In this document: piece by piece, positions 1 to 64,000 of the stretch
Layout of the letters: the number at the start of each line of letters is the position of its first letter
Numbering within the stretch: position 1 is the stretch's first letter
From: Torpedo marmorata
Taxonomy: Eukaryota
Length of the DNA: 64,000 nucleotides
Assembly: GCA_977017645.1 (NCBI GenBank)
Contig: OZ360232.1
Span: 77,562,001 to 77,626,000 of the forward strand
Direction of reading: 5' to 3'
Notes under the pieces: model-generated
The model's input: the letters and a program-made list of their open reading frames with translations, nothing else
What the model was told of the DNA's origin: nothing
Databases searched by the model: none
Program-made: the position numbers and the translations under genes

Positions 1-189
1 CGGCAGCGCCACCATGTTGATTTATTGTCCTGCTTCAACTTGTTGCTAAGGTGCAGGAAAGTGACGGTCAAACACAGAGCCTGCAGGACGAGCAGGGAGG
101 TGAGCAAACAAACGAGTCTGCGGCCGGTCATCGGGCTTTTGCTACTTCCCATTGCTGGACAGAGCTTGCAGCCGCCTATTTCGTCGCGA

Positions 190-1327
190 CTGATACATAT
201 GCAGGACAAGTTTTCATATATACAAATAAATAAATAAATATTGCTTCGTAAATATGAGTCTCTCGGATGGTTAGTGTGAGCAGTTCCTTTGGTTATTCAG
301 CATGCTCTCTGCCGTGGGAAGAAGCTGTTCCTCAGCCTGGCAATGCTGGCTCTGATACTCTTGCATCTCTTTGCCAATAGGAGCAGCTGAAAGATGCTGT
401 GTGCAGGGTGGAAGGGGTCCTCAATAATTTTGCACACCCTCTTCACACAACGATCCTGATAGATCACGTCGATGGGAGAGTTGGGGGGAGGAGGGGGTGA
501 GACCCCACTGATCCTCTCTGCCACTCATACGGTCCTGTGGATTGACCTCCGATCCATTTCTCTGCAGCAACCGTACCACACTGTGAAGCAGCCGGCCAGG
601 ATCATCTCGATGGAGCTCCTGTAGAAGGTTGACATAATGGTGGCCGGTAGCCTTGCCTGCTTCTGTCTTCTCAGCAAATGCAGTCACTGTTGCACCTTCC
701 TGACAAGTGAGGAGATGTTGTGTGTCCACGATAGGTCACCAATTAAGTCAGCTCCAAGGACCTTGGTGCTTCCACTCTCTCCATTACAGAGTTATTGATG
801 TGTAGTGGAGGTTGGTTGTTCCTGGTCCTCCTGAAGTCCACGATCATCTCCTTCATCTTGTCCCTGTTGAGACTCAGGTTGTTACTCTCGCACCATATCA
901 GGAGATTTTCTACCTGTTTGGGCGGCACGGTTGGCGTAGCGGTTAGCGCAACACATTTACAGCACCAGCGATCGGGACCTGGGTTCGAATCCCACGCTGT
1001 CTGTAAGGAGTTTGTACGTGTCTTCCCATGTCTGCGTGGATTTTCCCCGGGGGCTCCGGTTTCCTCCCACCGTTTGAAACGTACAGGGGGTGTAGGTTAA
1101 TTGAGTGCAAATTGGGCGGCACGGACTTGTGGGCCGAAATGGCCTGTTACCATGCTGTATTTTAAAAATTTAAATTTAAATTTTCTCTGTAGTGCGACTC
1201 ATCGTTGTTGCTGATGAGGCCAACTACTGTTGTGTCATCTGCAAACTTGATGACACTGTTGGAGCTGATCTGGCAATGCAGTCGTGGGTCAGTAGCATGA
1301 ACAGGAGCTGGCTGAGCACACAGCCCT
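190..1327 (-). mobile_element. Rex1/Babar-clade LINE 3' fragment (degenerate RT C-terminus and 3'UTR), split by a SINE
   Basis: ORF pieces [20 protein letters not shown] and IIEDPFHPAHSIFQLL..RLRNSFFP; KFADDT-encoding sequence near 1225-1250; frameshifted. Confidence 0.85.
920..1180 (+). mobile_element. tRNA-derived V-SINE (HE1-like)
   Basis: A-box TAGCGGTTAG, B-box GGTTCGAATCC, V-domain-like tgtctgcgtgg..ctccggtttcctcccac, (TTTAAA)n tail; four more copies in the window. Confidence 0.85.
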
Positions 1328-2162
1328 AAAGGTTATCAATATGAGTTGAACTAATTGCCAAGATAATGCCTGACCCTACTGCAGCATTTTTTTAAAATTC
1401 AGCCTACATTACTTTGCTTTTGTAAAATCAGAGTAAGGATGGACTTTGTCTTCAGAAGGACTGTGCAGTGGTTACTTCTTCCAATGGACAGATCCATCTT
1501 GCATGGATAGAGAGGCAAGAAAGAGATCAAGTATGTTTTTGTTTGCTACCTGCCACAGACAGACTGGCAGTCATGTCCTTCAGAACTTGGCCAGCTTGAT
1601 CAGTGTTGGTGCTACAAATTTGTAAGTGATGGGCACTGAAAAAGAGGACAGAGTGTTTGTAGTGAGGGTGTGTTTCTCTCAAATGTTGTTCAGTATGGAG
1701 GTGCACTGAATCATTGGCTGAGGAAGGCAGGTGGTAATCAGAAGACTTTATGCCATGAGATATCTGGAGCCTGGAATTAATGTTGAAGACTTCAAATGTT
1801 ACTCCCTTCCTCATGGATACCACTGTGTTGCTACTTCTGCCAGTCAAAAGAAATATATCCAGGGAATGTGCTGAAAGAGTCATGTACATAGTGTTCTCAT
1901 AGAATCATACCTGACTGGTAATGTCAGACCATTAGTTCACTAATCTGTGGCTCAGCTCTCCCAATATAGCTAACAAATGTTTGTGATAACGTTGATTGAG
2001 CTTGGGGAGACTTTGCCAGAACTGAAATAAATGCCAGGTGGTCCCTCTTGTTTGAATGCAGTGATAATATTGCAGAGTGGTTTATGAGGCCACTTCAGTA
2101 GGCAATTAAATCAACTACGTTAGATGCGTCTGGAATCATATGTCGACAAAACAAATCAGTTA

Positions 2163-2502
2163 CAGTATATACACATGTGAAAGTCGACCCCCTGTTTTTG
2201 ACCAAAAAATATGGTATTTTCCATATATTGCTTGTAAAAGTTGACCCCCCTTATTTTTGGCCTTGGCCACCCGCCCATCCGAGCTCCCGACGCCCCGACC
2301 ATAGACTCTTGCCCCGGCTGCCCGCCCATCCGAGCTCCCGACACTTCGAACATGGACTTAGCACCCAGTCCCAGCCGCCCATCCAAGCTCCTGACGCCTT
2401 GGACAGCACAGGTACTTACTGCAGTAAAAGTAGTATGTGTGTAATAATCGACCCCTAAATTTTACCCAAAAATATTGGTCCACAAAATTTGACGTATATA
2501 CA
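2163..2502. mobile_element. Non-autonomous Tc1/pogo-type MITE (degenerate)
   Basis: TA-flanked ends cagtatatac..gtatatacag, repeated aagtcgaccc subterminal motif, three internal ccgcccatcc(g/a)agctcc repeats. Confidence 0.5.
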
Positions 2503-3289
2503 GTAGGTTTTAAGCGACAGTCCAGTAGTTTTCAAAATTATCATCACTAAGACCAGTTGTTTTTTTTTTTCCTACTCCCATATTATTGACCAAATTTAAA
2601 TTTCACAACTGCCAAGGTATGATTTGGACTTGTGTCCCTGGATTGTTAATCGAGAACTGTAGAATATGCGTCTGGCAATTTAACCACCACACTGTCATGG
2701 CACTCCATCTCAATGACTGAAGTTGATGTGATCTTGGCTCTCGAGTGGAAGCAACATGGACTGAACCGTTTTTCATTAGCCTTGAAGATTATCTCTTCTA
2801 CAGTGGGTAACTTATTGAGGTAAAGTGCAGCATTACAGTGAAAAAGAGAATATGGGCTGGGCAGTGACACAGCCCTACTTGACATCAGTACATATTGTTA
2901 AAAGATATGTTGTCATCCTTTTGGTTAACATTACAACTTGCATGGAATCATTAAGCAGTTGAAGATGGGGCACATTTCTGCATACAGCCACATTTGGTCT
3001 ATAGTTCCTCTCAACTGATGGAGACTAACAAGTCAAAAATGCCATTGCCACCTGAAAAATCCTACTAATTTTGCTGAACTTTTAAAACTTGAGAGGAAAT
3101 TTAGTGACAATTGCAACATCATTTCCCATAACTGGAGAGAAAGACATTTGAAGGGACCTGTAGTCATGTCCATCTTCAAGAAGAAAATCCAGTGTTTTCC
3201 AAAAGAAGTGTCTCCCTCTTTTCTGACCCAAAAGGTAATTGCCAGGATCTCCTCAGCATCCTCCTTCCATTGGCCAAAAAGCTACTCTT

Positions 3290-3830
3290 AAGTTCAAGTT
3301 TATTATCATGTGACTGTACATATACAAACAGACAAAACAGTGTTTCTCCAGACCACAATACACACACATTCACAAACAATATACAGCATATAATAATTAC
3401 ATATATACAAAAAGATATACCGATAATTGAAAAGAACTATCTACAAATATTTGGGAATGCTTTACTCAGTTACAGATTTTGATGTTCCTCTACCTCCTTC
3501 TTGATGGTAGTAGGTCAAAGATACTGTGTGCTTGATGGAAAGGATCCTCAATAATTCTTTGACCCCGATTTAAGCAACAATCTCATTGAATGTCATCAAT
3601 AGAGAAAAGGGAGACCCCAGTGATCTTTTTGGCCGTTTTGATGATCCTCTGTATTGACTTCCGATCTCTGCAGCTACCATACCAGACAATGATGCAGCCA
3701 TGACTTTCTCCAGCATTTTGTGTTTTTACTTCAGCCACGGTATCTACAGATTTTTGTGATTTACTAATGATGCAGCCATATAGGACACTCTCAATTATGC
3801 TCCTGTAAAAAGTTGTCAAGATGGGGTGAG
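3290..3830 (-). mobile_element. Rex1/Babar LINE 3' fragment containing a short Penelope-tail insert (~3700-3765)
   Basis: TTFYRSIIESVLYGCI..VWYGSC..IQRIIKTAKKITG; tail aagttcaagtttatt; insert ctccagcattttgtgtttttac matches the PLE 3' ends at ~26530 and ~29970. Confidence 0.7.
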
Positions 3831-4890
3831 CTCCAGAGTCCTTGTTTTTTCTGTGGCAATGAGCATTTTTGACTTCTTGATAGTTGAGAGTAGAGTTAAG
3901 ACTGGATCAGACAATTTGCTGTAGAATAAAGTTGAGATTGCTCATATGAAGACTTGAATCACAACTGAGGACATCTTGGTGTTCCTTCCAGTGGCCACTG
4001 ATTATCTCAGTTATCAGCAAGTTACTGAACCTCTAACCCTCTTTACTCACACCATCTATTCTTTAGATCACCAGTTTTCCATCTGAACGACATTCATGGG
4101 CCTGTTTCTTTTTTCTTTCCGTGAGATAGTTTCATGTCCAAGAACACCTTGAATTTGTGCAGCTCCTGGTCATTCTCATCAAGCTATGTGTTTTGTTGGA
4201 GGAGTCAAATGCCTCTTTATAGCTGGTAATTATAGTGACTTAAGGGCAATAAAGATGCTATGGACTTTCTGCACCTTTTGTTGACTTAAGGTTAGTCAGG
4301 TTCTCTGAAAGGGTTTCATAAAAGGCCTATTGTTGCAGTGTCACTTCAATGCTGATTTTCTTACTGCAATGTTTCTGTTTTGATTTGGGACTAGGCTAAT
4401 TGAGGCAGCAGAATGGATTAGAAAACAGCCATTGCGATAGTCATTAGCACTTGTCCTGGAAGAGTGACATTCATGGTGTTTCTCGCAGATGAAATACCGG
4501 TAGTTTGCCAGTGCCTGAAATGAGGATGTTCCTTGAAACCTGGTTCTTGGCTCTGTCAAACCAGGGAGTTATTCATGACAAGACTGTGCTTCAAGCATTT
4601 TGACAGAAGATGGATTCTGATGAAATTACTTTTTCCTACTCCCTTTTTTTTGCTGCTACTTCACACCCTTCCAGAGGCAAACAATAAGAGACAATTTAAT
4701 ACCATACTAAAGTTTCCTTATGACAGAATCAACCTCAGTAGACTATCTGTGGAAGAGATATTTTGCTTCGTGCCAGCATGTACATATACAAAGAGTATGC
4801 TTACGTAAATCTGCCTTACTCGTTATTTTGAAATAGGTTCAGAAAATTGTTGCTGAAGACCTGTTTTCTAAAAACATTTAGAAGACTCAC

Positions 4891-4943
4891 CAAGGCTTTA
4901 GGAGAATCCTTTTCTTTCTTTATAATTGTTGGCACATCTGCAG
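4891..4943 (-). CDS. Putative internal exon of the unidentified host gene (xADVPTIIKKEKDSPKAL)
   Basis: Acceptor tttcattgtag, strong donor GTGAGT, phase 1 to 0, unique AT-rich context. Confidence 0.5.
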
Positions 4944-5796
4944 CTACAATGAAACATGGAAAGGAATATTTTAACACAAACAGTATTTAAAATTTGGCAT
5001 GGTAAATATCTATTTACAGAACTTGTAAATAATAGAATGCAAGCAATATAATCACAGTATCTTAATTTTTTTTTCAATCAAAATATCGCATGATTTTGTT
5101 TGCTATGTTATCTTTTAATAATTTGATTTGCATTGTTTCAACAATATTTTGGGTTTCAATGTATACTCTTGCCAAAGATTTGTTTCGAACCTTTACTACA
5201 AACTACATGGATGATATACATCTGACTTTTAACATACTCTGGAAATAACCTTATAGTCTTCTCACTTTAATTTCAATAGTGAGTTTGAGGAAACTCATGC
5301 ATTATCTTAAAATGAACGAGTTGAAATATCAATGGAATATGAGTCATTTAAATATAGTAATTGGAAACTCAATTTTCCAGAAGAAGAGGCCAAACACAAG
5401 TAGTAAGATAACCCCAAGTTAAACTAAGAAGTTGGTGTGTTACAACCAGCTTCTGAAATTGCTGGCATATTCACTAAATTTCATAACATAACAAACAACT
5501 TGTACTTCAATACTGAAGTATGCCCCATTGGTTGCATGTCATTTACTGAAAGTTCATGCATAGAAAGAAAAGGTAAATCTTTATGACTATGTCCTTATGG
5601 TTCCTATTATGCACATTTTGGAACAAAAAAGTTAATTTTCCACCCCATGTTGGGGATGAGCAAGAATTAAACAAGTTCAGTTCCATTGTTATCATAATTA
5701 TATTCTAACAGTCTTGATTCATTGCAGTTAAAAGCTGTTTTAACAAAGTGCCACTATACTGTTATCAAAGTTTGTTTTATCAGATTTTAAAGGCAG

Positions 5797-6419
5797 TATA
5801 AGTAACGGTGACTTCGCTCCACCAATAGTCACCTGGAGGCTAAGTGTGGTCCTTGCTTTTGACGCGTTTTATTTTATTTACTGACAAAGTCCAATATGTT
5901 CAGAGATTTTTATTTTCACACATGACTTGCAGTAATCTTCAATGACTTTAATATAAACAGTTCTTGTAAACGATGTATGATAAGTTCCTTTAAATTATTC
6001 TTTAAACAATTCCAAAACGATATGAAAACACTGTAGATGATGTTAAAGTTATAAAAACATTATAACTCGATATAAAACGGTCAATAAAGATGTGGAGACC
6101 AGACTCACCCTCCATACATCTTTTCCTTTCCTGTTCTCTCTCTCTTTAATGGCTCTGCGCATCCTACCCCGCGCATACTACAACTCCCAGCCTCCCACGC
6201 GCACAATGACGTCGCTCCATACTGCGCATGCGCCCGTCGGCACTCCCGCGCATGCGCATATCAAAGAACGGGCTGATAGCGGCCCGCAGACAACGCGAGC
6301 GCTCCGAACGGGCCGAGGACGGCCCAGCAACATCCACAACAATTACGCGGCGCTCCAAGGCCCGACAAGACATCGGAGCGCCGCAACAACGGTAAGTAAA
6401 CGAGCCTACGGCTCTTACA
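5797..6419 (-). repeat. 3' LTR of the BEL/Pao element
   Basis: Direct repeat of 11157-11779; element-sense ends TGTAAG...CTTATA; AATAAA near the U5 end. Confidence 0.95.
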
Positions 6420-6432
6420 CCGGCCCCTAATT
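6420..6432 (-). other. Polypurine tract of the BEL element (AATTAGGGGCCGG)
   Basis: Abuts the TG of the 3' LTR; resembles vertebrate BEL PPTs. Confidence 0.75.
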
Positions 6433-6623
6433 ATTATAATTAGACGTAATGTCTTGAATAATAATTACACTATAAATTATAAATAACAATAACCATAATA
6501 TTCAAAACAATACAAATCTTCTTTCTTCCTTCTTCATAAATCTAGAGTTTACCATAACTCTGATTAAACAAAAGTCTGTAACCTGTGAAATGTACAACAA
6601 CAAATAAAGTCAGTTCACATTTA

Positions 6624-6807
6624 TCAAAGTTCCTCTGTCTCCAACAAAAGGCAGACCTTATTAATAGGTCTGTTTAGAAAAAACCAGTCTTAGGTTTAAT
6701 TCACATTTGACGCACAAGTCCTCTTTGTCTTGAAAAGTCTCAATAATCTTTTCCAAGTAACCAGGAATTTCTTGAAGTTGAACCATCCATAACAATCACA
6801 ATGTCTC
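6624..6807 (-). pseudogene. Frameshifted remnant of the BEL integrase C-terminus (DUF5641-like)
   Basis: Manual translation across frameshifts: DIVIVMDGSTSRNSWLLGK / IIETFQDK / GLVRQ / RPINKVCLLLETEEL*. Confidence 0.8.
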
Positions 6808-6844
6808 TTTAAAGTTCTTTTATCTTCAAATCTGAGTTAAAATG

Positions 6845-9800
6845 TCAATCAGTAAACCTCAAATCTTCTTCAGACAAAATAGATACAGTTTTTCTTTTGA
6901 ATTTAACACAAGGCACTTCTTCAGCACGTCGTTTCACTTTATTCCTTTCTTCAGTGTTCCACTTCTCATGTGAAGAATTTAAACTCTTAGAATTAGAATT
7001 TGAATATTTATCTGATTCTTTCGATTTTAAACAGGTCTGTTTAACCACTCTGGTTTCTATGGCTCTTTCCTGCAATTCTAAATCCAATTTCGCAACTTTC
7101 AATTCAGTCTCAGCTCCTTCCGAGAAATTAATAATTTGATCTGAAGTCAAAATATCATGCGATACATTGATAGTTCCATTGTCAATCCTGTTGCGGCATA
7201 CTTGAAATTTTTTAATTTCTTCGTCTTGCTTGATACATTTCTGCAATGCAATTTCACATTCTTTCTGCATTGTTAATTGTTGAACATTCAATTTACATTC
7301 TTGATTGGTTTTAAAAGTTAACTGTTTTGTGTTATTAACCAATAACTTGATCTCTTTCAAAACATTAATCTCTTCTTCCAACCTTTTACATTTTGATAAT
7401 GCTGAATCTCTTTCCTCAATAACTGTATTCATTTCTTCAACAGTTATTCTTTTCTTCCGCTTTCTGACTTTGCGAGTTTTACTTACAATTAAATCTTTCT
7501 GTTTACTGTTTTCTTGCTTATTTAATATTTCCAATTCTCCTTTCAACATTTTGTTCTCTGAATCATTATTCTTTATTCCATCAGCACAATTTTCTGTGTT
7601 TTCCAGTTTTACATCACATTGTAATATTTCTTCATTAGCTTTGTCAATTGTAATCTCTGAACTACAAAATCTACATTCAGATTTGTTTTCAGTCACTTGT
7701 TTTATTCCTGTATCTGATTCAATTACACATGAATGATCAATAGTATTATTTGCAACATCTTCTAATACTTCACTTTCATTCATTTTTGACGAAATTAATT
7801 TCTTCAATGTTGTTTTAAATACCACTGATTTATTTTCACATTGATCTGTTTTCTTTTCTTCAAAAGTGATTTTCTTATTCACGGTTTTTTGCTCTTCGCT
7901 TAACTCTTCAACTTTCTCAACCGAAATTTTATTAATATTTATCGCTACCTGTTCCTGAGCAATATCATTATTTCTTTCCATTGGTCCATTGATTGCCCAA
8001 CCAAGTATGGTTCTAATAGCGTAAGGTCCATTCCTTTTACTTTCTATTACTTCTTTTGGTACCAAAACCTTTGGCACATCTGAACCAATCAGCATTTCTA
8101 TTTCAGAATTAATTTCAGGTAAATAAACCTTCCACAGATAAGCTAAATGATGGATATCACTTTGATGAGGAATATTTCCTTCGTTCACAGGCATAGTCTT
8201 CTGAGTATATACACTTGGAAGATCACAAAACCTTTTGTCATCTAATCCAGCAACCTCTAAGCCTGAAACAATGTTAGTTTCAACAACCTTTTCTTGTCCC
8301 ATGGTTTTTAACATAATTCTTGATTTTCTTCCTTGAATATTAAGTTTATTCATTAGTCCTTCCGTGCAAAAAGATGCAGTGCTGCCTGGGTCTAGAAATG
8401 CATATGTTTTTACTATTGCATCCCCTTTCTTGGCTTTGACTTGTACAGGCACTATTGAAAGTTTGCAGTTATCCACACCGGCCCCAGTAAGACCACTTGT
8501 CTGAACCGAGGTTATAACATTATTTTCTGTTGTTTCCTTTGTTTCTGTTTGCTCCTTTTCCAATTCCTTGTTTCTGTTATGGATATGCAAAATTCTAGGA
8601 TGTTTCAAATTGCATATGTTACAATTAATTCGCTTCTCGCAGTTTTTACTGATGTGCCCTTTACACAAACAGCTAAAACATATCCCATTTTCCTTTAAGA
8701 AAGCGATCTTTTCCTTATGTTCCTTCTTTTCCAATCGTAAACACATTTCTAAAGTATGTCCACCTTTACAGAACAAACAACTCTTTTTATCAGAACTTTC
8801 CTTTTCCTTATTTATAACTGACACATTAGTAGCAAACGTACTCCTTTTCATTTTCGGGCTATACTGTGTATTAGACTTCCTTACATCTTTGCCCATTGAA
8901 TTATCTCTGGTTTTTCCATATAGTGGATCTGTTTCAACGTACACCCGTCGTTCAAGAAAATTTACTAAATCCTTTAAGGTAGTTTTTCGACCGTAATCTA
9001 CTTGTAAATCACAAGCCAAATCTCTCCATCTATCCCATAACTTGTAAGGTAATTTTTCTAAGATGATTCTCATATTACTATGCACTTCAAGTTCACGAAT
9101 ATTATCAATTTTTTCCATAGCATTACAACATCCTCTTAAAAACAAAGTATATTCTTGCAAAGCCTTTACATCATTTTGTTTTATTGATGTCCATTTAAGA
9201 GCTTTATCCATATAAGCTAAAGCAATTCGATGTTTGTTGCCAAAATATTGTTCCAATAAAGCCTTAGCTTTGTCTAATCCTCTTCCTGAAGACATTTGGT
9301 TACAACTTTTTACCAGTTCTTTTGGATGTCCCTTTGTGAACATTTCCAAATAATAAAGACATTCATCACGATCTTGGCATTTATCTTCAATATTGCGTTT
9401 GAAAGATCTCATAAATGATTGATATTGAAGTGGATCACCATCAAAAGTTTGTATCTCTTTCTTGGGTAAAGAAGAGAGAGACTGTAACTGAAACAATGAT
9501 GCAGCAATTTCATTTTGTCTTTCCTTGGATTTCAATACATTACTCTGTTCACTGTCTCGTGTTGTATGCAATGTATCTGGAAACCTTACTGGTGTAGTTT
9601 CTTCCATATTTCTGATGCTTGGCTCATATAACAAAGAATTTACTTCGTTCGACCGGACCCAAGCCGCAGCTTTGCTTTCAGATGTTACTAATGGTACATG
9701 TGACTCGATACCAATATGCTCGTGAAAGGTTTGTCCTTGTATATGTAAGTTTTGTATCCTTGGTTCTAAAATATCTATCCTTTTGGTTGATTTCTTTTCC

Positions 9801-10711
9801 TGTGACTCCTTTTTTAAATATGACCTTTTATTATTAGACAATTTAGATGATTTACTGCTAGCACCAGATACCATTGAGCCTTCTATTGCTTTCTTTTCTG
9901 CCTTGGCAATAGCAATGTTTGCTTCCAGTTCCTGCTGTTCTTTTCTCTGCTTTAGCTGCTCCTTCTCTTGTCTTAGCTGCTCCTTTAGCTGCTTCTCATT
10001 TTGTCTTAGCTGCTCCTTTAGCTGCTCCTCATTTTGTCTTAGCTGCTCCTCCTCTTGTCTTAGCTGCTCCTTTAGCTGCTCCTTTAGCTGCTCCTCCTTT
10101 CGTCTTAGCTGCTCCTCCTTTTGTCTTAGCTGCTCCTTTAGCTGCTTCTCATTTTGTCTTAGCTGCTCCTTTAGCTGCTCCTCATTTTGTCTTAGCTGCT
10201 CCTCCTCTTGTTCTAATATAAATTTATCCTTAAGCGTTTTTTGTTGTGCAAGAAGAGCGGCCAATTTAACATCAACCTTTGTACGTGACGATGCAGAACT
10301 TGAAGTACGAGAAACTCTGGAGCTTGAACCAGAACTTTTTTTGCTTCTCCTGCTTTCAGCATTTGAGACACTGTCACTTGCTTGTATTTCGTCCTGCAGT
10401 TCACATGTTGTCTTCATACTTACCTCTTTATCCAATTCAAATTGTTCATCATTTGTTGACACAATTTCAGCCATTTCCAAGTTATCTTCTTGTTCAACTA
10501 ATGAAGCTGCTTCTTCTTCCTTTGCCTGCTTCAATCTTTCAATAAGAACCTTTTTATTTCCACTTATGTCCTTATTCAGTCGCTTCAATTCTTCTTTAAT
10601 ATCCGCAACCTTCATGTCTTCAATACGTTGGTCCTCAACAGCAACATCAGCGGTTGCTGCGTCAGCTGCTGATAAATCAGTAGCTGCTGTATCAGTGGCT
10701 GCTGCGGCCAT
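6845..10711 (-). CDS. Chimeric polyprotein: SAP domain - repeat coiled coil - BEL Gag (DUF1759-like, three Zn knuckles) - aspartic protease - MIPOL1-like coiled coil; no RT/RH/IN core
   Basis: Uninterrupted 1309-codon ORF; likely start aaaATGG at 10711 (1288 aa); FDGDPLQYQSF; CLFCKGGHTLEMC, CFSCLCKGHISKNC, CNICNLKHPRILH; AFLDPGSTASF..LIGSD..LGWAINGP; no YxDD motif. Confidence 0.9.
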   Translation of the reverse strand: MAAAATDTAATDLSAADAATADVAVEDQRIEDMKVADIKEELKRLNKDISGNKKVLIERLKQAKEEEAASLVEQEDNLEMAEIVSTNDEQFELDKEVSMKTTCELQDEIQASDSVSNAESRRSKKSSGSSSRVSRTSSSASSRTKVDVKLAALLAQQKTLKDKFILEQEEEQLRQNEEQLKEQLRQNEKQLKEQLRQKEEQLRRKEEQLKEQLKEQLRQEEEQLRQNEEQLKEQLRQNEKQLKEQLRQEKEQLKQRKEQQELEANIAIAKAEKKAIEGSMVSGASSKSSKLSNNKRSYLKKESQEKKSTKRIDILEPRIQNLHIQGQTFHEHIGIESHVPLVTSESKAAAWVRSNEVNSLLYEPSIRNMEETTPVRFPDTLHTTRDSEQSNVLKSKERQNEIAASLFQLQSLSSLPKKEIQTFDGDPLQYQSFMRSFKRNIEDKCQDRDECLYYLEMFTKGHPKELVKSCNQMSSGRGLDKAKALLEQYFGNKHRIALAYMDKALKWTSIKQNDVKALQEYTLFLRGCCNAMEKIDNIRELEVHSNMRIILEKLPYKLWDRWRDLACDLQVDYGRKTTLKDLVNFLERRVYVETDPLYGKTRDNSMGKDVRKSNTQYSPKMKRSTFATNVSVINKEKESSDKKSCLFCKGGHTLEMCLRLEKKEHKEKIAFLKENGICFSCLCKGHISKNCEKRINCNICNLKHPRILHIHNRNKELEKEQTETKETTENNVITSVQTSGLTGAGVDNCKLSIVPVQVKAKKGDAIVKTYAFLDPGSTASFCTEGLMNKLNIQGRKSRIMLKTMGQEKVVETNIVSGLEVAGLDDKRFCDLPSVYTQKTMPVNEGNIPHQSDIHHLAYLWKVYLPEINSEIEMLIGSDVPKVLVPKEVIESKRNGPYAIRTILGWAINGPMERNNDIAQEQVAININKISVEKVEELSEEQKTVNKKITFEEKKTDQCENKSVVFKTTLKKLISSKMNESEVLEDVANNTIDHSCVIESDTGIKQVTENKSECRFCSSEITIDKANEEILQCDVKLENTENCADGIKNNDSENKMLKGELEILNKQENSKQKDLIVSKTRKVRKRKKRITVEEMNTVIEERDSALSKCKRLEEEINVLKEIKLLVNNTKQLTFKTNQECKLNVQQLTMQKECEIALQKCIKQDEEIKKFQVCRNRIDNGTINVSHDILTSDQIINFSEGAETELKVAKLDLELQERAIETRVVKQTCLKSKESDKYSNSNSKSLNSSHEKWNTEERNKVKRRAEEVPCVKFKRKTVSILSEEDLRFTD
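9950..10210 (-). repeat. Coding minisatellite of 12/21-bp units (EQLK / EQLRQxE)
   Basis: Repeated ttagctgctcc units; frame preserved throughout. Confidence 0.9.
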
Positions 10712-11156
10712 TTTACTCGTCTTGTTCCTCTTTCCTTCAAGCATACACAACACTAGCCAAACAACAGTCCCCAATGGACCAGCGGCAGCAATTCCAATCT
10801 GTGTTCTTACTTGTTAAAGATACACAGAAGGAGTCCACAGACTTATGCCTACCACTTCAAATGACTGTAATGTGCTGCAATCCACAAACGAGTTTCAACC
10901 ACAACATCCGTCACTAATATCACTGATTTTCCAAAAAATAGTTTTTCCAACGTATTTATAGGACACTTTACTATAAGATTTGAAGCTTTAAATCCCTCTC
11001 TGGCTGTTATTCATGGCAGATGGAAGTGGATTACAAACTGCCCCCAACTCGAGGCATCTCCAAAATGGCCACCAATTTATATCAGTCCAAAGCACAGAGA
11101 GTTTTCTATCTTCTTTCCTTCAAACTTCTGTTCCAAACAGCCAGCCCTTTATTGAC

Positions 11157-11779
11157 TATAAGTAACGGTGACTTCGCTCCACCAATAGTCACCTGGAGGC
11201 TAAGTGTGGTCCTTGCTTTTGACGCGTTTTATTTTATTTACTGACAAAGTCCAATATGTTCAGAGATTTTTATTTTCACACATGACTTGCAGTAATCTTC
11301 AATGACTTTAATATAAACAGTTCTTGTAAACGATGTATGATAAGTTCCTTTAAATTATTCTTTAAACAATTCCAAAACGATATGAAAACACTGTAGATGA
11401 TGTTAAAGTTATAAAAACATTATAACTCGATATAAAACGGTCAATAAAGATGTGGAGACCAGACTCACCCTCCATACATCTTTTCCTTTCCTGTTCTCTC
11501 TCTCTTTAATGGCTCTGCGCATCCTACCCCGCGCATACTACAACTCCCAGCCTCCCACGCGCACAATGACGTCGCTCCATACTGCGCATGCGCCCGTCGG
11601 CACTCCCGCGCATGCGCATATCAAAGAACGGGCTGATAGCGGCCCGCAGACAACGCGAGCGCTCCGAACGGGCCGAGGACGGCCCAGCAACATCCACAAC
11701 AATTACGCGGCGCTCCAAGGCCCGACAAGACATCGGAGCGCCGCAACAACGGTAAGTAAACGAGCCTACGGCTCTTACA
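11157..11779 (-). repeat. 5' LTR of the BEL/Pao element
   Basis: Direct repeat of 5797-6419; CpG-rich U3. Confidence 0.95.
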
Positions 11780-12178
11780 GGCAGTTAAAGTGATTCTTCA
11801 CTGTTCAAAAAAATTAATTGTGAAAGAACAATGCAATTTCTAATCATATCCAGATATTCAGCATATTTTTCAGTTGTCTTTAAATTCATCTGAAAAAAGT
11901 GAGGTGTTAAGGAATCACTGTGGTGTAATCACAACAGCATTTGAAGGGTGAATTCATAGAGGTCACTTTAATGAACTGGAGTTGAGCAAAGTTAAGCAAC
12001 TTCAACAAAGAACAAAGAACAAAATACTCAAAGGATGGGCAAGTATATCAATGCCACCTTGATAATCAAGTTCAAGTTCAAATTAATTGTCAGAGTACAT
12101 ACATAACATCACATAGAACCTTGAGGTTCTTTTTCCTGCAGGCAGGTGGAGAATTATCAGCTATGCAAATGATGTCAA

Positions 12179-12398
12179 CTCAAACCCCTGGTATCTGGCA
12201 TCTAAAGGGGTTTGGTAGATGCCGGAGAAGTGAATTTTCCTGTTGCTTGAGATTGCGTGTTGTGTGGATTGACGAACTAACCAGCGAGGCACGCCAATTT
12301 TAAACTTCCATATTTTTACCTATTTATTTTCTGCAATTTTTTTGCTGGTTGCTTGAGGCTGCCGGTTGCTTGAATTCCGGATAACAGGGGTTTTACTG
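12179..12398. mobile_element. Degenerate Tigger/pogo-like MITE
   Basis: Right end ccggataacaggggttttactg+TA; left end aaacccctggtatctgg is an imperfect inverted copy. Confidence 0.5.
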
Positions 12399-13322
12399 TA
12401 CTTCCTTCTTTCTTTATACCTCCATCCACCATTGCCACTCATCATTAATGGCACAATTTTATGCCTTTCTTTTTACTATGAACAAATATACTCCATGTAT
12501 CAGCAGAACAGATGACATTACAATTGCTCAGATCTCTTCCTCAGAGACACAAAACAAGACAGAGTTGTGGATCCAGAAATTCAGGTAAATGGGACTATGT
12601 ACCTAGAAGTCACATTTTCAGAGTAGAACAGAAATCTATTTAGCAGTCAAATTATATCATTCAGAAAATTCCACTGGGTGTTTTCTACCATGATTTACCC
12701 ATGTACATGCAATGCAATTTCTATTCTGGAGTACCCAATATTTTGGCACTCTGGAAAAACTGTGTTTACATAGCAGTTATTTAAAGGGAGCCGATTTGAG
12801 CAGAATCCACCCTAACAATGGAAGTGTTACTCATGCATGTAGCACATGTTATTTGTGAATTACCTGCTTTCCTCCAGCACATCTCCCTTCACCCTTGAAA
12901 AAACGCATTGACCCCTCACACTAACTGTCCTTCTCCCTTTCCCAAGGGCCAAATCTCTGACACCAAGCTCCAATCTTTGACCACACACTCCACTATAGGC
13001 TCCGAACTGGCCAACTTCAACGAATTCCACCCAAGTCTATCTCCAGACAAGTCCCCCGGGGCCATACTGGAGCTCTAACCACCACCCACCACAACTGTGA
13101 CAATCTGGGATCCCATTTTGCCATAATATTTTAGCACACTAATGTGAGCAACAGGGAAGCAGTGGTTCCCAAGGCCCTGTACGTTTCTCACACCTTGTTG
13201 TGCAGATCAACTGTAGTCTCTGATCTTTAAACCAACTGCAATGGTTATTTTTAAAAGAAATGCTTCTGTTATCTGATTATGAATCATATCTATTGCCAAT
13301 CTCTTATTATGATTCATTAAAA

Positions 13323-14108
13323 TTATTGTACAAATGTGACAAATTCATTGAAATCTGCTTGTTCCTCGGAGTTAAAGAATCTCTTCTGCCCATCTTTCAA
13401 AACAATTCGAAGATGCGCTGGATACTGCATAACTGGCCTCAGACCTTCATTATAGAAAATCTGCATAACACCATGGAACTTTCTTCTCATCGCCAATACT
13501 TCTGGACATAAATCTTCCACCAATCTAATAGATTGGCCTTGATAATTCAAGTCCTTCTTTCGACGAGCCACTTGAATGATTTGTTCCTTTTGATGATAAT
13601 AATGACAGCAAACGATCACCACTCTTGGACGTGCCTCCGATGTCCCTCTGAAAGAAGGAATCTGATATGCCCGATCCACTAGGAGCTCTCCAGTTATTGC
13701 ATCTTTCCCAACTAAATCGGTAAGTAGCTGAGCAAAGACTGTGACAGGAGAGAGCCCCTTCTCGATGCCTTCTTTAACTCTGCTACGGCCCTCCAGGTTG
13801 ACCAAACGAGACGACAGATTGTTGTATTTTAAATCGAGATTATTCATCTTTTATTTTTCCAGCGAGTCTGTCGTAAGATGTACTAGTTGTTCAACTTCTT
13901 GTACACCTTTTTGCATCTGTGTTATTACCTCTATTGATTGATCCAACTTTCCCTCCAACTTGAGCACAGCTGTCATTAATTTCTCATATAACTCCTTACC
14001 AATCAGATTAGTAACCGTGACCAGAGAGCAAGTAATCTCATCTTCGGATTCAGAGGCAGTTGTTGTTTCAGTAGCCACTTTTGTCTTCTTTGCCGCTTTC
14101 CGAGACAT
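13323..14108 (-). pseudogene. L1 ORF1 (Transposase_22-like RNA-binding protein), frameshifted
   Basis: Coiled coil, then LEGRSR..VDRAY..PRVVIVCCHYYHQKEQI..EDL..YPAHLRI; its 5'UTR resumes after 15693. Confidence 0.8.
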
Positions 14109-14140
14109 TTTTCTGATTATTTATTAATAATGTTGTTAAA

Positions 14141-15677
14141 GACTGGGAGGTTTACAACTCCCTAATTTTAAAAATTATTATCGAGCGGCACAAATGAGAT
14201 TTGTTACTTCCTTTTTTGAAAGTGAAGTAAGACCTGCATGGGTTGGAATAGAGCTTGGTGAAATAGGAGAAAAGGTACCAGAAGAATTTATATACAAATG
14301 GAATTCAAAATTATTGATAGGTGCTAAAGAAACGCCGTTGTTAAAACATTTGATTAATGCTTGGAACAAGATTAATGATGAGATAGGGATGAAAGGAAAC
14401 ATATCACCCAAAATGTCTTTGATACAGAATAATCTTATACCATTTACAAAAGATAATCAATTTTTAAACATATGGTCACAGAAAGGAATAAAGAAGATTG
14501 TTATGAAGGGAACCAGCTGATGTCGTTTGTACAACTACGGAATAAATATGGAATACCCAATAACACTCTTTTTGTTATTTTCAATTAAGAGGTTATTTAA
14601 GAGAAAAACTAGGTCCAGATATGTTGTTACAAGATTGTAGTGAGGTAGAAATTCTTATTAGGAAAGGAAATATTAAAAAATTTACTTCTATAATGTATTC
14701 TTTGCTACAAAGGGGAACTTTAAAACGAGGACTTCATAAGTCTAGACAAAGATGGGAGCAAGATCTTAATGTTACAATTGATTAAAAAAAGATGGTCGGA
14801 TTTATGTCAAGACAGTATGATTAATACTGTTAATGTAAGATATAGATTAGTACAGTATAATTTTTTACATCAATTATACCTTACACCACAAAAACTGAAT
14901 AAGATAAAATCTACGTTATCAAATAGGTGTTTTAGATGTGGCGAAGTGGAGGGAACTTTTCTACACTCAACATGGTTATGTTCTAAAGTTAAAGGTTTTT
15001 GGATAGAGTTAGGGAACCGGTTAAAACAAATTACAGGTGTTGCATTTCCACAGAATCCTGATTTATTTCTATTAGGAAATGTGGAAGGAACTAGACCAAA
15101 GTTGAAGTTATCTACATGTCAATTGAAATTTGTAAAAATTGCTTTAGCAGTAGCAAGGAAGTGTATAGCAGTAACTTGGAAATCAGATACAAGTTTAAGT
15201 ATGGATAGGTGGAATTCAGAGATGCGGAGCTGTATTCCTTTGGAAAGAATAACATATAATATGAGAAACAAATATGGGATATTTTTGCAAATTTGGCGTC
15301 CATATATCCAATCATTAGGTATGAATATTTGAATGTGTTGCTCTACACCCTGGACCCTATTGACTCTCTCAAACTTAAAGAATAAATATTGTTGAATACC
15401 ACGCGTCGAGCCGTGGACCCAGCAGCGATCCGTTCAGTCGTATTGGATAAGAAATATTAATGCCTTCTTTTCTTTTAGTTTTTAGAAAGGGGAGGGAATT
15501 AAAGGGAGGCAAAGGGTGGAGGGTGGGCAACTTTATAGAGGGTGGGTTATGAGAGGGGTTAGATACACTGTAATACAAATTATGTTTTTTATGTACCGGA
15601 ATTAATAATGTATACTACGTATGTTGTATTACTGTGAGAAAATTTAAAATTTAAAATAAAATATTTTAAAAAAATAA
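14141..15677 (+). mobile_element. 5'-truncated L1 (ORF2 C-terminus, G-rich 3'UTR, A-tail) inserted in the 5'UTR of the older L1
   Basis: GGLQLPNF..YRLVQYNFLHQLY..CFRC..HSTWLC; 16-bp TSD taataatgttgttaaa (14125-14140 / 15678-15693). Confidence 0.9.
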
Positions 15678-15976
15678 TAATAATGTTGTTAAAAAAACAC
15701 TCCCACCAAAGTTAGGTTAGTGAATATCACAAAAAAAGTTAGGTCCGGAGGTGGAAAGTGTTAAATGTTGGCAGAGCCGATGACTAACACGGCTTAATCC
15801 ATGTAGTCACCCAACTAATGGTTTAAAAACTTGGCCATAACCAATAAGAAACCCAATGAAAGCTCATCCTAGAGTACCCAAACTTCAGGAGCTTTATCCT
15901 ATACAGAAATAAAAACTACTATGGCAATATACAAGGTACTATTGTTGCAGGAATATATATCAAGGTAACAATACTA

Positions 15977-16847
15977 CCGTATTTGACGGCATATAGGACC
16001 CCCCCCCCCCCATTTATAGCGTGAGATTTCAGGAAAAATTTGTTTTAGTGTATTTACCTTCACAGCAGCAACACGTCCTCCTGCCCGCCACACGCCGAGG
16101 CTCAGGCTGCTTCCCCCCCCACCGTCCAAACGCTAATTGATTGACAGGTGTGCCGGGACCTGCAGGCGCGCGAGGGTGGGAGGGAGAGAATCCAAGACAA
16201 CGGGCAGGGCCCAGGCCCACCGTCGCAGGGAGCAGACGATCGATCGCTTTCTTCGAGGGGAGCGCTGGGCCTCAGTGATCAGGCTCCACGCTGAGTCTTT
16301 GTTCGATGCGCACGGCTCCCCGAACAGATTGAATGAGGCTCGGGGGCGGGTGGCAGTGAGCGAGTGGCCTGTTGAGCTGAGCTTGACAGGCCACTCGCTC
16401 ACTGCCACCCCCCCCCCCCCCCCGGCGCCTCATTCAATTTGCTCAGGGTCCGTGCTCGTCGAACAAAGGCTGATCATCAAGGCCCAGCGCTCCCCTCAAA
16501 GCACTGTTGGTGAGAGCGAGCGGGAGGGGGAGCGAGCGGGCGGTGAGAGAGCGGGCAAGGGCAAGCGAGCAGGCGGGGAGAGTGAACGGGAGGGAGAGAG
16601 CGGGCGAGTGAGCGGGAAGGAGGGAGAGAGTGAGCCTTCTTACCGGGGGAAGTGAGCGGCGGCGACTCCGGAAAGCACGGGTCCCCCAAGGGAAGGTGGT
16701 CTGCGAAGCTGCGGGCCCGCTTCCTGGACTCCACTCAGTTCCCAAAATGGTGGCACCAAAATGTCACCTTCGCATATAAGACCCGGGGTGGTTTTTGAGG
16801 TGATTTTTTAGGGAAAAAAGGAGGGTCTTATATGCCATCAAATACGG
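15977..16847. mobile_element. Tc1/pogo-superfamily MITE with GC-rich palindromic interior
   Basis: TIRs ccgtatttgacggcatataggaccc / gggtcttatatgccatcaaatacgg, TA TSD on both sides. Confidence 0.85.
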
Positions 16848-17428
16848 TAATTGGATAATCACTAAATTTTAGAAACAGAATACAATAAGCATAAAGCGTA
16901 TTTAGTGTCTGACAGAAGACTAATTTCTACCCCTTAACATAACCCCATCTGTCACTTTGTATTACAGTATACATTACTGTGAACATTCATTGGAGTTCTA
17001 GAAATATAGGCAGAATGCGATTCAATTTTGTTGCAGAATGTGATCTCTTCAACAAGTACTGTAAATGGAGTGGATGGCAGCTATTTATGAAGGAAAGCTA
17101 GCATGCAAAATGTCCAGAAGCATACTATGAATTTCAACTGCTACATAAATCATGGAGTCGACCTTAACCAATCTCAGCAGTTGAGCACAATATGGATTTA
17201 TGTTCTACCCAATTTTACTCTGTTAAAACTAATGAAGTATTATATTGGGACCATTCTAAAACTAATTATCCATTTGAACTGTAGGTTAACCACCCAGAAA
17301 GTTAGGTTAAAGATAACCCCCATGATTCTAAGGTTATAACAATATAAATAACCACGTTATTCCTCCCTCAAAAATTAGTTACCCGATATCTACAAAAGCA
17401 CCGTGTGCCAAAATAAGTTGATACAGAC

Positions 17429-17531
17429 TTGCAGTTCTTTTTTGGCTGGTGTTCAGTAACCGGGTCCGTAGATTTTCATTCTCATGAAGCATTTTGTAAA
17501 TGACTCTAAAAACTTCACGGTTCTTGCCAAA
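17429..17531 (-). CDS. Putative internal exon of the host gene (FGKNREVFRVIYKMLHENENLRTRLLNTSQKRTA)
   Basis: Acceptor tttatttatatag, open protein-like frame; donor ambiguous (17429, 17402 or 17383). Confidence 0.6.
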
Positions 17532-17598
17532 CTATATAAATAAACACGTTTTAGACATGTTAATACAGTATTTGAATTCATATCCAAAAAGATTTTAA

Positions 17599-17846
17599 GG
17601 GCGGCACGATTAACATATTGGTTCAAGCAACACTATTACAGTGCCAGCGACCCTGGTTCGAATTTTGCGCTGTCTATAAGGAGTTTATACGTTCTCCCTG
17701 TGTCTGAGTGGGTTTCCTCCAGGTGCTCTGGTTTCCTCCAACCCTTCAAAAACATACAGGGATTGTAGGTTAATTGGTGTATTTGAGGGGCACGGGCTTA
17801 TGGAACGGAAAGACCTGGTACCGTGCTGTATGGCTAAATTTTAAAA
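17599..17846 (+). mobile_element. V-SINE copy
   Basis: Same family as 920-1180. Confidence 0.85.
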
Positions 17847-18265
17847 CTAACTTTGCCAAGGCCTAAGACATACTTTAACAAATTCAAAGTACAGCAAAAC
17901 TCCACTGATCAGCATACTCAAGACTTTGGTGATGCCGGACTTGTTGATTTTCCAAACTGTTGGATGTTATTTTATTAATCCTCCAACACACTTTTTTTTT
18001 TAAAAAAAAAAAGATACTGCACAGTAAAATAATACATTTGCCAGTGAACATGGTGGATTTCAAGGGAATATGAGAACCAGGGTGCCAGTGAGTAGAAGCA
18101 CAGGAATCAGTGGAAGTCAACCAGGCGTTGAACCATCAGGATTTGCAAATAGTCAGACAGAGGATTATCTGAGTTATACTGCATACATCTTAACGTTTTT
18201 GAGATGTGTGTGTGTATGTGTGTGTATATCTATATATCTATATATCTATGTATGTATGTATGTAT

Positions 18266-19202
18266 TGTTACAAATTCAAACCAGCAACGACAGAAGACGC
18301 AATGCAAAAGGGGTAAAATTGAAATTTATATTTATTAAAGACAATTAAACATATAATTTCACAACAATTAACCCCACTATAAACGTCTATAAACACTATT
18401 CTTATCTAAAAGGTGTGTGTGTGTGTGTGTAAAGCCCAGACCATTACAGTCTGTGCCAAACCCTTATGTAAAAATGGAAAAACTTTACCCAAAAACCCCC
18501 GGTCAGTCATAAAAACAAGTCAGTCAAAAAAAAATAATACAGTCCACAAAAATTCACTCTCTAAGTTCAGGTTTCAAATTCAGCTCTGTGTGCTGGTAGA
18601 AGTACTTCTGAATAAACTTTGGAGAGAGACAATGACTGTTTATGCTTACAAATACTTGACTTGCTTTTCTTCTCTGATGACGTTCCCTTCTTGTGTTTTC
18701 ATAAGGATTGCGAATTCAGATCCGGTTTGGAATTAAGGCGTTTACTTGGATTTCACAGCCGGTTCCTCACAAAAGCTGCCTTCACAACTCAGGATTCTGC
18801 TGAATCATCCGGCCTTGTTGACTCCCAGCCCTTTTCTCTGGGATGTACAAGCCTGGACTTTTCTGATTCAAGAGACTCTGTGCTATTCTTCCCACTTCTT
18901 CTCTTGGATGCACAGGCCTGGATCCTACTGAGTTCTCCCGCCTTTTCAACTCCAAAACTTCCACTGAGTTAGTTTTAACTTTAGGCCTCACAAGAGAGAG
19001 AAACTCTGCAGCCTGTGTTTTTAAAGCCTCACACCAAATGTGCTTTTCACAGTTTGTCTCCCCCTGATGTCTCTCTCTGGTAAATACAAGAAGTCCTGAG
19101 CAAGTTAACTCTTTCAGTACCAGGTCCCAGTGTATATTCCAAAAGACTTCATCCTTCCTGCTTACCGTCCTCAGTCCAAACTGTCAGTCATGGTCCATAA
19201 CA
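18266..19202 (-). mobile_element. Solo LTR (937 bp) inserted in a TA/TG microsatellite
   Basis: TGTTA...TAACA ends, 4-bp TSD GTAT, TTTATT (minus-strand polyA signal) near 18331. Confidence 0.75.
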
Positions 19203-19238
<36 letters not shown>

Positions 19239-19339
19239 TTTAGGTAAGGTTGATCTTCACTATAAAATAGTGCTCAACACGTAATGTGGAGCTAAATAAA
19301 TAAGTAAACAGAAAAGCACACTACTCACATGTGCCCGAC

Positions 19340-19650
19340 NNNNNNNNNNNNNNNNNNNNNNNNNNNNNNNNNNNNNNNNNNNNNNNNNNNNNNNNNNNNN
19401 NNNNNNNNNNNNNNNNNNNNNNNNNNNNNNNNNNNNNNNNNNNNNNNNNNNNNNNNNNNNNNNNNNNNNNNNNNNNNNNNNNNNNNNNNNNNNNNNNNNN
19501 NNNNNNNNNNNNNNNNNNNNNNNNNNNNNNNNNNNNNNNNNNNNNNNNNNNNNNNNNNNNNNNNNNNNNNNNNNNNNNNNNNNNNNNNNNNNNNNNNNNN
19601 NNNNNNNNNNNNNNNNNNNNNNNNNNNNNNNNNNNNNNNNNNNNNNNNNN
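19340..19650. other. Assembly gap (N run)
   Basis: 311 N. Confidence 1.
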
Positions 19651-20668
19651 CATCTGTGCCACCATCTGCAACTGGATCCTTGACTTTCTCACCGGAAGAC
19701 CACAGTCAGTACGAATTGGAAACAATGTCTCCTCCTCACTGATTATCAACTCGGGCGCACCCCAAGGATGCGTGCTTAGTCCACTGCTCTACTCGTTATA
19801 CACCCATGACTGTGTGGCCAGGAACAATTCCAATGCCATCTACAAGTTTGCCGATGACACCACAGTTGTCGGCAGAATCACAAACGGCAATGAGGAAGCG
19901 TACAGGAGGGAGATAGATCAGCTCGTTGAATGGTGTAACGACAACAACCTTGCGCTCAACGTCAGCAAAACCAAGGAGATGATTGTGGACTTCAGGAGGA
20001 AGTCAGGGGAACACGACCCAGTTCTCATCGAGGGCTCAGTAGTGGAGAGGGTCAAGAACTTCAAATTCCTGGGTGTCAACATATCCGAGGATCTGTCCTG
20101 GAGCCTCCACGTTGATGCAATCACAAAGAAGGCTCGCCAGCGGCTATACTTTGTGAGGTGTCTGAGGAGATTCGGTATGTCACCGAAGACTCTCGTAAAC
20201 CTCTACAGGTGTACCGTGGAGAGCATTCTAGCTGGTTGCATCACTGCCTGGTATGGAGGCACCAACTCTCAGGACAAGAATAAACTCCAGAGGGTTGTTA
20301 ACTCGGCCTGTGACATCACAGGCACCAGACTTCACTACATCGAGGACATCTACATGAGGCGGTGTCTTAAAAAAGCAGTCTCTATCCTCAAAGACCCCCA
20401 CCACCCAGGCCATGCCCTCTTCACTCTGCTACCATCGGCAAAAAGGTACAGGAGCCAAAAGACAAGCACTCAACGGCACAAGGACAGCTTCTACCCCGCT
20501 GCCATTAGATTCCTAAATAATCAATGAACCAAAAACACTGCCTTACTTTTCGTGCACTATTATTTATATATTTTTATAGTAATTTCGTAAGATGGTTATA
20601 ATATGAATGTTTGCACTATGATGCTGCCGCAAAACACCGAATTTCATGACTTGTTCATGACAATAAAT

Positions 20669-20672
<4 letters not shown>
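19651..20672 (+). mobile_element. Rex1/Babar LINE, RT C-terminal half open, 5' end in gap
   Basis: [31 protein letters not shown]; 3' end caataaattctga; same family as 30606-32075. Confidence 0.92.
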
Positions 20673-20717
<45 letters not shown>

Positions 20718-20722
<5 letters not shown>

Positions 20723-23700
20723 TGTGAGCTACACAGAATTCTGAAGAACAACACACAGTCGGTGGGTTGCAAGCAAGACTGTTTAATCGGGTCTCGCAAC
20801 CCTGGCTTTTAAGCAGGGCTGCGAGCTTAATTGCTGTCGTTTACATGACCATTGCCGCTTAATCGCTGTCGTCTACATGACAATGGGAGCTGTACATTAC
20901 AATGGGAACTTTCCCGGGTCTCCTGTCCTTCTTCTCCTGGTTGAAGTAGTTGGGGGGGGGGGGGTTGGTGCCATCTTTGCGCCGGCCCCTGCTGTTGCCA
21001 GGTGTACTTGCGCGACCTTTATAGTGGTGCCCTGTGTGGTCCCCTTCTGACGAACACATACTCACAGCTCCGCAGGTTGTTGGGGATGCGCGCGGGCCGC
21101 TGTCCGTGTTGCGACGTGGGGATCGGTGCTGGGTTGCCGAGTTGCTCGCGGAGTCTGTTGAGCACCTCTGCTGTGCTGGCATCTTGCCTCCTTGGGGTTG
21201 GTAGGAATTCCCCTGGTACCACCAGGGGGGTTCCGTAGACCAATTCTGCCGACGAGGTATTGAGGTCTTCTTTAGGCGCTGTGCGGATCCCCAGGAGGAC
21301 CCACGGCAACTCGTCCACCCAATTCGGACCGTCTAGGCGGGCCATTAGAGCGGCTTTTAGGTGGCGGTGGAAGCGTTCCACTAAACCATTGGATTGTGGA
21401 TGGTAAGCCGTCGTTTTGTGGAGCTGTGTGCCCAGCAAGTTGGCCATGGCTGTCCACAGGGCTAATGTAAATTGGGCCCCCCTGTCCGAGGTAATGTGGG
21501 CTGGCACCCCAAAGCGTGCGACCCACGTGGTGATAAGGGCTCTTGCACAGGCTTCGGTGGTGATGTTCGCGAGAGGGACTGCCTCGGGCCAGCGAGTGAA
21601 ACGGTCCACCATGGTGAGGAGACGGGTAGGGGGCCTACCAGGTCTACGTGCATGTGGTCAAATCGCCTGGTCGTTGGCTCAAATTTTGTGGCTGGGTCTT
21701 TGTGTGGTTTTGGACTTTTGAGGTCTGGCACTGCACGCAGTTCTTGGCCCATTCGGTGACTTTCTTGCGGAGACCGTGCCAGACGAATTTACTTGAAATC
21801 AGCTTAGCGGTAGTTCTGATGAACGGGTGGGATAAGCCGTGAATGGAATCGAAAACCTGCCTCTGCCACGCCGTTGGGACAATGGGTCGGGGTGGCCTGT
21901 GGAGACGTCACATAGGAGAGTTTGCTCACCTGTCCCGATGGCGATGTCCTGGTTCTGAAACATTGCATCTCTTCATCAGCCTGCTGCGCCTCTGCCAGGG
22001 CGGTGTAGTCGATCCCTTGGGCTAAGGCTTGGATAGTTGGCCGGGATAGTGCGTCAGCTACAGCGTTGTCCTTTCCTGAGACATGCTGAATCTGTGTCGT
22101 GAACTCAGATATGTAGGACAAGTGGCGCTGTTAGCGGGCCGACCAGGGGTCGGAGACTTTCGAAAACGCGAAAGTGAGCGGCTTGTGGTCAGTGAAGGCG
22201 GTGAATGTTCTACCTTCCAGAAAGTATCGAAAGTGCCGTATGGCCAGGTACAGTGCTAGTAGCTCCCGGTCGAAGGTGCTGTATTTAAGTTCGGGTGGCT
22301 GTGAATGTCTACTGAAAAAGGCCAAGGGTTTCCAGCTGCCTTCACTAAACTGCTCCAGTACCCCGCCGACTGCCGTGTTTGAAGCGTCCACCGTGAGGGA
22401 GGTTGGCACGTCGGTTCTGGGGTGAACCAGCATCAGCCAGGGCCTCTTTGTTAAAAGCCGCAGTGGATTCCGCATCCCAAACCAGCGCTTTGGCTTTGCG
22501 GGTGAAAAGCGGACGCATGATGCGGGCTGCTGCTGGCAGGAATCTGTGATAAAAATTGACCATCCCCACAAACTCCTGGAGGCCCTTGACGGTGGATGCC
22601 CGGGGGAATTTGGAGAACTGCGTCCACTTTGTCGGGTAGGGAAGTTGCGCCATGGCGTGTGATCATATGGCCCAGGAAGTCAATTGTGGAGAGACCGAAC
22701 TGGCATTTGGCCAGGTTGACTGTAAGGCCAAATTGGTTTAGGCGGTTGAACAGCTGGCGGAGGTGTGCTATGTGCTCCTGGCGGGTTTTACTGGCGATAA
22801 GTATATCATCCAAGTAAATGAAAAGGAAGTCCAAATCCCGCCCTACCGCATCCATTAAGCGTTGGAAGGTTTGGGCCGCGTTCTTTAGCCCGAATAGCAT
22901 GCAGAGGAATTCAAACAGGCCAAAAGGGGTTATGATGGCTGTTTTGGGCACATCCTCTGGTAGCACGGGGATTTGGTGATAACCTCGGATGCGGTCGACC
23001 TTTGAGAATATAGTCGCCCTGTGCAGGTTGGCGGCGAAGTCCTGAATGTGGGGAACAGGGTAGCGGTCGGGAGTGGTGGCTTCATTAAGCCTGCGGTAGT
23101 CACCGCATGGCCTCCACCTACCGGATGCTTTGGGCACCACGTGCAGTGGGCTTGCCCAGGGACTATCGGAGCGTCTGATTATCCCTAAGGTCTCCATCCT
23201 GCTAAACTCCTCTTTGGCTAGTCGGAGTTTATCCGGGGGCAAGCGGCGTGCGCGGGCGTGGAGCGGTGGGCCCTGGGTGGTGATGTGGTGCCTGACACCG
23301 TGCTTGGGCATCTCTGCCGTGAACTTGGGGTCGGAAATTGACGGGAAATCAGCGAGCAAGTGGGTGAAATCGTCCTCTGGCTGCGCTACGGAGCTCAGCT
23401 GGGTGGAGTGGTGATTGGATTTTTGCAGGGCAAAGGATTGGAAGGTCCGTGCATGGACCAGCCGGTTACCCTGCAGGTCTGCCAGTAAGCTGTGTGCCCT
23501 GAGGAAGTCGGCCTAGGATGGGCATCCAGACGCTTGCGAGCGTGAACTCCCACGAGAAATGGCTGTCGCCGAACCGGAGGTATGCCGTCCTTGGGCCGAA
23601 CGTTGGAATGGTGCTGCCGTTGGCGGCCCGCAGCGCGTGTCCCTGTGACCGGGTCCTGGTTTTGTACGGTGTCGGGGGAATAATGCTGATTTTGGCTCCT

Positions 23701-24827
23701 GTGTCCATGAGGAACTGCCGTCCAGAATTCTTGTCCCTGACGTAAAGTAGGCTGTCTCTGTGGCCAGCCGTCGTAGCCACTAGAGACGGCTGGCCATATC
23801 GTTTCCCGGGCTTGCAGAGGGACCTGCACCAGTGGGCCTTCGGGCCCCAACGACGGTGGTAGAAACACCAATCGAGGCTGGCGTCGTCGCTGCTGCTACC
23901 GTGGGCTGTGCGTTTGGTGGGACGATCAGGGTTGGGGTGTTGGGTTTTTGGTTTGACCACTTGGTCGACCATTGTCTGATTCACCCTTCCTGCTTCCCAG
24001 AGAGTGTCCGCTCGAGTTGCCACCGTCCTGGGCATGGAGAAATCTGCCTCTGCAAGTGCCAGGTGCATGCTGAGTGGCATTATCTCTAAGAAAACCTGCT
24101 CGAAGAAAAGGCACGGTGGCCTCCTGTGAGGGCCAGCATCTCGTCCATGAGCTGTGAGGGCGATCTGTCTCCCAGCCCGTCCAGCCGCAGCAAGCGGGCA
24201 CCCTGCTCCCGTCGCGAAAGCCCGAAAGTGTTCATCAACAGGGCTTTGAAAGCGGGGTATTTACCCTCCTCCGGTGGTCGGTGCAGGAAATCTTCCACCC
24301 GTGCGACTGCGTCCTCTCTGAGTGAGCTGACCACATGGTAGTACTTGGTGGCATCTCCGATGATGCTGCAGAGTGCAAATTGTGCTTTTGCCTGATCGAA
24401 CCACACATGGGGTCGGTGGGTCCAGAAGGTCGGTAGCTTGACGGCGACTGCGCTGATGGCCGTGGAGTCGGTCATTGTAGGTCCAAATTCATTTGGACTT
24501 GTCGGGGTCACCAATGTAGCGTGAGCTACACAGAATTCTGAAGAACAACACACAGTCGGTGGGTTGCAAGCAAGACTTTAATTGGGTCTTGCAGCCCTGG
24601 CTCTTAAGCAGGGATGCAAGCTTAATAGCTGTCATTTACATGACCATTGCTGCTTAATCGCTGTCGTCTACAGGACAATGGGAGCTGTACATTACAATGG
24701 GAACTTTCCCGGGTCTCCTGTCCTTCTTCTCCTGGTTGAAGTAGGGGGATCGGTGCCATCTTTGCGCCGGCCCCTGCTGTTCCCACATGTACTTGCGCGG
24801 CCGCCATTGCGGGCATCGGTTCACTTG
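20718..24827 (-). mobile_element. Gypsy LTR retrotransposon, CsRn1/Kabuki-like clade, decayed
   Basis: Gag VKLPTFW..WF and CHCC motif CFYHRRWGPKAHWCRSLC; protease LMDTGA; RT YLDD; RNase H DAS; IN SDRGAQF; LTRs 20718-~21005 (truncated by deletion into IN) and 24515-gap; multiple frameshifts. Confidence 0.92.
24501..24513 (-). other. Primer-binding site complementary to tRNA-Trp (TGGTGACCCCGAC)
   Basis: 1 nt after the 5' LTR end (..GCTACA). Confidence 0.85.
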
Positions 24828-25050
24828 NNNNNNNNNNNNNNNNNNNNNNNNNNNNNNNNNNNNNNNNNNNNNNNNNNNNNNNNNNNNNNNNNNNNNNNNN
24901 NNNNNNNNNNNNNNNNNNNNNNNNNNNNNNNNNNNNNNNNNNNNNNNNNNNNNNNNNNNNNNNNNNNNNNNNNNNNNNNNNNNNNNNNNNNNNNNNNNNN
25001 NNNNNNNNNNNNNNNNNNNNNNNNNNNNNNNNNNNNNNNNNNNNNNNNNN
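24828..25050. other. Assembly gap (N run)
   Basis: 223 N. Confidence 1.
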
Positions 25051-25098
25051 AAATTTTGAATTGAATTCGTAGCATGCTTTCTTTTTTACTTCCTGACT

Positions 25099-25155
<57 letters not shown>

Positions 25156-25204
25156 TGTGTAAAAGAAGTCAAAAAGAACGCATGCTACGTTCAATTCAAA
25201 ATTT
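25051..25204. repeat. Imperfect inverted repeat centred on (TA)n
   Basis: aaattttgaattgaa..cgtagcatgc..tctttt versus its reverse complement at 25165-25204. Confidence 0.75.
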
Positions 25205-25464
25205 TGAACTCATTTGACTCGGGACTCATTTCTACCCAGTTATATTACACAATATGTCACTTTAACTTTTGAACATTGTGTTCCAAATTAACATTAAGTT
25301 ATCTTTGCAATTACTCATCATTCACAATCCATATTCCTCAGATTTAAAAATACTCAAAAACTGTATTTCCACTATCCTGAGGAAGACAGTTCCATGGTTC
25401 ACGGCTCTGAGAAAACAAAATGTGCCTCATCGCAATCATAAATAGACAATCGATTATTGTAGAA

Positions 25465-26550
25465 CATCATCCGCCGCATCTGTTCCCAAGATGAGGTGTT
25501 CCACTCCAGATCTTCTGAAATGTCTGCCTTTTTCCACAAACGTGGCTTCCCCTCCACCACCATCAACTCAGCCCTCACTCGCATCTCCTCCATTTCCCGC
25601 TCATCTGCCCTGGCCCCCTCTGCCCCCAGACGCAACAAACATAGAGTACCCCTCATCCTCACCTACCACCCCACCAGCCTCCGCGTCCAACACATTATCC
25701 GCCGGAATTTCCAGCACTTGCTGCAGGATCCCACCACCAGACACATTTTTCCTTCTCCTCCCCTCTCGGCCTTCCGTAGGGACCGCTCCCTCCGCGATTC
25801 ATTCGTGCACTCGTCCCTCCCCACCCATCCTACCCCCGGAACCTTCCCCTGTGCCCGCAGGAGGTGCAACACCTGCGCCCACACCTCCCCCCTCACCACG
25901 GTCCAGGGCCCCAAACAGGCCTTCCAAGTGAAACTACACTTCACTTGTATATCCAAAGGACTTATCTACTGCATCCGGTGCTCCCTTTGTGGCTTTCTAT
26001 ACATTGGAGAGACCGGTCGTAGATTGGGAGACCGCTTTGCTGAGCACCTCCTCTCCGTCCGCAACAACAGCGACCTCCCAGTAGCCAACCATTTCAATTC
26101 TGGGTCACACTCCCACGCTCACATGTCTGTCCATGGCCTCATGTACTATCCCACCCAGACTACCCGCAAATTGGAGGAACAACATCTCATATTCCGTCTC
26201 GGCACTCTCCAGCCAGATGGCATTAACATTGACTTTTCTGCTTTCCACTAAACCTGTTTGTTGTTCCCTTCCCCTCCCCCCTCACCTGTCCTTCCTGTTT
26301 TTTTTCCACCCACCCAGCCATCCCTCCTCCCCCTCTTTGCTGCTGTCCCCTCCCTCCTTTCTCCACCTATCATCTCCTGCCTTTGCCACCCACCTTCCCC
26401 CCTCACTCCTTTGTTCGGACGCCTGCCGGCATTTTCTCATACTTTGATGAAGGGCTCAAGCCCGAAACGTCGGTTATGTATTTCTACCTTTGCTACATAA
26501 AAGACACTGTTTGACCTGCTGAGTTCTCCAGCTTTTGTGTTTTTTACTAT
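25465..26550 (+). mobile_element. Penelope-like element 3' part with GIY-YIG endonuclease
   Basis: ORF 25496-26251: VPLILTYHP..AFRRDRSLRD..CNTC..GLIYCIRCSLCGFLYIGETGRRLGDRFAEH..GTLQPDGIN; pyrimidine tract; tgatgaagggctcaagcccgaaac tail. Confidence 0.92.
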
Positions 26551-26777
26551 CCCTAGTTCTAGATTGTCCTTCAAGGGAAAATATCGCCACATCCACCATC
26601 ATTACTTTCCAACATTTCACGTTTCAATTAAATCCCCTCTCATTGTTCAAAATGCCAGCAGATACAAGCCTAACCTGTCCAACCCTTTCCTTGTTTGATA
26701 ACCCTTCTAAAATTTGTGTTATATTTTAAGAGTAGAAACGACAAGTGAGAAAACAATATGTTCTACAGCATTAGCAC

Positions 26778-26837
26778 CAGTTCAAACAGCTGCAAAGCTT
26801 CTGCAATTTTTGTAAATGTTTTGTTGAAAAAAGTCAA
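26778..26837 (-). CDS. Possible phase 0-0 exon of the host gene (LTFFNKTFTKIAEALQLFEL)
   Basis: In frame with neighbouring exons, but weak acceptor tract and weak donor. Confidence 0.25.
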
Positions 26838-27291
26838 CTGTAATCCATGATTAAACTTTGATTTTTTTTCTTTCAAACAAAATCCTATAATATCCAAATT
26901 AAAACTAATTTTCATTTCACATATTTGAATGCATACAGTAAACATAACAAAAAAAAATCATTTCATTGTGGACGTGCAGAGTCTGACAATCTTCCAATGT
27001 GACAGCAGCCAAAATAGGGAATCTCAAAAATCAAGTCCCAATTCACAGCAATTGCTTTGAAAGTAAAAAATGCTTGTATGTTATGAATATATGAATTATT
27101 TCAAGTAAATTTGATTACCATTAAGTGCGAAGTGCAAATGGTAAACACATGCAACTGTATTTTATGAAATTTCTGTTACAGCAATTCAAGAAAATCTTTT
27201 TTTATAATTTGCTTGCATAATTGACCAGAGTCTGTGCAATATAATGCAAGTCCATTACAAGAGTTGAAAGACATTCAAGACAGTTACTAAC

Positions 27292-27368
27292 CATATCAGC
27301 ATTCTTCTCCTTCCAATTTGTAGCATCGCTGTTGGAAGATACAGGAAATCTGAATATATCAGCATTCC
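27292..27368 (-). CDS. Putative exon of the host gene (GNADIFRFPVSSNSDATNWKEKNADM)
   Basis: Acceptor ttttatgtattgcag, donor GTTAGT, phase 1 to 0. Confidence 0.6.
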
Positions 27369-27651
27369 CTGCAATACATAAAAAGCACATATTTGATGTG
27401 GGGCATTTAAAAATTTTATGTGAAATCTGCATGGACTACATTTGGCATCTTGATCACAGAAAACAGTGTAATGTGCAAATATTCTGTATTTGGATCAATG
27501 ATTCTTCAAAGAATTCCAATATTAAACATATGGTAATATTCTACCAGCCATTTGTCACATTGAAATTTCAGAAAAAAAAATGAAATCAATAGAAATTTTG
27601 TCCCAAAAAATTTAAATATAAATATCAATATTGTTTATTTCTGTTGTTTTT

Positions 27652-27903
27652 TAAAATTTAGACAGACAGCACGGTAACAGGCCCTTTCGGCCCACGAGCC
27701 CATGCCGCCCAATTACACCCAATTGACCTACAACCCCCAGTACATTTTGAACAGTGGGAGGAAACCAGAGCCCCCAGAGAAAACCCACGCAGACAGGGGG
27801 AGAACATACAAACTCCTTACAGACAGCGCGACATTCAAACCCCGGTCCCGATTGCTGGCGCTGTAACAGCGTTGTGCTAACCGCTACGCTAAATGTGCCA
27901 CCC
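27652..27903 (-). mobile_element. V-SINE copy
   Basis: Reverse complement of the 920-1180 family. Confidence 0.88.
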
Positions 27904-28874
27904 TCACAAGCAGTCATTATACCACATACTGTATATAACTTTGTGAGATGAGCATAGATAATGTGTCAAACCATCCACACCACACGTTACATGTCAGAAG
28001 CTCTGGAAATTCATGTGAGCAATTAGCAAAATACATTTTGTGCAAAACAGGAGTAATATACTGTGGTGCTTGGAAATACGATGCTGGTTTAAAAATAATA
28101 CATTCTAACCAAAAATGAACAGAAGGCAAAGAAACTGGCTATTTTAAATTACTCAGCAAATACAGAGTACCACAATTTGACTGTCGGAAAGCTTGATTAG
28201 AGTCCCATGAACATGATTATGGAACCTTCTCAGATATCGACATAGTCAAACAAATGTTGGAGAGAATGGAACAAAAACAGAAAAAACAAATGCCCACAAC
28301 TTTAGTGGTGAAAATTGAAATTTCCCTAAAGTCTATATATTTTTAATACACACCATTAGCATTCAAAAATAGATTTTCTCCAGTTAAGTCCGTTTAAATG
28401 CTATTCTATAAGGGTGTCATCCCATAATGAACAATGTATTATTTTGCTGCAAAGACAGCAATACTTCTTTGAGGTCACAATCTCGAATTATGAAGTAAAA
28501 CATTTATTTAATTGTCTGATGGGAAACTTTGAAAAATAGCAACTGTGGATAGTACAAGGCCTAGAAATTACTCAATGACACTAAACAATGTTGTGGATCA
28601 GAGAGAGAAGTTCAATTCCAGGGATTACAGAGTAGTTGTTAGTTTTCCCAGTGTAATGCCACATTAAGACTGACTTTTTCAGTTATGATTTTTGGAGCCA
28701 GCTCAAAGGGACATATCTCACAAAACCAACACTTTTTCAGCTATAAGGGAGAGTTGCTACTGAATAATCAGTTGTCACAAAGAGAGGAGAAGGCTGCAAG
28801 AGAGAAAGGAATGGAATCCTTACAGGGGACAGATTAGGAAGATGTGTGGTCAAGGTAGCTGTGGGAGTTGGTGA

Positions 28875-30020
28875 GTTCCTTTCTTTCAATTCCTCTGTCT
28901 CCATCGCATCTGCACCCAGAACAGGGTTTTCCATGCTAGATCATTGGAGATGTCCTCCTTCTTGGAACAAAGTGGCTTCTGCTCGACCATCAACTCGGCC
29001 CTCACCTGCATATCCTCCATTACCCTCACATCTGGCCTGACCCCCTCCGCCCCCATGCGCAACAAGGACAGGATTCCCCTTGTCCTCACCTACCACCCCA
29101 CCAGCCTTCACATCCAACATATCCTGCTCTGCCATTTCTGCCACCTACTACGTGATCCAAACACATATTCCCCTCTCTTACTCTCTCTGCCTTCCCCAGG
29201 GACCTCTCCCTCCGTGACTTGCTCATCCACTCCTCCCTCTCCACCAATCGCCCCTGTGACTGCAGGAGATGCTCCACGCGCCCACACCTCCTCCCTCACC
29301 ACCATTCGGGGTCCCAAACAGTCCTTCCAAGTGAAGCAACACTTCACTTGTGAATCTGCAAGCGACATCTACTGCATCTGGTGCTCCCTTTGTGGTCTCC
29401 TCTACATTACGAGAGACTGGATGCAGACAAGGAGATCATTCAGCACCTTGGCTCTGACCACCACAATAGTGTAGATCTCCCAGTGACCACCCATTTCAAT
29501 TCCTCACCCCATTCCCTTGCTGACATGTCTGTCTGTCCATGGTCTCATGCACTGCCAGAACTGTGACCACCCGCAAATTGGAGGAATAACACCTCATCTT
29601 CCGTCTAGGCACCCTCCAACCAGGGGGTATTAACATAAACTTCTCCGGTTTCCGTTAACCTTGCCCCACCCCCCATCTTCTTCCCCTTGTCTCCTTTCCT
29701 CTAGCTCTCTCTCTCACTCTCTCTTCCCTTTTCCCTGTCTCCTTTCACAGAGCCAAAATCAATTCTCACCTTTCCTCTTATCATATCCAATTAACACCTT
29801 TTGTCTGTTGGTCTGTACTCCTCCCACTCCCATTCTTCCCCCTTTCTTTCCCCAGCCTTGAATTCAGACACCTGTCTTTTTTCACTCATACCTTGAGGAA
29901 GGGCTCAGGCCCGAAAGGTCAGTAATATATTTTTACTTCCTAAAGACGCTGCGAGACCGGCTGAGTTCCTCCAGCATTTGTTTGTTTTGACGACAATCAC
30001 AGCATATGCAGAGTTTCATG
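28875..30020 (+). mobile_element. Penelope-like element 3' part, decayed
   Basis: RIPLVLTYHPTSL..HFTCES..IYCIWCSLCGLLYI; same 3' tail as 25465-26550. Confidence 0.88.
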
Positions 30021-30605
30021 TTTGACTCTACTCAGAGAATCATTTAAGGACTCTTACTTTGCATATTATTTATTATTGAATATTTACTTTCTCTATGCAC
30101 AGAAAATTGTTTGCACTACCTTCTTGTTTACATTTCTATCTTTTGTATACGCATCTTTTCTTGAGAACAGGTTTTTTTTTTCACAACAGATAAGTAGAAA
30201 TTCTGCCTGGCCTGCAGGAAAAAGAATTTAAGGCTTCTATGCGATATCATGTATGTACTCTAACAATAAATCTGAACTTTGAACTTTAATGTCTCAAGGA
30301 CACAAGATCGATGAATACCTATACTTAGACTATTGCCAAGCTACTTCGCCAACTTCGATGGTTCAAGGGAAAAGTAGATGAACTATTTTTATCCTGATGT
30401 ATGAAGTTTGACTGATCTCCCAAATGCAGCAGTAAGCAACAGAGTAAAACGATTCAGAGATCAGCAGCAAAACTATGACGTCATATTGAGACAAACAAGC
30501 TGACAGTGACCATAGCTCTAACCTCCATGGGCAAAGCAATCAATACAGGCATGGGTCTGTATTTGAGATAACAATAATTCAGTTTGATATTGCCCTTTAA
30601 AAAAC

Positions 30606-32075
30606 AGAATCAGAATCAGAATTTATTGTCATGAACAAGTCATGAAATTCGGTGTTTTGCGGCAGCATCATAGTGCAATTAACATTCATATTAACCATCT
30701 TACGACATTACTATAAAAAATTATAAACAATAGTGCACGAAAAGTAAGGCAGTGTCTTTGGTTCATTGATTATTCAGGAATCTGATGGCAGCAGGGAAGA
30801 AGCTGTCCTTGTGCCGTTGAGTGCTCGTCTTTAGGCTCCTGAACCTTTTTCCCGATGGAAGCAGAGTGAAGAGGGCATGGCCTGGGTGGTGGGGGTCTTT
30901 GAGGATAGAGGCTGCTTTTTTAAGACACCGCCTCATGTAGATGTCCTCGATAGAGTGAAGTTTGGTGCCTGTGATGTCACAGGCTGAGTTAACAACCCTC
31001 TGGAGTTTACTCTTGTCCTGGGAGTTGGCGCCGCCATACCAGGCAGTGATGCAACCAGCCAGAATGCTCTCCACGGTACACCTGTAGAAGTTTACGAGAG
31101 TCTTTGGTGACATACCAAATCTCCGCAGACACCTCACGAAGTATAGCCGCTGACGAGCCTTCTTTGTGATTGCATCAACGTGGATGCTCCAGGACAGATC
31201 CTCGGAGATGTTGACACCCAGGAATTTGAAATTCTTGACCCTCTCCACTACTGAGCCCTCGATGAGGACTGGGTCGTGTTCCCCTGACTTCCTCCTGAAG
31301 TCCACAATCATCTCCTTGGTTTTGCTGACGTTGAGCTCAAGGTTGTTGCCATTACACCATTCAACGACCTGATCTATCTCCCTCCTGTACGCTTCCTCAT
31401 TGCCGTTTGTGATTCTGCCGACAACTGTGGTGTCATCGGCAAACTTGTAGATGGCATTGGAATTGTGCCTGGCCACACAGTCATGGGTGTATAACGAGTA
31501 GAGCAGTGGACTAAGCATGCATCCTTGGGGCGCGCCTGTGTTGATAATCAGTGAGGAGGAGACGTTGATTCTGATTCGTAGTGACTGTGGTCTTCCGATG
31601 AGAAAGTCAAGGATCCAGTTGCAGAGGGGGGTACAGAGGCCTAGAGTTTGTAGCTTCTTGACCAGCACTGAGGGAATAATGGTATTGAAGGCCGAGCTGT
31701 AGTCGATGAAGAGCAGCCGTATGTATGAATTGTTGTTTTCGAGGTGATCCAGAGCTGAGTGGAGAGCCAGCGATATTGCATCTGCTGTGGAGCGATTGTG
31801 ACGATAGGTGAATTGCAGTGGGTCCAGATCTTTGCTTAGGTATGTGTTAATTCTGGCCATGACCAGCCTCTCAAAGCATTTCATCACAGTAGAAGTTAGT
31901 GCTACTGGGCGGTAGTCGTTGAGGCAGCCCACACTACTCTACTTGGGTACCGGGATGATTGATGCCCTTTTGAAGCAGGTGGGAACCTCTGACTGCCGCA
32001 ATGAGAGGTTGAAAATGTCCGTGAACACTCCGGCTAGTTGGTTGGCGCAGATTTTCAGTACCCTACCAGGTACGC
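30606..32075 (-). mobile_element. Rex1/Babar LINE, 5'-truncated, RT ORF open (30763-31932)
   Basis: [35 protein letters not shown]; (ATTCTG)n tail. Confidence 0.95.
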
Positions 32076-32136
32076 CGGGGAAGGTTAGTAAAACATGATT
32101 ATTCCATGAGTAAATAAAAACTGTTCCATTTCAGAC

Positions 32137-32220
32137 CAATGCTCAAAAGTTTCACTGCAGACAAATGATGTTTGTTGCACGACTGTTGACATGTTTGGAG
32201 GAGTTTTTTGCCAAAAAACA
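32137..32220 (-). CDS. Putative exon 2 of the host gene (VFFGKKLLQTCQQSCNKHHLSAVKLLSI)
   Basis: Strong acceptor ttttttatttttacaacag; phase 1-1 joins exon 1 and the 27368 exon in frame; donor GTCTGA is weak. Confidence 0.55.
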
Positions 32221-32572
32221 CTGTTGTAAAAATAAAAAATAAATCCTGCCAAAATCTGAGTTCAACTTCCTGATCGGCACCAACAAACCCAGATATGTGC
32301 ACAAAATTGCTCTGCTCCGTTTAGCCAATTTTAAACCAATATTATACTGTTTGTTTTGGAGCTCTGAGAACAAATTTCTAGCCGCAATTGTGCTTTGGGA
32401 TACAAGCCTGAAGCCAATTTGAAATGTATGTTTTTGTTCACTTTTGTGCGTAATAGCATCACCATTAAATCATCATAAAATTAAGGTGACATTTCATGAA
32501 TAAGTTTACATTAAATAGCACCTTTCAGAATCTTGGGCCATTCAAGCTGACAGGGTACACTTGAAAGATAGT

Positions 32573-33060
32573 CAAGTTCAAATTTATTGTCAGAGTACAA
32601 ACATGACATCACATATAACCCTGAGATTCTTTTTCCTGCGGGCCAGGCAAAATTTCTAACTTATCGGTAGTGTTAACTGTACTCAAGAAAAAGATACATA
32701 TACAAAAGAGAATGTAAACAAAGAAAGAAATGTAAGCAAACTGTGCAAATATAGAAAAAAATAAATATTCAGTAATAAATAATGTGCAAAGTAAGTCCTT
32801 AAATGAGTCTCTGATTGAGTCTGTTGTTTAGGAGTCTGATGGTGGAGGGGTAGCAACTGTTCCTGAACCTGGTTGTACGAGTCCTGTGGCATCTATACCT
32901 CTTTCCTGATGACAGCAGTGAGAACAGAGCATGGTCTGGGTAGTGTGAATCCTTGATGATTGATGCTGCTCTCCGACAGCAGTGTTCCACGTAGATTTTC
33001 TAGATAATGCGGAGAGTTTTGCTTGTGATGACTGGGCTGCGTTCACTACCTTTTTCAGGG
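32573..33060 (-). mobile_element. Rex1/Babar LINE 3' fragment
   Basis: RAASIIKDSHYPDHALFSLLSSGKRYR..RFRNSCYP; related 3'UTR pieces at 30030-30285 (+) and ~12068-12140. Confidence 0.8.
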
Positions 33061-33106
33061 CTACCTAGTACCTAGTCAGTACTGTGATGCAAGAAAATCT
33101 GGAACT

Positions 33107-33360
33107 GGGTGGCATGGTTAGCGTAGCGGTTAGCGCAATGCTATTATAGAGCCGGCGACCCAGGATCGAATCCGGCGCTGTCTGTAAGGAGTTTGTACAT
33201 TCTCCCCATATCTGTGGATTTTTTCCTGGTGCTCTAGTTTCCTCCCACCCTCCAAAATGTGCGGGGTTGTAGGTTATTGGGTATAATTGGGCAGCACGGG
33301 TTTCAATAAGCAGAATCAGCTTCTACTGCGTTGTAAATAAAATTTTTAAAATTTTTTAAT
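33107..33360 (+). mobile_element. V-SINE copy
   Basis: A/B boxes and V-domain as above. Confidence 0.85.
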
Positions 33361-33908
33361 TTCAAATGGGGTATCATCCATACAAGGTGAAAAGATTGGT
33401 AAATCTTTGGGATTCTCTACCCGAGAGAGGTTGGAGCCTCGGTCATTAAATAAATTCAAAGCCAAATGGGCAGCCATTTAGTCATAAGGGAGTCAAAAGG
33501 CAATGAGTTTGTAGATGTTTTCCATGGTGGGAAGAGTTTTGCCTGTGATGTACTGGGATGTGTTCACTATCTTTTGCAAGGCTTTCTGCTCAGAGATATT
33601 GGTGCCCATATACCACACCGTGATGCAGCCAGTCAGCATACTTTCCACTGCGCATCTGTAGAAGTTTGCCAAGGTTTTCGATGTCATACCAAACCTCCGC
33701 AAACTCCTGAGAAAGTAGAGCCGCTGACGTGCTTTCTTCGTGATGACATTCGTGTGTTGGGTCCAGGAAAGGTCCTCCAAAATAGTGACTCCCAGGAATT
33801 TAAATCTGCTCACCTTCTCCACCTCTGATTCCCCAAAATGATCACTAGATCATACACCCCTGGTTTTCTCCTCCTGAAGTCCAAAATCAGCTCCTTGGGT
33901 TTAGTGAC

Positions 33909-36900
33909 TGTGGTGGAACGCGGTACTGAGGGTATGTCCGGGCATGTCCAGACATGTCCTCACTGGCTCACCGGGCTAACATGTAGCCCCTCCCCATTAC
34001 ATCCCCTAATAACGGCTGAGAGCACTTGTCTCCTCCCCTATACCTGCCTTGGAAGTGAGCCAGCAGCATGTAGAGGCATGCTCGAACTTTCTGATCAATA
34101 AAGCCTTTGATCACTTTCTTCGTGACTGTGAGTGGTCATTGATCGCGCTACAATTTATTAATCAGAATTTTAAATGCCATGGAGAAGGCAATTAGACTGG
34201 AGAAGCTGGACACAGACCCCAAGGAACCAGAGGCTTCCGTAAAGTTCGATATGTGGCTACACTGCTTGAACGCCTATCTGAGGCGCCACAATATCACAAC
34301 CAACCCGGATAAGTACGATATGCTCTTCGCAGCGGTGGGTCACAGAGCGTACCAAATTATCCGAGACTGCACCGAATATGAAGAGGCAATGGCTCTACTT
34401 TGACAACAATACGGAGACCCAGCGATCGCCATGTATACACGCTTCCAGCTGGGCTCCCGACGCCAGGGTCCTGGTGAGTCAGTAGACGAGTTCGTGAGGG
34501 CTATGCGGGAGCTGGGACAAGCCTGCAGGTGCCGGGACGTGAGCGCGGCGCTCTACCAAGAGGAGCTCATCCGCGATGGGCTCGTCGCGAGCTTCCGCTC
34601 CCAACACATAAGGGAGCGACTCTTGGAGGAAGGAGATCAGTCCCTCCAAGTAGTGGTGCAGATGGCCCGAGCGATGGAGACGGCCCAAAAGAACGCGGAG
34701 GCCTACTCAGCGGGCCACGCGGCCACCAGGTGGGGAGAACGGGCGGCGCCATCTTGGGCTTGGGGCCCCTGACTGCAGCGACCACCGCCGACCACGCGAG
34801 GTGCAACTACTGCGGCCAAAGTAGACACCCACGGAAGTACTGTCCGGCCCGTAGCGCAACCTGCTCAAACTGCCAGAGGAAGGGACATTATGCCAGGGTT
34901 TGTCGCTCCAAGCCCCACTCCAGCAGTGCAGCGTGCGGACCGCGACTCTCCTCGCCATCTTGGACCCACCCACTACCGCCGTCATTTCCGGCTGCCGAAA
35001 ACCGAGCTTCTGGAACAGGGGCGCAACAAAGAGGACTGACGTCACTTCCTGCTTCTTCTCCAGATTCGGCCGCGTGTGATCCATGGGGGCGGCCATCTTC
35101 ACTACCCCCTGGGCGGCCATCTTGGCGGCAGCCACCCCGAAACAGCAGCAGCGACTCGGACAGTGAGCTGACGCTGGCGTCCATTGTGCTGGACCAAGGG
35201 AGACCACACCAGCTGGGGCGATCGATGATGGACGTTGAGGTAAACGGTCACTCCACTGGCTGCCTGTTCGACACAGGAAGCACTGAGAGCTTCATACACC
35301 CGGGCACTGCCGAGCGTTATTCCTTGACCATGTCCCCAGCCAAGGGAAAGGTAGCACTAGCCTCCAAATCCCTTACCACGGAAATCCGCGGAAGCTGCAC
35401 CGTGACCCTAACTGTGGGGGGCACCAATTATAAGAATTTTAAACTGCTGGTAATGCCCCACCTCTGCGCACCCGTCATATTGGGGCTAGATTTCCAGTGC
35501 CAGTTCAAAGAGGTGCTGATGCAGTTTGACGGGCCCCACCCCCCGTCACTAATAACCAGTACCGGGAGGCCCCGCCCATTCCCCAGAGGAGGCCCAATCA
35601 CACGATTGAAAGCCGGGCTGGGTACCCGACCTGCGGACTAACCACCCTCCGGGTCCCTCCGCCCCCGCTGTTCCAAAACCTCACCCCGGACTGTAAACCC
35701 ATTGCAGGCGAAACAGCCCCGTGGACAGAAAATTCATTGAAACGGAAGTGGAGTGGCTGCGGGAGGAGGGCATTATAGAGTGGGGAGAGACATCGGATGG
35801 TAATTGACTACAGTCAGACCATCAACCGGTTCACCTTACTGGACGCCTACCCTTTGCCCCGCATATCGGAGATGGTAAATGAGATCGCCAAGTACAGGGT
35901 CTTTTCGACCATAGACCTAAAAGCGGCGTACCACCAGATCCCGATTCGCCCAAAAGACTGGTTGTACACAGCATTTGAGGCCAACGGCCGACTCTACCAT
36001 TTCCTGCGGGTCCCATTTGGTCTCACGAATGGGGTGTCAGTGTTCCAAAGGGAAATGGACCACATGGTGGATGACAATAAGCTGAAGGCTTCGTTTCCAT
36101 ACTTGGACAATGTCACCATCTGCGGCCATGACCAAAAGGAGCACGACGAGAACCTGCAGAGGTTCCTGGCCACCGCAAAGACACTCAACCTCACGTATAA
36201 TGAGAAAAAGTGTGTCTTTAGCACCAAAAGGCTGGCAATCCTGGGGTACGTGGTGGAGCATGGGGCTATCGCCCCTGACCCCGAGCGTATGCGCCCCCTA
36301 CTGGAATTACCTTTACCACAGAACCCCAAGGCTTTAAAAAGGTGCCTGGGGCTCTTCTCCTATTATGCCCAGTGGATCCCTAACTATGCGGACAAGGCCC
36401 AACCTCTAGTGAGAACCACGACTTTTCCCCCGTGGGCGGAGGCCCGTAAGGTTTTCGAGGGCATCAGAGGCGAGATTGCCAAGGCGGGAATGCACGCCAT
36501 TGATGAATCTGTCTCTTTCCAAGTGGAAAGTGATGCCTTTGACTTCGCCCTGGCCGCCACGCTGAACCAAGCGGGCAGGCCAGTCGGATTTTTTTCCCGT
36601 ACCCTCCAAGGCCCCGAACGCAGGCACTCCACCATCGAGAAGGAGGCACAGGCTATAGTGGAGGCAGTGCGTCACTGGAGGCACTACTTGGCCGGCAGAC
36701 CATTCACCCTGCTGACGGACCAGAGAGCCGTCGCTTTCACGCTTTCATAAACAGCGGGGTAAGATCAAAAATGACAAAATCATGAGGTGGGGAATTGAGC
36801 TGTCCACTTACAATTATGAAATATGGTACTGGCCAGGTAAGCTCAATGAGCCACCCGATGCCCTGTCCAGGGGAACCTGCACCAGGGTGCAAGTTGATCG

Positions 36901-38416
36901 CCTCCAGGCCCTCCACGATAGGCTCTACCATTTTGTGAGATCCCGGAACCTTCCCTACTCAGAATCAGAATCAGAATCAGAATCAGAATCAGAATCAGAA
37001 TTTATTGTCATGAACAAGTCATGAAATTCAGTGGAGGAAGTAAGGGAGCTGACTCGCAATTGCCAGGTCTGTGCCGAATGCAAGCCTCAATTTTATAGAC
37101 CGGATAGAGCCCAACTGATCAAAGCCACTCGCCCTTTTTAACGTCTCAGCATTGACTTCAAGGGGCCCCTCCCGTCCACGAATCAGAACTCCTACTTCCT
37201 GAACATCGTGGACAAGTACTCACGTTTCCCATTCGCCATCCCCTGCCTGGATATGACCACATCCACGGTCATTAAAGCACTCCGCTCAGTATTCACTCTG
37301 TTCGGATACCCTAGTTATGTTCATAGTGACCGGGGATCTGCTTTCATGAGTGAGGAGTTGCGGCAATACTTCCTTTCAAGGGGCATAGCTACGAGCAGAA
37401 CCACCAGCTACAACCCCCGCAGGAACGGGCAGGTGGAAAGGGAGAATAGTACGATCTGGAGGGCAGTCCTTTTGGCCCTCAAGTCGAAAGGGATGCCCGT
37501 ATCCCAGTGGCAAGAGGTCCTCCCAGATGCGCTGCATGCTACCAGATCCCTACTCTGCACGACCACCAATGCTACACCCCACGAAAAATTGTTCTCCTTC
37601 CCTAGGAGATTGGCGTCGGGAACCACGCTGCCAGTCTGGCTGACGACCCCAGGGCCGGTGCTTCTTCAGAAGCACGTTAGGACTCATAAGGCGGACCCAC
37701 TGGTCGAGCAAGTGCATCTCCTGCATGCCAACCCCCAGTATGCGCTGGTAAGGTACCCGGACGGACGGGACGATAGTGTCCATCCGGGATCTGGCGCGAG
37801 TGGGGGCCCCGGCACGGGAGGTGCACCCGATATCCCCAGTCAGCGACCAGTCGGCCCCAGGGATCACCCTGACAAATGAAATGGGGATCCCACCCCCAAG
37901 ACGGCCCCCCGATTGTTCCCCTTCACTTGTGTGTCCCCCCCCCCACTCTTACCAATAAATTCACCACCCCCTTCGGACTCGGGACACAGAAATAGTTCAG
38001 CCATCTGACAGCCAGCAGGTCGAACACGACACCGCTCAGCTTGAGCCGAAGATACAGCCAGTACTTCGGAGATCTCAGCGCGAAAGAAAACCACCGGAGC
38101 GGCTGAACCTATGAGACTATAAACTGTATGGACATTGCCCCGTGTCACCCTGCCGGACTTTATTAAAAAAAGGAGGGGTGAATGTGGTGGAACGCGGTAC
38201 TGCGGGTATGTCCGGGCATGTCCTCACTGGCTCACCAGGCTAACCTGTAGCCCCTCCCCATTATATTCCCTAATAAAGGCTGAGAGCCATAGTCTCCTCC
38301 CCTTTACCTGCCTTGGAAGTGAGCCAGCAGCATGTAGAGGCATGCTCGAACTTTCTGATCAATAAAGCCTTTGGTCACTTTCTTCATGACTGTGAGTGGT
38401 CATTGATCGCGCTACA
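33909..38416 (+). mobile_element. Full-length but decayed Gypsy LTR retrotransposon (Mag-like)
   Basis: LTRs 33909-34152 and 38183-38416 (TG..CA, several differences), TSD GTGAC, PPT aaaaggaggggtgaa; twin CCHC, LFDTGS, YLDN, SDRGSAF; stops and frameshifts. Confidence 0.95.
36959..37029 (-). mobile_element. ~70-bp Rex1 3'-end insertion inside the Gypsy integrase
   Basis: (TCAGAA)7 + tttattgtcatgaacaagtcatgaaattc matches the 3' end at 30606-30650; interrupts LPYS|VEEVR. Confidence 0.9.
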
Positions 38417-39327
38417 GTGACATTGAGTGTGAGGTTGTTGTTAGTACACCATTCAGCCAAATTTTCAATCTCCCACCTATATGCTGACTCATTGTCCCTT
38501 TTTATACAACCCACTACCGTGGTATCGTCAGCAAATTTATAGCATCCAAGATCTCTGGTAAATTTGTCAAACATGATTTTTCTTTCATTAAAAGAACATT
38601 GAGTCAGCTTGAATGCATTATAATTTTCTAAATATCCAACTACTACCTCAATGATTCCAGGATTTTGCCACAAGACAGTTTATTGGGCCAACTGGACTAA
38701 AGTTTCATGCTTTACGTCTCCCTCCTTTTGTAAATAGAGGAAGTACACTTGTAGTTTTCTGATCTGCAGGAACTCCCCATCAAAATCCACTGAATGTTAT
38801 CAGGTGACATCCAAAAAATCCACCATCTCTGCAGATATCAATTTGAAGATCCTAAATAGTAAGCCATCAAATCCACGAGACCTGTCAGCCTTCAGTCTCA
38901 TTGCCTAGTACTGTATTTCTTTCTTTTCTGAGTGGCTGCTTTGTTCCACTTTTCCTTTTACCTTTTTACCAGGAAAGCTGCAAAATATTTGTTCAAGGTC
39001 TCTAACCATTTTCTTTTTTTCCCCCATTATTTTCTGAGTTTCATTCTCTGGGAGTCTCTATTTTCTATATTGATAATGAGTTTATTGTCATGTACATTAT
39101 ACAATGTACATATGCACCAAAATTCTTACTTGCCGCAGCCAAACTGGTATTTGTAAAAAAAACTATGATAGTAAACTTAAATGAATTACCGGTAATAAAG
39201 ACAATACGTACATAAAATAGATCAATAATAAATATTCACAGTAATCCAAGAGCAAAAAATAGTGCTGACAGTCCTTTTGTGCTGTCAGAGCAGTTCATGA
39301 TTTGTGTAACAAGGGTAGAGTCATATC

Positions 39328-42300
39328 TTTTTTTTTTTTTTAAATATTTTATTTAAATTTTAAATCACACATTACATAAAATAACTTGCATATAATTCTT
39401 AAAAAATACATGTGATTACATTTTCTCCCCCCCTCATCCCACCCTCCCCTCCCTAGCCCCTATACCCCCCTAATCTAATTTTAAAAAAAAATATATATAA
39501 AATAATAATAGTAAAGATAAAAGAAAAAGTAGAGATATAAAGATAGAACGAGGAGTCAATAAGCTTAAAAAAAAAAAAAAAACACTAATATATCTTAGAG
39601 GTTGTTTCGCCGGTAGGTCTAATATCCAGAGAATTCACAATGTTAAACCCATAATCCTCGTATATGGGCCCCAAATTTTTAAAAAAGAATGATATTTATT
39701 TCGTAAATTATAGGTAATTTTTTCCAATGGTATACATGACCGTAACTCTGCATGCCATCGTTCTAAATTTAAATCAACATCCGATTTCCAAGTAATAGCT
39801 ATACATTTTTTTGAAATTGCTAATATTATACGTAAAAATTCTACTTGATACATATTCAATTTATGTCTAATACTAAATTTTTTAATGTCTCCAAATAAAA
39901 ATAACATAGGATCCATTGCAATTTTAACATTAAAAACTCTTTCTAAAAAATTCTTAACTTTCAACCAAAATTCTTGAATCTTTGAACATGACCATGTACA
40001 ATGTACAAAAGATCCTATTTCAGTTTTACATCTGAAACACGTATCTGATAACGCTGGGTTAAATTTCTTCAATTTTCTAGGTGTCAAATACAATTGATGA
40101 AAAAAATTATATTGTACTAATCTATATCTCACATTAATAACTTTTGTCATACTTAGTTTACATAAATCTTTCCAATGTTTTTCATCTATATTAACATTCA
40201 AATCAGACTCCCATTTCAATCTAGACTTATGCTCTCCTACCTTAGACATTTTTCTTTGAAACAACTTGTACATCTGTGATATAAATTTATTAACATTAAC
40301 TTTAGTAATTAATAACTCCAATTCACTTTGTCTTAATACTGTTAATTCATTCCCTAATCTTTCAATCAAAAAAGCTCTAACTTGAAAATAAACTAACATT
40401 GTATTATCTAATATATTAAATTTTTCCTTTAACCTCTGAAAGGTAACAAATTTACCTGCTTCAAAACAATCTTTTAATGTCTTAACTCCCTTTAAAAACC
40501 ATAATTTAAGTAATTGATTATCCATAGAAAATGGTAAAAGTGGATTTTGGTATATTGGTGTATTTAAAGAAATTAATCCTTTTTGACCTATCTCCTTATC
40601 TACTTGCGACCAAATTTCCAACAAATGTTTAATAATTGGTGTTTTTTTCTTTTTAAGTAATAATAATTTAGGGTTCCATTTATAAATAATATCTTCTTTA
40701 TGTATTTCTCCCATATTATTCAATTCTATATTAATCCAAGCAGAAGTTTTATCCAAATCAAAAAATTCATTAATAAATTTTAACTGAGCTACTTTATAAT
40801 AATGTTGAAAATTAGGAAGTTGTAATCCTCCCATTTCATAATTCCATGTTAATTTATCTATACTTACTCTTGCTAACTTTCCTTTCCATAGAAATTTCCT
40901 AACAATAAATTTTAAATCTTTAAAAAATTTATTTGGAATACCATAAGGAATCGATTGAAAAAGATATTGAATTCTTGGAAAAACATTCATTTTAATACAA
41001 TTTACTCTTCCCATCAACGTTATCGGTAAGTCTTTCCAAAGCTCTAAATCTTTTTTTATTTTAGTAAATAAAGGTATATAATTTAATTTATACAAATTTT
41101 CCAAATTTGTATCTACTTTAACTCCCAAATATTTAATACTCTCTGTAGTCCACTTAAAGTCTGTAACTTCTTTACATCTAGTATAATCCCCTTGCGATAA
41201 AGCCAAAATCTCACTTTTATCTGAATTAATCTTGTATCCTGATATCTCACCATATTCTGTCAATATAATAGCCAATTGTTGAAGTGACGTAACAGATTTT
41301 GTCATATATATTAATACATCATCTGCAAACAAACTAATCTTGTGCTCTTCCCTACCCACCTTTATTCCCATTATATTTATATCTTCTCTAATCATTTCTG
41401 CTAAAGGTTCTATTACCAACACAAACAAAGCAGGAGATAAAGGACATCCCTGTCGTGTTGATCTTGATAACAAAAACTTTTGCGATATCTGTCCATTTGT
41501 AACTACTTTAGCCGTAGGTTCCTTATATATAGTTTTAATCCAATTTATAAAGTTATCTCCAAATCCAAATTTTTCCAAAACCTTAAATAAAAAATTCCAC
41601 TCTACTCTATCAAATGCCTTTTCTGCATCCAATGTTACCACCAGTGGCAGATCTTGTTTCTTCTTATATACATTAATTAAGCTTAACAATCTAGCTATAT
41701 TATCTTTCGAATATCTATTTTTAATAAATCCGGCTTGATCCGAATGTATTAAATGTGGTAGACATTTAGCTAATCTATTTGCTAAAATTTTCGCCATTAT
41801 CTTATAATCTACATTTAACAGTGAAATAGGCCTATAAGACTCTGTTTTTAATACATCTCTATCCTTCTTTGGTATAACCGTAATAATAGCATTTAAAAAT
41901 GTCTTCGGTAACAAATGAGTTTCCATAACTTGATTCAATACCTCCATATACAAAGGTATCAATAAATCTTTAAATTCTTTATAAAATTCTACTGGAAATC
42001 CATCATCACCTGGAGATTTACCACTTCTCAACGTCGATATTGCTTCAGTAACTTCTCTCATCGTAAAAGGTAAATCCAAAGAATATTTACTTTGAACAGT
42101 CAATTTAGGTAAAGTAATTTTAGATAAAAATCTATTTATCTTCGTTTCATCTTGATCTGTCTCAGATCTATATAAATTCTGATAATATTCTTTAAAAGAT
42201 TCATTTATTTCTTGTGGCTTATATGTTATTACCCCTGTATTTCTCTTCCTTATAGCATTAATTGTTTTTGAAACTTGCTCTTTTTTCAATTGCCATGATA

Positions 42301-43075
42301 ACACCTTGTGTGCCTTTTCCCCTAATTCATAATATCTTTGTTTTGTTCTTACTATTAATTTTTCAGTCTTACGCGTTTGCAATAAATTATAATGTAATTT
42401 CTTCCTTACTAAACGGTTCCTCTTAAGAATAGACCGGTTTCTCTGTGAATCTTTTTCCATAATTTCAATCTCCTTCTCTAATTTTTCTTCTTCTCTCAAA
42501 TAGTCTTTTTTTATCTTTGCTGAAAAACTTATTGTTAAACCTCTTAAATAAGCTTTCAAAGCTTCCCATACCATAAATTTATCATCTACCGAATTATTAT
42601 TTACTCTTAAAAATTCCTGAATTTCTCGTCTCATATATTCACAGAAATCCTTCCTTTTCAATAATAAAGAATCAAATCTCCAGTTATAAATAGTCTTTTC
42701 TTTCTCTGGAATTATACACGTCATTAATAAAGGTGAATGATCCGAAATTATTCTTGCTTTATAAGATATCTGTGTTACTCTTTCCTGAAGTTGTGAAGAC
42801 AATAAAAATAAATCTATCCTTGAAAAAGAATTATGTCTAAATGAGTAGAATGAATAATCCTTCTCCCTAGGCTTTAATTTTCTCCAAATATCCACCAAAT
42901 TTAAATCCTCCATCAAATTAACTATCTTCTTCACTATTTTTGGTCTAACAACTGTTTTGGAAGTTTTATCCATTATTGCATTTAAACAACAATTGAAATC
43001 ACCACCAACTAAAATGTTATCTTTGGCATCTGATAAATGTAAAAAAGCATCTTGAATAAACTGTTCATCATCTGG
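39328..43075 (-). mobile_element. Young 5'-truncated L1
   Basis: polyA tail, 17-bp TSD aagggtagagtcatatc (39311-39327 / 43076-43092). Confidence 0.95.
39635..42973 (-). CDS. L1 ORF2 (partial APE endonuclease, RT, Cys-rich C-terminus), open frame
   Basis: SRIDLF..SDH; YRPISLLNVDYK; LDAEKAFDRV; RQGCPLSP; FADD; CFRC..HCTWSC. Confidence 0.93.
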   Translation of the reverse strand: MDKTSKTVVRPKIVKKIVNLMEDLNLVDIWRKLKPREKDYSFYSFRHNSFSRIDLFLLSSQLQERVTQISYKARIISDHSPLLMTCIIPEKEKTIYNWRFDSLLLKRKDFCEYMRREIQEFLRVNNNSVDDKFMVWEALKAYLRGLTISFSAKIKKDYLREEEKLEKEIEIMEKDSQRNRSILKRNRLVRKKLHYNLLQTRKTEKLIVRTKQRYYELGEKAHKVLSWQLKKEQVSKTINAIRKRNTGVITYKPQEINESFKEYYQNLYRSETDQDETKINRFLSKITLPKLTVQSKYSLDLPFTMREVTEAISTLRSGKSPGDDGFPVEFYKEFKDLLIPLYMEVLNQVMETHLLPKTFLNAIITVIPKKDRDVLKTESYRPISLLNVDYKIMAKILANRLAKCLPHLIHSDQAGFIKNRYSKDNIARLLSLINVYKKKQDLPLVVTLDAEKAFDRVEWNFLFKVLEKFGFGDNFINWIKTIYKEPTAKVVTNGQISQKFLLSRSTRQGCPLSPALFVLVIEPLAEMIREDINIMGIKVGREEHKISLFADDVLIYMTKSVTSLQQLAIILTEYGEISGYKINSDKSEILALSQGDYTRCKEVTDFKWTTESIKYLGVKVDTNLENLYKLNYIPLFTKIKKDLELWKDLPITLMGRVNCIKMNVFPRIQYLFQSIPYGIPNKFFKDLKFIVRKFLWKGKLARVSIDKLTWNYEMGGLQLPNFQHYYKVAQLKFINEFFDLDKTSAWINIELNNMGEIHKEDIIYKWNPKLLLLKKKKTPIIKHLLEIWSQVDKEIGQKGLISLNTPIYQNPLLPFSMDNQLLKLWFLKGVKTLKDCFEAGKFVTFQRLKEKFNILDNTMLVYFQVRAFLIERLGNELTVLRQSELELLITKVNVNKFISQMYKLFQRKMSKVGEHKSRLKWESDLNVNIDEKHWKDLCKLSMTKVINVRYRLVQYNFFHQLYLTPRKLKKFNPALSDTCFRCKTEIGSFVHCTWSCSKIQEFWLKVKNFLERVFNVKIAMDPMLFLFGDIKKFSIRHKLNMYQVEFLRIILAISKKCIAITWKSDVDLNLERWHAELRSCIPLEKITYNLRNKYHSFLKIWGPYTRIMGLTL

Positions 43076-43324
43076 AAGGGTAGAGTCATATCGATGGTAA
43101 AAAAAAACAGTTCTTGAACCTCGAGGTGCTGGTTTTATATTCTTAAATAGATTCTGCCTTTTCTATATTCTTTGCACGGTTTATTTTCTCCATCCTTTAA
43201 GTCACCCTTTCCTGGTTTCTAAAACATTCCCAATCTTGCCACCATATAATGACATTTTCTTTCAATGTCATGTATTTCTCAACTTTTTTTAGATAGTCAC
43301 TAATGGATCATCCTACTCACGGAC

Positions 43325-43967
43325 ATTGACGAAAGACCACAGTCTATCTGGGTTGGCAGCAAAACCTCAAGCCCATCACATTGAGCACTGGCACACCTCA
43401 GGGCTGTGTGCTCAGCCCACTACTGTTCACACTGCTGACTCACGACTGCACTGCCAGAATCACTTCTAACAGAATCACCAAATTTGCAGATGATACAACA
43501 GGAGTTTATATGTTCTCCCCGTGTCTGCATGGGTTTTCTACGGGGGCTCCGGTTTCCTCCCACCCTTCAAAAACGTACCGGGGTGTAGGTTAATGGGGTG
43601 TAATTTGGGCAGCACGGACTCGTAGGGCCGAATTGGCCTGTTACAGTGCTGTATGTCTAATTTAAAATTTAAATTTAAATTTCATTGGCCTCATAAGCAA
43701 CAATGATGAATCACATTACAGAGAGGATTGAAAGTATTGTAAAATGGTTCGACAACAAAACCCGAGTCTCAACGTGGGCAAGACAAAGGAGATGATTGTG
43801 GACTTATAGAGAATTCCACTACACATTAACGGTTCCATTATGGAGAGCACAAATTTCCTCGGCGTGTATATAAAGGATGACTTATCCTGGACTCACAACA
43901 CCTCGTTAGTCAGGAAGGTGCAGCAGCACCTACCCAAGGAGGCTGAGGAAGGCAAGGCCCCCATCTT
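43325..43967 (+). mobile_element. Rex1/Babar LINE fragment (continues at 51967-52260), host of the nested L1s; contains a 5'-truncated V-SINE at ~43501-43682
   Basis: [21 protein letters not shown]; resumes TFHRSTIESVLTSCI after the L1. Confidence 0.8.
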
Positions 43968-46900
43968 TTTTTTTTTTTATATAATTTTATTTAAATTTTT
44001 AAAGTCACAAAATACATAAATCAAAAATACTATATCATTCCAAATACATGTGATATATTTCCTCCCCCCCTCCCACCCTCCCCTCCCCAACCCCCCCAGC
44101 ACTATTCTAAAAAAAAATAAAAATTAGCTATAAAGAAAAAAAAAGAAAATAATTGAATAATAAAGAATTAAAGAATTAAAGTGAGGAGAAAACAAATTAC
44201 AAGCTAAATCTATTTATATATTGGAGGTTCGTTTTACCAGCGGCACCGACTTCTAGAGAATTAATTCATACCCATAATTCTCATATATGGGCTCCAAATT
44301 TTCAAAAAGAAATGGTATTTATTACGTAAATTATATGTAATTTTTTCCAATGGTACACAAGAACGTAATTCTGCATGTAATCTATCTAAATTCAAATCTA
44401 AATCTGATTTCCAAGTAATAGCAATACATTTTTTTGAAACCGCTAAAACAATTCGCAAAAATTCTATTTGATACATATTCAATCTATTTCTAATACTAAA
44501 TTTTTTAATATCTCAAAATAAAAATAACATAGGGTCCATTGGAACCGTAATATTAAAAATTCTATCCAAAAAATCTTTAAATTTAGACCAAAAGTCTTGA
44601 ATTTTTGAACATGACCATGTACAGTGTACAAAAGAACCTATTTCATCCTTACATCTAAAACACATATCTGATAATGCCGGATTAAATTTCTTTAATTTTT
44701 TAGGTGTTAAATATAATTGATGAAAAAAATTATATTGTACTAATCTATACCTAACATTAATAATTTTAGTCATACTCAATTTACATAAATCTTTCCAATG
44801 TTTTTCATCTATATTAATATTTAAGTCTGATTCCCAACTTAATCTTGATTTATGTAATTTAGGCATTTTTCTCTGAAGTAATGATTTAGGCATTTTTCTC
44901 TGAAGTAATTTATACATTTGTGATATAAATTTATTAACATTTCCATTAGTGATTAATAATTCTAATCCATCCTGTCTTGGAGCTATTAATTGATTCCCCA
45001 ATTTCTCAACTAAAAATCCTCTAACCTGATAATAAGCCAAAATTGTATTATCCAATATTCCAAATTTTTCTTTCAACCTGGAAAATGTAACAAATCTTCC
45101 AGCCTCAAAACAATCTTTAATCTTCTTAATTCCTTTTTGAAACCATAATTTTAAAAATTGATTATCAATAGAAAAAGGTAATAATAAATTCTGATACAGT
45201 GGCATATTTGGAGATAATAACCCTTTTCGTCCTATCTCATTGTCTAACTGAGTCCAAATTTCCAACAAATGTTTAATAATCGGTGAATTTTTCTTTTTAA
45301 CTAATAATAATTTAGAATTCCATTTATAAATAATATCTTCTTTATATCTCTCCCCTATATTATTCAATTCTATATTAATCCAAGCAGTAAATTTAGTTAA
45401 ATCAAAAAATTCATTAATAAATTTTAATTGAGCTGCCTTGTAATAATATAAAAAATTGGGGAGTTGTAATCCACCCATCTCGTAATTCCAAGTTAATTTA
45501 TCCATACTTACTCTTGCTAATTTTCCCTTCCATAAAAATTTCCTAATAATAATTTTTAAATCTTTAAAAAAATTTTGAGGAATTCCAAAAGGAATAGATT
45601 GAAAAAGGTATTGAACTCTTGGAAAAATATTCATTTTAATACAATTCACTCTTCCCATTAAAGTTATAGGTAAATCTTTCCAATTCTCCAAATCTTTCTT
45701 TATTTTCTGAAATAAAGGTATATAATTTAATTTATATAAATTTTCCAATTTTGTATCTACTTTAACTCCCAAATATTTAATTCCTTCTTTCGCCCATTTA
45801 AATCCTGTGACTTCTTTGCGTTTAGTATAATCTCCTTGAGATAAAGCCATTATTTCACTCTTATCTGAATTTATTTTATAACCAGATATCTCACCATACT
45901 CCCTCAATATCCTAGCTAATTGTTGAAGCGATGCAATAGATTTCGTCATATATATTAATACATCATCTGCAAATAAACTAATTTTATGCTCTTCTGTACC
46001 TACTTTAATCCCATTTATATTAATATCTTTCCTAATCATTTCAGCCAACGGTTCTATTGCCAATACAAATAAAGCAGGTGATAAAGGGCATCCTTGTCTT
46101 GTTGACCTCATCAAGGGGAATTTAGATGATATCTGACCATTTGTAATTACTCTAGCTGTAGGTTCTTTATATATAGTTTTAATCCAATTTATAAAAGTAT
46201 TCCCAAATCCATATTTCTCTAAAACCTTAAATAAAAAATTCCATTCTAATCTATCAAATGCTTTTTCTGCGTCTAATGTTATCACCAACGGCAAATCTTG
46301 TTTCCTTTTTTGCAAATTAATTAAACTTATTAATCTTGCTATATTATCCTTCGAATATCTATTTTTAATAAATCCTGCTTGATCTGAATGTATTAAAATC
46401 GGTAAATACTTAGCTAATCTATTTGTCAATTTTTTTTATTTTTTTTTTTTAATAATTTTATTTAGTTTTTAAAATCACAAAATACATAATCAAAAATAGT
46501 ATATTATTCAAAATACATGTGATACATTTACCACCCCCCCCTCCCACCCTCCCACACTATTCTAATAAAGAAAAAAAAAGAAAAATAAGAATATATAAAA
46601 ATGTTAGTTAAAAGAAAAGAAATAGAATGAGAAATAAAGTTAAGAGAGTTAGTATGAGGAGAAAACAATTTCAAACTAACTCTATTTGTATATTGAAGGT
46701 TACTTTTGTCAGCGGTACTAACTTTTAGAGAATTAATTCATACCCATAATTCTCATGTATGGGCTCCAAATTTTCAGAAAGAAATGATATTTGTCTCGTA
46801 AATTATACGTAATTTTTTCCAGTGGTATACAAGAACGTAACTCTGCATGTAATCTATCTAAATTCAAATCTAAATCCGATTTCCAAGTAATAGCAATACA

Positions 46901-49900
46901 TTTTTTTGAAATTGCTAACACGATTCGTAAAAATTCTATTTGATACATATTTAATCTATTTCTAATACTAATTTTTTTAATATCTCCAAACAAAAATATC
47001 ATAGGATCCATTGGAATCGTAATATTAAAAATTCTATCTAAAAAATCTTTGACTTTAGACCAAAAATTTTTAATTTTCAAACATGACCATGTACAATGTA
47101 CAAAAGAACCTATTTCATCTTTACATCTAAAACACATATCTGACAATGCCGGATTGAATTTCTTTAATTTTTTGGGTGTTATATATAATTGATGAAAAAA
47201 GTTATACTGTACTAATCTATATCTAACATTAATAATCTTAGTCATACTCAATTTACACAATTCTTTCCAGTGTTGTTCATCTATACTAGTATTTAGATCT
47301 GATTCCCAATTTAATCTAGATTTATGCAGTCCTACTTTAGGTATCTTTTTCTGAAATAATTTATACATTTGCGATATAAATTTATTAACATTTCCATTAG
47401 TAATTAATAACTCTAACCCATCCTGTCTAGGAGATATTAATTGATTCCCTAATTTCTCAACTAAAAATCCTTTAACTTGATAATAAGCCAAAATTGTATT
47501 ATCCATTATTCCAAATTTTTCTTTCAATCTAGAAAAAGTAACAAATCTTCCTGCCTCAAAACAATCTTTAATCTTCTTAATTCCTTTTTGATACCATAAT
47601 TTTAAAAATTGATTATCCATAGAAAATGGTAGTAATAAATTCTGATATAATGGCATATTTAAAGAAATTGATCCTTTTCGCCCTATTTCATTATCTAATT
47701 GATTCCAAATCTCTAATAAATGTCTAATAATCGGTGACTTTTTCTTTTTAAACAATAATAATTTAGAATTCCATTTATAAATAATATCTTCCTTATTTCT
47801 TTCTCCTATATTACTTAATTCTATATTAATCCAAGCCGTATTTTTAGTTAAATCAAATAGTTCATTTATAAATTTTAATTGTGCTGCCTTATAATAATAT
47901 TGAAAATTAGGAAGTTGTAATCCACCCATTTCATATTCCCAAGTTAATTTATCCATACTTACTCTTGCCAATTTTCCTTTCCATAAAAACTTTCTAATAA
48001 TATTTTTTAAATCTTTAAAAATTTTTTGAGGAATACCAAAAGGTATAGATTGAAAAAGATATTGAACTCTTGGAAAAATATTCATTTTAATACAATTCAC
48101 TCTTCCCATTAAAGTTATAGGTAAATCTTTCCAATTATCCAAATCCTTCTTTATTTTCTGAAATAAAGGTATGTAATTTAATTTATATAAATTTTCTAAC
48201 TTTGTATCCACTTTAACTCCCAAATATTTAATAGCTTCTTTAGCCCATTTAAATTTTGTAACTTCTTTACATTTAGTATAGTCTCCTTGAGATAAAGCCA
48301 TTATCTCACTTTTATCCGAATTTATTTTATATCCTGATATTTCACCATAATCCCTCAATATTTTATCTAATTGTTGAAGTGATTCAATAGACTTTGTCAT
48401 ATATATTAATACATCATCTGCAAACAAACTAATTTTATGCTCTTCTGCACCTACTTTTATCCCATTTATATTCATATCTTTCCTAATCATTTCCGCCAAC
48501 GGTTCTATTGCCAATACAAATAAAGCAGGTGACAATGGACATCCTTGTCTTGTTGACCGTGTCAAAGAAAATTTAGATGATATTTGACCATTTGTAATTA
48601 CTTTAGCTGTAGGTTCCTTATATATAGTTTTAATCCAATTTATAAACGTGTTTCCAAATCCATATTTCTCTAAAACCTTAAATAAAAACTTCCATTCTAA
48701 TCTATCAAACGCTTTTTCTGCATCTAATGCTATCACTAACGGTAAATCCTGTTTCTTTTTTGTAAATTAATCAAACTTATTAATCTTGCTATATTATCCT
48801 TTGAATATCTGTTTTTAATAAATCCTGCTTGATCTGGATGTATTAAAAATGGTAAAAACTTAGCTAATCTATTTGTCAAGATTTTTGCCATTAATTTATA
48901 GTCTACATTTAACAATGATATAGGTCTATACGATTCAGTTTTCAATACATCTCTATCCTTCTTTGGTATAACTGTAATAACAGCATTTAAAAATGTTTTT
49001 GGTAATAACTGAGTTTCCTTTATTTGAGTCAATACTTCCATATATATAGGTATCAATAAATCTTTAAACTTCTTATAAAACTCTACCGGAAATCCATCAT
49101 CACCAGGAGATTTACCACTATTCAATGATGATAGAGCCTCACCTACTTCTCTCATTGTAATTGGTAAATCTAACAAATCTCTATTAAAACTATTTAATTT
49201 GGGCAATGTAATTTTAGATAAAAAATCATCAATTTTTACAACATCTTGACTCATTTGTAAAGTATATAAATTTTGATAATATTCTTTAAATGAATTATTT
49301 ATTTCTTGAGGTTTATAAGTTATTTCTCCATTACTTTTCTTTATAGCATTTATAGTTTTAGAAACTTGTTCTTTCTTTAATTGCCATGCTAAAACTTTAT
49401 GTGCTCTTTCTCCCAATTCATAATATCTTTGCTTTGTTCTACCAATTAATTTTTCTATTTTTCGAGTTTGCAATATATTATAATGTAATTTTTTTCCCCA
49501 TTAAACGTTGTCTCTTAAAAATTGCTTTATTTCTTTGAAAATCTTTTTCCATAACTTCAATCTCCCCCTCCAGTTTTTCTTCTTCTTTCAAGTAATCTTT
49601 TCTGATTTTTGCCGAGAAGCTTATTATCAATCCTCTTAAATATGCTTTTAAAGATTCCCAAATTATAAACTTATCATCAACTGAATTGTTATTAATTCTT
49701 AAAAATTCCTGAATTTCTTTTCTTATATAATCACAGAAATCTTTTCTATTTAATAAAGAAGAATCTAATCTCCAATTATATACAGTTTTTTCTTTCTCTG
49801 GAATTATACATGTCATTAATAATGGTGAATGGTCCGAAATTATTCTTGCTTTATAAGAAATTTGAGTTATTCTATCTTGAATTTGTGAAGATATTAAAAA

Positions 49901-51951
49901 TAAGTCAATCCTCGAGAATGAATTATGTCGAAAGGAATAAAATGAATAATCTTTTTCTCTAGGGTTTAACTTTCTCCAAATATCTACTAAATTTAAATCC
50001 TCCATTAAATTAATAATTCTTTTAACTATTTTAGGTCTAACAGATGTTCTAGATGTTTTATCCATATTTGCATTAAGACAACAATTGAAATCTCCCCCAA
50101 TTAAAATATTTTCCTTAGCTTCAGATAAATGTAAAAAAGTATCTTGAATAAATTGTTCATCCTCTGGGTTTGTAATATATAAATTTAAAAAGGTCCATGT
50201 TTCTGAATAAATTTGACAATGCACCATAACAAATCTACCAGCTATTTGTCAAAATTTTTGCCTTTAATTTATAATCTACATTCAATAATGATATAGGTCT
50301 GTATGACTCAGTTTTTAATACATCTCTATCTTTCTTTGGTATAACTGTGATAATAGCATTCAAAAAAGTTTTCGGTAATAAATGAGTTTCCTTAATTTGA
50401 GTCAATACTTCCATATATATAGGTATCAATAAATCTTTAAACTCCTTATAAAACTCTATCGGAAATCCATCATCACCAGGAGATTTACCACTTTTCAATG
50501 TCGATAAAGCTTCAACTACTTCTCTCATTGTAATAGGTAAATCTAACATATCTCTATTAAAATTATTTAATTTAGGTAATGTAATTTTGGATAAAAATCT
50601 ATTAATTTTTGTATCATCATGATCAATCTGAGAGGTATATAAATTCTGATAATATTCTCTGAAAGATTCATTTATTTCCTGAGGTTTATAAGTTATTTCA
50701 CCAGTACTTTTTTTTATAGCATTAAAAGTTTTAGAAACTTGTTCTTTTTTTAATTGCCATGCTAGAACTTTATGTGCTCTTTCTCCTAATTCATAATATC
50801 TTTGTTTCGTTCTACCAATTAATTTTTCTATTTTTCGAGTTTGTAACATATTATAATGCAATTTTTTCCTAATTAAACGTTGTCTCCTAAAAATTGTTTT
50901 ATTTCTTTGAAAATCTTTCTCCATAAATTCAATCTCCCTTTCCAATTTTCCTTCTTCTTTCAAATAATCTTTTCTAATTTTTGCCGAAAAACTTATTATC
51001 AAACCTCTTAAATAAGCTTTTAAAGATTCCCAAATTATAAATTTATCATTAACCGAATTATTATTAATTCTTAAAAATTCCTGAATTTCTTTTCTTATAT
51101 ATTCACAAAAGTCTTTTCTATTTAATAAAGAAGAATCTAATCTCCAATTATATACAGTTTTTTCTTTCTCTGGAATTATACACGTCATCAATAAAGGTGA
51201 ATGATCTGAAATTATTCTTGCTTTATAAGATATTTGAGTTACTCTATCCTGAATTTGTGAAGATATCAAAACAAATCAATCCTAGAAAATGAGCTATGTC
51301 TAAAAGAATAAAATGAATAATCTTTTTCTCTAGGGTTTAATTTCCTCCAGATATCTACCAGATTCAAATCTTCCATTAAATTAATAATTCTTTTGACTAT
51401 TTTAGGTCTAGCAAGTGTTCTGGTAGTTCTATCCATGTTCGCATTTAAACAACAATTAAAATCTCCACCAATTAAAATATTTTCCTTAGCCTCAGATAAA
51501 TGTAAAAAAGCATCTTGAATAGACTGTTCGTCATCCGGATTTGTAACATATAAATTTTAAAAAAGTCCATATTTCTGAATAAATTTAACAATGTATTAAA
51601 ACATATCTACCAGCTACATCAGTCACTACTGATTGTATTTTAAATGGTAATTTTTTATTAACTAAAATCGCTACACCTCTCGCTTTAGAATTAAAAGATG
51701 AAGCTACTACATGTCCCACCCATTCTCTTTTTAACTTTTGATGTTCCTTATCAATCAAATGTGTTTCTTGTAAAAAAGCTATATCTACTTTCAATTTCTT
51801 AATATATGCCAAAGTTTTTTTCCTCTTAATTGGATTATTAAGCCCATTAACATTAATACTTACAAAATTTATACTTCTAGAATCCACCATAAATAAACTT
51901 TAGACATTCTCTATCTGTTAGATCCGCTAGCATTTCCCTCCTAATCTGTTA
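43968..51951 (-). mobile_element. L1 with complete but frameshifted ORF2 (start 51890), split by a nested L1
   Basis: 15-bp TSD caaggcccccatctt (43953-43967 / 51952-51966); NVNGLN..LQETH; ORF pieces 51585-51890, 50235-51269, 44513-46429, 44261-44482. Confidence 0.93.
46430..50241 (-). mobile_element. Nested 5'-truncated L1 of the same family
   Basis: Own A-tail and 3'UTR; 11-bp TSD ctatttgtcaa (46419-46429 / 50242-50252); ORF2 in three pieces. Confidence 0.92.
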
Positions 51952-52953
51952 CAAGGCCCCCATCTTGATAACTTTTCACAGGAGCACAATTGAGAGTGTC
52001 CTGACTAGCTGTATTATGTGGTATGGTCACTGCAAAGCATCAGACCGGATGTCTATACAGAAGTCCATTAAAACAGTCGAGAAGATCACTGGGGTCTCCC
52101 TTTCTTCTGTTGACATTTACTGGGATCGTGGCTTAAATAGGGCTCAAGGAATTATCAGACAGTTTCCACCCACCATATGGTATCTTTAATTCACTAACAT
52201 CAAGGAGGTGGTACAGGAGCATCAAAATCAGGACTGCCAGACTAGGTCTTCCCGCAGGCTATTATGAAAAAATAATTCAATTTCTTGTGAACTTTAGCTC
52301 CCGGATGATTGGCTTTGATGCAACTGGACAAGCTATTTCTAGGTCTCGTTAGTTATCATATGGTGTTTGAGACACCTCATCAACTTTCAAAGTCTTTCTA
52401 ACATCAACAAGGTTCAGGTCAGAACTATGCTGTAATGCACTCCACTACTGAAAGGAGTGCAGCTGCAACAAATAAAGGCTGAATACCACCTTGGACAAAG
52501 CAGTCCATCCACCACTTTGTTGTAGTGTTATGGCTATAATCTTCTAAACGTATTCCAGTTTCTTGCAAAAGCTGTGCTGACTGTACCTATCAAACGAATG
52601 CTTTTTATCACCAGAAAGACAAGAAGAGATGTATGGGAAAATTCCCCCCACCTCCAGGCTTCCCACCAGGTTGTGTCCCCTCCTGACTTGTGTACAATTA
52701 TTTTTTTTCCATAATTAGTTCTAAATTCTGGGACTTCTGAGTTCCGAGGGATCGATCACCTTCCCAAGCAAACGCATCTCCACCGCCAACAGGGATGCGC
52801 AACAAACGCGTTTTGGGAACGACTTCCTCACATACATTTAAATAAAATCGCCAGCTTGCATTCAGAAGATGAATTCGTGTATGGGACATAAAAAATGGTT
52901 GAAACTTGTACCAAATAATTGTTAGTTGGTTTTTTTTTGTAATATTATAGTAC

Positions 52954-53281
52954 CATTTTGCATCTGTATTTCCGTCCCGGCAGCAGCTCCCAGCAACAAC
53001 GCGGGGCTATTGGTAGGTGCCGGCGGATGAAAAGGAGCCGGTTTGGAACGACGGCGCCCTTTCGCGCCGGGCTCCGGGCCATGTGCACGCGTGCGCACAG
53101 CCGCCGGTGTCCGGGTAACGGAACGCTGCTGCTGCTGCTCCTCCTCCTCTCCTTGCTTCGTGCGCTTGCCTGCGAACTCAATCACCGAGCCGGATGCGTG
53201 TTTGCCGAAGCGGTTAACGTAGACGGCGCTGAAGGCTTTCTTCCTGCCCACCCTTGCCTCCAGCTCCTCCGCCTGCGCCAT
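52954..53281 (-). CDS. Putative first coding exon of an unidentified host gene (MAQAEELEARVGRKKAFSAVYVNRFGKHASGSVIEF...EIQMQN)
   Basis: ATG in a CpG island, 109 open codons + 1 nt, donor GTACTA, phase-compatible with 32137-32220. Confidence 0.65.
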
Positions 53282-53530
53282 ATACGCAGGCCCAGAAGAA
53301 CCCCAACCCGCTCCGGCAGCCAGCGAGCCGCAAGACGACGACGTCGCCCGGCTGGCCACGCGCAGTCATTCCCGCCCGATCCCTCCAGCGCGCGCGCCCC
53401 ATTCTCCCTTTCCCCCCAACCCGGGGGAAACAGCGTTGCATCACGTTGTACTCACCGGCACAGTGCAATTCACTTGCTTACCTTCCAGTGTCCGGAGCAT
53501 TACATTGTGGTTGGTCCAATTGCACAAGTA
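52960..53530. promoter_or_regulatory. CpG island / promoter
   Basis: Non-repetitive, GC- and CpG-dense segment in an AT-rich background; ATTG..CCAAT near 53505-53520. Confidence 0.75.
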
Positions 53531-53599
53531 ATTCTGAGGTTTCTGCTATGATTAGCCAGACCCGAATCATGTTTAAGTCCCAACCAACCAAGATGCAGA

Positions 53600-54910
53600 G
53601 ATGAGGGGTTGTTAGACATCTCATTCCAACATTATGAAATGTTTCAAGCGTCTGGAACACATCAAAACACACCTCCCAGAGATGCTGGACCCATTTCGAT
53701 TCGCCTATAGAAGAAACTTCCACTGATGATGCTATAGCCTTGTCCCTTCACTCCGTCCTGACCCACGTTGAGAACAATGCCTCATATGCCAGGCTGCTGT
53801 TCATTGACTTCAGCTCGCCGTTTAATACGATCATTCCCCAGAGGCTAGTGGAGAAACTGTCTTCAGTGGGACTCAACACCCCTCTCTGTAACTGGATTCT
53901 GGACTTCCTAACGGAAAGTCTACAGTCTGTCTGGGTCAGTAGCAGAACATCGAGCACCGTTACGCTGAGCACGGGCGTACTACAAGGCTGTGTGCTCAGC
54001 CCGCTCCTGTTCACACTACTGACCCACGACTGCATCGCCGGATCCAGCTCCAACACGGTCATCAAGTTTGCAGATGACTCAACAGTAGTTGGCCTCATCA
54101 GCAACAACGATGAGTCGCATTACAGAGAACAGGTGGAAAATCTTGTGAAATGGTGCGAGAGTAACAACCTGAGTCTCAACGTGGACAAGATGAAAGAGAT
54201 GATCATGGACTTCAGGACCAGGAATGACCACCCTCTACTATACATCAACAACTCTGTAGTGGAGAGCACCGTTCCTTGGAGTTCACTTAACTAGTGACCT
54301 ATCGTGAACACTCAACATCTCCTCACTTGTCAGGAAGGCGCAACAGCGACTATACTTCCTGAGAAGACTGAAGCGGACAAGGCTATGGGTCACCATTATG
54401 TTAACCTTCTATAGGAGCTCTAGAGAACATCCTGGCCAGCTACATCACAGTGTGGTATGGTTGCGGCAGAGAAATGGATCAGAGGTCAATCCACAGGACC
54501 ATAAGAGTCTCCCTCCCCCACTATCGACGTGATCTACCAGGATCATTGAAGAGGGCACGAAAATCATTGAGGACCCCTTCCACCCTGCACACAGCATCTT
54601 TCAGCTGCTCCTGTCTGGGAAGAGATTCAGGAGTGTCAGAGCCAGCACCACCAGGCTGAGGAACAGCTCTTTCCCACGGGCAGTGAGAATGCTGAACAAC
54701 CAAAGGAACTGCTCAGACTAACCATCCGAGACTCTCATATTCATGAAATAATATTTTTTTTTTTTTTTATTTGTATAGATGAAATACTTGTCCTGCATAT
54801 GTATTGTTTGCGTGAGTGCTATGTCTGGTTGTGTTCTGTACTGAGGACTGGAGAACGCTGTTTCGTCGGGTTGTACTTGTACAATCAGATGACAATAAAC
54901 TTGACTTGAT
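53600..54910 (+). mobile_element. Rex1/Babar LINE fragment
   Basis: [26 protein letters not shown]; tail caataaacttgacttga. Confidence 0.88.
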
Positions 54911-55057
54911 TCATAGTATAAAAAATAAGACACAAAACAAATGTGCAAAGTTACAGAGAGAGATCATTTGGTATGGATCTAAGTTAGCATGACTCCTATT
55001 TTTAACTTCTTTCAGGAGTCATAGAATCCTACAGCTGGGAAACAGGTCCAGTTAAGG

Positions 55058-55432
55058 CAGGGGTCCCCAAACTTTTTGGACCATCGACCCCTTCATGGGA
55101 TCCTTGGTACCTCATCGACCCCCAGGCATGGAATCTGGCGGTGCTGGGCAGGCGGGGTGGGGTGGGGGGTGGTGGCGGCGCCAGACAGGAGGAGGGGGGC
55201 GGCGTTGGACACATACCACCTTCTTCCCAGCTCCGTCAGTCCTTCACTCTCTACTATTAAGAGGCCGAAGCCAAATACAACATGGCAGCCACCAAGGCCA
55301 GCTCTCGCGAGAGGTTGGCTACCCCTGCCATAGGTGCTATTTTCAAAAGTTTGAATTGACCCCCCTACCATTTATCGACTCCCTTTCGACCCACTGGCAT
55401 TTATCGACCCCTTCAATTGTCCCATCGACCCG
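55058..55432. mobile_element. hAT-like non-autonomous element, right end missing
   Basis: Begins caggggtccccaaact; repeated atcgacccc subterminal motifs. Confidence 0.5.
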
Positions 55433-56200
55433 CTGCATTGTGTGGGTTCACCTTGGATAGGGTTCTCCTCACCTCGGCCACGGCTTTGTGGGGGGCCCGT
55501 TCATCAGGGGGACATGGAGCTTTCTTTGGCATCATCTTGTTCTTCTCATCAAACTGTGCATAGAAGGTGTTCAGTCTGTCTGGAAGGGAGGTGTCATTGT
55601 CCTTAATTCGCAAGGTTGACTTGTGATCCGTAATAGCCTTGATCCCTTGCCACATGCGCCTTATGTCGCCGGTGTTGCACAGTTGTCTGTGGATCTTCTG
55701 TGCATACACTCGCTTTGCAGGGGAGAGTTCAGCCCTGGCTGATCTTAGTGCCATCCTATCCCCTGTTCTGAAGGCAGCATCACGAGCTCTGAGAAGGGCC
55801 CGGACCTCTGCATCCAACCATGGTTTCTGGTTAGCCCTGGTTGTGAAGCATTTTATCTCGGTGACATCCTCAATGCACTTGCTGATGTAGCCAGTCACTG
55901 AGCTCGTGTACTCCTCTATGTTTATATGACCGTTGTAGGTTCCCGCCTCCTGAAACAGCTCCAGTCCGTGGTCTCAAAGCAGTCTTGCAGCGCTGCTATG
56001 CCCCCCCACCCCCGGCCACGTCCTGATCTCCCTGCGAACTGACCTAGTTTGCTTTGCCAGCGGTCTGTACGCCGGGGTTAGTAGGACGGATATGTGATCC
56101 GTGTAACCAAGGTGGGGGCGAGGTGCAGCCTTGTACGCACCAGGGACGTTGGTGTACACCCGATCCAGGGTGTTCTCTCCTCTGGTGGCGAAGTTCACAT
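55432..56200 (-). mobile_element. Rex1/Babar LINE internal fragment (EN-RT linker)
   Basis: TRGENTLDRVYTN..LGYTDH; NQKPW..MWQGIKAITD..LNTFYAQF. Confidence 0.82.
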
Positions 56201-56203
56201 GCT

Positions 56204-57289
56204 GTCAGGAAACAAATAAGGAATTCCTACCACACCAAGCTCTATACCGCCACCGGTGGGTCCATTTACTCACCTAGTAATAGACTATGTAAAAATGCTC
56301 GACCACACAGAAGGAAAACGTTACTGCCCAGTAATAATTGACAAGTTCTCAAGGTGGGTTGAAGCATTTCTCACTGCGCATGCGGACACCAAAATAGTAG
56401 CAAAAGTAGTTGCGAAAGAAATTTTCCCAAGGTTTGGAGTGTGTCAGACTTGAGTGGTGACAATGGGTCTCATTTTGCAAATGAACATACAGATGCATTG
56501 TGTAAAATTGTGGGAATTACAAAAAAATCTCGTGTGTATCATCCACAATCAGCTGGCACAATAGAAAGATGTAATTGTAGCTTGAAAGCTAAACTGGCAA
56601 AAATCTGCAGATAGACAGGATTAAATAGGGTACAATCCTTACCATTAGCATTCATTGCCATGAAATAGTAGAAATAGATATACCTATTTTATCTGCATGA
56701 GATGGTTACTGCGAGGGTGATGTCAATGCCAATGACCAAGCCCAGTAGCAATGAGGAAAGTTTAGAAGTGTTGAAAGGAGAACTAGGAAAGTACTTGAAA
56801 GGACTAAAATTGGCTGTCAGATCTATTTACTCTTAGCACAAGGACCTCCAGGGGAAGATACTGAGCTGCTGGTGAACCCCGGAGACTGGTTGTACATGAA
56901 GAAGTTTAAGAGGAAGTGGAAACAACCCAGGCAAATCGGGCCATTCCATGTGATCCTGTCGATACCCACTGCGGTCAAGATAAAGGAGACAGGATCATGG
57001 ATTTATCTCAACCACTGCCAGAGTCCCACCAGCCGGGAAGCAAGAAGATGGCACGAACAGCATCACTGCAGAGGACGCGGAAATGAGAGACTACACTTAA
57101 ATTTGGGTTTTTTATTCTATGATTTATGCTTATTGTTCTTATTGAGTATAGAAGGGAGTTGTGGAGCGCCAGTAGGAAAAGGGGAATAGAGACCAATCGG
57201 GACAAAATGGCATCTGTGGAGGTTTAATGCAGAAGACAAAGTCTCCATTTTAAGTGGGAAAGAATAGTTGGTGGAGATTTATGGAGTGG
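56204..57289 (+). pseudogene. Epsilon-like (class I) ERV integrase relic and start of env
   Basis: GPFTHLVIDY..IIDKFSRWVEAF..KEIFPRFGV..DNGSHF..HPQSAGTIER; GPF..PTAVKI..WIYLNHC. Confidence 0.8.
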
Positions 57290-57941
57290 TGTGTGTGTGA
57301 AACCGGTTTGATGGGTCCCAAAGGAAACGAATCTGAACACAGGCTGGTTGAACAGTAGTTTTTATTTACACGCGTAGTGGAGTCATAATAAGGGTAAAAG
57401 TCACACACATACACACACTCGTGGATTAACTGACACACTTGCAACCACTCACGGATAGAAAGCTATACAATAGCTTTCAATACAAGCAAATGACAATGTA
57501 CAATACCCGCTACTCCTTGATATCTCTAGTAGGCACGGCTCTTATCTAAACTAAACTAGGGACTAATTTCTAGACACACAATACTACAGTTCCCAACCCT
57601 TCGTCTGTGCACACCTTACCAATGACTCTCTAGCGTTGCCCATGGTTCCCAACCTAGAGTGGAGCTCGGGTTTGTCCCAGAATAAAAAGAGACAGATGGC
57701 TCACACGTGGTGGGCTTTATAGTACCATCAGCTGGAGAGTCCGGCCCAGGTATCGATAAGGCAATTAAAGGGGCCAATGACCAGGTGTGCGCTGACCTGT
57801 GGGTAAGGCTTGACCTTGATTGGCAGGTGAGGTGACTTCCGACTAGGTTCCAGACCGAGAGGTCACATAACCTTCCTCAATCCACATTCCCACCAGGTTC
57901 CAGACAGAGGGGTCACATGACCCTCCGCAATCCACACTACA
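57290..57941 (-). repeat. 3' LTR of the minus-strand ERV
   Basis: PPT aaggggtggaa then TGTAG at 57941; TATAAA and AATAAA on minus; ~45-bp tandem duplication at 57845-57937; distal end approximate. Confidence 0.7.
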
Positions 57942-57985
57942 TTCCACCCCTTGGAAGTCACGACACTCGCCAATCATTACATACA

Positions 57986-59323
57986 TCAATACAGACTAGG
58001 AGCTTTCCGGATAAATTTACAAAGACAACAGAAAAGACAAAATCCCACCACCACGAGAGTGATGGTAGTGACCCAGTGAATGGCCATGGCCCACCAACTC
58101 CCAGAGCCCCAAAGGGCCAACAGCTTCCCCAAGAGGAGTCGTGATGCAGGAACTGGTCCCTTGATTTTTTCAATTTTACCCACAGACTCTCGGATATGCT
58201 TGGCCAAATGAGTGATGTTCCCCAATTCATCGGGAACATAAGTGCAGCACTCCTTACCAGTCACTGCACAGGTACCACCTTCAGCGGCAAGTAGGTAAGT
58301 CCAGGGCCATCCGGTTCTGCAAGGTAACCATGCAGACGGCTGTCAGCTCTGCTGCCAATCGAGTCAGAGCATCCTCCCTCTGGCGCAATGCCACAGCCAT
58401 CTCGGCCAACATCTCCAGCACGCTGGTCATGCGGATAACTTCGCGGGACTGGCGGGCAGTGCCATACTGGGGGAAAGCAATCATCCAGAACCTTTCTGCC
58501 TCAGTGATTGCCCTTCTGTCCCGGTTTACACAGTCGGCTGGGTGCTCCCTGAGGTTGTTAAGGTGGTGGATATAAGGCACAACATATCCTTGAAAGCAAT
58601 AGCCCTACCATCCCATGGGGAGCCAGGGGTAGGCACGGTGTCCGCATATCCAGTGTGTGGCATTGAATGTCCAGGGAGCTCCCAGCTTTGCGGAGCCCTC
58701 GGCTGTGGACACTGGTGTACCTGGGTACCATTCTTGCTCACACTCGCTGGTGGACCAGAGCTCATTAAGACATCTGCATCAACATTCCCTAGCACTGTTC
58801 AACCACGGTGTCTACAGATTTTCGTGTTTACCCTAGCACTGTTCACCAGTTGAGGAGTCACTCTGAGAGTTGGGACTTTAATGTTTGCCAGATTGTAGGG
58901 AGGAAAAAAACAGTTCCTAAAACACCCACCCCACCGGGGGATCACTGGATGTAATGTTGTGCAACGGGGAGGTAGGTGGGAGGTCACTGCCATACAGCGT
59001 TCGCCCCCCCCCTCCCAGATCAGAACACCGAAGGCTGTGGAATTAACCAGTTCATTCAAATAGTCCATTTCTGTGTTATCGAATGGGATGGACGTAAGTG
59101 GAAGTCTCAGCAACGTGCGCTGGATTTCGCATGCAGACCCAGCAATTCGATCTGTTGGTGGCTGCTGGCGTATTCGTAGGCCACCCTGAGGAACGTATTG
59201 TAGGCTTCCACGACGCTGATCGATGCAGCGATGATCAGTAGTGTTTTCAACAGTGCATTTTCCTGCGGGAGGGGTGAGTGCAAAGCTCACTCTTGTATGG
59301 TTAGTTTTTGGGTGTGAAAACAT
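57986..59323 (-). pseudogene. env: ERV env (gamma-type TM), frameshifted
   Basis: Furin site RDRR, ISD LQNRMALDL, CX6CC (GGTCAVTGKECC), TM AIHWVTTITLVVVGFCLFCCLC. Confidence 0.88.
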
Positions 59324-59339
59324 GACAAATTAAGTTCAC

Positions 59340-59960
59340 CCGGTATCACGACCCAACACGTATCCCCAGGCCCGCGTGCTATAATTTCTCCCTTTTTAGG
59401 CGGACCTTGTGGCTGCTGTACCCATACCCCGATTCTTCAGGGTTCTGAACCTCTCCATCTCTGACTTGGGGATGTCAGAGGCTGCCAGATGGCATGAGAG
59501 TGGGAGCCCCCTGGCCAGTCGGACAGGAATTGAGTTTGTCCACTGCCTGCTGCAGCACACTGAGCCACCCCTGCAGTGTACTGTTGGGCATTAGTGTGTG
59601 TATCTGGTCTTTGAGCAGGCCGTTCATTCGCTCAATTAACCCGGATGTCTTGGGTGGGAGCGGAAATGCAACAGCCATGAGATACCGGCATCCACTGTTC
59701 ATTCCTGTACTTTTGCCCCCGTGAAGTGTGACCCCTGGTCGGACTGTACCTCCTACGATACTCCATAAATGGAGGAGAGGTATTGTAGCCCTTTAATGGT
59801 GCTGTCCTGGTCGGCCCGTTGGCAGGGCAACGCCACCAGGACACCCGAGTATGTATCAACTATTGTGAGCATGTATTGCTTTTTATTTTGGCGTGGGACT
59901 TGCTACACCCGACTTGCCACATCTGGCCCGCTCCCGTGCCCTGGCGAATACAGCCTGGAG
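59340..59960 (-). pseudogene. ERV integrase relic (class III-like)
   Basis: LTIVDTYSG..ADQDSTIKGL..QSDQGSHFTG..SGLIERMNGLLK. Confidence 0.72.
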
Positions 59961-60219
59961 GGTCCATTGGCCACCACCTTGGTTTTACTCATTGACAAAT
60001 GGGGCAATTGGCAACCACGGTTCTGGCTTCATCATTGGATGGTGAGACCCCCAGGCTCTCTGCTTATCGTCGCGTCCCATCGGCCCCCAGATGCCCACTT
60101 TTACGGCACGCCCACGATGCCAAGGGGCCAGGGTCACTCTGCTCGGGGTAAATGGTGGCGGAGCAGATGTGAGTGGGTCGGTCCACAGCGGTATTTTGGG
60201 CAGCTTCAGCAGTTTCCCT

Positions 60220-61250
60220 GGAGGTATGCAAAAAGGGAACCATAGGAAACAAAGCAGCATTTATGATTTACCAGAATCCAAAACGCAAGGGTTACACCAA
60301 TCCCACAGAGGAAAATTTGGTGCCAGAACTGTCATGGAAAAAGAGGGAGATGGCACAATTCTATAACAATGGAAAACGTCACTAGGAGTTGGCTCGCTGA
60401 TTGTTTAGGACCCTGGGGAGCCATACAAGTATAAATCCTGATCCCCCATAGTTGTAGTCTTGGACATGGCTGTCTGTGGATGCACCATAGTACTAGCATG
60501 TGCAAAAGCCATATTGGCCTGCTGGTTAGGAACAATGTTAGGAGGAGGAAGTATGATAATTCAACAGGATGAAGATATAGGGGAGCATGTCCGCCTGTGT
60601 GATTGTACGGATGGGAGAAAGGAGACCATGCCAGTGTTTGGGAATGTAGCTGACCCGATATCATTAGACCCAAAATTCTTTCAGCATTTTCAGTTATGAT
60701 GTCGCTAATCCATTCACTTGCCTATAATACTGTAGTGGTGACTTCTCTCTGACCTTGAGGATGGAATTTTATATGTCTACAATATCTGTATATGGTTGAA
60801 TTGTGTGAGACTATGAAAGTCTCAAAGGGGGAAAATGTGGAAGTAAGGTTCTGCCTTACGAAGTAAGGGTGTGCCCTGCTGCTTTGCAAAAGAATGCCGA
60901 AGATTATAAATATTCAGAGAGTGAGGGGCCCCATGACTGGTGTTGCTGGGCAACCCCAGCCACCCCTGAAGATTGATTAATTTGAGCAATGCGATGGTTT
61001 GACGTTTGTTGCTGGGCAACCCCTGCCCAGCGAGTAAGTTTCCATTAGCCTGGTGTTTCCCATGCAAGAACAATGCCTGAGGAAGGGGAAACCTGGTTGC
61101 GTGATTGGTTCACATAATGATGCAATTTGCGGATGGATAGTGTGTAGCTTAATGCTTGTCACATGGGAGAAGATAATTTTTTGGATTGGTCAAGTCAGAT
61201 TGCTGCACGGTATACAAACCGATGTAATTGTATGCTCAGAGAGCTCCTAG
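60220..61250 (+). pseudogene. Probable continuation of the plus-strand ERV env SU (very decayed)
   Basis: Cys/Trp-rich broken frames; position after the nested element; no diagnostic motif. Confidence 0.35.
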
Positions 61251-61259
61251 ATCACCTAC

Positions 61260-61329
61260 GGTGTGGGGCAGGGTGTGGGTGTGGGTGTGGGTGTGGGTGA
61301 GGGGGAGGGGGAGGCGGGTGGGGTGGGGT
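61260..61329 (+). repeat. G-rich (GGGTGT)n tract, G-quadruplex potential
   Basis: More than eight G3+ runs. Confidence 0.7.
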
Positions 61330-64000
61330 TGATAGGCCTATCAATGATTCCCGAGAGGCAGGAAGTAGTGCAAGAACAGTAGGCTTTTATTAGCTATAAA
61401 AGAGAGCTGCAGTTGACCTGCTGGGACCTGCTGATCTATCCCGGACTGAGGGCGGAGCAGTGGCACAAGGGCCTTTATTCGGGGGAGGAAGGGGGAGGAG
61501 CCACCGGGACAGACAGCAGGACATGCCCAGACTTATCCCCAGCCCACAATACATATAACAGTGGTTTACCACATTCACCCCTCCTTTTTAAAAAAGAGTC
61601 CAACGGGGTGACGTGGCCACTGTGGTTATCTTACAAATACAATGGAGAGTAAAATAAAAGTGTAAAACAGATATATACGAATATATACATATATACATTT
61701 ACAGGTCGAGCTGATCAGGCGGTCGGATCCGCCGCTGCGACCTGCGCAGTACCCGTGGTGACGTGACGGGCTGTGGTGATGGTGGCAGGGTTGTCTCCTG
61801 CCTGGTTTGCAGCAGAGTTGCCTCCTGCCTGGCTTGCAGTACATCCGGCACCGGTGAGGGTGCTGGGGCTGTCGTGCTGGGGGGGTGGGGGGGGGCTGCG
61901 ACAAGGGGTTTTCATTGTCGAGGGCTTCTCCCGGCACTCCTGCGGGCGCCAGGTCTTGTATCGATACGGTGTCTTCCCGCCCATCAGGGAAGACCACGTA
62001 GGCGTACTGAGGGTTAGCATGGGCTAACTGCACCCTCTGGACCATGGGTTCGTATTTGCTACTCCGAAGGTGCTTGCGGAGCAGCACAGGTCCCGGGGAC
62101 ATCAGCCAAGCAGGTAGGGTGGTTCCGGTGGTCGACTTCCTGGGGAAGGAGAAAAGTCGTTCGTGAGGGGTTGCGTTTGTGGAAGTACACAACAGGGACT
62201 GGATAGAGTGGAGGGCTTCGGGGAGGACTTCTTGCCAGCGGGAGACCGGCAATCCCTTGGACTTGAGGGCCAAGAGCGTGGCCTTCCAGACAGTGGCGTT
62301 CTCCCTTTCCACCTGTCCGTTGCCCCGTGGGTTGTACCCCGTGGTCCTACTAGTGGCGATGCCCCGGGCCTGCAGGTACTGTCGTAGCTCTTCGCTCATA
62401 AAAGCTGATCCCCGGTCGCTATGTATATAGCTGGGGAAGCCGAATAGTGTAAATATCTGGCGAAGAGCTTTAATGGCAGAGATGGCCGAAGTATCGGGGC
62501 AGGGAATGGCAAAGGGGAACCGTGAGTATTCGTCAATGATATTGAGGAAATACACATTGCGGTCCGTGGAGGGAAGGGGGCCCTTGAAATCGATGCTGAG
62601 TCGTTCAAAAGGGCGAGAGGCTTTGACCAGCTGTGCCTTGTTGGGGCGGTAGAATTGTGGTTTGCACTCCGCGCAGACTCGGCAACTGCTGGTCATTGTT
62701 CTGACCTCTTCCAGAGAGTAGGGCAGGTTCCTGGCTTTCACGAAGTGGAACAGCCTGGTAACTCCTGGGTGGCAGAGGTCACAGTGGAGGGAGTACAATC
62801 GGTCGATCTGCGCGCTGGCGCACGATCCCCGGGATAGAGCATCGGAGGGCTCATTGAGCTTCCCGGGCCGGTACAGGATATCGTAATTGTAGGTGGAGAG
62901 CTCTATTCTCCACCTCATGATCTTATCGTTTTTGATCTTACCTCGCTGCTGGTTGTTAAACATAAACGCAACAGAGCGTTGATCCGTCAGCAGGGTAAAG
63001 TGCTTACCGGCGAGATAGTGCCTCCAGTGCCTAATAGCCTCCACTATGGCCTGGGCCTCTTTCTCAACCGCGGAGTGCCGAATTTCGGGGCCTTGGAGGG
63101 TCCGTGAGAAGAACGCCACCGGTCTTCCCGCCTGGTTGAGGGTAGCAGCCAGCGCAAAGTCCGATGCGTCACTCTCCACCTGGAAAGATATCGATTCATC
63201 CACCGCATGCATTGCTGCTCGGGCAATGTCCCCTTTTATGAGGTCAAAAGCCTCACGTGCCTCCGATGCGAGGGGAAACGTGGTGGACTTGACAAGGGGT
63301 CGGGCTTTATCCGCGTAATTAGGGACCCACTGCGCATAGTACGAGAAGAACCCGAGGCATCGTTTAAGGGCTTTGGGGTTATGGGGGAGTGGAAGTTCCA
63401 GCAGGGGGCGCATGCGGTCGGGGTCGGGTCCAATAACCCCGTTCTCAACGACGCACCCCAGAATAGCGAGTCGGGTGGTCCCGAACACGCATTTATCTTT
63501 ATTGTATGTGAGGTTTAGCGCCTTGGCTGCCTGCAGGAACCTCCGAAGGTTATTATCATGGTCCTGGCGATCATGACCACATATGGTGATGTCATCCAGG
63601 TATGGGAAGGTGGCTTTGAGCTTAAATTGGTCAACTATTCTGTCCATCTCCCGCTGGAACACGGACACCCCATTTGTGACTCTGAAGGGGACGCGCAGGA
63701 AATGAAACAGCCTGCCGTCCGCCTCAAAAGCGGTGTACGTGCAGTCCTCCCGGCGGATAGGGAGCTGGTGATAAGCTGACTTAAGGTCTATAGTCGAAAA
63801 TAGCCTGTACTGGGCTATTTGGTTCACCATATCCGCGATTCGTGGTAACGGGTATGCGTCCAGTTGTGTGAACCTGTTGATTGTTTGACTATAGTCCACC
63901 ACCATCCTGCTCTTGGCCCCGTTCTTTACCACGACTACCTGGGCTCTCCAGGGGCTATTACTCGGTTCGATGATCCCCTCCCCCAATAGTCGCTTCACCT
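61330..64000 (-). mobile_element. Mag-like Gypsy element; 3' LTR 61330-61573, 5' part beyond the window
   Basis: PPT aaaaggaggggtgaa + TG..CA LTR of 244 bp; pol related to 33909-38416. Confidence 0.92.
61626..63998 (-). CDS. pol: Gypsy Pol (RT-RNase H-integrase), open frame
   Basis: SPWRAQ..YLDD..ESDAS..HPG..CRVCAEC..IDF..SDRGSAF..GQVER. Confidence 0.92.
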   Translation of the reverse strand: MKRLLGEGIIEPSNSPWRAQVVVVKNGAKSRMVVDYSQTINRFTQLDAYPLPRIADMVNQIAQYRLFSTIDLKSAYHQLPIRREDCTYTAFEADGRLFHFLRVPFRVTNGVSVFQREMDRIVDQFKLKATFPYLDDITICGHDRQDHDNNLRRFLQAAKALNLTYNKDKCVFGTTRLAILGCVVENGVIGPDPDRMRPLLELPLPHNPKALKRCLGFFSYYAQWVPNYADKARPLVKSTTFPLASEAREAFDLIKGDIARAAMHAVDESISFQVESDASDFALAATLNQAGRPVAFFSRTLQGPEIRHSAVEKEAQAIVEAIRHWRHYLAGKHFTLLTDQRSVAFMFNNQQRGKIKNDKIMRWRIELSTYNYDILYRPGKLNEPSDALSRGSCASAQIDRLYSLHCDLCHPGVTRLFHFVKARNLPYSLEEVRTMTSSCRVCAECKPQFYRPNKAQLVKASRPFERLSIDFKGPLPSTDRNVYFLNIIDEYSRFPFAIPCPDTSAISAIKALRQIFTLFGFPSYIHSDRGSAFMSEELRQYLQARGIATSRTTGYNPRGNGQVERENATVWKATLLALKSKGLPVSRWQEVLPEALHSIQSLLCTSTNATPHERLFSFPRKSTTGTTLPAWLMSPGPVLLRKHLRSSKYEPMVQRVQLAHANPQYAYVVFPDGREDTVSIQDLAPAGVPGEALDNENPLSQPPPTPPARQPQHPHRCRMYCKPGRRQLCCKPGRRQPCHHHHSPSRHHGYCAGRSGGSDRLISSTCKCIYVYIRIYLFYTFILLSIVFVR

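Follow-up and report, generated by a model that had tools for sequence, protein, structure and literature searches.

Defective gag-onc retroviruses depend on a helper and have pol replaced by spliced host sequence in frame to gag; they are infectious, obtain env from the helper and carry a working oncoprotein. Among retrotransposons, maize Bs1 is, as far as the accessible portions of the sources describe it, an LTR element in which exonic pieces of three host genes form a chimeric ORF; it has transposed again since, its copies sharing their switch points, and is present in 1-5 copies with one piece out of frame (PMC5131818, PMC13317346). For LTR-mediated retroposition in animals, the accessible part of Tan et al., 2016 (PMC5131818) reports partial mRNAs, multi-gene chimeras, microsimilarity where templates switch, sense orientation and a mosquito BEL case; the retrocopies are young or decaying, and the word ‘circular’ is absent from the main text. 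Plant TR-GAG elements, according to the portion of the source at hand, have two LTRs and one Gag ORF without RT or integrase, and are moved by an autonomous relative (PMC8704663). Lastly, circRFWD2-derived pseudogenes of mouse number 33-42 copies, their mechanism having been left unresolved there (Dong et al., 2016, PMC4897178).

The element described here resembles each of these systems in part. Unlike gag-onc retroviruses, it is a germline retrotransposon, and its host fragments lack the known functional domains of their source genes. It shares with Bs1, as known from those portions, a chimeric ORF of exons from three host genes within an LTR element, and differs in its estimated 15,000-22,000 copies, in having every piece in frame downstream of a Gag-protease under constraint, and in that one piece is back-spliced. 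As in circRFWD2 retrocopies, a non-colinear junction lies at splice sites, only circle-resident exons are present and there is an LTR association (PMC4897178); unlike them, the circle piece sits within a complete two-LTR element, in frame and under selection, in at least 2,933 copies. The retrocopies of Tan et al., so far as that text goes, differ from this dominant, selected family (PMC5131818), and TR-GAG elements, in the accessible text, come without a described host cassette and are of plants, the example being Copia-type and not BEL (PMC8704663). The initial annotation knew of no described element with this architecture; in the literature searched this holds for the whole, but parts have precedents in maize Bs1, mouse circRFWD2 and TR-GAG.

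Anatomy of the element

The window, that is, the whole 64-kb stretch of DNA analysed, carries the following features; ‘helper’ denotes the autonomous BEL element of the same genome and ‘passenger’ the RT-less family.

5797..11779, minus strand: BEL/Pao element belonging to a very large RT-less family
11157..11779, minus strand: 5' LTR, 623 bp, ends TGTA..TATA, the same ends in helper copies
5797..6419, minus strand: 3' LTR, 623 bp, 0 mismatches in 623 against the 5' LTR
5792..5796, no strand: left target-site duplication, GGCAG
11780..11784, no strand: right target-site duplication, GGCAG
6845..10711, minus strand: single ORF of 1288 aa, with SAP, repeat coil, Gag, protease and BRCA1/MIPOL1/Elongin A tail
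10523..10624, minus strand: SAP domain, passed down from the autonomous BEL (PF02037 in the element and in helper L091)
9923..10213, minus strand: tandem E/Q/L/K-rich repeats, of differing length among copies and present in the helper too
8585..9484, minus strand: BEL Gag core with three Cys/His knuckles, from sequence and from DUF1759 in the near-identical helper
7900..8460, minus strand: aspartic protease, FLDPGS motif present; omega among passenger copies 0.11-0.12
7489..7893, minus strand: BRCA1-derived piece, two spliced host exons remaining (four in older copies)
7046..7496, minus strand: MIPOL1-derived piece, exon order F-G-H then B-C
7190..7191, minus strand: back-splice junction of MIPOL1 exon H donor and upstream exon B acceptor, by ungapped matching
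6833..7046, minus strand: Elongin A-derived piece, having lost the PF06881 (BC-box) part of older copies
6624..6807, minus strand: integrase C-terminal tail, frameshifted, lying beyond the ORF and matching the helper at ~95% identity
6420..6432, minus strand: purine-rich tract adjoining the 3' LTR, common to the helper

The identical LTRs and the flanking GGCAG bear out the very recent insertion first proposed, and two LTRs bounded by a 5-bp duplication are characteristic of BEL/Pao; exact 5-bp duplications were found at 13 of 19 further copies having an LTR pair. BEL/Pao LTRs are expected to end in TG..CA; they do so in the old copies L179 and L180, and end in TG..TA in young passenger and helper copies. 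A tRNA primer site was not recognised after the 5' LTR of passenger or helper, and ARAGORN found no tRNA within the window.

The minus-strand frame is free of stops from 10813 to 6845, the ATG at 10711 giving the 1288 aa. A BEL-type Gag with three knuckles and a protease share this ORF, with Pfam support coming via the 94% identical helper only. In the element protein itself Pfam recognises SAP (E 6e-9, aa 30-63) and, weakly, an aspartyl protease (E 0.11), and no RVT, RNase H or rve; DUF1759 and DUF1758 had been expected as well, but these match the ~94% identical helper and not the element protein. RT, Pao RNase H and integrase core are thus absent from the long ORF, as originally read, and present in helper L091, and the integrase tail outside the ORF is indeed frameshifted, by three indels relative to a helper copy. 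The element is a non-autonomous BEL/Pao derivative.

Host-gene cassette, helper and family size

In place of about 3.2 kb of pol the element has an in-frame cassette free of introns, its pieces taken from BRCA1, MIPOL1 and Elongin A; these host genes were located and their exons mapped. The tail shows 77% likeness to BRCA1; likeness to MIPOL1 is 51% over 156 aa of Pristis MIPOL1 (E 7e-27) and occupies the middle of the C-terminal third only; Elongin A is recognised as the third source, with PF06881 in older copies. Most old cassette copies, also intronless, match host exons at 91-98% identity. The description of the tail as MIPOL1-like was therefore correct as to that capture and incomplete, since BRCA1 and Elongin A are also present. 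Because host exons account for the tail, a hidden RT or integrase in the C-terminal third was rejected. As in Bs1, spliced pieces of several genes lie between LTR sequences, with microsimilarity at two joints (2 nt and 6 nt). In-frame deletions that removed known motifs have halved the cassette. Recognisable functional parts were either lost or not captured in the first place: the BC-box of Elongin A and the RING and BRCT parts of BRCA1 are missing, the BRCA1 piece has no coiled-coil part either, and 27 codons were removed from MIPOL1. No fused element protein was among the protein-search matches, length limits weakening this search.

The SAP domain had been taken for a second host-derived module; the intact helper also has it within its ORF, so we rejected its capture by the passenger family, and that part of the two-module claim falls. 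Its best PDB match is the MKL1 SAP (E 2e-5), and a search for its source in the Atlas gave no usable match.

An autonomous BEL helper with a similar LTR had been anticipated, and an intact one exists in the same genome, having LTR, SAP, gag and protease in common with the element (~94%). Among 20 RNase H loci, fetched by preference for long frames, 11 have ORFs of 2018-2134 aa, and nearly all of them match the LTR, gag, protease and integrase tail of the element at about 86-96%. Pfam finds RT, Pao RNase H, integrase core, SAP and DUF1759/DUF1758 in helper L091, and no env in the helper ORF. A retained Gag ORF, lost RT and integrase, and an autonomous relative are together the TR-GAG-type arrangement. 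Helper and passenger gag are intermixed, and none of 200 bootstrap trees sets either group apart as a clade; passenger protease forms one clade (support 100/99). The intermixing of gag implies that passenger and helper are co-packaged, and the helper is, to judge from these sequences, still active and exchanging gag with the passenger.

An exact gag 20-mer common to helper and passenger occurs at 23,108 sites in the genome, and the cassette is present at 17 of 20 gag sites sampled within the initial 14 Mb of a single contig, in line with the multicopy non-autonomous family originally proposed; count and sample together give roughly 15,000-22,000 passenger copies versus ~1,000 helpers. Exact 20-mers for the host-type junction, the window-type junction and the helper RNase H number 239, 2,694 and 989, the junction 20-mers alone giving the lower bound on back-splice cassette copies stated above. 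The 49,868 candidates of a first look were not accepted as a copy number. All 20 first-fetched copies align across both LTRs and the internal region. Four cassette copies sit in introns of MIPOL1; we rejected these as a sign of local origin, because at the density of the family as a whole about one copy is expected every 300 kb and they are at most a mild excess.

A 2026 survey of cartilaginous fishes places MIPOL1 first among retrocopy parents and reads this as functional filtering (bioRxiv 10.64898/2026.06.26.734816); the cassette family probably explains that rank. In the accessible text of PMC10901741, Mipol1 appears only as a mouse host-pseudogene pair.

The MIPOL1 junction and selection on the tail

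Within the MIPOL1 piece the donor of exon H is joined exactly to the acceptor of the upstream exon B. The junction is degenerate in the 5797-11779 copy, with 51/70 and 49/70 ungapped matches on its two sides (shuffle maximum 34), and in 29 of 29 old loci exon H runs into exon B with 19-25 of 25 bases matching, whereas the exon that normally comes next matches at 4-6 of 25. The captured sequence comprises exons F, G, H, B and C along with 19 nt of D; the flanking exons A and I never matched in cassette copies, and both outer breakpoints lie mid-exon, with microhomology of 2 and 6 nt. A donor joined to an upstream acceptor at exact exon borders, without introns and with circle-resident exons only, is how retrocopies of circular RNA are recognised, and the order F-G-H then B-C so joined is what capture of a circular RNA would leave. 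The MIPOL1 piece was likely copied from such a circle.

As for selection, cassette and host differ at 211 of 1020 bases with 0 stops, where 11.5 were expected and not one of 5000 neutral runs came out stop-free; all nine cassette indels are multiples of 3, and none of the three indels of the untranslated integrase tail is. Omega among young intact copies (n=15) is 0.12 for protease, 0.24 for gag, 0.40 for the cassette and 0.29 for its MIPOL1 part. A stops-only null gave a median omega of 0.99, with 0 of 40 runs as low as the cassette; this null takes no account of recombination, and of 20 copies six with broken ORFs were left out. The low omega of gag may be borrowed from the helper via recombination. 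From host to window, omega is 0.61 versus 0.74 in neutral simulation, not clearly below since 16% of runs were as low. The proposal that selection holds the ORF open is upheld by the stops, the indels and the cassette omega.

Could the structure be accidental, or have arisen otherwise? We give practically no credence to an assembly artefact or a single-copy accident, the objections raised at the outset: nothing was found in their favor, and they are contradicted by thousands of copies with distinct target duplications and by coverage of the element in independent runs from five organism codes. Contigs of runs X1, X2 and X7 cover 30 of 30 bins of the element; X6, with 12 of 30, and X9, with none, were set aside as evidence. 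No RNA run was listed as containing the stretch, and X7, whose RNA nature is a guess, was left out of any argument on expression. A scrambled exon order might also come from linear RNA, through a lost tandem duplication of exons B-H, trans-splicing or an RT jump, the more so as no paper naming ‘circMIPOL1’ was found in the literature, the circular MIPOL1 RNA itself being here putative, and as non-colinear junctions can have other origins (Dong et al., 2016, PMC4897178). We nevertheless consider this improbable, given a joint exactly on both splice sites with only 3 nt shared, host MIPOL1 exons each found once in the 320-kb locus, and a capture of 585 nt, less than one turn of a 780-nt circle, that includes no exon outside it.

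A more serious contender, though still an unlikely one, accepts the same origin and helper dependence and regards the tail as an open spacer whose amino acids hardly matter, translation near the 3' LTR shielding the RNA from long-3'-UTR decay or aiding packaging. The host-to-window omega, the motif-removing deletions, a sense strand with 44% A, and several young copies that slip frame only at the very end all fit it. However, omega in young copies is 0.29-0.44 for each of the three host pieces, lower than in any of the 40 stops-only simulations, and a plain protease-to-tail deletion would likewise shorten the 3' UTR, yet it was seen at 0 of 18 classifiable gag sites. Far less credible is retention of the fusion by the host for restriction or regulation, be it as chromatin tether or dominant-negative Gag. 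Purifying selection on the tail and the presence of a SAP domain would suit it, but the copies that show this selection are recent transpositions, scattered over different sites and with near-identical LTRs, which suggests selection during replication; moreover, the helper remains active and swaps gag with the passenger, and the SAP region is unconstrained, with omega near 1 in helper and passenger alike. The chromatin-tethering and helper-restriction roles once suggested thus find no support.

Proposed mechanism and meaning

On balance, we favor, with more confidence than doubt, an RT-less BEL/Pao family whose pol was replaced by in-frame BRCA1, MIPOL1 and Elongin A pieces, the MIPOL1 piece being likely circle-derived, which likely shares helper particles and whose tail likely works in the Gag-protease protein. 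The host pieces would have been picked up stepwise, through template switching of reverse transcriptase to host RNAs packaged alongside the element: the first was probably Elongin A, followed by BRCA1 and, inside the BRCA1 piece, the 780-nt MIPOL1 circle. A passenger copy would be transcribed from its own LTR and translated into Gag-protease-tail, which would co-assemble with helper Gag-Pol, and the RT and integrase of the helper would copy the passenger RNA. A single ORF encodes both Gag and Pol in the helper, so additional Gag-protease from the passenger would raise particle output and favor passenger RNA, consistent with the ~20:1 passenger excess. The tail is most likely a generic helical or spacer end replacing Pol, not a working BRCA1 or Elongin A module. 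More tentatively, with doubt slightly outweighing confidence, we suggest that the circle-copied coiled coil between the BRCA1 and Elongin A fragments is a working end-domain of Gag-protease, and that the enzyme-less passenger supplies particles to its single-ORF helper, outnumbers it about 20:1 and fills roughly 2% of the 6.2-Gb genome.

The footprint of back-spliced RNA is far larger here than the 33-42 copies of mouse (PMC4897178), and the whole route would be visible, from a circle captured in a particle through in-frame fusion to selection. Members of the family grade from near-host sequence to the active form, a fossil record of thousands of copies in which the birth of a domain from host scraps can be traced; the family can also serve to test whether RT-less LTR elements aid single-ORF helpers or merely parasitise them. 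As a side effect, small RNAs directed against the ~20,000 copies could cross-target the host mRNAs of BRCA1, MIPOL1 and Elongin A.

The element in the window and its autonomous relative

The initial annotation had described a very recent insertion with no reverse transcriptase (RT), RNase H or integrase core, and the following feature agrees with that description.

5797-11779, minus strand: BEL/Pao-derived element with identical LTRs and a target duplication

The two LTRs (623 bp each) show no mismatch and GGCAG stands on both flanks, while the single ORF of 1288 aa (10711 to 6845, minus strand) gave SAP and a weak protease match in Pfam, with none of RT, RNase H or integrase core. Judged by its sequence, the window element is not an autonomous BEL. 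A Pao RNase H search of the genome recovered autonomous BEL copies with RT, RNase H and integrase, so that the BEL helper proposed earlier is present in the same genome; ORFs of 2018-2134 aa were found at 11 of the 20 fetched loci, which were selected mainly by long frames. One ORF of this set contains SAP, DUF1759, DUF1758, RT, RNase H, integrase and DUF5641, and the window element matches this helper at 94% over its bases 1-3891 and at 95% from base 4973 to its end, with ~1.08 kb of other sequence in place of ~3.2 kb of helper pol. Because the helper ORF has SAP too, this domain, previously regarded as a host-derived module flanking Gag-PR, was not gained by the RT-less passenger but inherited from the helper. 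The autonomous BEL (helper copies L081-L091) itself begins with the SAP domain; no paper on BEL/Pao with SAP turned up in the literature search.

Helper and passenger sequences are intermixed in gag trees, which shows ongoing recombination between them and implies shared particles, and the omega of gag is thus in part borrowed. The passenger protease forms a separate clade with omega of 0.11-0.12, and its constraint therefore belongs to the passenger itself. LTR ends and purine tract are common to passenger and helper. The LTR end in young copies of both is TA, compared with CA in old copies (L179, L180), and appears displaced by ~4 nt relative to the latter (window 5797-5800 and 11157-11160); no tRNA-like primer site is evident behind the LTR end.

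Elsewhere in the window, LINE copies lie in an AT-rich cluster (39635-51275), including a frame of 1175 aa with endonuclease and RT (39638-43162). Remains of Gypsy-like LTR elements (protease, RT, RNase H) occupy 34478-36750, 22451-24260 and 61972-63907, and an inverted relative of the piece at 35.8-37.8 kb lies near 62-64 kb. A weak GIY-YIG match at 25463-26251 may reflect a Penelope-type element.

Host gene pieces in the cassette

The MIPOL1-like module of the initial annotation stands in part: the middle of the cassette replacing pol matches MIPOL1, but the C-terminal part it encodes, the tail, also holds BRCA1 and Elongin A. A genome search with MIPOL1 protein returned older copies in which residues ~340-470 precede residues ~210-300. 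The host MIPOL1 locus (320 kb) was fetched and its exons, lettered A-I, were mapped; in all 29 old loci, the best matches of the protein search, exon H is followed by the upstream exon B at exact borders (19-25 of 25 bases), compared with just 4-6 of 25 bases for exon I, the normal successor. Captured in order were F (48 onward), G, H, B and C, followed by 19 nt of D, both ends being mid-exon, and the H-B joint of the window at 7190/7191 is a worn form of this back-splice junction. The putative exon B-to-H circle of host MIPOL1 (G000:C40, L138-L158) would have a length of 780 nt, divisible by 3, with no stop when read round, potentially an endless ORF. At another locus (L182), a 405-nt F-G-H-B unit is tandemly repeated inside one open frame of 459 aa.

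The BRCA1 piece beside MIPOL1 shows 77% identity to Narcine BRCA1 (window version 53%), and the second flanking piece is Elongin A; the host proteins themselves stand at 85% (BRCA1) and 95% (Elongin A) to Narcine, and as ray proteins are their nearest matches, the host is probably a ray. Compared with the host loci, old copies carry BRCA1 over four exons and Elongin A over five, in normal order with introns absent. All captures are in sense orientation and in frame wherever frames survive (an 803-aa ORF in L210). In other old subfamilies, further Elongin A exons lie ahead of these pieces and a piece of isoleucine-tRNA ligase follows them. This fourth host piece (L209:8262-8774, L210:8232-8903) corresponds to residues 828-998 of the cytosolic enzyme (PDB 9w01, E 7e-71; DUF5915). 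In L209, L210, L211, L212 and L213, BRCA1 is preceded by Elongin A sequence from exon 3, from the beginning of exon 4, or from both, which suggests that Elongin A was captured first, and that BRCA1 and the MIPOL1 circle then took the place of the central part of its exon 4.

Abundance and age of the family

The element is multicopy, and insertion signatures recur among its copies. All 40 scored genome matches of the tail are at least 98% identical, and all 20 fetched copies align across both LTRs and the internal region; 19 of these have an LTR pair, 13 of the 19 with exact 5-bp duplications. Counted as exact 20-mers, the shared gag occurs 23,108 times in the genome, helper RNase H 989 times, the degenerate window-type junction 2,694 times and the host-type junction 239 times; every reversed control gave zero. 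Twenty gag sites, picked evenly within the initial 14 Mb of a single contig, comprised 17 with cassette, one with pol and two too broken to classify; this sample and the 23,108 gag sites together give an estimate of about 14,800-21,900 cassette copies, roughly 2% of the 6.2-Gb genome. Among 20 window-type copies picked evenly, 14 have an ORF of >1200 aa. LTRs are 98.7-100% identical in the 18 window-type copies with a measurable pair, and about 82-95% identical in old copies, which are mostly 91-98% identical to the host exons. The window element is fully covered by contigs from sequencing runs labelled with organism codes A, B and F, and an old-type cassette by those of codes G and I, single contigs spanning the back-splice junction; the family is therefore common to several organisms in the run index. 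At one locus (L237, G000:C1 near 1.50-1.52 Mb), five cassette-bearing units lie head-to-tail with a period of 4,964 bp, 99.96% identical where compared.

Selection on the tail and origin of the cassette

That the ORF is kept open by selection, as first proposed, is well supported. Over 1020 bases aligned to the host exons, the window cassette shows 211 differences and not one stop, against a mean of 11.5 stops in neutral simulation (stop-free runs, 0 of 5000). Scored by comparison with host exons or with an old copy, all nine cassette indels have lengths divisible by 3 (chance at random lengths, 5e-5), while all three in the untranslated integrase tail shift the frame; 20 window-type copies carry no cassette frameshift and two private stops. 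We think it somewhat probable that the tail is translated, serving as a putative generic end-domain in place of Pol. The main rival, that the tail is a mere open spacer protecting the RNA, we consider unlikely: the host-to-window omega of 0.61 does not differ significantly from the neutral 0.74, as such a spacer would have it, but cassette omega falls to 0.51 among 13 young intact copies picked by similarity and to 0.40 among the window and 14 young intact copies out of 20 evenly picked, below the 0.63-1.50 of a stops-only null (40 runs). By these values, the tail went through early drift or remodelling and is now under moderate constraint. Less likely than either reading are that the scrambled exons arose without a circle, which we regard as improbable, and that the host keeps the fusion as a restriction factor, which we regard as very improbable.

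In its working the window element is similar to defective gag-onc retroviruses. TR-GAG elements work in like manner (PMC8704663). Template switching between co-packaged RNAs by LTR reverse transcriptases is established (PMC5131818), and a series of such switches onto host RNAs, including a circular one, would account for the cassette. The passenger would need helper RT and integrase to copy and insert, a dependence that fits the LTR ends and purine tract common to both and the exchange of gag. The element belongs with Bs1-type LTR-mediated multi-gene captures (PMC5131818, PMC13317346), and it displays the sequence hallmarks of circRNA-derived retrocopies (Dong et al. 2016, PMC4897178). In a 2026 preprint (bioRxiv 10.64898/2026.06.26.734816), MIPOL1 is among the top retrocopy parents in cartilaginous fishes, passages of the text tie retrocopies to non-LTR elements, and the word 'circular' is absent from the main text. 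Our literature search, with most subscription papers and repeat databases outside its reach, returned no description of the passenger family. On the genomic evidence, this family is real, large and active-looking, and it is unusual in that a back-spliced capture occurs together with in-frame pieces of three to four host genes, a fusion under selection and close to 20,000 copies.

Follow-up and report, generated by a model that had tools for sequence, protein, structure and literature searches.

A back-spliced MIPOL1 piece, likely copied from a circular RNA, in the open host-derived tail of a high-copy non-autonomous BEL/Pao family

Several described systems show retroelements taking up host RNA. 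Dong et al. (2016, PMC4897178) defined pseudogenes derived from circular RNA (circRNA) by their reversed exon-exon joint and reported 33 mouse circRFWD2 copies near LTR sequence; the sections of that paper on this topic leave it open by which route circRNAs are retrotransposed. Tan et al. (2016, PMC5131818) described LTR-mediated retroposition in animals, including a four-gene chimera in the mouse and one BEL case in a mosquito, and the word 'circular' is absent from the main text of that paper. Maize Bs1 is an LTR element that combines three host-gene pieces in one hybrid ORF; according to the relevant parts of the two sources, it is present in 1-5 copies and has been interpreted as a new host gene (PMC13317346, PMC5131818). 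The wheat pair RLG_Quinta and RLG_Cereba joins a long-lived, Gag-keeping non-autonomous element to an autonomous partner that mobilises it, as summarised in the abstract (PMC11302176).

In this study, we analysed a stretch of 64,000 nucleotides, here called the window, and the family of the LTR element that it contains. The results showed that this BEL/Pao element is very young, both of its LTRs being identical. Its direct-repeat LTRs (a 623-bp pair) and short target-site duplication (5 bp) are those of a BEL/Pao element. The LTRs end in TG...TA in the window copy, in a second young copy (H210) and in a full-length relative (L089); in BEL/Pao elements, LTRs typically end in TG...CA and a primer-binding site for a tRNA is also typical. 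An initial annotation of this DNA had placed a MIPOL1-like peptide at about 7190-7500, in the minus-strand frame 6845-10813, where reverse transcriptase (RT) should be. This was borne out: the peptide stands in RT's place, downstream of SAP, Gag-like and protease-like parts. The aspartyl protease was matched by Pfam Asp_protease_2 at residues 802-857 with an E-value of 0.075, below the cut-off, and Pfam found no RT, RNase H or integrase in the window frame. In the pol region, 1081 bases stand in for about 3190, and the window copy, which lacks its own RT, RNase H and integrase, is non-autonomous. The Gag part holds a coding tandem repeat of 21/33-bp units (an EQL/RQ-rich coiled coil, window 9950-10244), whose length differs among copies and likely explains much of the 1240-1370 aa range of the open frames. 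Elsewhere in the window, a 12-kb AT-rich run at 39635-51275 contains several LINE ORF2 copies, arranged head to tail in minus-strand orientation and putatively L1/Tx1-like from a reading of their translation; in one of them, a frame of 1175 aa is open. Fragments of two putative Gypsy-like LTR elements, labelled in the same way, lie at 22451-24260 and 34478-36750.

Table 1. Parts of the BEL/Pao element in the window, from its 5' to its 3' side (MIPOL1 exons are lettered as in the text)
Feature	Position	Strand	Basis
Target-site duplication, 5 bp, 5' side of element	11780-11784	.	Sequence comparison
5' LTR, 623 bp, TG...TA ends	11157-11779	-	100% identical to 3' LTR over 623 bases
One open frame: SAP, Gag, Zn knuckles, protease, host-derived tail	6845-10813	-	1322 aa, stop-to-stop
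SAP domain	10523-10624	-	Pfam PF02037, E 6.4e-9, residues 64-97
BEL/Pao Gag-protease and first PR-RT linker codons	7889-10813	-	94.2% DNA identity to L089, up to element position 3891
Captured BRCA1 piece, two host exons, intron-free, BRCA1 frame	7489-7891	-	78.7% DNA identity, 133 codons
MIPOL1 exon g, 3' part	7391-7492	-	Host exon alignment
MIPOL1 exon h	7286-7390	-	Host exon alignment
MIPOL1 exon i, complete	7191-7285	-	Host exon alignment
Back-splice joint between exon i (its end) and upstream exon c (its start)	7190-7191	-	Gap-free alignment in window copy
MIPOL1 exon c, 5' part	7115-7190	-	Host exon alignment
MIPOL1 exon d	7037-7114	-	Host exon alignment
Captured Elongin A piece, Elongin A frame until stop at 6845-6847	6833-7046	-	80.3% DNA identity, 61 codons
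Integrase C-terminus remnant (untranslated), 3' untranslated stretch and purine-rich tract	6420-6807	-	Matches 3' end of L089
3' LTR, 623 bp	5797-6419	-	Identical to 5' LTR
Target-site duplication, 5 bp, 3' side of element	5792-5796	.	Sequence comparison

We mapped 370 kb of the host mipol1 gene (contig C40:64285001-64655000), lettered its exons b to j, and compared them with the tail. The MIPOL1 match was significant in BLASTP with composition adjustment (79 of 156 residues identical, E 1e-29), and a second, out-of-order block (query residues 283-311 = MIPOL1 262-290) followed downstream of residues 313-466. As had been claimed, the segment is still in frame though diverged: it lies open within the long frame, and its DNA is 79.7% identical to the host exons over 516 aligned bases. 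It also crosses the g|h and h|i joints without introns. On the upstream side of MIPOL1, an older copy carries sequence of BRCA1, with matches in rays, skates and a shark (6 matches among 398 candidates, best E 3e-49); between the large BRCA1 exon of this genome and its Narcine counterpart, identity is 84%, which suggests that the host is a ray. In older copies, four BRCA1 exons (88-100% identity) follow one another colinearly, and the window copy retains two of them. Downstream of MIPOL1, the older copies gave a Pfam Elongin_A match, and the Elongin A piece had 136 matches in the genome. This piece comprises five colinear exons of a locus on contig C41, of which two pieces (78% and 84% identity) remain in the window. 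Two intron-containing Elongin A loci exist in the genome (C41:39013234 and C25:175336908), and the paralogue on C25 was rejected as donor because the captured piece matches only the C41 locus. The three pieces are each read in their own host frame. As in LTR retrocopies, intronless partial host mRNA replaces the internal ORFs, here with four exons of BRCA1, six of MIPOL1 (in part or whole) and five of Elongin A. The initial annotation had overlooked both flanks of the MIPOL1 piece, and also that the element belongs to a family which numbers roughly ten thousand copies or more and has a full-length partner.

We then examined the capture joints. The pol|BRCA1 joint shows an imperfect shared stretch of about 10 nt and the BRCA1|MIPOL1 joint one of 2 nt, both as read from the alignment. 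At the MIPOL1|Elongin A joint, about 14 bases had no match in the host exon stretch examined, and a shared stretch at the Elongin A|pol joint is likely from the alignment. The locus resembles the cases of Tan et al. (PMC5131818), as described there, in having partial host RNA in place of internal ORFs, multi-gene chimeras and further copying rounds; those cases show short shared stretches at their switch points, and here imperfect, short or likely ones occur at three of four joints. Four older copies (L118, L073, L076 and L086) keep more pol and a 34-base piece of deeper RT just before BRCA1; therefore, an internal jump within pol came before or with the capture. The second of the captured Elongin A exons is absent, almost to the base, from two others (L069 and L081), and in the young family 111 bases are missing over the same exon; either deletion or re-splicing could account for this. 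An 81-base in-frame deletion in young copies takes out the MIPOL1 c|d joint.

To count the family, we searched the genome for exact markers; such counts are lower bounds, each covering one sequence variant. A 15-mer across the young i|c joint had 9,671 matches (control 3), and a host-identical 16-mer across the same joint had 319 (control 0), from older copies. An 18-mer of the protease had 8,741 matches (control 0), and an RT 18-mer of the full-length relative had 170 (control 0). Roughly, then, the family occupies ten thousand places or more. Within the first 32.6 Mb of contig C1, the exact young joint was present in 26 of 100 protease-marked copies; if protease-marked copies have the tail, the family would total about 37,000 copies, a rough estimate corresponding to some 3-4% of the 6.2-Gb genome. 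Five joint matches lie 4,964 bases apart at C1:1498506-1518376, and this even spacing suggests a tandem array of the element. In unselected stretches, 4 tail copies were found in 770 kb, too few to give a density; all 4 were in mipol1 introns and none in the other 400 kb. The presence of these four tail-carrying elements inside introns of the host gene is probably due to chance.

We next fetched 20 older copies from the best MIPOL1-like matches, a choice biased to the least changed. The results showed that 15 of the 20 shared their breakpoints exactly (82-668 in the permuted string of exons), with 3 more within 4 bases, 1 truncated and 1 rearranged. Their MIPOL1 stretch (g'-h-i-c-d-e', g and e being partial) was 90-96%, about 95%, identical to the host exons, and LTR-like repeat pairs in 11 of the 20 were 81-93% alike (66% in one). 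Across the series of copies, identity to the host exons was about 95%, 91%, 83-84% and 80%, the last being the window copy. Because the breakpoints are shared and the identity to the host is graded, the alignments fit a single capture event followed by a long replicating lineage. The shared breakpoints and the thousands of joint matches are also those of secondary retroposition with common switch points. Contigs (not recorded as RNA) from sequencing runs of organisms coded A, B, C and F covered 30, 30, 28 and 30 of 30 element bins, respectively, and single contigs from B and F spanned the i|c joint of an older copy; one further run gave no contig covering the element. In a set of 5.8 billion proteins, none of 2664 candidates was a full-length protein (727-2314 aa) with the tail, a result of little weight because gene calling is usually preceded by repeat masking.

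To place the family, we compared it with the full-length relative L089, the only one of the best 150 protease matches with a frame above 2000 aa. It encodes a 2083-aa Gag-PR-RT-RH-IN polyprotein and contains no MIPOL1 sequence; on both sides of the tail, it is 94% identical to the window element. Pfam found PF05380, PF18701 and PF17921 above the cut-off and PF03564, RVT_1 and rve below it, in that order, and L089 thus has the single Gag-PR-RT-RH-IN ORF with Pao-type families of a BEL/Pao element. The 3' region of the window element is 93.6% identical to the L089 3' end (from element position 4973), and the LTRs of the two are 92.6-93.8% identical. We then built a tree of the Gag-end/protease region with 18 rows, excluding mid_H55 as too short. 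L089 nested within the young tail-carrying clade with a support of 100/100. Over this region, the window copy was 98.6% identical to L089, and the older tail-carrying copies were 76-79% identical. Since the tail was captured once, long ago, yet L089 nests in the young clade, Gag-protease sequence has been exchanged between the tail-carrying and the full-length lineages; the tree would allow either direction of transfer.

We then assessed how far the tail has been kept. Compared with the host over 346 aligned codons, it carries 219 changes and 0 stops, whereas shuffling gave a mean of 12.1 stops and no stop-free result in 5000 shuffles; the probabilities of 0 stops for the individual host pieces were 0.006, 0.001 and 0.19. 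In the pairwise alignments, all 10 internal indels before the stop had a length divisible by 3, and the next indel, the first beyond the stop, measured 11 nt. Across 46 copies of the MIPOL1 piece, the frame was kept by 2/2 shared and 2/8 private indels. The corresponding counts for the BRCA1 piece were 8/21 and 12/48; this cross-copy count is noisy because the alignment overruns the homology end in young copies, and the pairwise count was used instead. The tail is therefore not a pseudogene: its frame is undecayed. In the data of Tan et al. (PMC5131818), 14 of 21 older retrocopies had decayed in some way, whereas here the tail is open after about 20% divergence. Constraint on the residues was weaker. 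Amino-acid changes numbered 131 against 142.8 expected with stops barred (P = 0.017), and when codons were limited to those in which the host equals one older copy, P was 0.02-0.18 over six copies. The same test in the element's own coding parts gave 61 against 82 for the protease and 136 against 163 for Gag, about two to three times the constraint on the tail. A Nei-Gojobori dN/dS of 0.56 for the tail was set aside as a constraint measure in favour of the trimmed shuffle tests; its alignments passed the true borders, and silent change of the host lineage was included. Thus, the frame is strongly kept and the residues weakly. The open frame is selected and, because stops and frameshifts are absent while amino-acid constraint is weak, MIPOL1 function is probably not what is selected.

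The tail may alternatively be a working module, in which the MIPOL1 coiled coil and basic patches would equip Gag-protease with a new activity in oligomerisation, in targeting or as a host decoy. This reading bears on the frame keeping alone and is compatible with a circular origin. The strict frame and the small, mostly significant amino-acid constraint speak for it, as do a single-sequence fold with long helices at tail residues 151-237 and 250-295 and the retention of MIPOL1 g-h-i while about half of the tail was lost stepwise. However, amino-acid identity to the host is similar in the three unrelated pieces (60%, 61% and 69%), the disordered BRCA1 stretch included; G>A and C>T account for 103 of the 219 changes; and large in-frame deletions are tolerated. 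The fold as a whole was of low quality (mean pLDDT 55, pTM 0.23) and confident only in the long helices of the MIPOL1 part, and a host-like helical sequence folds as a helix whether used or unused. We consider such an activity unlikely. The abundance of tail joints over RT markers (9,671 vs 170) would fit the further proposal that the activity explains the larger number of tail-carrying copies relative to the full-length partner, which we find equally doubtful.

We prefer to view the open tail as, likely, translated filler. A long untranslated 3' stretch is a known trigger of RNA decay. Because a stop after the protease would leave such a stretch, translation to near the 3' end may spare the RNA from premature-stop decay and may keep its packaging length, a reason that we favour with about even confidence. 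Two findings count against this view. The small amino-acid constraint is not predicted by pure filler, and the stop codon still lies 426 bases ahead of the 3' LTR compared with 199 in L089, which argues against the degradation reading.

To identify the template of the MIPOL1 piece, we examined the exon order in the host gene and in the element. The host gene is single (its first large exon gave one genome match, and so did its last exons), and exons c-i each occur once in the 370 kb, all with AG/GT edges. A genome search with MIPOL1 of the sawfish yielded 130 matches, mostly paired, which covered residues of about 340-470 and then directly 210-300. The element copies contain the 3' part of g, then h, i, c and d, followed by 18 bases of e. 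Here the donor of exon i meets, to the exact base, the acceptor of exon c, an exon situated 206 kb upstream of exon i in the host gene. In an older copy (L022), 40 of 40 bases around this joint match the host exon ends, and the joint is gap-free in 9 of 9 older loci, one of which has a deletion 16 bases further along. Exon c has a tandem acceptor with two AG three bases apart (C40:64591881-64591883), and the capture used the upstream AG. Exons c-i total 780 nt and are stop-free in the host frame going round the circle, so that the i|c joint preserves the frame. No MIPOL1 exon from outside the c-i circle was present in the element copies, and there is no poly(A) at the capture end, where the sequence runs directly into other sequence. 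The near-colinear match reported at first is real and ends at the back-splice joint 7191|7190; the proposed intronless capture of a spliced host mRNA segment is supported as a spliced capture in an LTR element, likely by template switching, and fails for an ordinary linear segment. A plain linear MIPOL1 mRNA template does not account for the sequence past 7190, where an exact splice joint leads back to exons c and d, which lie upstream.

Because the MIPOL1 exons run in wrap-around order, they were likely copied from a circular RNA. The non-colinear exact splice joint, the lack of outside exons and the lack of poly(A) are among the features of high-confidence circRNA retrosequences after Dong et al. 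(2016, PMC4897178); a further one is that the parent circle is seen in RNA of the species. For the mouse, a circ-Mipol1 is reported in the relevant passages of PMC9888537 without exon detail, and 'circMIPOL1' had no match in the literature searched. As in the circRFWD2 pseudogenes described in PMC4897178, there are a reversed exon-exon joint, no poly(A), an association with LTRs and several copies. Unlike those pseudogenes as presented there, the joint here is part of an open frame, and the element around it is complete, with two LTRs, a target-site duplication and readable capture joints; instead of 33 copies there are at least 9,671, young members included (PMC4897178).

A linear RNA could also have supplied the i-to-c joint, through exon repetition by trans-splicing or through an ancestral, since-lost tandem duplication of exons c-i. 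The captured stretch covers 587 of 780 nt. This is less than a full turn and leaves no rolling-circle repeat to be seen, and this length counts against the circle inasmuch as a linear RNA with repeated exons could also give it. The flanking BRCA1 and Elongin A captures are colinear, consistent with linear mRNA, and the relevant section of Dong et al. (PMC4897178) notes other routes to some non-colinear joints. Against this, the present host gene holds each exon once, sawfish MIPOL1 protein has no such repeat, and both breakpoints lie inside the circle with outside exons absent. Moreover, non-colinear exon joints commonly arise by back-splicing. We therefore judge a linear template improbable.

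Scrambling after capture of a linear MIPOL1 mRNA, by template switching or duplication-deletion within the element that met exon borders by chance, is far less credible still. Internal duplications of the MIPOL1 piece do exist (L088) and the exon ends have AG in common, a 2-base microhomology; however, both sides are base-exact at splice sites, a rough hand estimate for two random breakpoints falling at splice joints of a 1.7-kb CDS is about 3 in 10,000, and no colinear intermediate was found among the 130 genome matches. Compositional noise among coiled coils can be dismissed, even though the MIPOL1 segment by itself gave no Pfam family above the cut-off and K, E and N are abundant in the tail, because its DNA is 79.7% identical to the exons of a single host gene (about 95% in older copies) and because tail residues 140-300 searched against 5.8 billion proteins gave 3 matches among 287 candidates, all named MIPOL1, the best in the sawfish Pristis pectinata (E 1.2e-25, 55% identity) and two in catfish (E about 3e-7).

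Taken together, we consider it quite probable that the family is a non-autonomous BEL/Pao lineage in which RT, RNase H and integrase were replaced by BRCA1, back-spliced MIPOL1 (likely from a 780-nt circle) and Elongin A, likely through template switching, and which is likely mobilised in trans with its tail serving as translated filler. An ancestral BEL/Pao particle would have co-packaged host RNAs, and RT would have jumped from pol to BRCA1 mRNA, the MIPOL1 circle, Elongin A RNA and the integrase end in one or several rounds. The product would have retained the LTRs, Gag and protease and been copied by the enzymes of the full-length partner, while cleavage by the protease at the former PR-RT site would release the tail. 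A bolder version, in which a frame-preserving host circRNA was packaged by a BEL/Pao particle and the back-splice peptide, absent from the linear protein, became a working retroelement module that aided a parasite of a parasite to tens of thousands of copies during Gag-protease swapping with its partner, seems to us rather unlikely.

The separate ingredients are thus known from Tan et al. (2016), maize Bs1 and Dong et al. (2016), and we did not find their combination and scale in print. Like Bs1 as described (PMC13317346, PMC5131818), the present element is an LTR element with three host-gene pieces in one hybrid ORF; unlike Bs1, it forms a spreading non-autonomous BEL/Pao family whose copies number about ten thousand or more, and one of its pieces is back-spliced. 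It shares with RLG_Quinta and RLG_Cereba the long-lived, Gag-keeping non-autonomous state, but RLG_Quinta belongs to another superfamily and the abstract mentions no captured host coding tail (PMC11302176). No description of this element was found in the literature searched, repeat libraries such as Repbase and Dfam and subscription journals being outside its scope, and a term search in the text of a shark-and-ray genome-size preprint (10.1101/2025.06.08.657570) gave no mention of MIPOL1. New here is a back-spliced host RNA that has become fixed in frame, as one part of a chimeric tail from three genes, in a non-autonomous BEL/Pao family of high copy number and recent amplification.

Because this likely circRNA product sits in an intact LTR element with readable capture joints, it points to template switching in an LTR particle. 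The element copies would date a germline MIPOL1 circle in a cartilaginous fish, and through the dated copy series it can be studied, as in a natural experiment, why foreign sequence stays in frame in a non-autonomous element. Both the annotation of genes and the calling of circRNAs in these species will be confused by the thousands of fragments that resemble BRCA1, MIPOL1 and Elongin A, and the family may make up a sizeable share of a very large genome.

Follow-up and report, generated by a model that had tools for sequence, protein, structure and literature searches.

The window, meaning the whole 64,000-nt stretch of Torpedo marmorata DNA that was analyzed, contains at positions 5797-11779 on the minus strand a non-autonomous BEL/Pao LTR retrotransposon. 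The 5' LTR (11157-11779, minus strand; 623 bp, TG...TA) is 100% identical to the 3' LTR (5797-6419, minus strand), which is preceded by a purine-rich PPT-like tract, and the element is flanked by a 5-bp target-site duplication (5792-5796, with its partner copy at 11780-11784). A 5-bp duplication was likewise found in all 12 young copies of the family whose ends could be resolved, and their LTRs run from TG to TA, as do those of the window (5797 and 11157). LTR termini of BEL/Pao elements are usually TG...CA, which is not so in this family. No tRNA genes were found in the 64-kb window.

A single ORF of 1288 amino acids (6845-10711, minus strand) starts at the ATG at 10711, with a weaker in-frame ATG 11 codons upstream, and encodes a SAP domain, Gag, a protease and a host-derived tail. 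Downstream of the SAP domain, all on the minus strand, come an acidic linker (10394-10510), a Gln/Glu/Lys/Arg-rich Gag stretch made of 12-, 21- and 33-nt repeats and likely to form a coiled coil (9919-10244), a BEL Gag core with three Cys/His knuckles (8585-9469), an aspartic-protease-like region (7985-8458, with FLDPGS at 8381-8398) and the tail (7037-7504). We take 7985-8458 to be the protease from its position and its motif. Residues 380-940 match BEL/Pao Gag-protease proteins at up to 59% identity, the named matches being from teleosts, so that sequence comparison places BEL-type Gag and protease in this ORF. DUF1759 does not score in the window ORF and does so in close relatives. The window copy has no RT, RNase H or integrase core and is thus not an autonomous BEL/Pao element; a broken remnant of the integrase C-terminus lies at 6600-6800 (minus strand), out of frame with the ORF. 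Some 130 residues (7505-7910) separate the protease from the tail, and a short piece within them matches the start of pol of sister copies.

The window holds other mobile elements as well. A broken Gypsy-like element has its protease, RT/RNase H and integrase in different frames (34478-37879), and a 1175-aa endonuclease-RT ORF is accompanied by further AT-rich LINE RT/endonuclease pieces (39635-51275). RT pieces also occur with the ALKBH8_N family, alongside a GIY-YIG piece and one more RT (19304-20527, 30763-31938, 25463-26251 and 22451-23512). A MITE-like element (15975-16849) has terminal inverted repeats of 30 nt as well as nested hairpins.

An N-terminal SAP domain in Gag

The initial annotation had noted, at 10480-10711, a peptide resembling the start of SAFB/SLTM proteins. 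The peptide is genuine: it is encoded on the minus strand, and the start codon with which it begins (10711) reads aaaATGG with its surroundings. The SAP core (10511-10624) lies inside that interval, whereas DNLEMAEIVST (10454-10486) extends partly beyond it. In a Pfam scan of the 1288-aa ORF, SAP was the sole domain that scored: residues 30-63 gave 35.7 bits within the full ORF, against a cut-off of 23.9, and the domain alone gave 41.9 bits. The structural model retains the helix-loop-helix and deviates by an rmsd of 0.5-1.0 A from the SAP domains of known structure that match it best; profile and predicted fold thus agree on a SAP domain. Foldseek gave no match for this model at E 0.001, and the best match of a PDB sequence search was the MKL1 SAP. 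The ORF carries the SAP alone, not the SAFB-family architecture of SAP, RRM and ER-rich region.

Most of the 44 relatives whose N-termini we viewed have a conserved N-terminal domain of about 110 aa that is missing from the window element. It is predicted to form a three-helix bundle (pLDDT 91), and it has no clear family, its fold matches being generic helical bundles. The element resembles the BEL/Pao elements (Belpaoviridae) of fish in its Gag core, knuckles and protease region (at most 59% identical) and in its 5-bp target-site duplication, and its pol-bearing sister shares A17, H2C2 and DUF5641 with them. It differs from them in that its LTRs end in TA and pol is absent, and the SLTM SAP occupies the place of their predicted three-helix bundle.

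The donor of the SAP domain

To identify relatives of the N-terminus, we used several searches. A word-indexed search with the window N-terminus gave no match at E 0.01, and a precomputed SAP family was absent from the 120 BEL relatives listed (of 312 matches). An exhaustive search gave 85 SAP proteins, and 35 of these share 60% or more identity with ray SLTM; none of the 85 aligns to BEL gag or pol, so the possibility that its closest relatives are the SAP domains of other BEL/Gypsy Gags was not borne out. A host exon encoding a SAP domain, presumably hnRNPU-like, was found elsewhere in the genome (G000:C11:31597965).

A pattern built on the motif of the initial annotation had seven matches, six of which were older, decayed copies of the element with an SLTM-like start. 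Of the five best matches of an older-copy N-terminus, four are named SLTM proteins of batoids and the fifth is an unnamed, near-identical protein (84-88%). The host SLTM gene lies on G000:C68; its exons are 78-96% identical to Narcine SLTM, which suggests an electric ray or a close relative as host, and 1184 nt of intron separate exons 1 and 2. The idea that these exons are misassembled copies of the element is disfavored, since they have canonical splice sites and also match the SLTM genes of other species.

The match to host SLTM begins 38 nt upstream of the ATG in all 39 non-self DNA matches. All 29 older copies that we fetched are 86-90% identical to host SLTM at the nucleotide level across the exon 1/2 junction. 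On the spliced model the alignments extend 9-19 nt into exon 2 (exactly 16 nt in 23 of the 29), and against the unspliced gene all 29 end at the exon 1 boundary. The alignments cross the junction without the intron, and therefore a spliced mRNA was captured: the piece corresponds to 204 nt of spliced SLTM mRNA and is a retrocopy fragment by both its nucleotide match and its missing intron. In the window copy it comprises a remnant of the 5' UTR and start context (10712-10730), the Ala-rich leader (10625-10711), which is of exon 1 origin and was lengthened by internal repeats, and the SAP domain (10511-10624), which consists of exon 1 and the first 16 nt of exon 2 (all on the minus strand).

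The window stretch scored 141.8 against the captured 204 nt of SLTM, with a maximum of 62.4 among 500 codon shuffles and a score of 49.4 for the same stretch of SAFB. Its SAP core is identical to SLTM at 81 of 114 nt and to SAFB at 59 of 114, and 28 of 41 diagnostic sites are of the SLTM type versus six of the SAFB type. Identity, diagnostic sites and alignment score thus rule out SAFB, which we located separately in the host genome, as the donor. The proposal of a captured 5' end of a SAFB-family mRNA was therefore correct, with SLTM as the gene concerned.

The resemblance was also thought to reach beyond the SAP core, and this part is due to chance: exon 2 contributes only 16 nt, and ray SLTM differs at DNLEMAEIVST. 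NLEMAE belongs to the element's own linker, and a deletion moved it nearer to the SAP. A longer SLTM capture, into exons 2-4, might be suggested by a few linkers of one group of copies, clade B (L129, L130 and L134), which give collinear alignments to these exons that score higher than shuffles; so does one of 16 non-SAP controls, while near-donor copies do not, and this likeness is possibly chance.

SAP domains are also known from Zisupton and from one Penelope-like family (PMC8557442, as far as the cited part describes them), and derived copies share T-S-G-N-K with SAFB, which might suggest that the SAP came from another transposon or converged on SLTM. We give this next to no credence. None of the 85 SAP matches is a BEL Gag, and the identity of 86-90% to host SLTM includes the UTR and the splice junction; the start point within SLTM, that junction and the diagnostic sites refute both versions. 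We are nearly certain that a BEL/Pao element captured the 5' end of SLTM: the analysis shows which gene was the donor, that the junction is spliced and the breakpoints sharp, and that the ancestral N-terminal domain was lost.

Copies and history of the family

The family is young and large. At least 150 copies were scored, all 96-100% identical over the first 104 residues; this count is a lower bound, and the 37,680 first-look candidates are not copy numbers. Open frames of 1204-1352 aa occur in 114 of the 150 copies in the table, and a single copy has a frame of about 2075-2079 aa that holds SAP, RT, A17, integrase and DUF5641. A pol-bearing sister is 96% identical to the window copy over gag, and the SAP-bearing family has thus spread into pol-bearing and pol-less lineages. 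The pol-less, tail-bearing derivative is the majority of the young copies examined: all 20 that we fetched, mostly picked from long frames, carry the tail in place of pol, with LTR pairs 97.8-100% identical. Near-donor copies, where LTR pairs were found, have partial pairs about 89-96% identical. The stretch is also covered by contigs from four runs, of which one was only guessed to be RNA; these are uninformative on transcription and species range.

Several copies lie in particular arrangements. Tandem arrays with a spacing of about 5.2-5.4 kb occur at G000:C80:9658813-9669498, C11:241306691-241318605 and C22:29530073-29535612. One young copy (L150:1350-7477) is flanked by LTR sequence of its own family and is likely a nested insertion, and 11 of the 44 matches to one tail variant cluster at G000:C58:3.6-24.1 Mb.

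In a gag tree, from which 2 of 21 copies were dropped for low coverage, the 19 SAP-bearing rows fall on one side of a branch (support 67/91, not starred), the near-donor copies have short branches, and the derived groups cluster together (89/91). Seven of 12 older tail-bearing copies are intermediates, their SAP matching SLTM at 71-100 of 114 nt in steps toward the window type, and synonymous divergence is of similar order in SAP and gag. The simplest account is that SLTM was captured once and then diverged within the family. A later re-capture of SLTM is possible, given the 67/91 support for the single-origin branch and the position of SAFB between the near-donor and derived groups in a tree of the 114-nt SAP, whose root was not resolved.

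A second host-derived segment in place of pol

In the 20 older copies examined, pol is replaced by in-frame host exons of a second gene in back-spliced order. The donor is likely MIPOL1. Tail features gave a MIPOL1 family assignment of 0.82, rising to 0.96 with an older copy, a score for which only three of the ten best matches with a family had that family; we also take the tail motifs to be those of MIPOL1, and we assume a MIPOL1-FOXA1 neighborhood. One host exon was located by a pattern ending in the splice donor, and host exons A-F lie in order on the minus strand of G000:C40:64385712-64591881, with a forkhead gene tail-to-tail with them 125 kb past exon F. Older copies are mostly 88-98% identical to these exons, in the order D (part)-E-F-A-B-start of C. 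The window tail (7037-7504, minus strand; D-E-F-A-B, with the back-splice junction near 7193) is identical to the host at 95 of 156 aligned residues.

In all 20 copies, exon F ends with its last base and exon A follows from its first; past the junction 17-19 of 20 bases match exon A, compared with 6-9 matching the intron. In the host, exon A lies 206 kb upstream of exon F. A downstream donor is thus joined to an upstream acceptor, as in circRNA-derived sequences, and the junction is in frame within the element ORF. The back-spliced order points to the capture of a circular RNA, which is the likely template of the tail to judge from the junction sequence. Trans-splicing or a since-lost genomic duplication is also possible; exon F with its donor is single-copy, and no second exon A was present in the 400 kb read. 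Pseudogenes derived from circular RNAs, for instance mouse circRFWD2, likewise show a non-colinear junction, canonical splice sites and an association with LTRs, but as the cited portion of that work presents them (PMC4897178) they differ from our family, in which the junction is in frame in the main ORF and at least 191 copies keep a host motif spanning the end of exon F. Some tail-bearing copies have a gag up to 92% identical to that of a near-donor copy, so the tail was likely captured soon after SLTM. The tail has a dN/dS of 0.66 (p 0.12), and purifying selection on it did not reach significance.

Selection on the SAP and its possible function

From SLTM to the window SAP we obtained dN 0.23, dS 1.36 and dN/dS 0.17 (Fisher p 9e-5), over 38 codons only and with dS near saturation. 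Compared with near-donor copies, dN/dS was 0.35-0.42 for the Gag core and 0.16 for the zinc knuckles. The substitution pattern shows the SAP to be, on this measure, under purifying selection.

Overall we lean somewhat toward the following explanation, in which the SAP is a likely chromatin tether. A BEL/Pao element acquired the 5' end of a spliced SLTM mRNA of its host, putatively by a template switch in reverse transcription, as suggested by LTR-mediated retroposition (PMC5131818, in the part cited). Its Gag N-terminus became the SAP of SLTM, which selection has retained and which may tether Gag or the pre-integration particle to chromatin, without targeting at the sequence level. Probably soon afterwards, a derivative lost pol and gained the back-spliced exons of the second gene, and the enzymes of pol-bearing sisters likely mobilize it. 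For the tether itself we see roughly even chances, and we favor it because of the analogy with MLV: according to the passages cited, p12 anchors the capsid on chromatin and can be rescued by heterologous chromatin-binding sequences (PMC6021111). The MLV p12 and foamy virus Gag sequences resemble our case as modules borne on Gag, which serves as the working analogy; as described there, they are short nucleosome-binding peptides that have no homology to the window SAP (PMC6021111). The proposal that the SAP directs insertion to AT-rich DNA found no support: flanks of 12 young insertions (those with exact ends among 22 copies) had a GC content of 0.409, compared with 0.414 for a background of 20 arbitrary 5-kb stretches, and the target-site duplications had 0.58. 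Also against a tether, the youngest SAP carries a Lys where most other copies have Leu, at a hydrophobic position, and it has no net positive charge.

The captured SAP may instead bind RNA and help Gag to select or hold the element genome, a reading that we consider unlikely. It would suit the location of the SAP on Gag, the lack of a visible DNA-level targeting bias and the nearest structures to the model, those of 3'hExo, mostly bound to an RNA stem-loop (E 0.09). However, the SAPs of DEK-nucleosome and Tho1 structures match equally well, and Gag already has its three conserved knuckles, the region with the dN/dS of 0.16.

Slightly less probable still is that the capture spread through its strong 5' UTR and start codon, with the SAP as a mere foldable cap for the lost bundle. 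The start context is well kept while leader length varies, and the SAP of the youngest family scores 41.9 bits versus 53.7 and 57.9 for older derived copies, which were chosen as top scorers. Yet the dN/dS of the SAP is low, all 10 aligned rows share its G-x-K motif and core leucines without exception, and clade B has kept the SAP despite a changed UTR.

The initial annotation had also suggested a decoy, in which the SAP would blunt the repression of transposon RNA by SAFB/SLTM. In the parts of the study cited, L1 is bound and suppressed in human cells by SAFB1, SAFB2 and SLTM, and depleting these proteins in mouse cells raises LTR/ERV RNAs (PMC10901741); the ORF, at 40% A, is of the RNA type that SAFB-family proteins bind. 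But the RRM, shown in the cited part to be the binder of the RNA motif (PMC10901741), is absent from the captured piece, and 12 of the 38 SAP residues differ, the SLTM-specific ones having been replaced early, although a mimic would be expected to retain them. We therefore judge a decoy to be improbable. In our order of preference the tether would come first, then RNA binding, then a passenger carried along by a strong start codon, and last the decoy.

Relation to known systems and significance

Host-mRNA capture by LTR elements, circRNA-derived copies and SAP domains in other transposons are already known. LTR-mediated retrocopies are spliced host mRNA pieces within LTR elements, some with several parent genes and one in a BEL element, in the part of the survey cited (PMC5131818). 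In contrast to these, the piece in our family is fused in frame as the N-terminus of Gag, under apparent purifying selection, and the family is radiating and includes pol-bearing members. Crocodilian ERVs likewise carry captured mRNAs (KIT-ligand, nectin3) under purifying selection, but as the cited text describes them these are separate ORFs or env replacements, whereas here a 38-aa domain replaces part of Gag (PMC4299795). Zisupton and the Chlamys Penelope-like elements share an accessory SAP with our family, but they belong to different element classes, and the cited part names no host donor for them (PMC8557442). Searches of the openly accessible literature returned no paper on this element and nothing on a SAP-bearing BEL Gag or on SLTM capture, nor any capture fixed as the Gag N-terminus of a whole family that includes pol-bearing members.

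In its fullest form, the interpretation would be that the family took the chromatin-binding domain of a host repressor as a working Gag N-terminus, that this domain displaced a conserved one and is the cause of the family's expansion, and that the main non-autonomous partner encodes a selected protein tail made from a host circular RNA; we hold this only tentatively and think it on balance doubtful. The case offers a traceable gain of an accessory domain, since the donor, the splice junction, both breakpoints and the intermediates survive in one genome. The second capture would place a back-spliced RNA in a protein-coding frame and amplify it, where earlier cases are dead pseudogenes. The donor family of the first is reported to repress transposon RNA, and because the captured domain is part of Gag itself, the domain in isolation lends itself to tests of its role.
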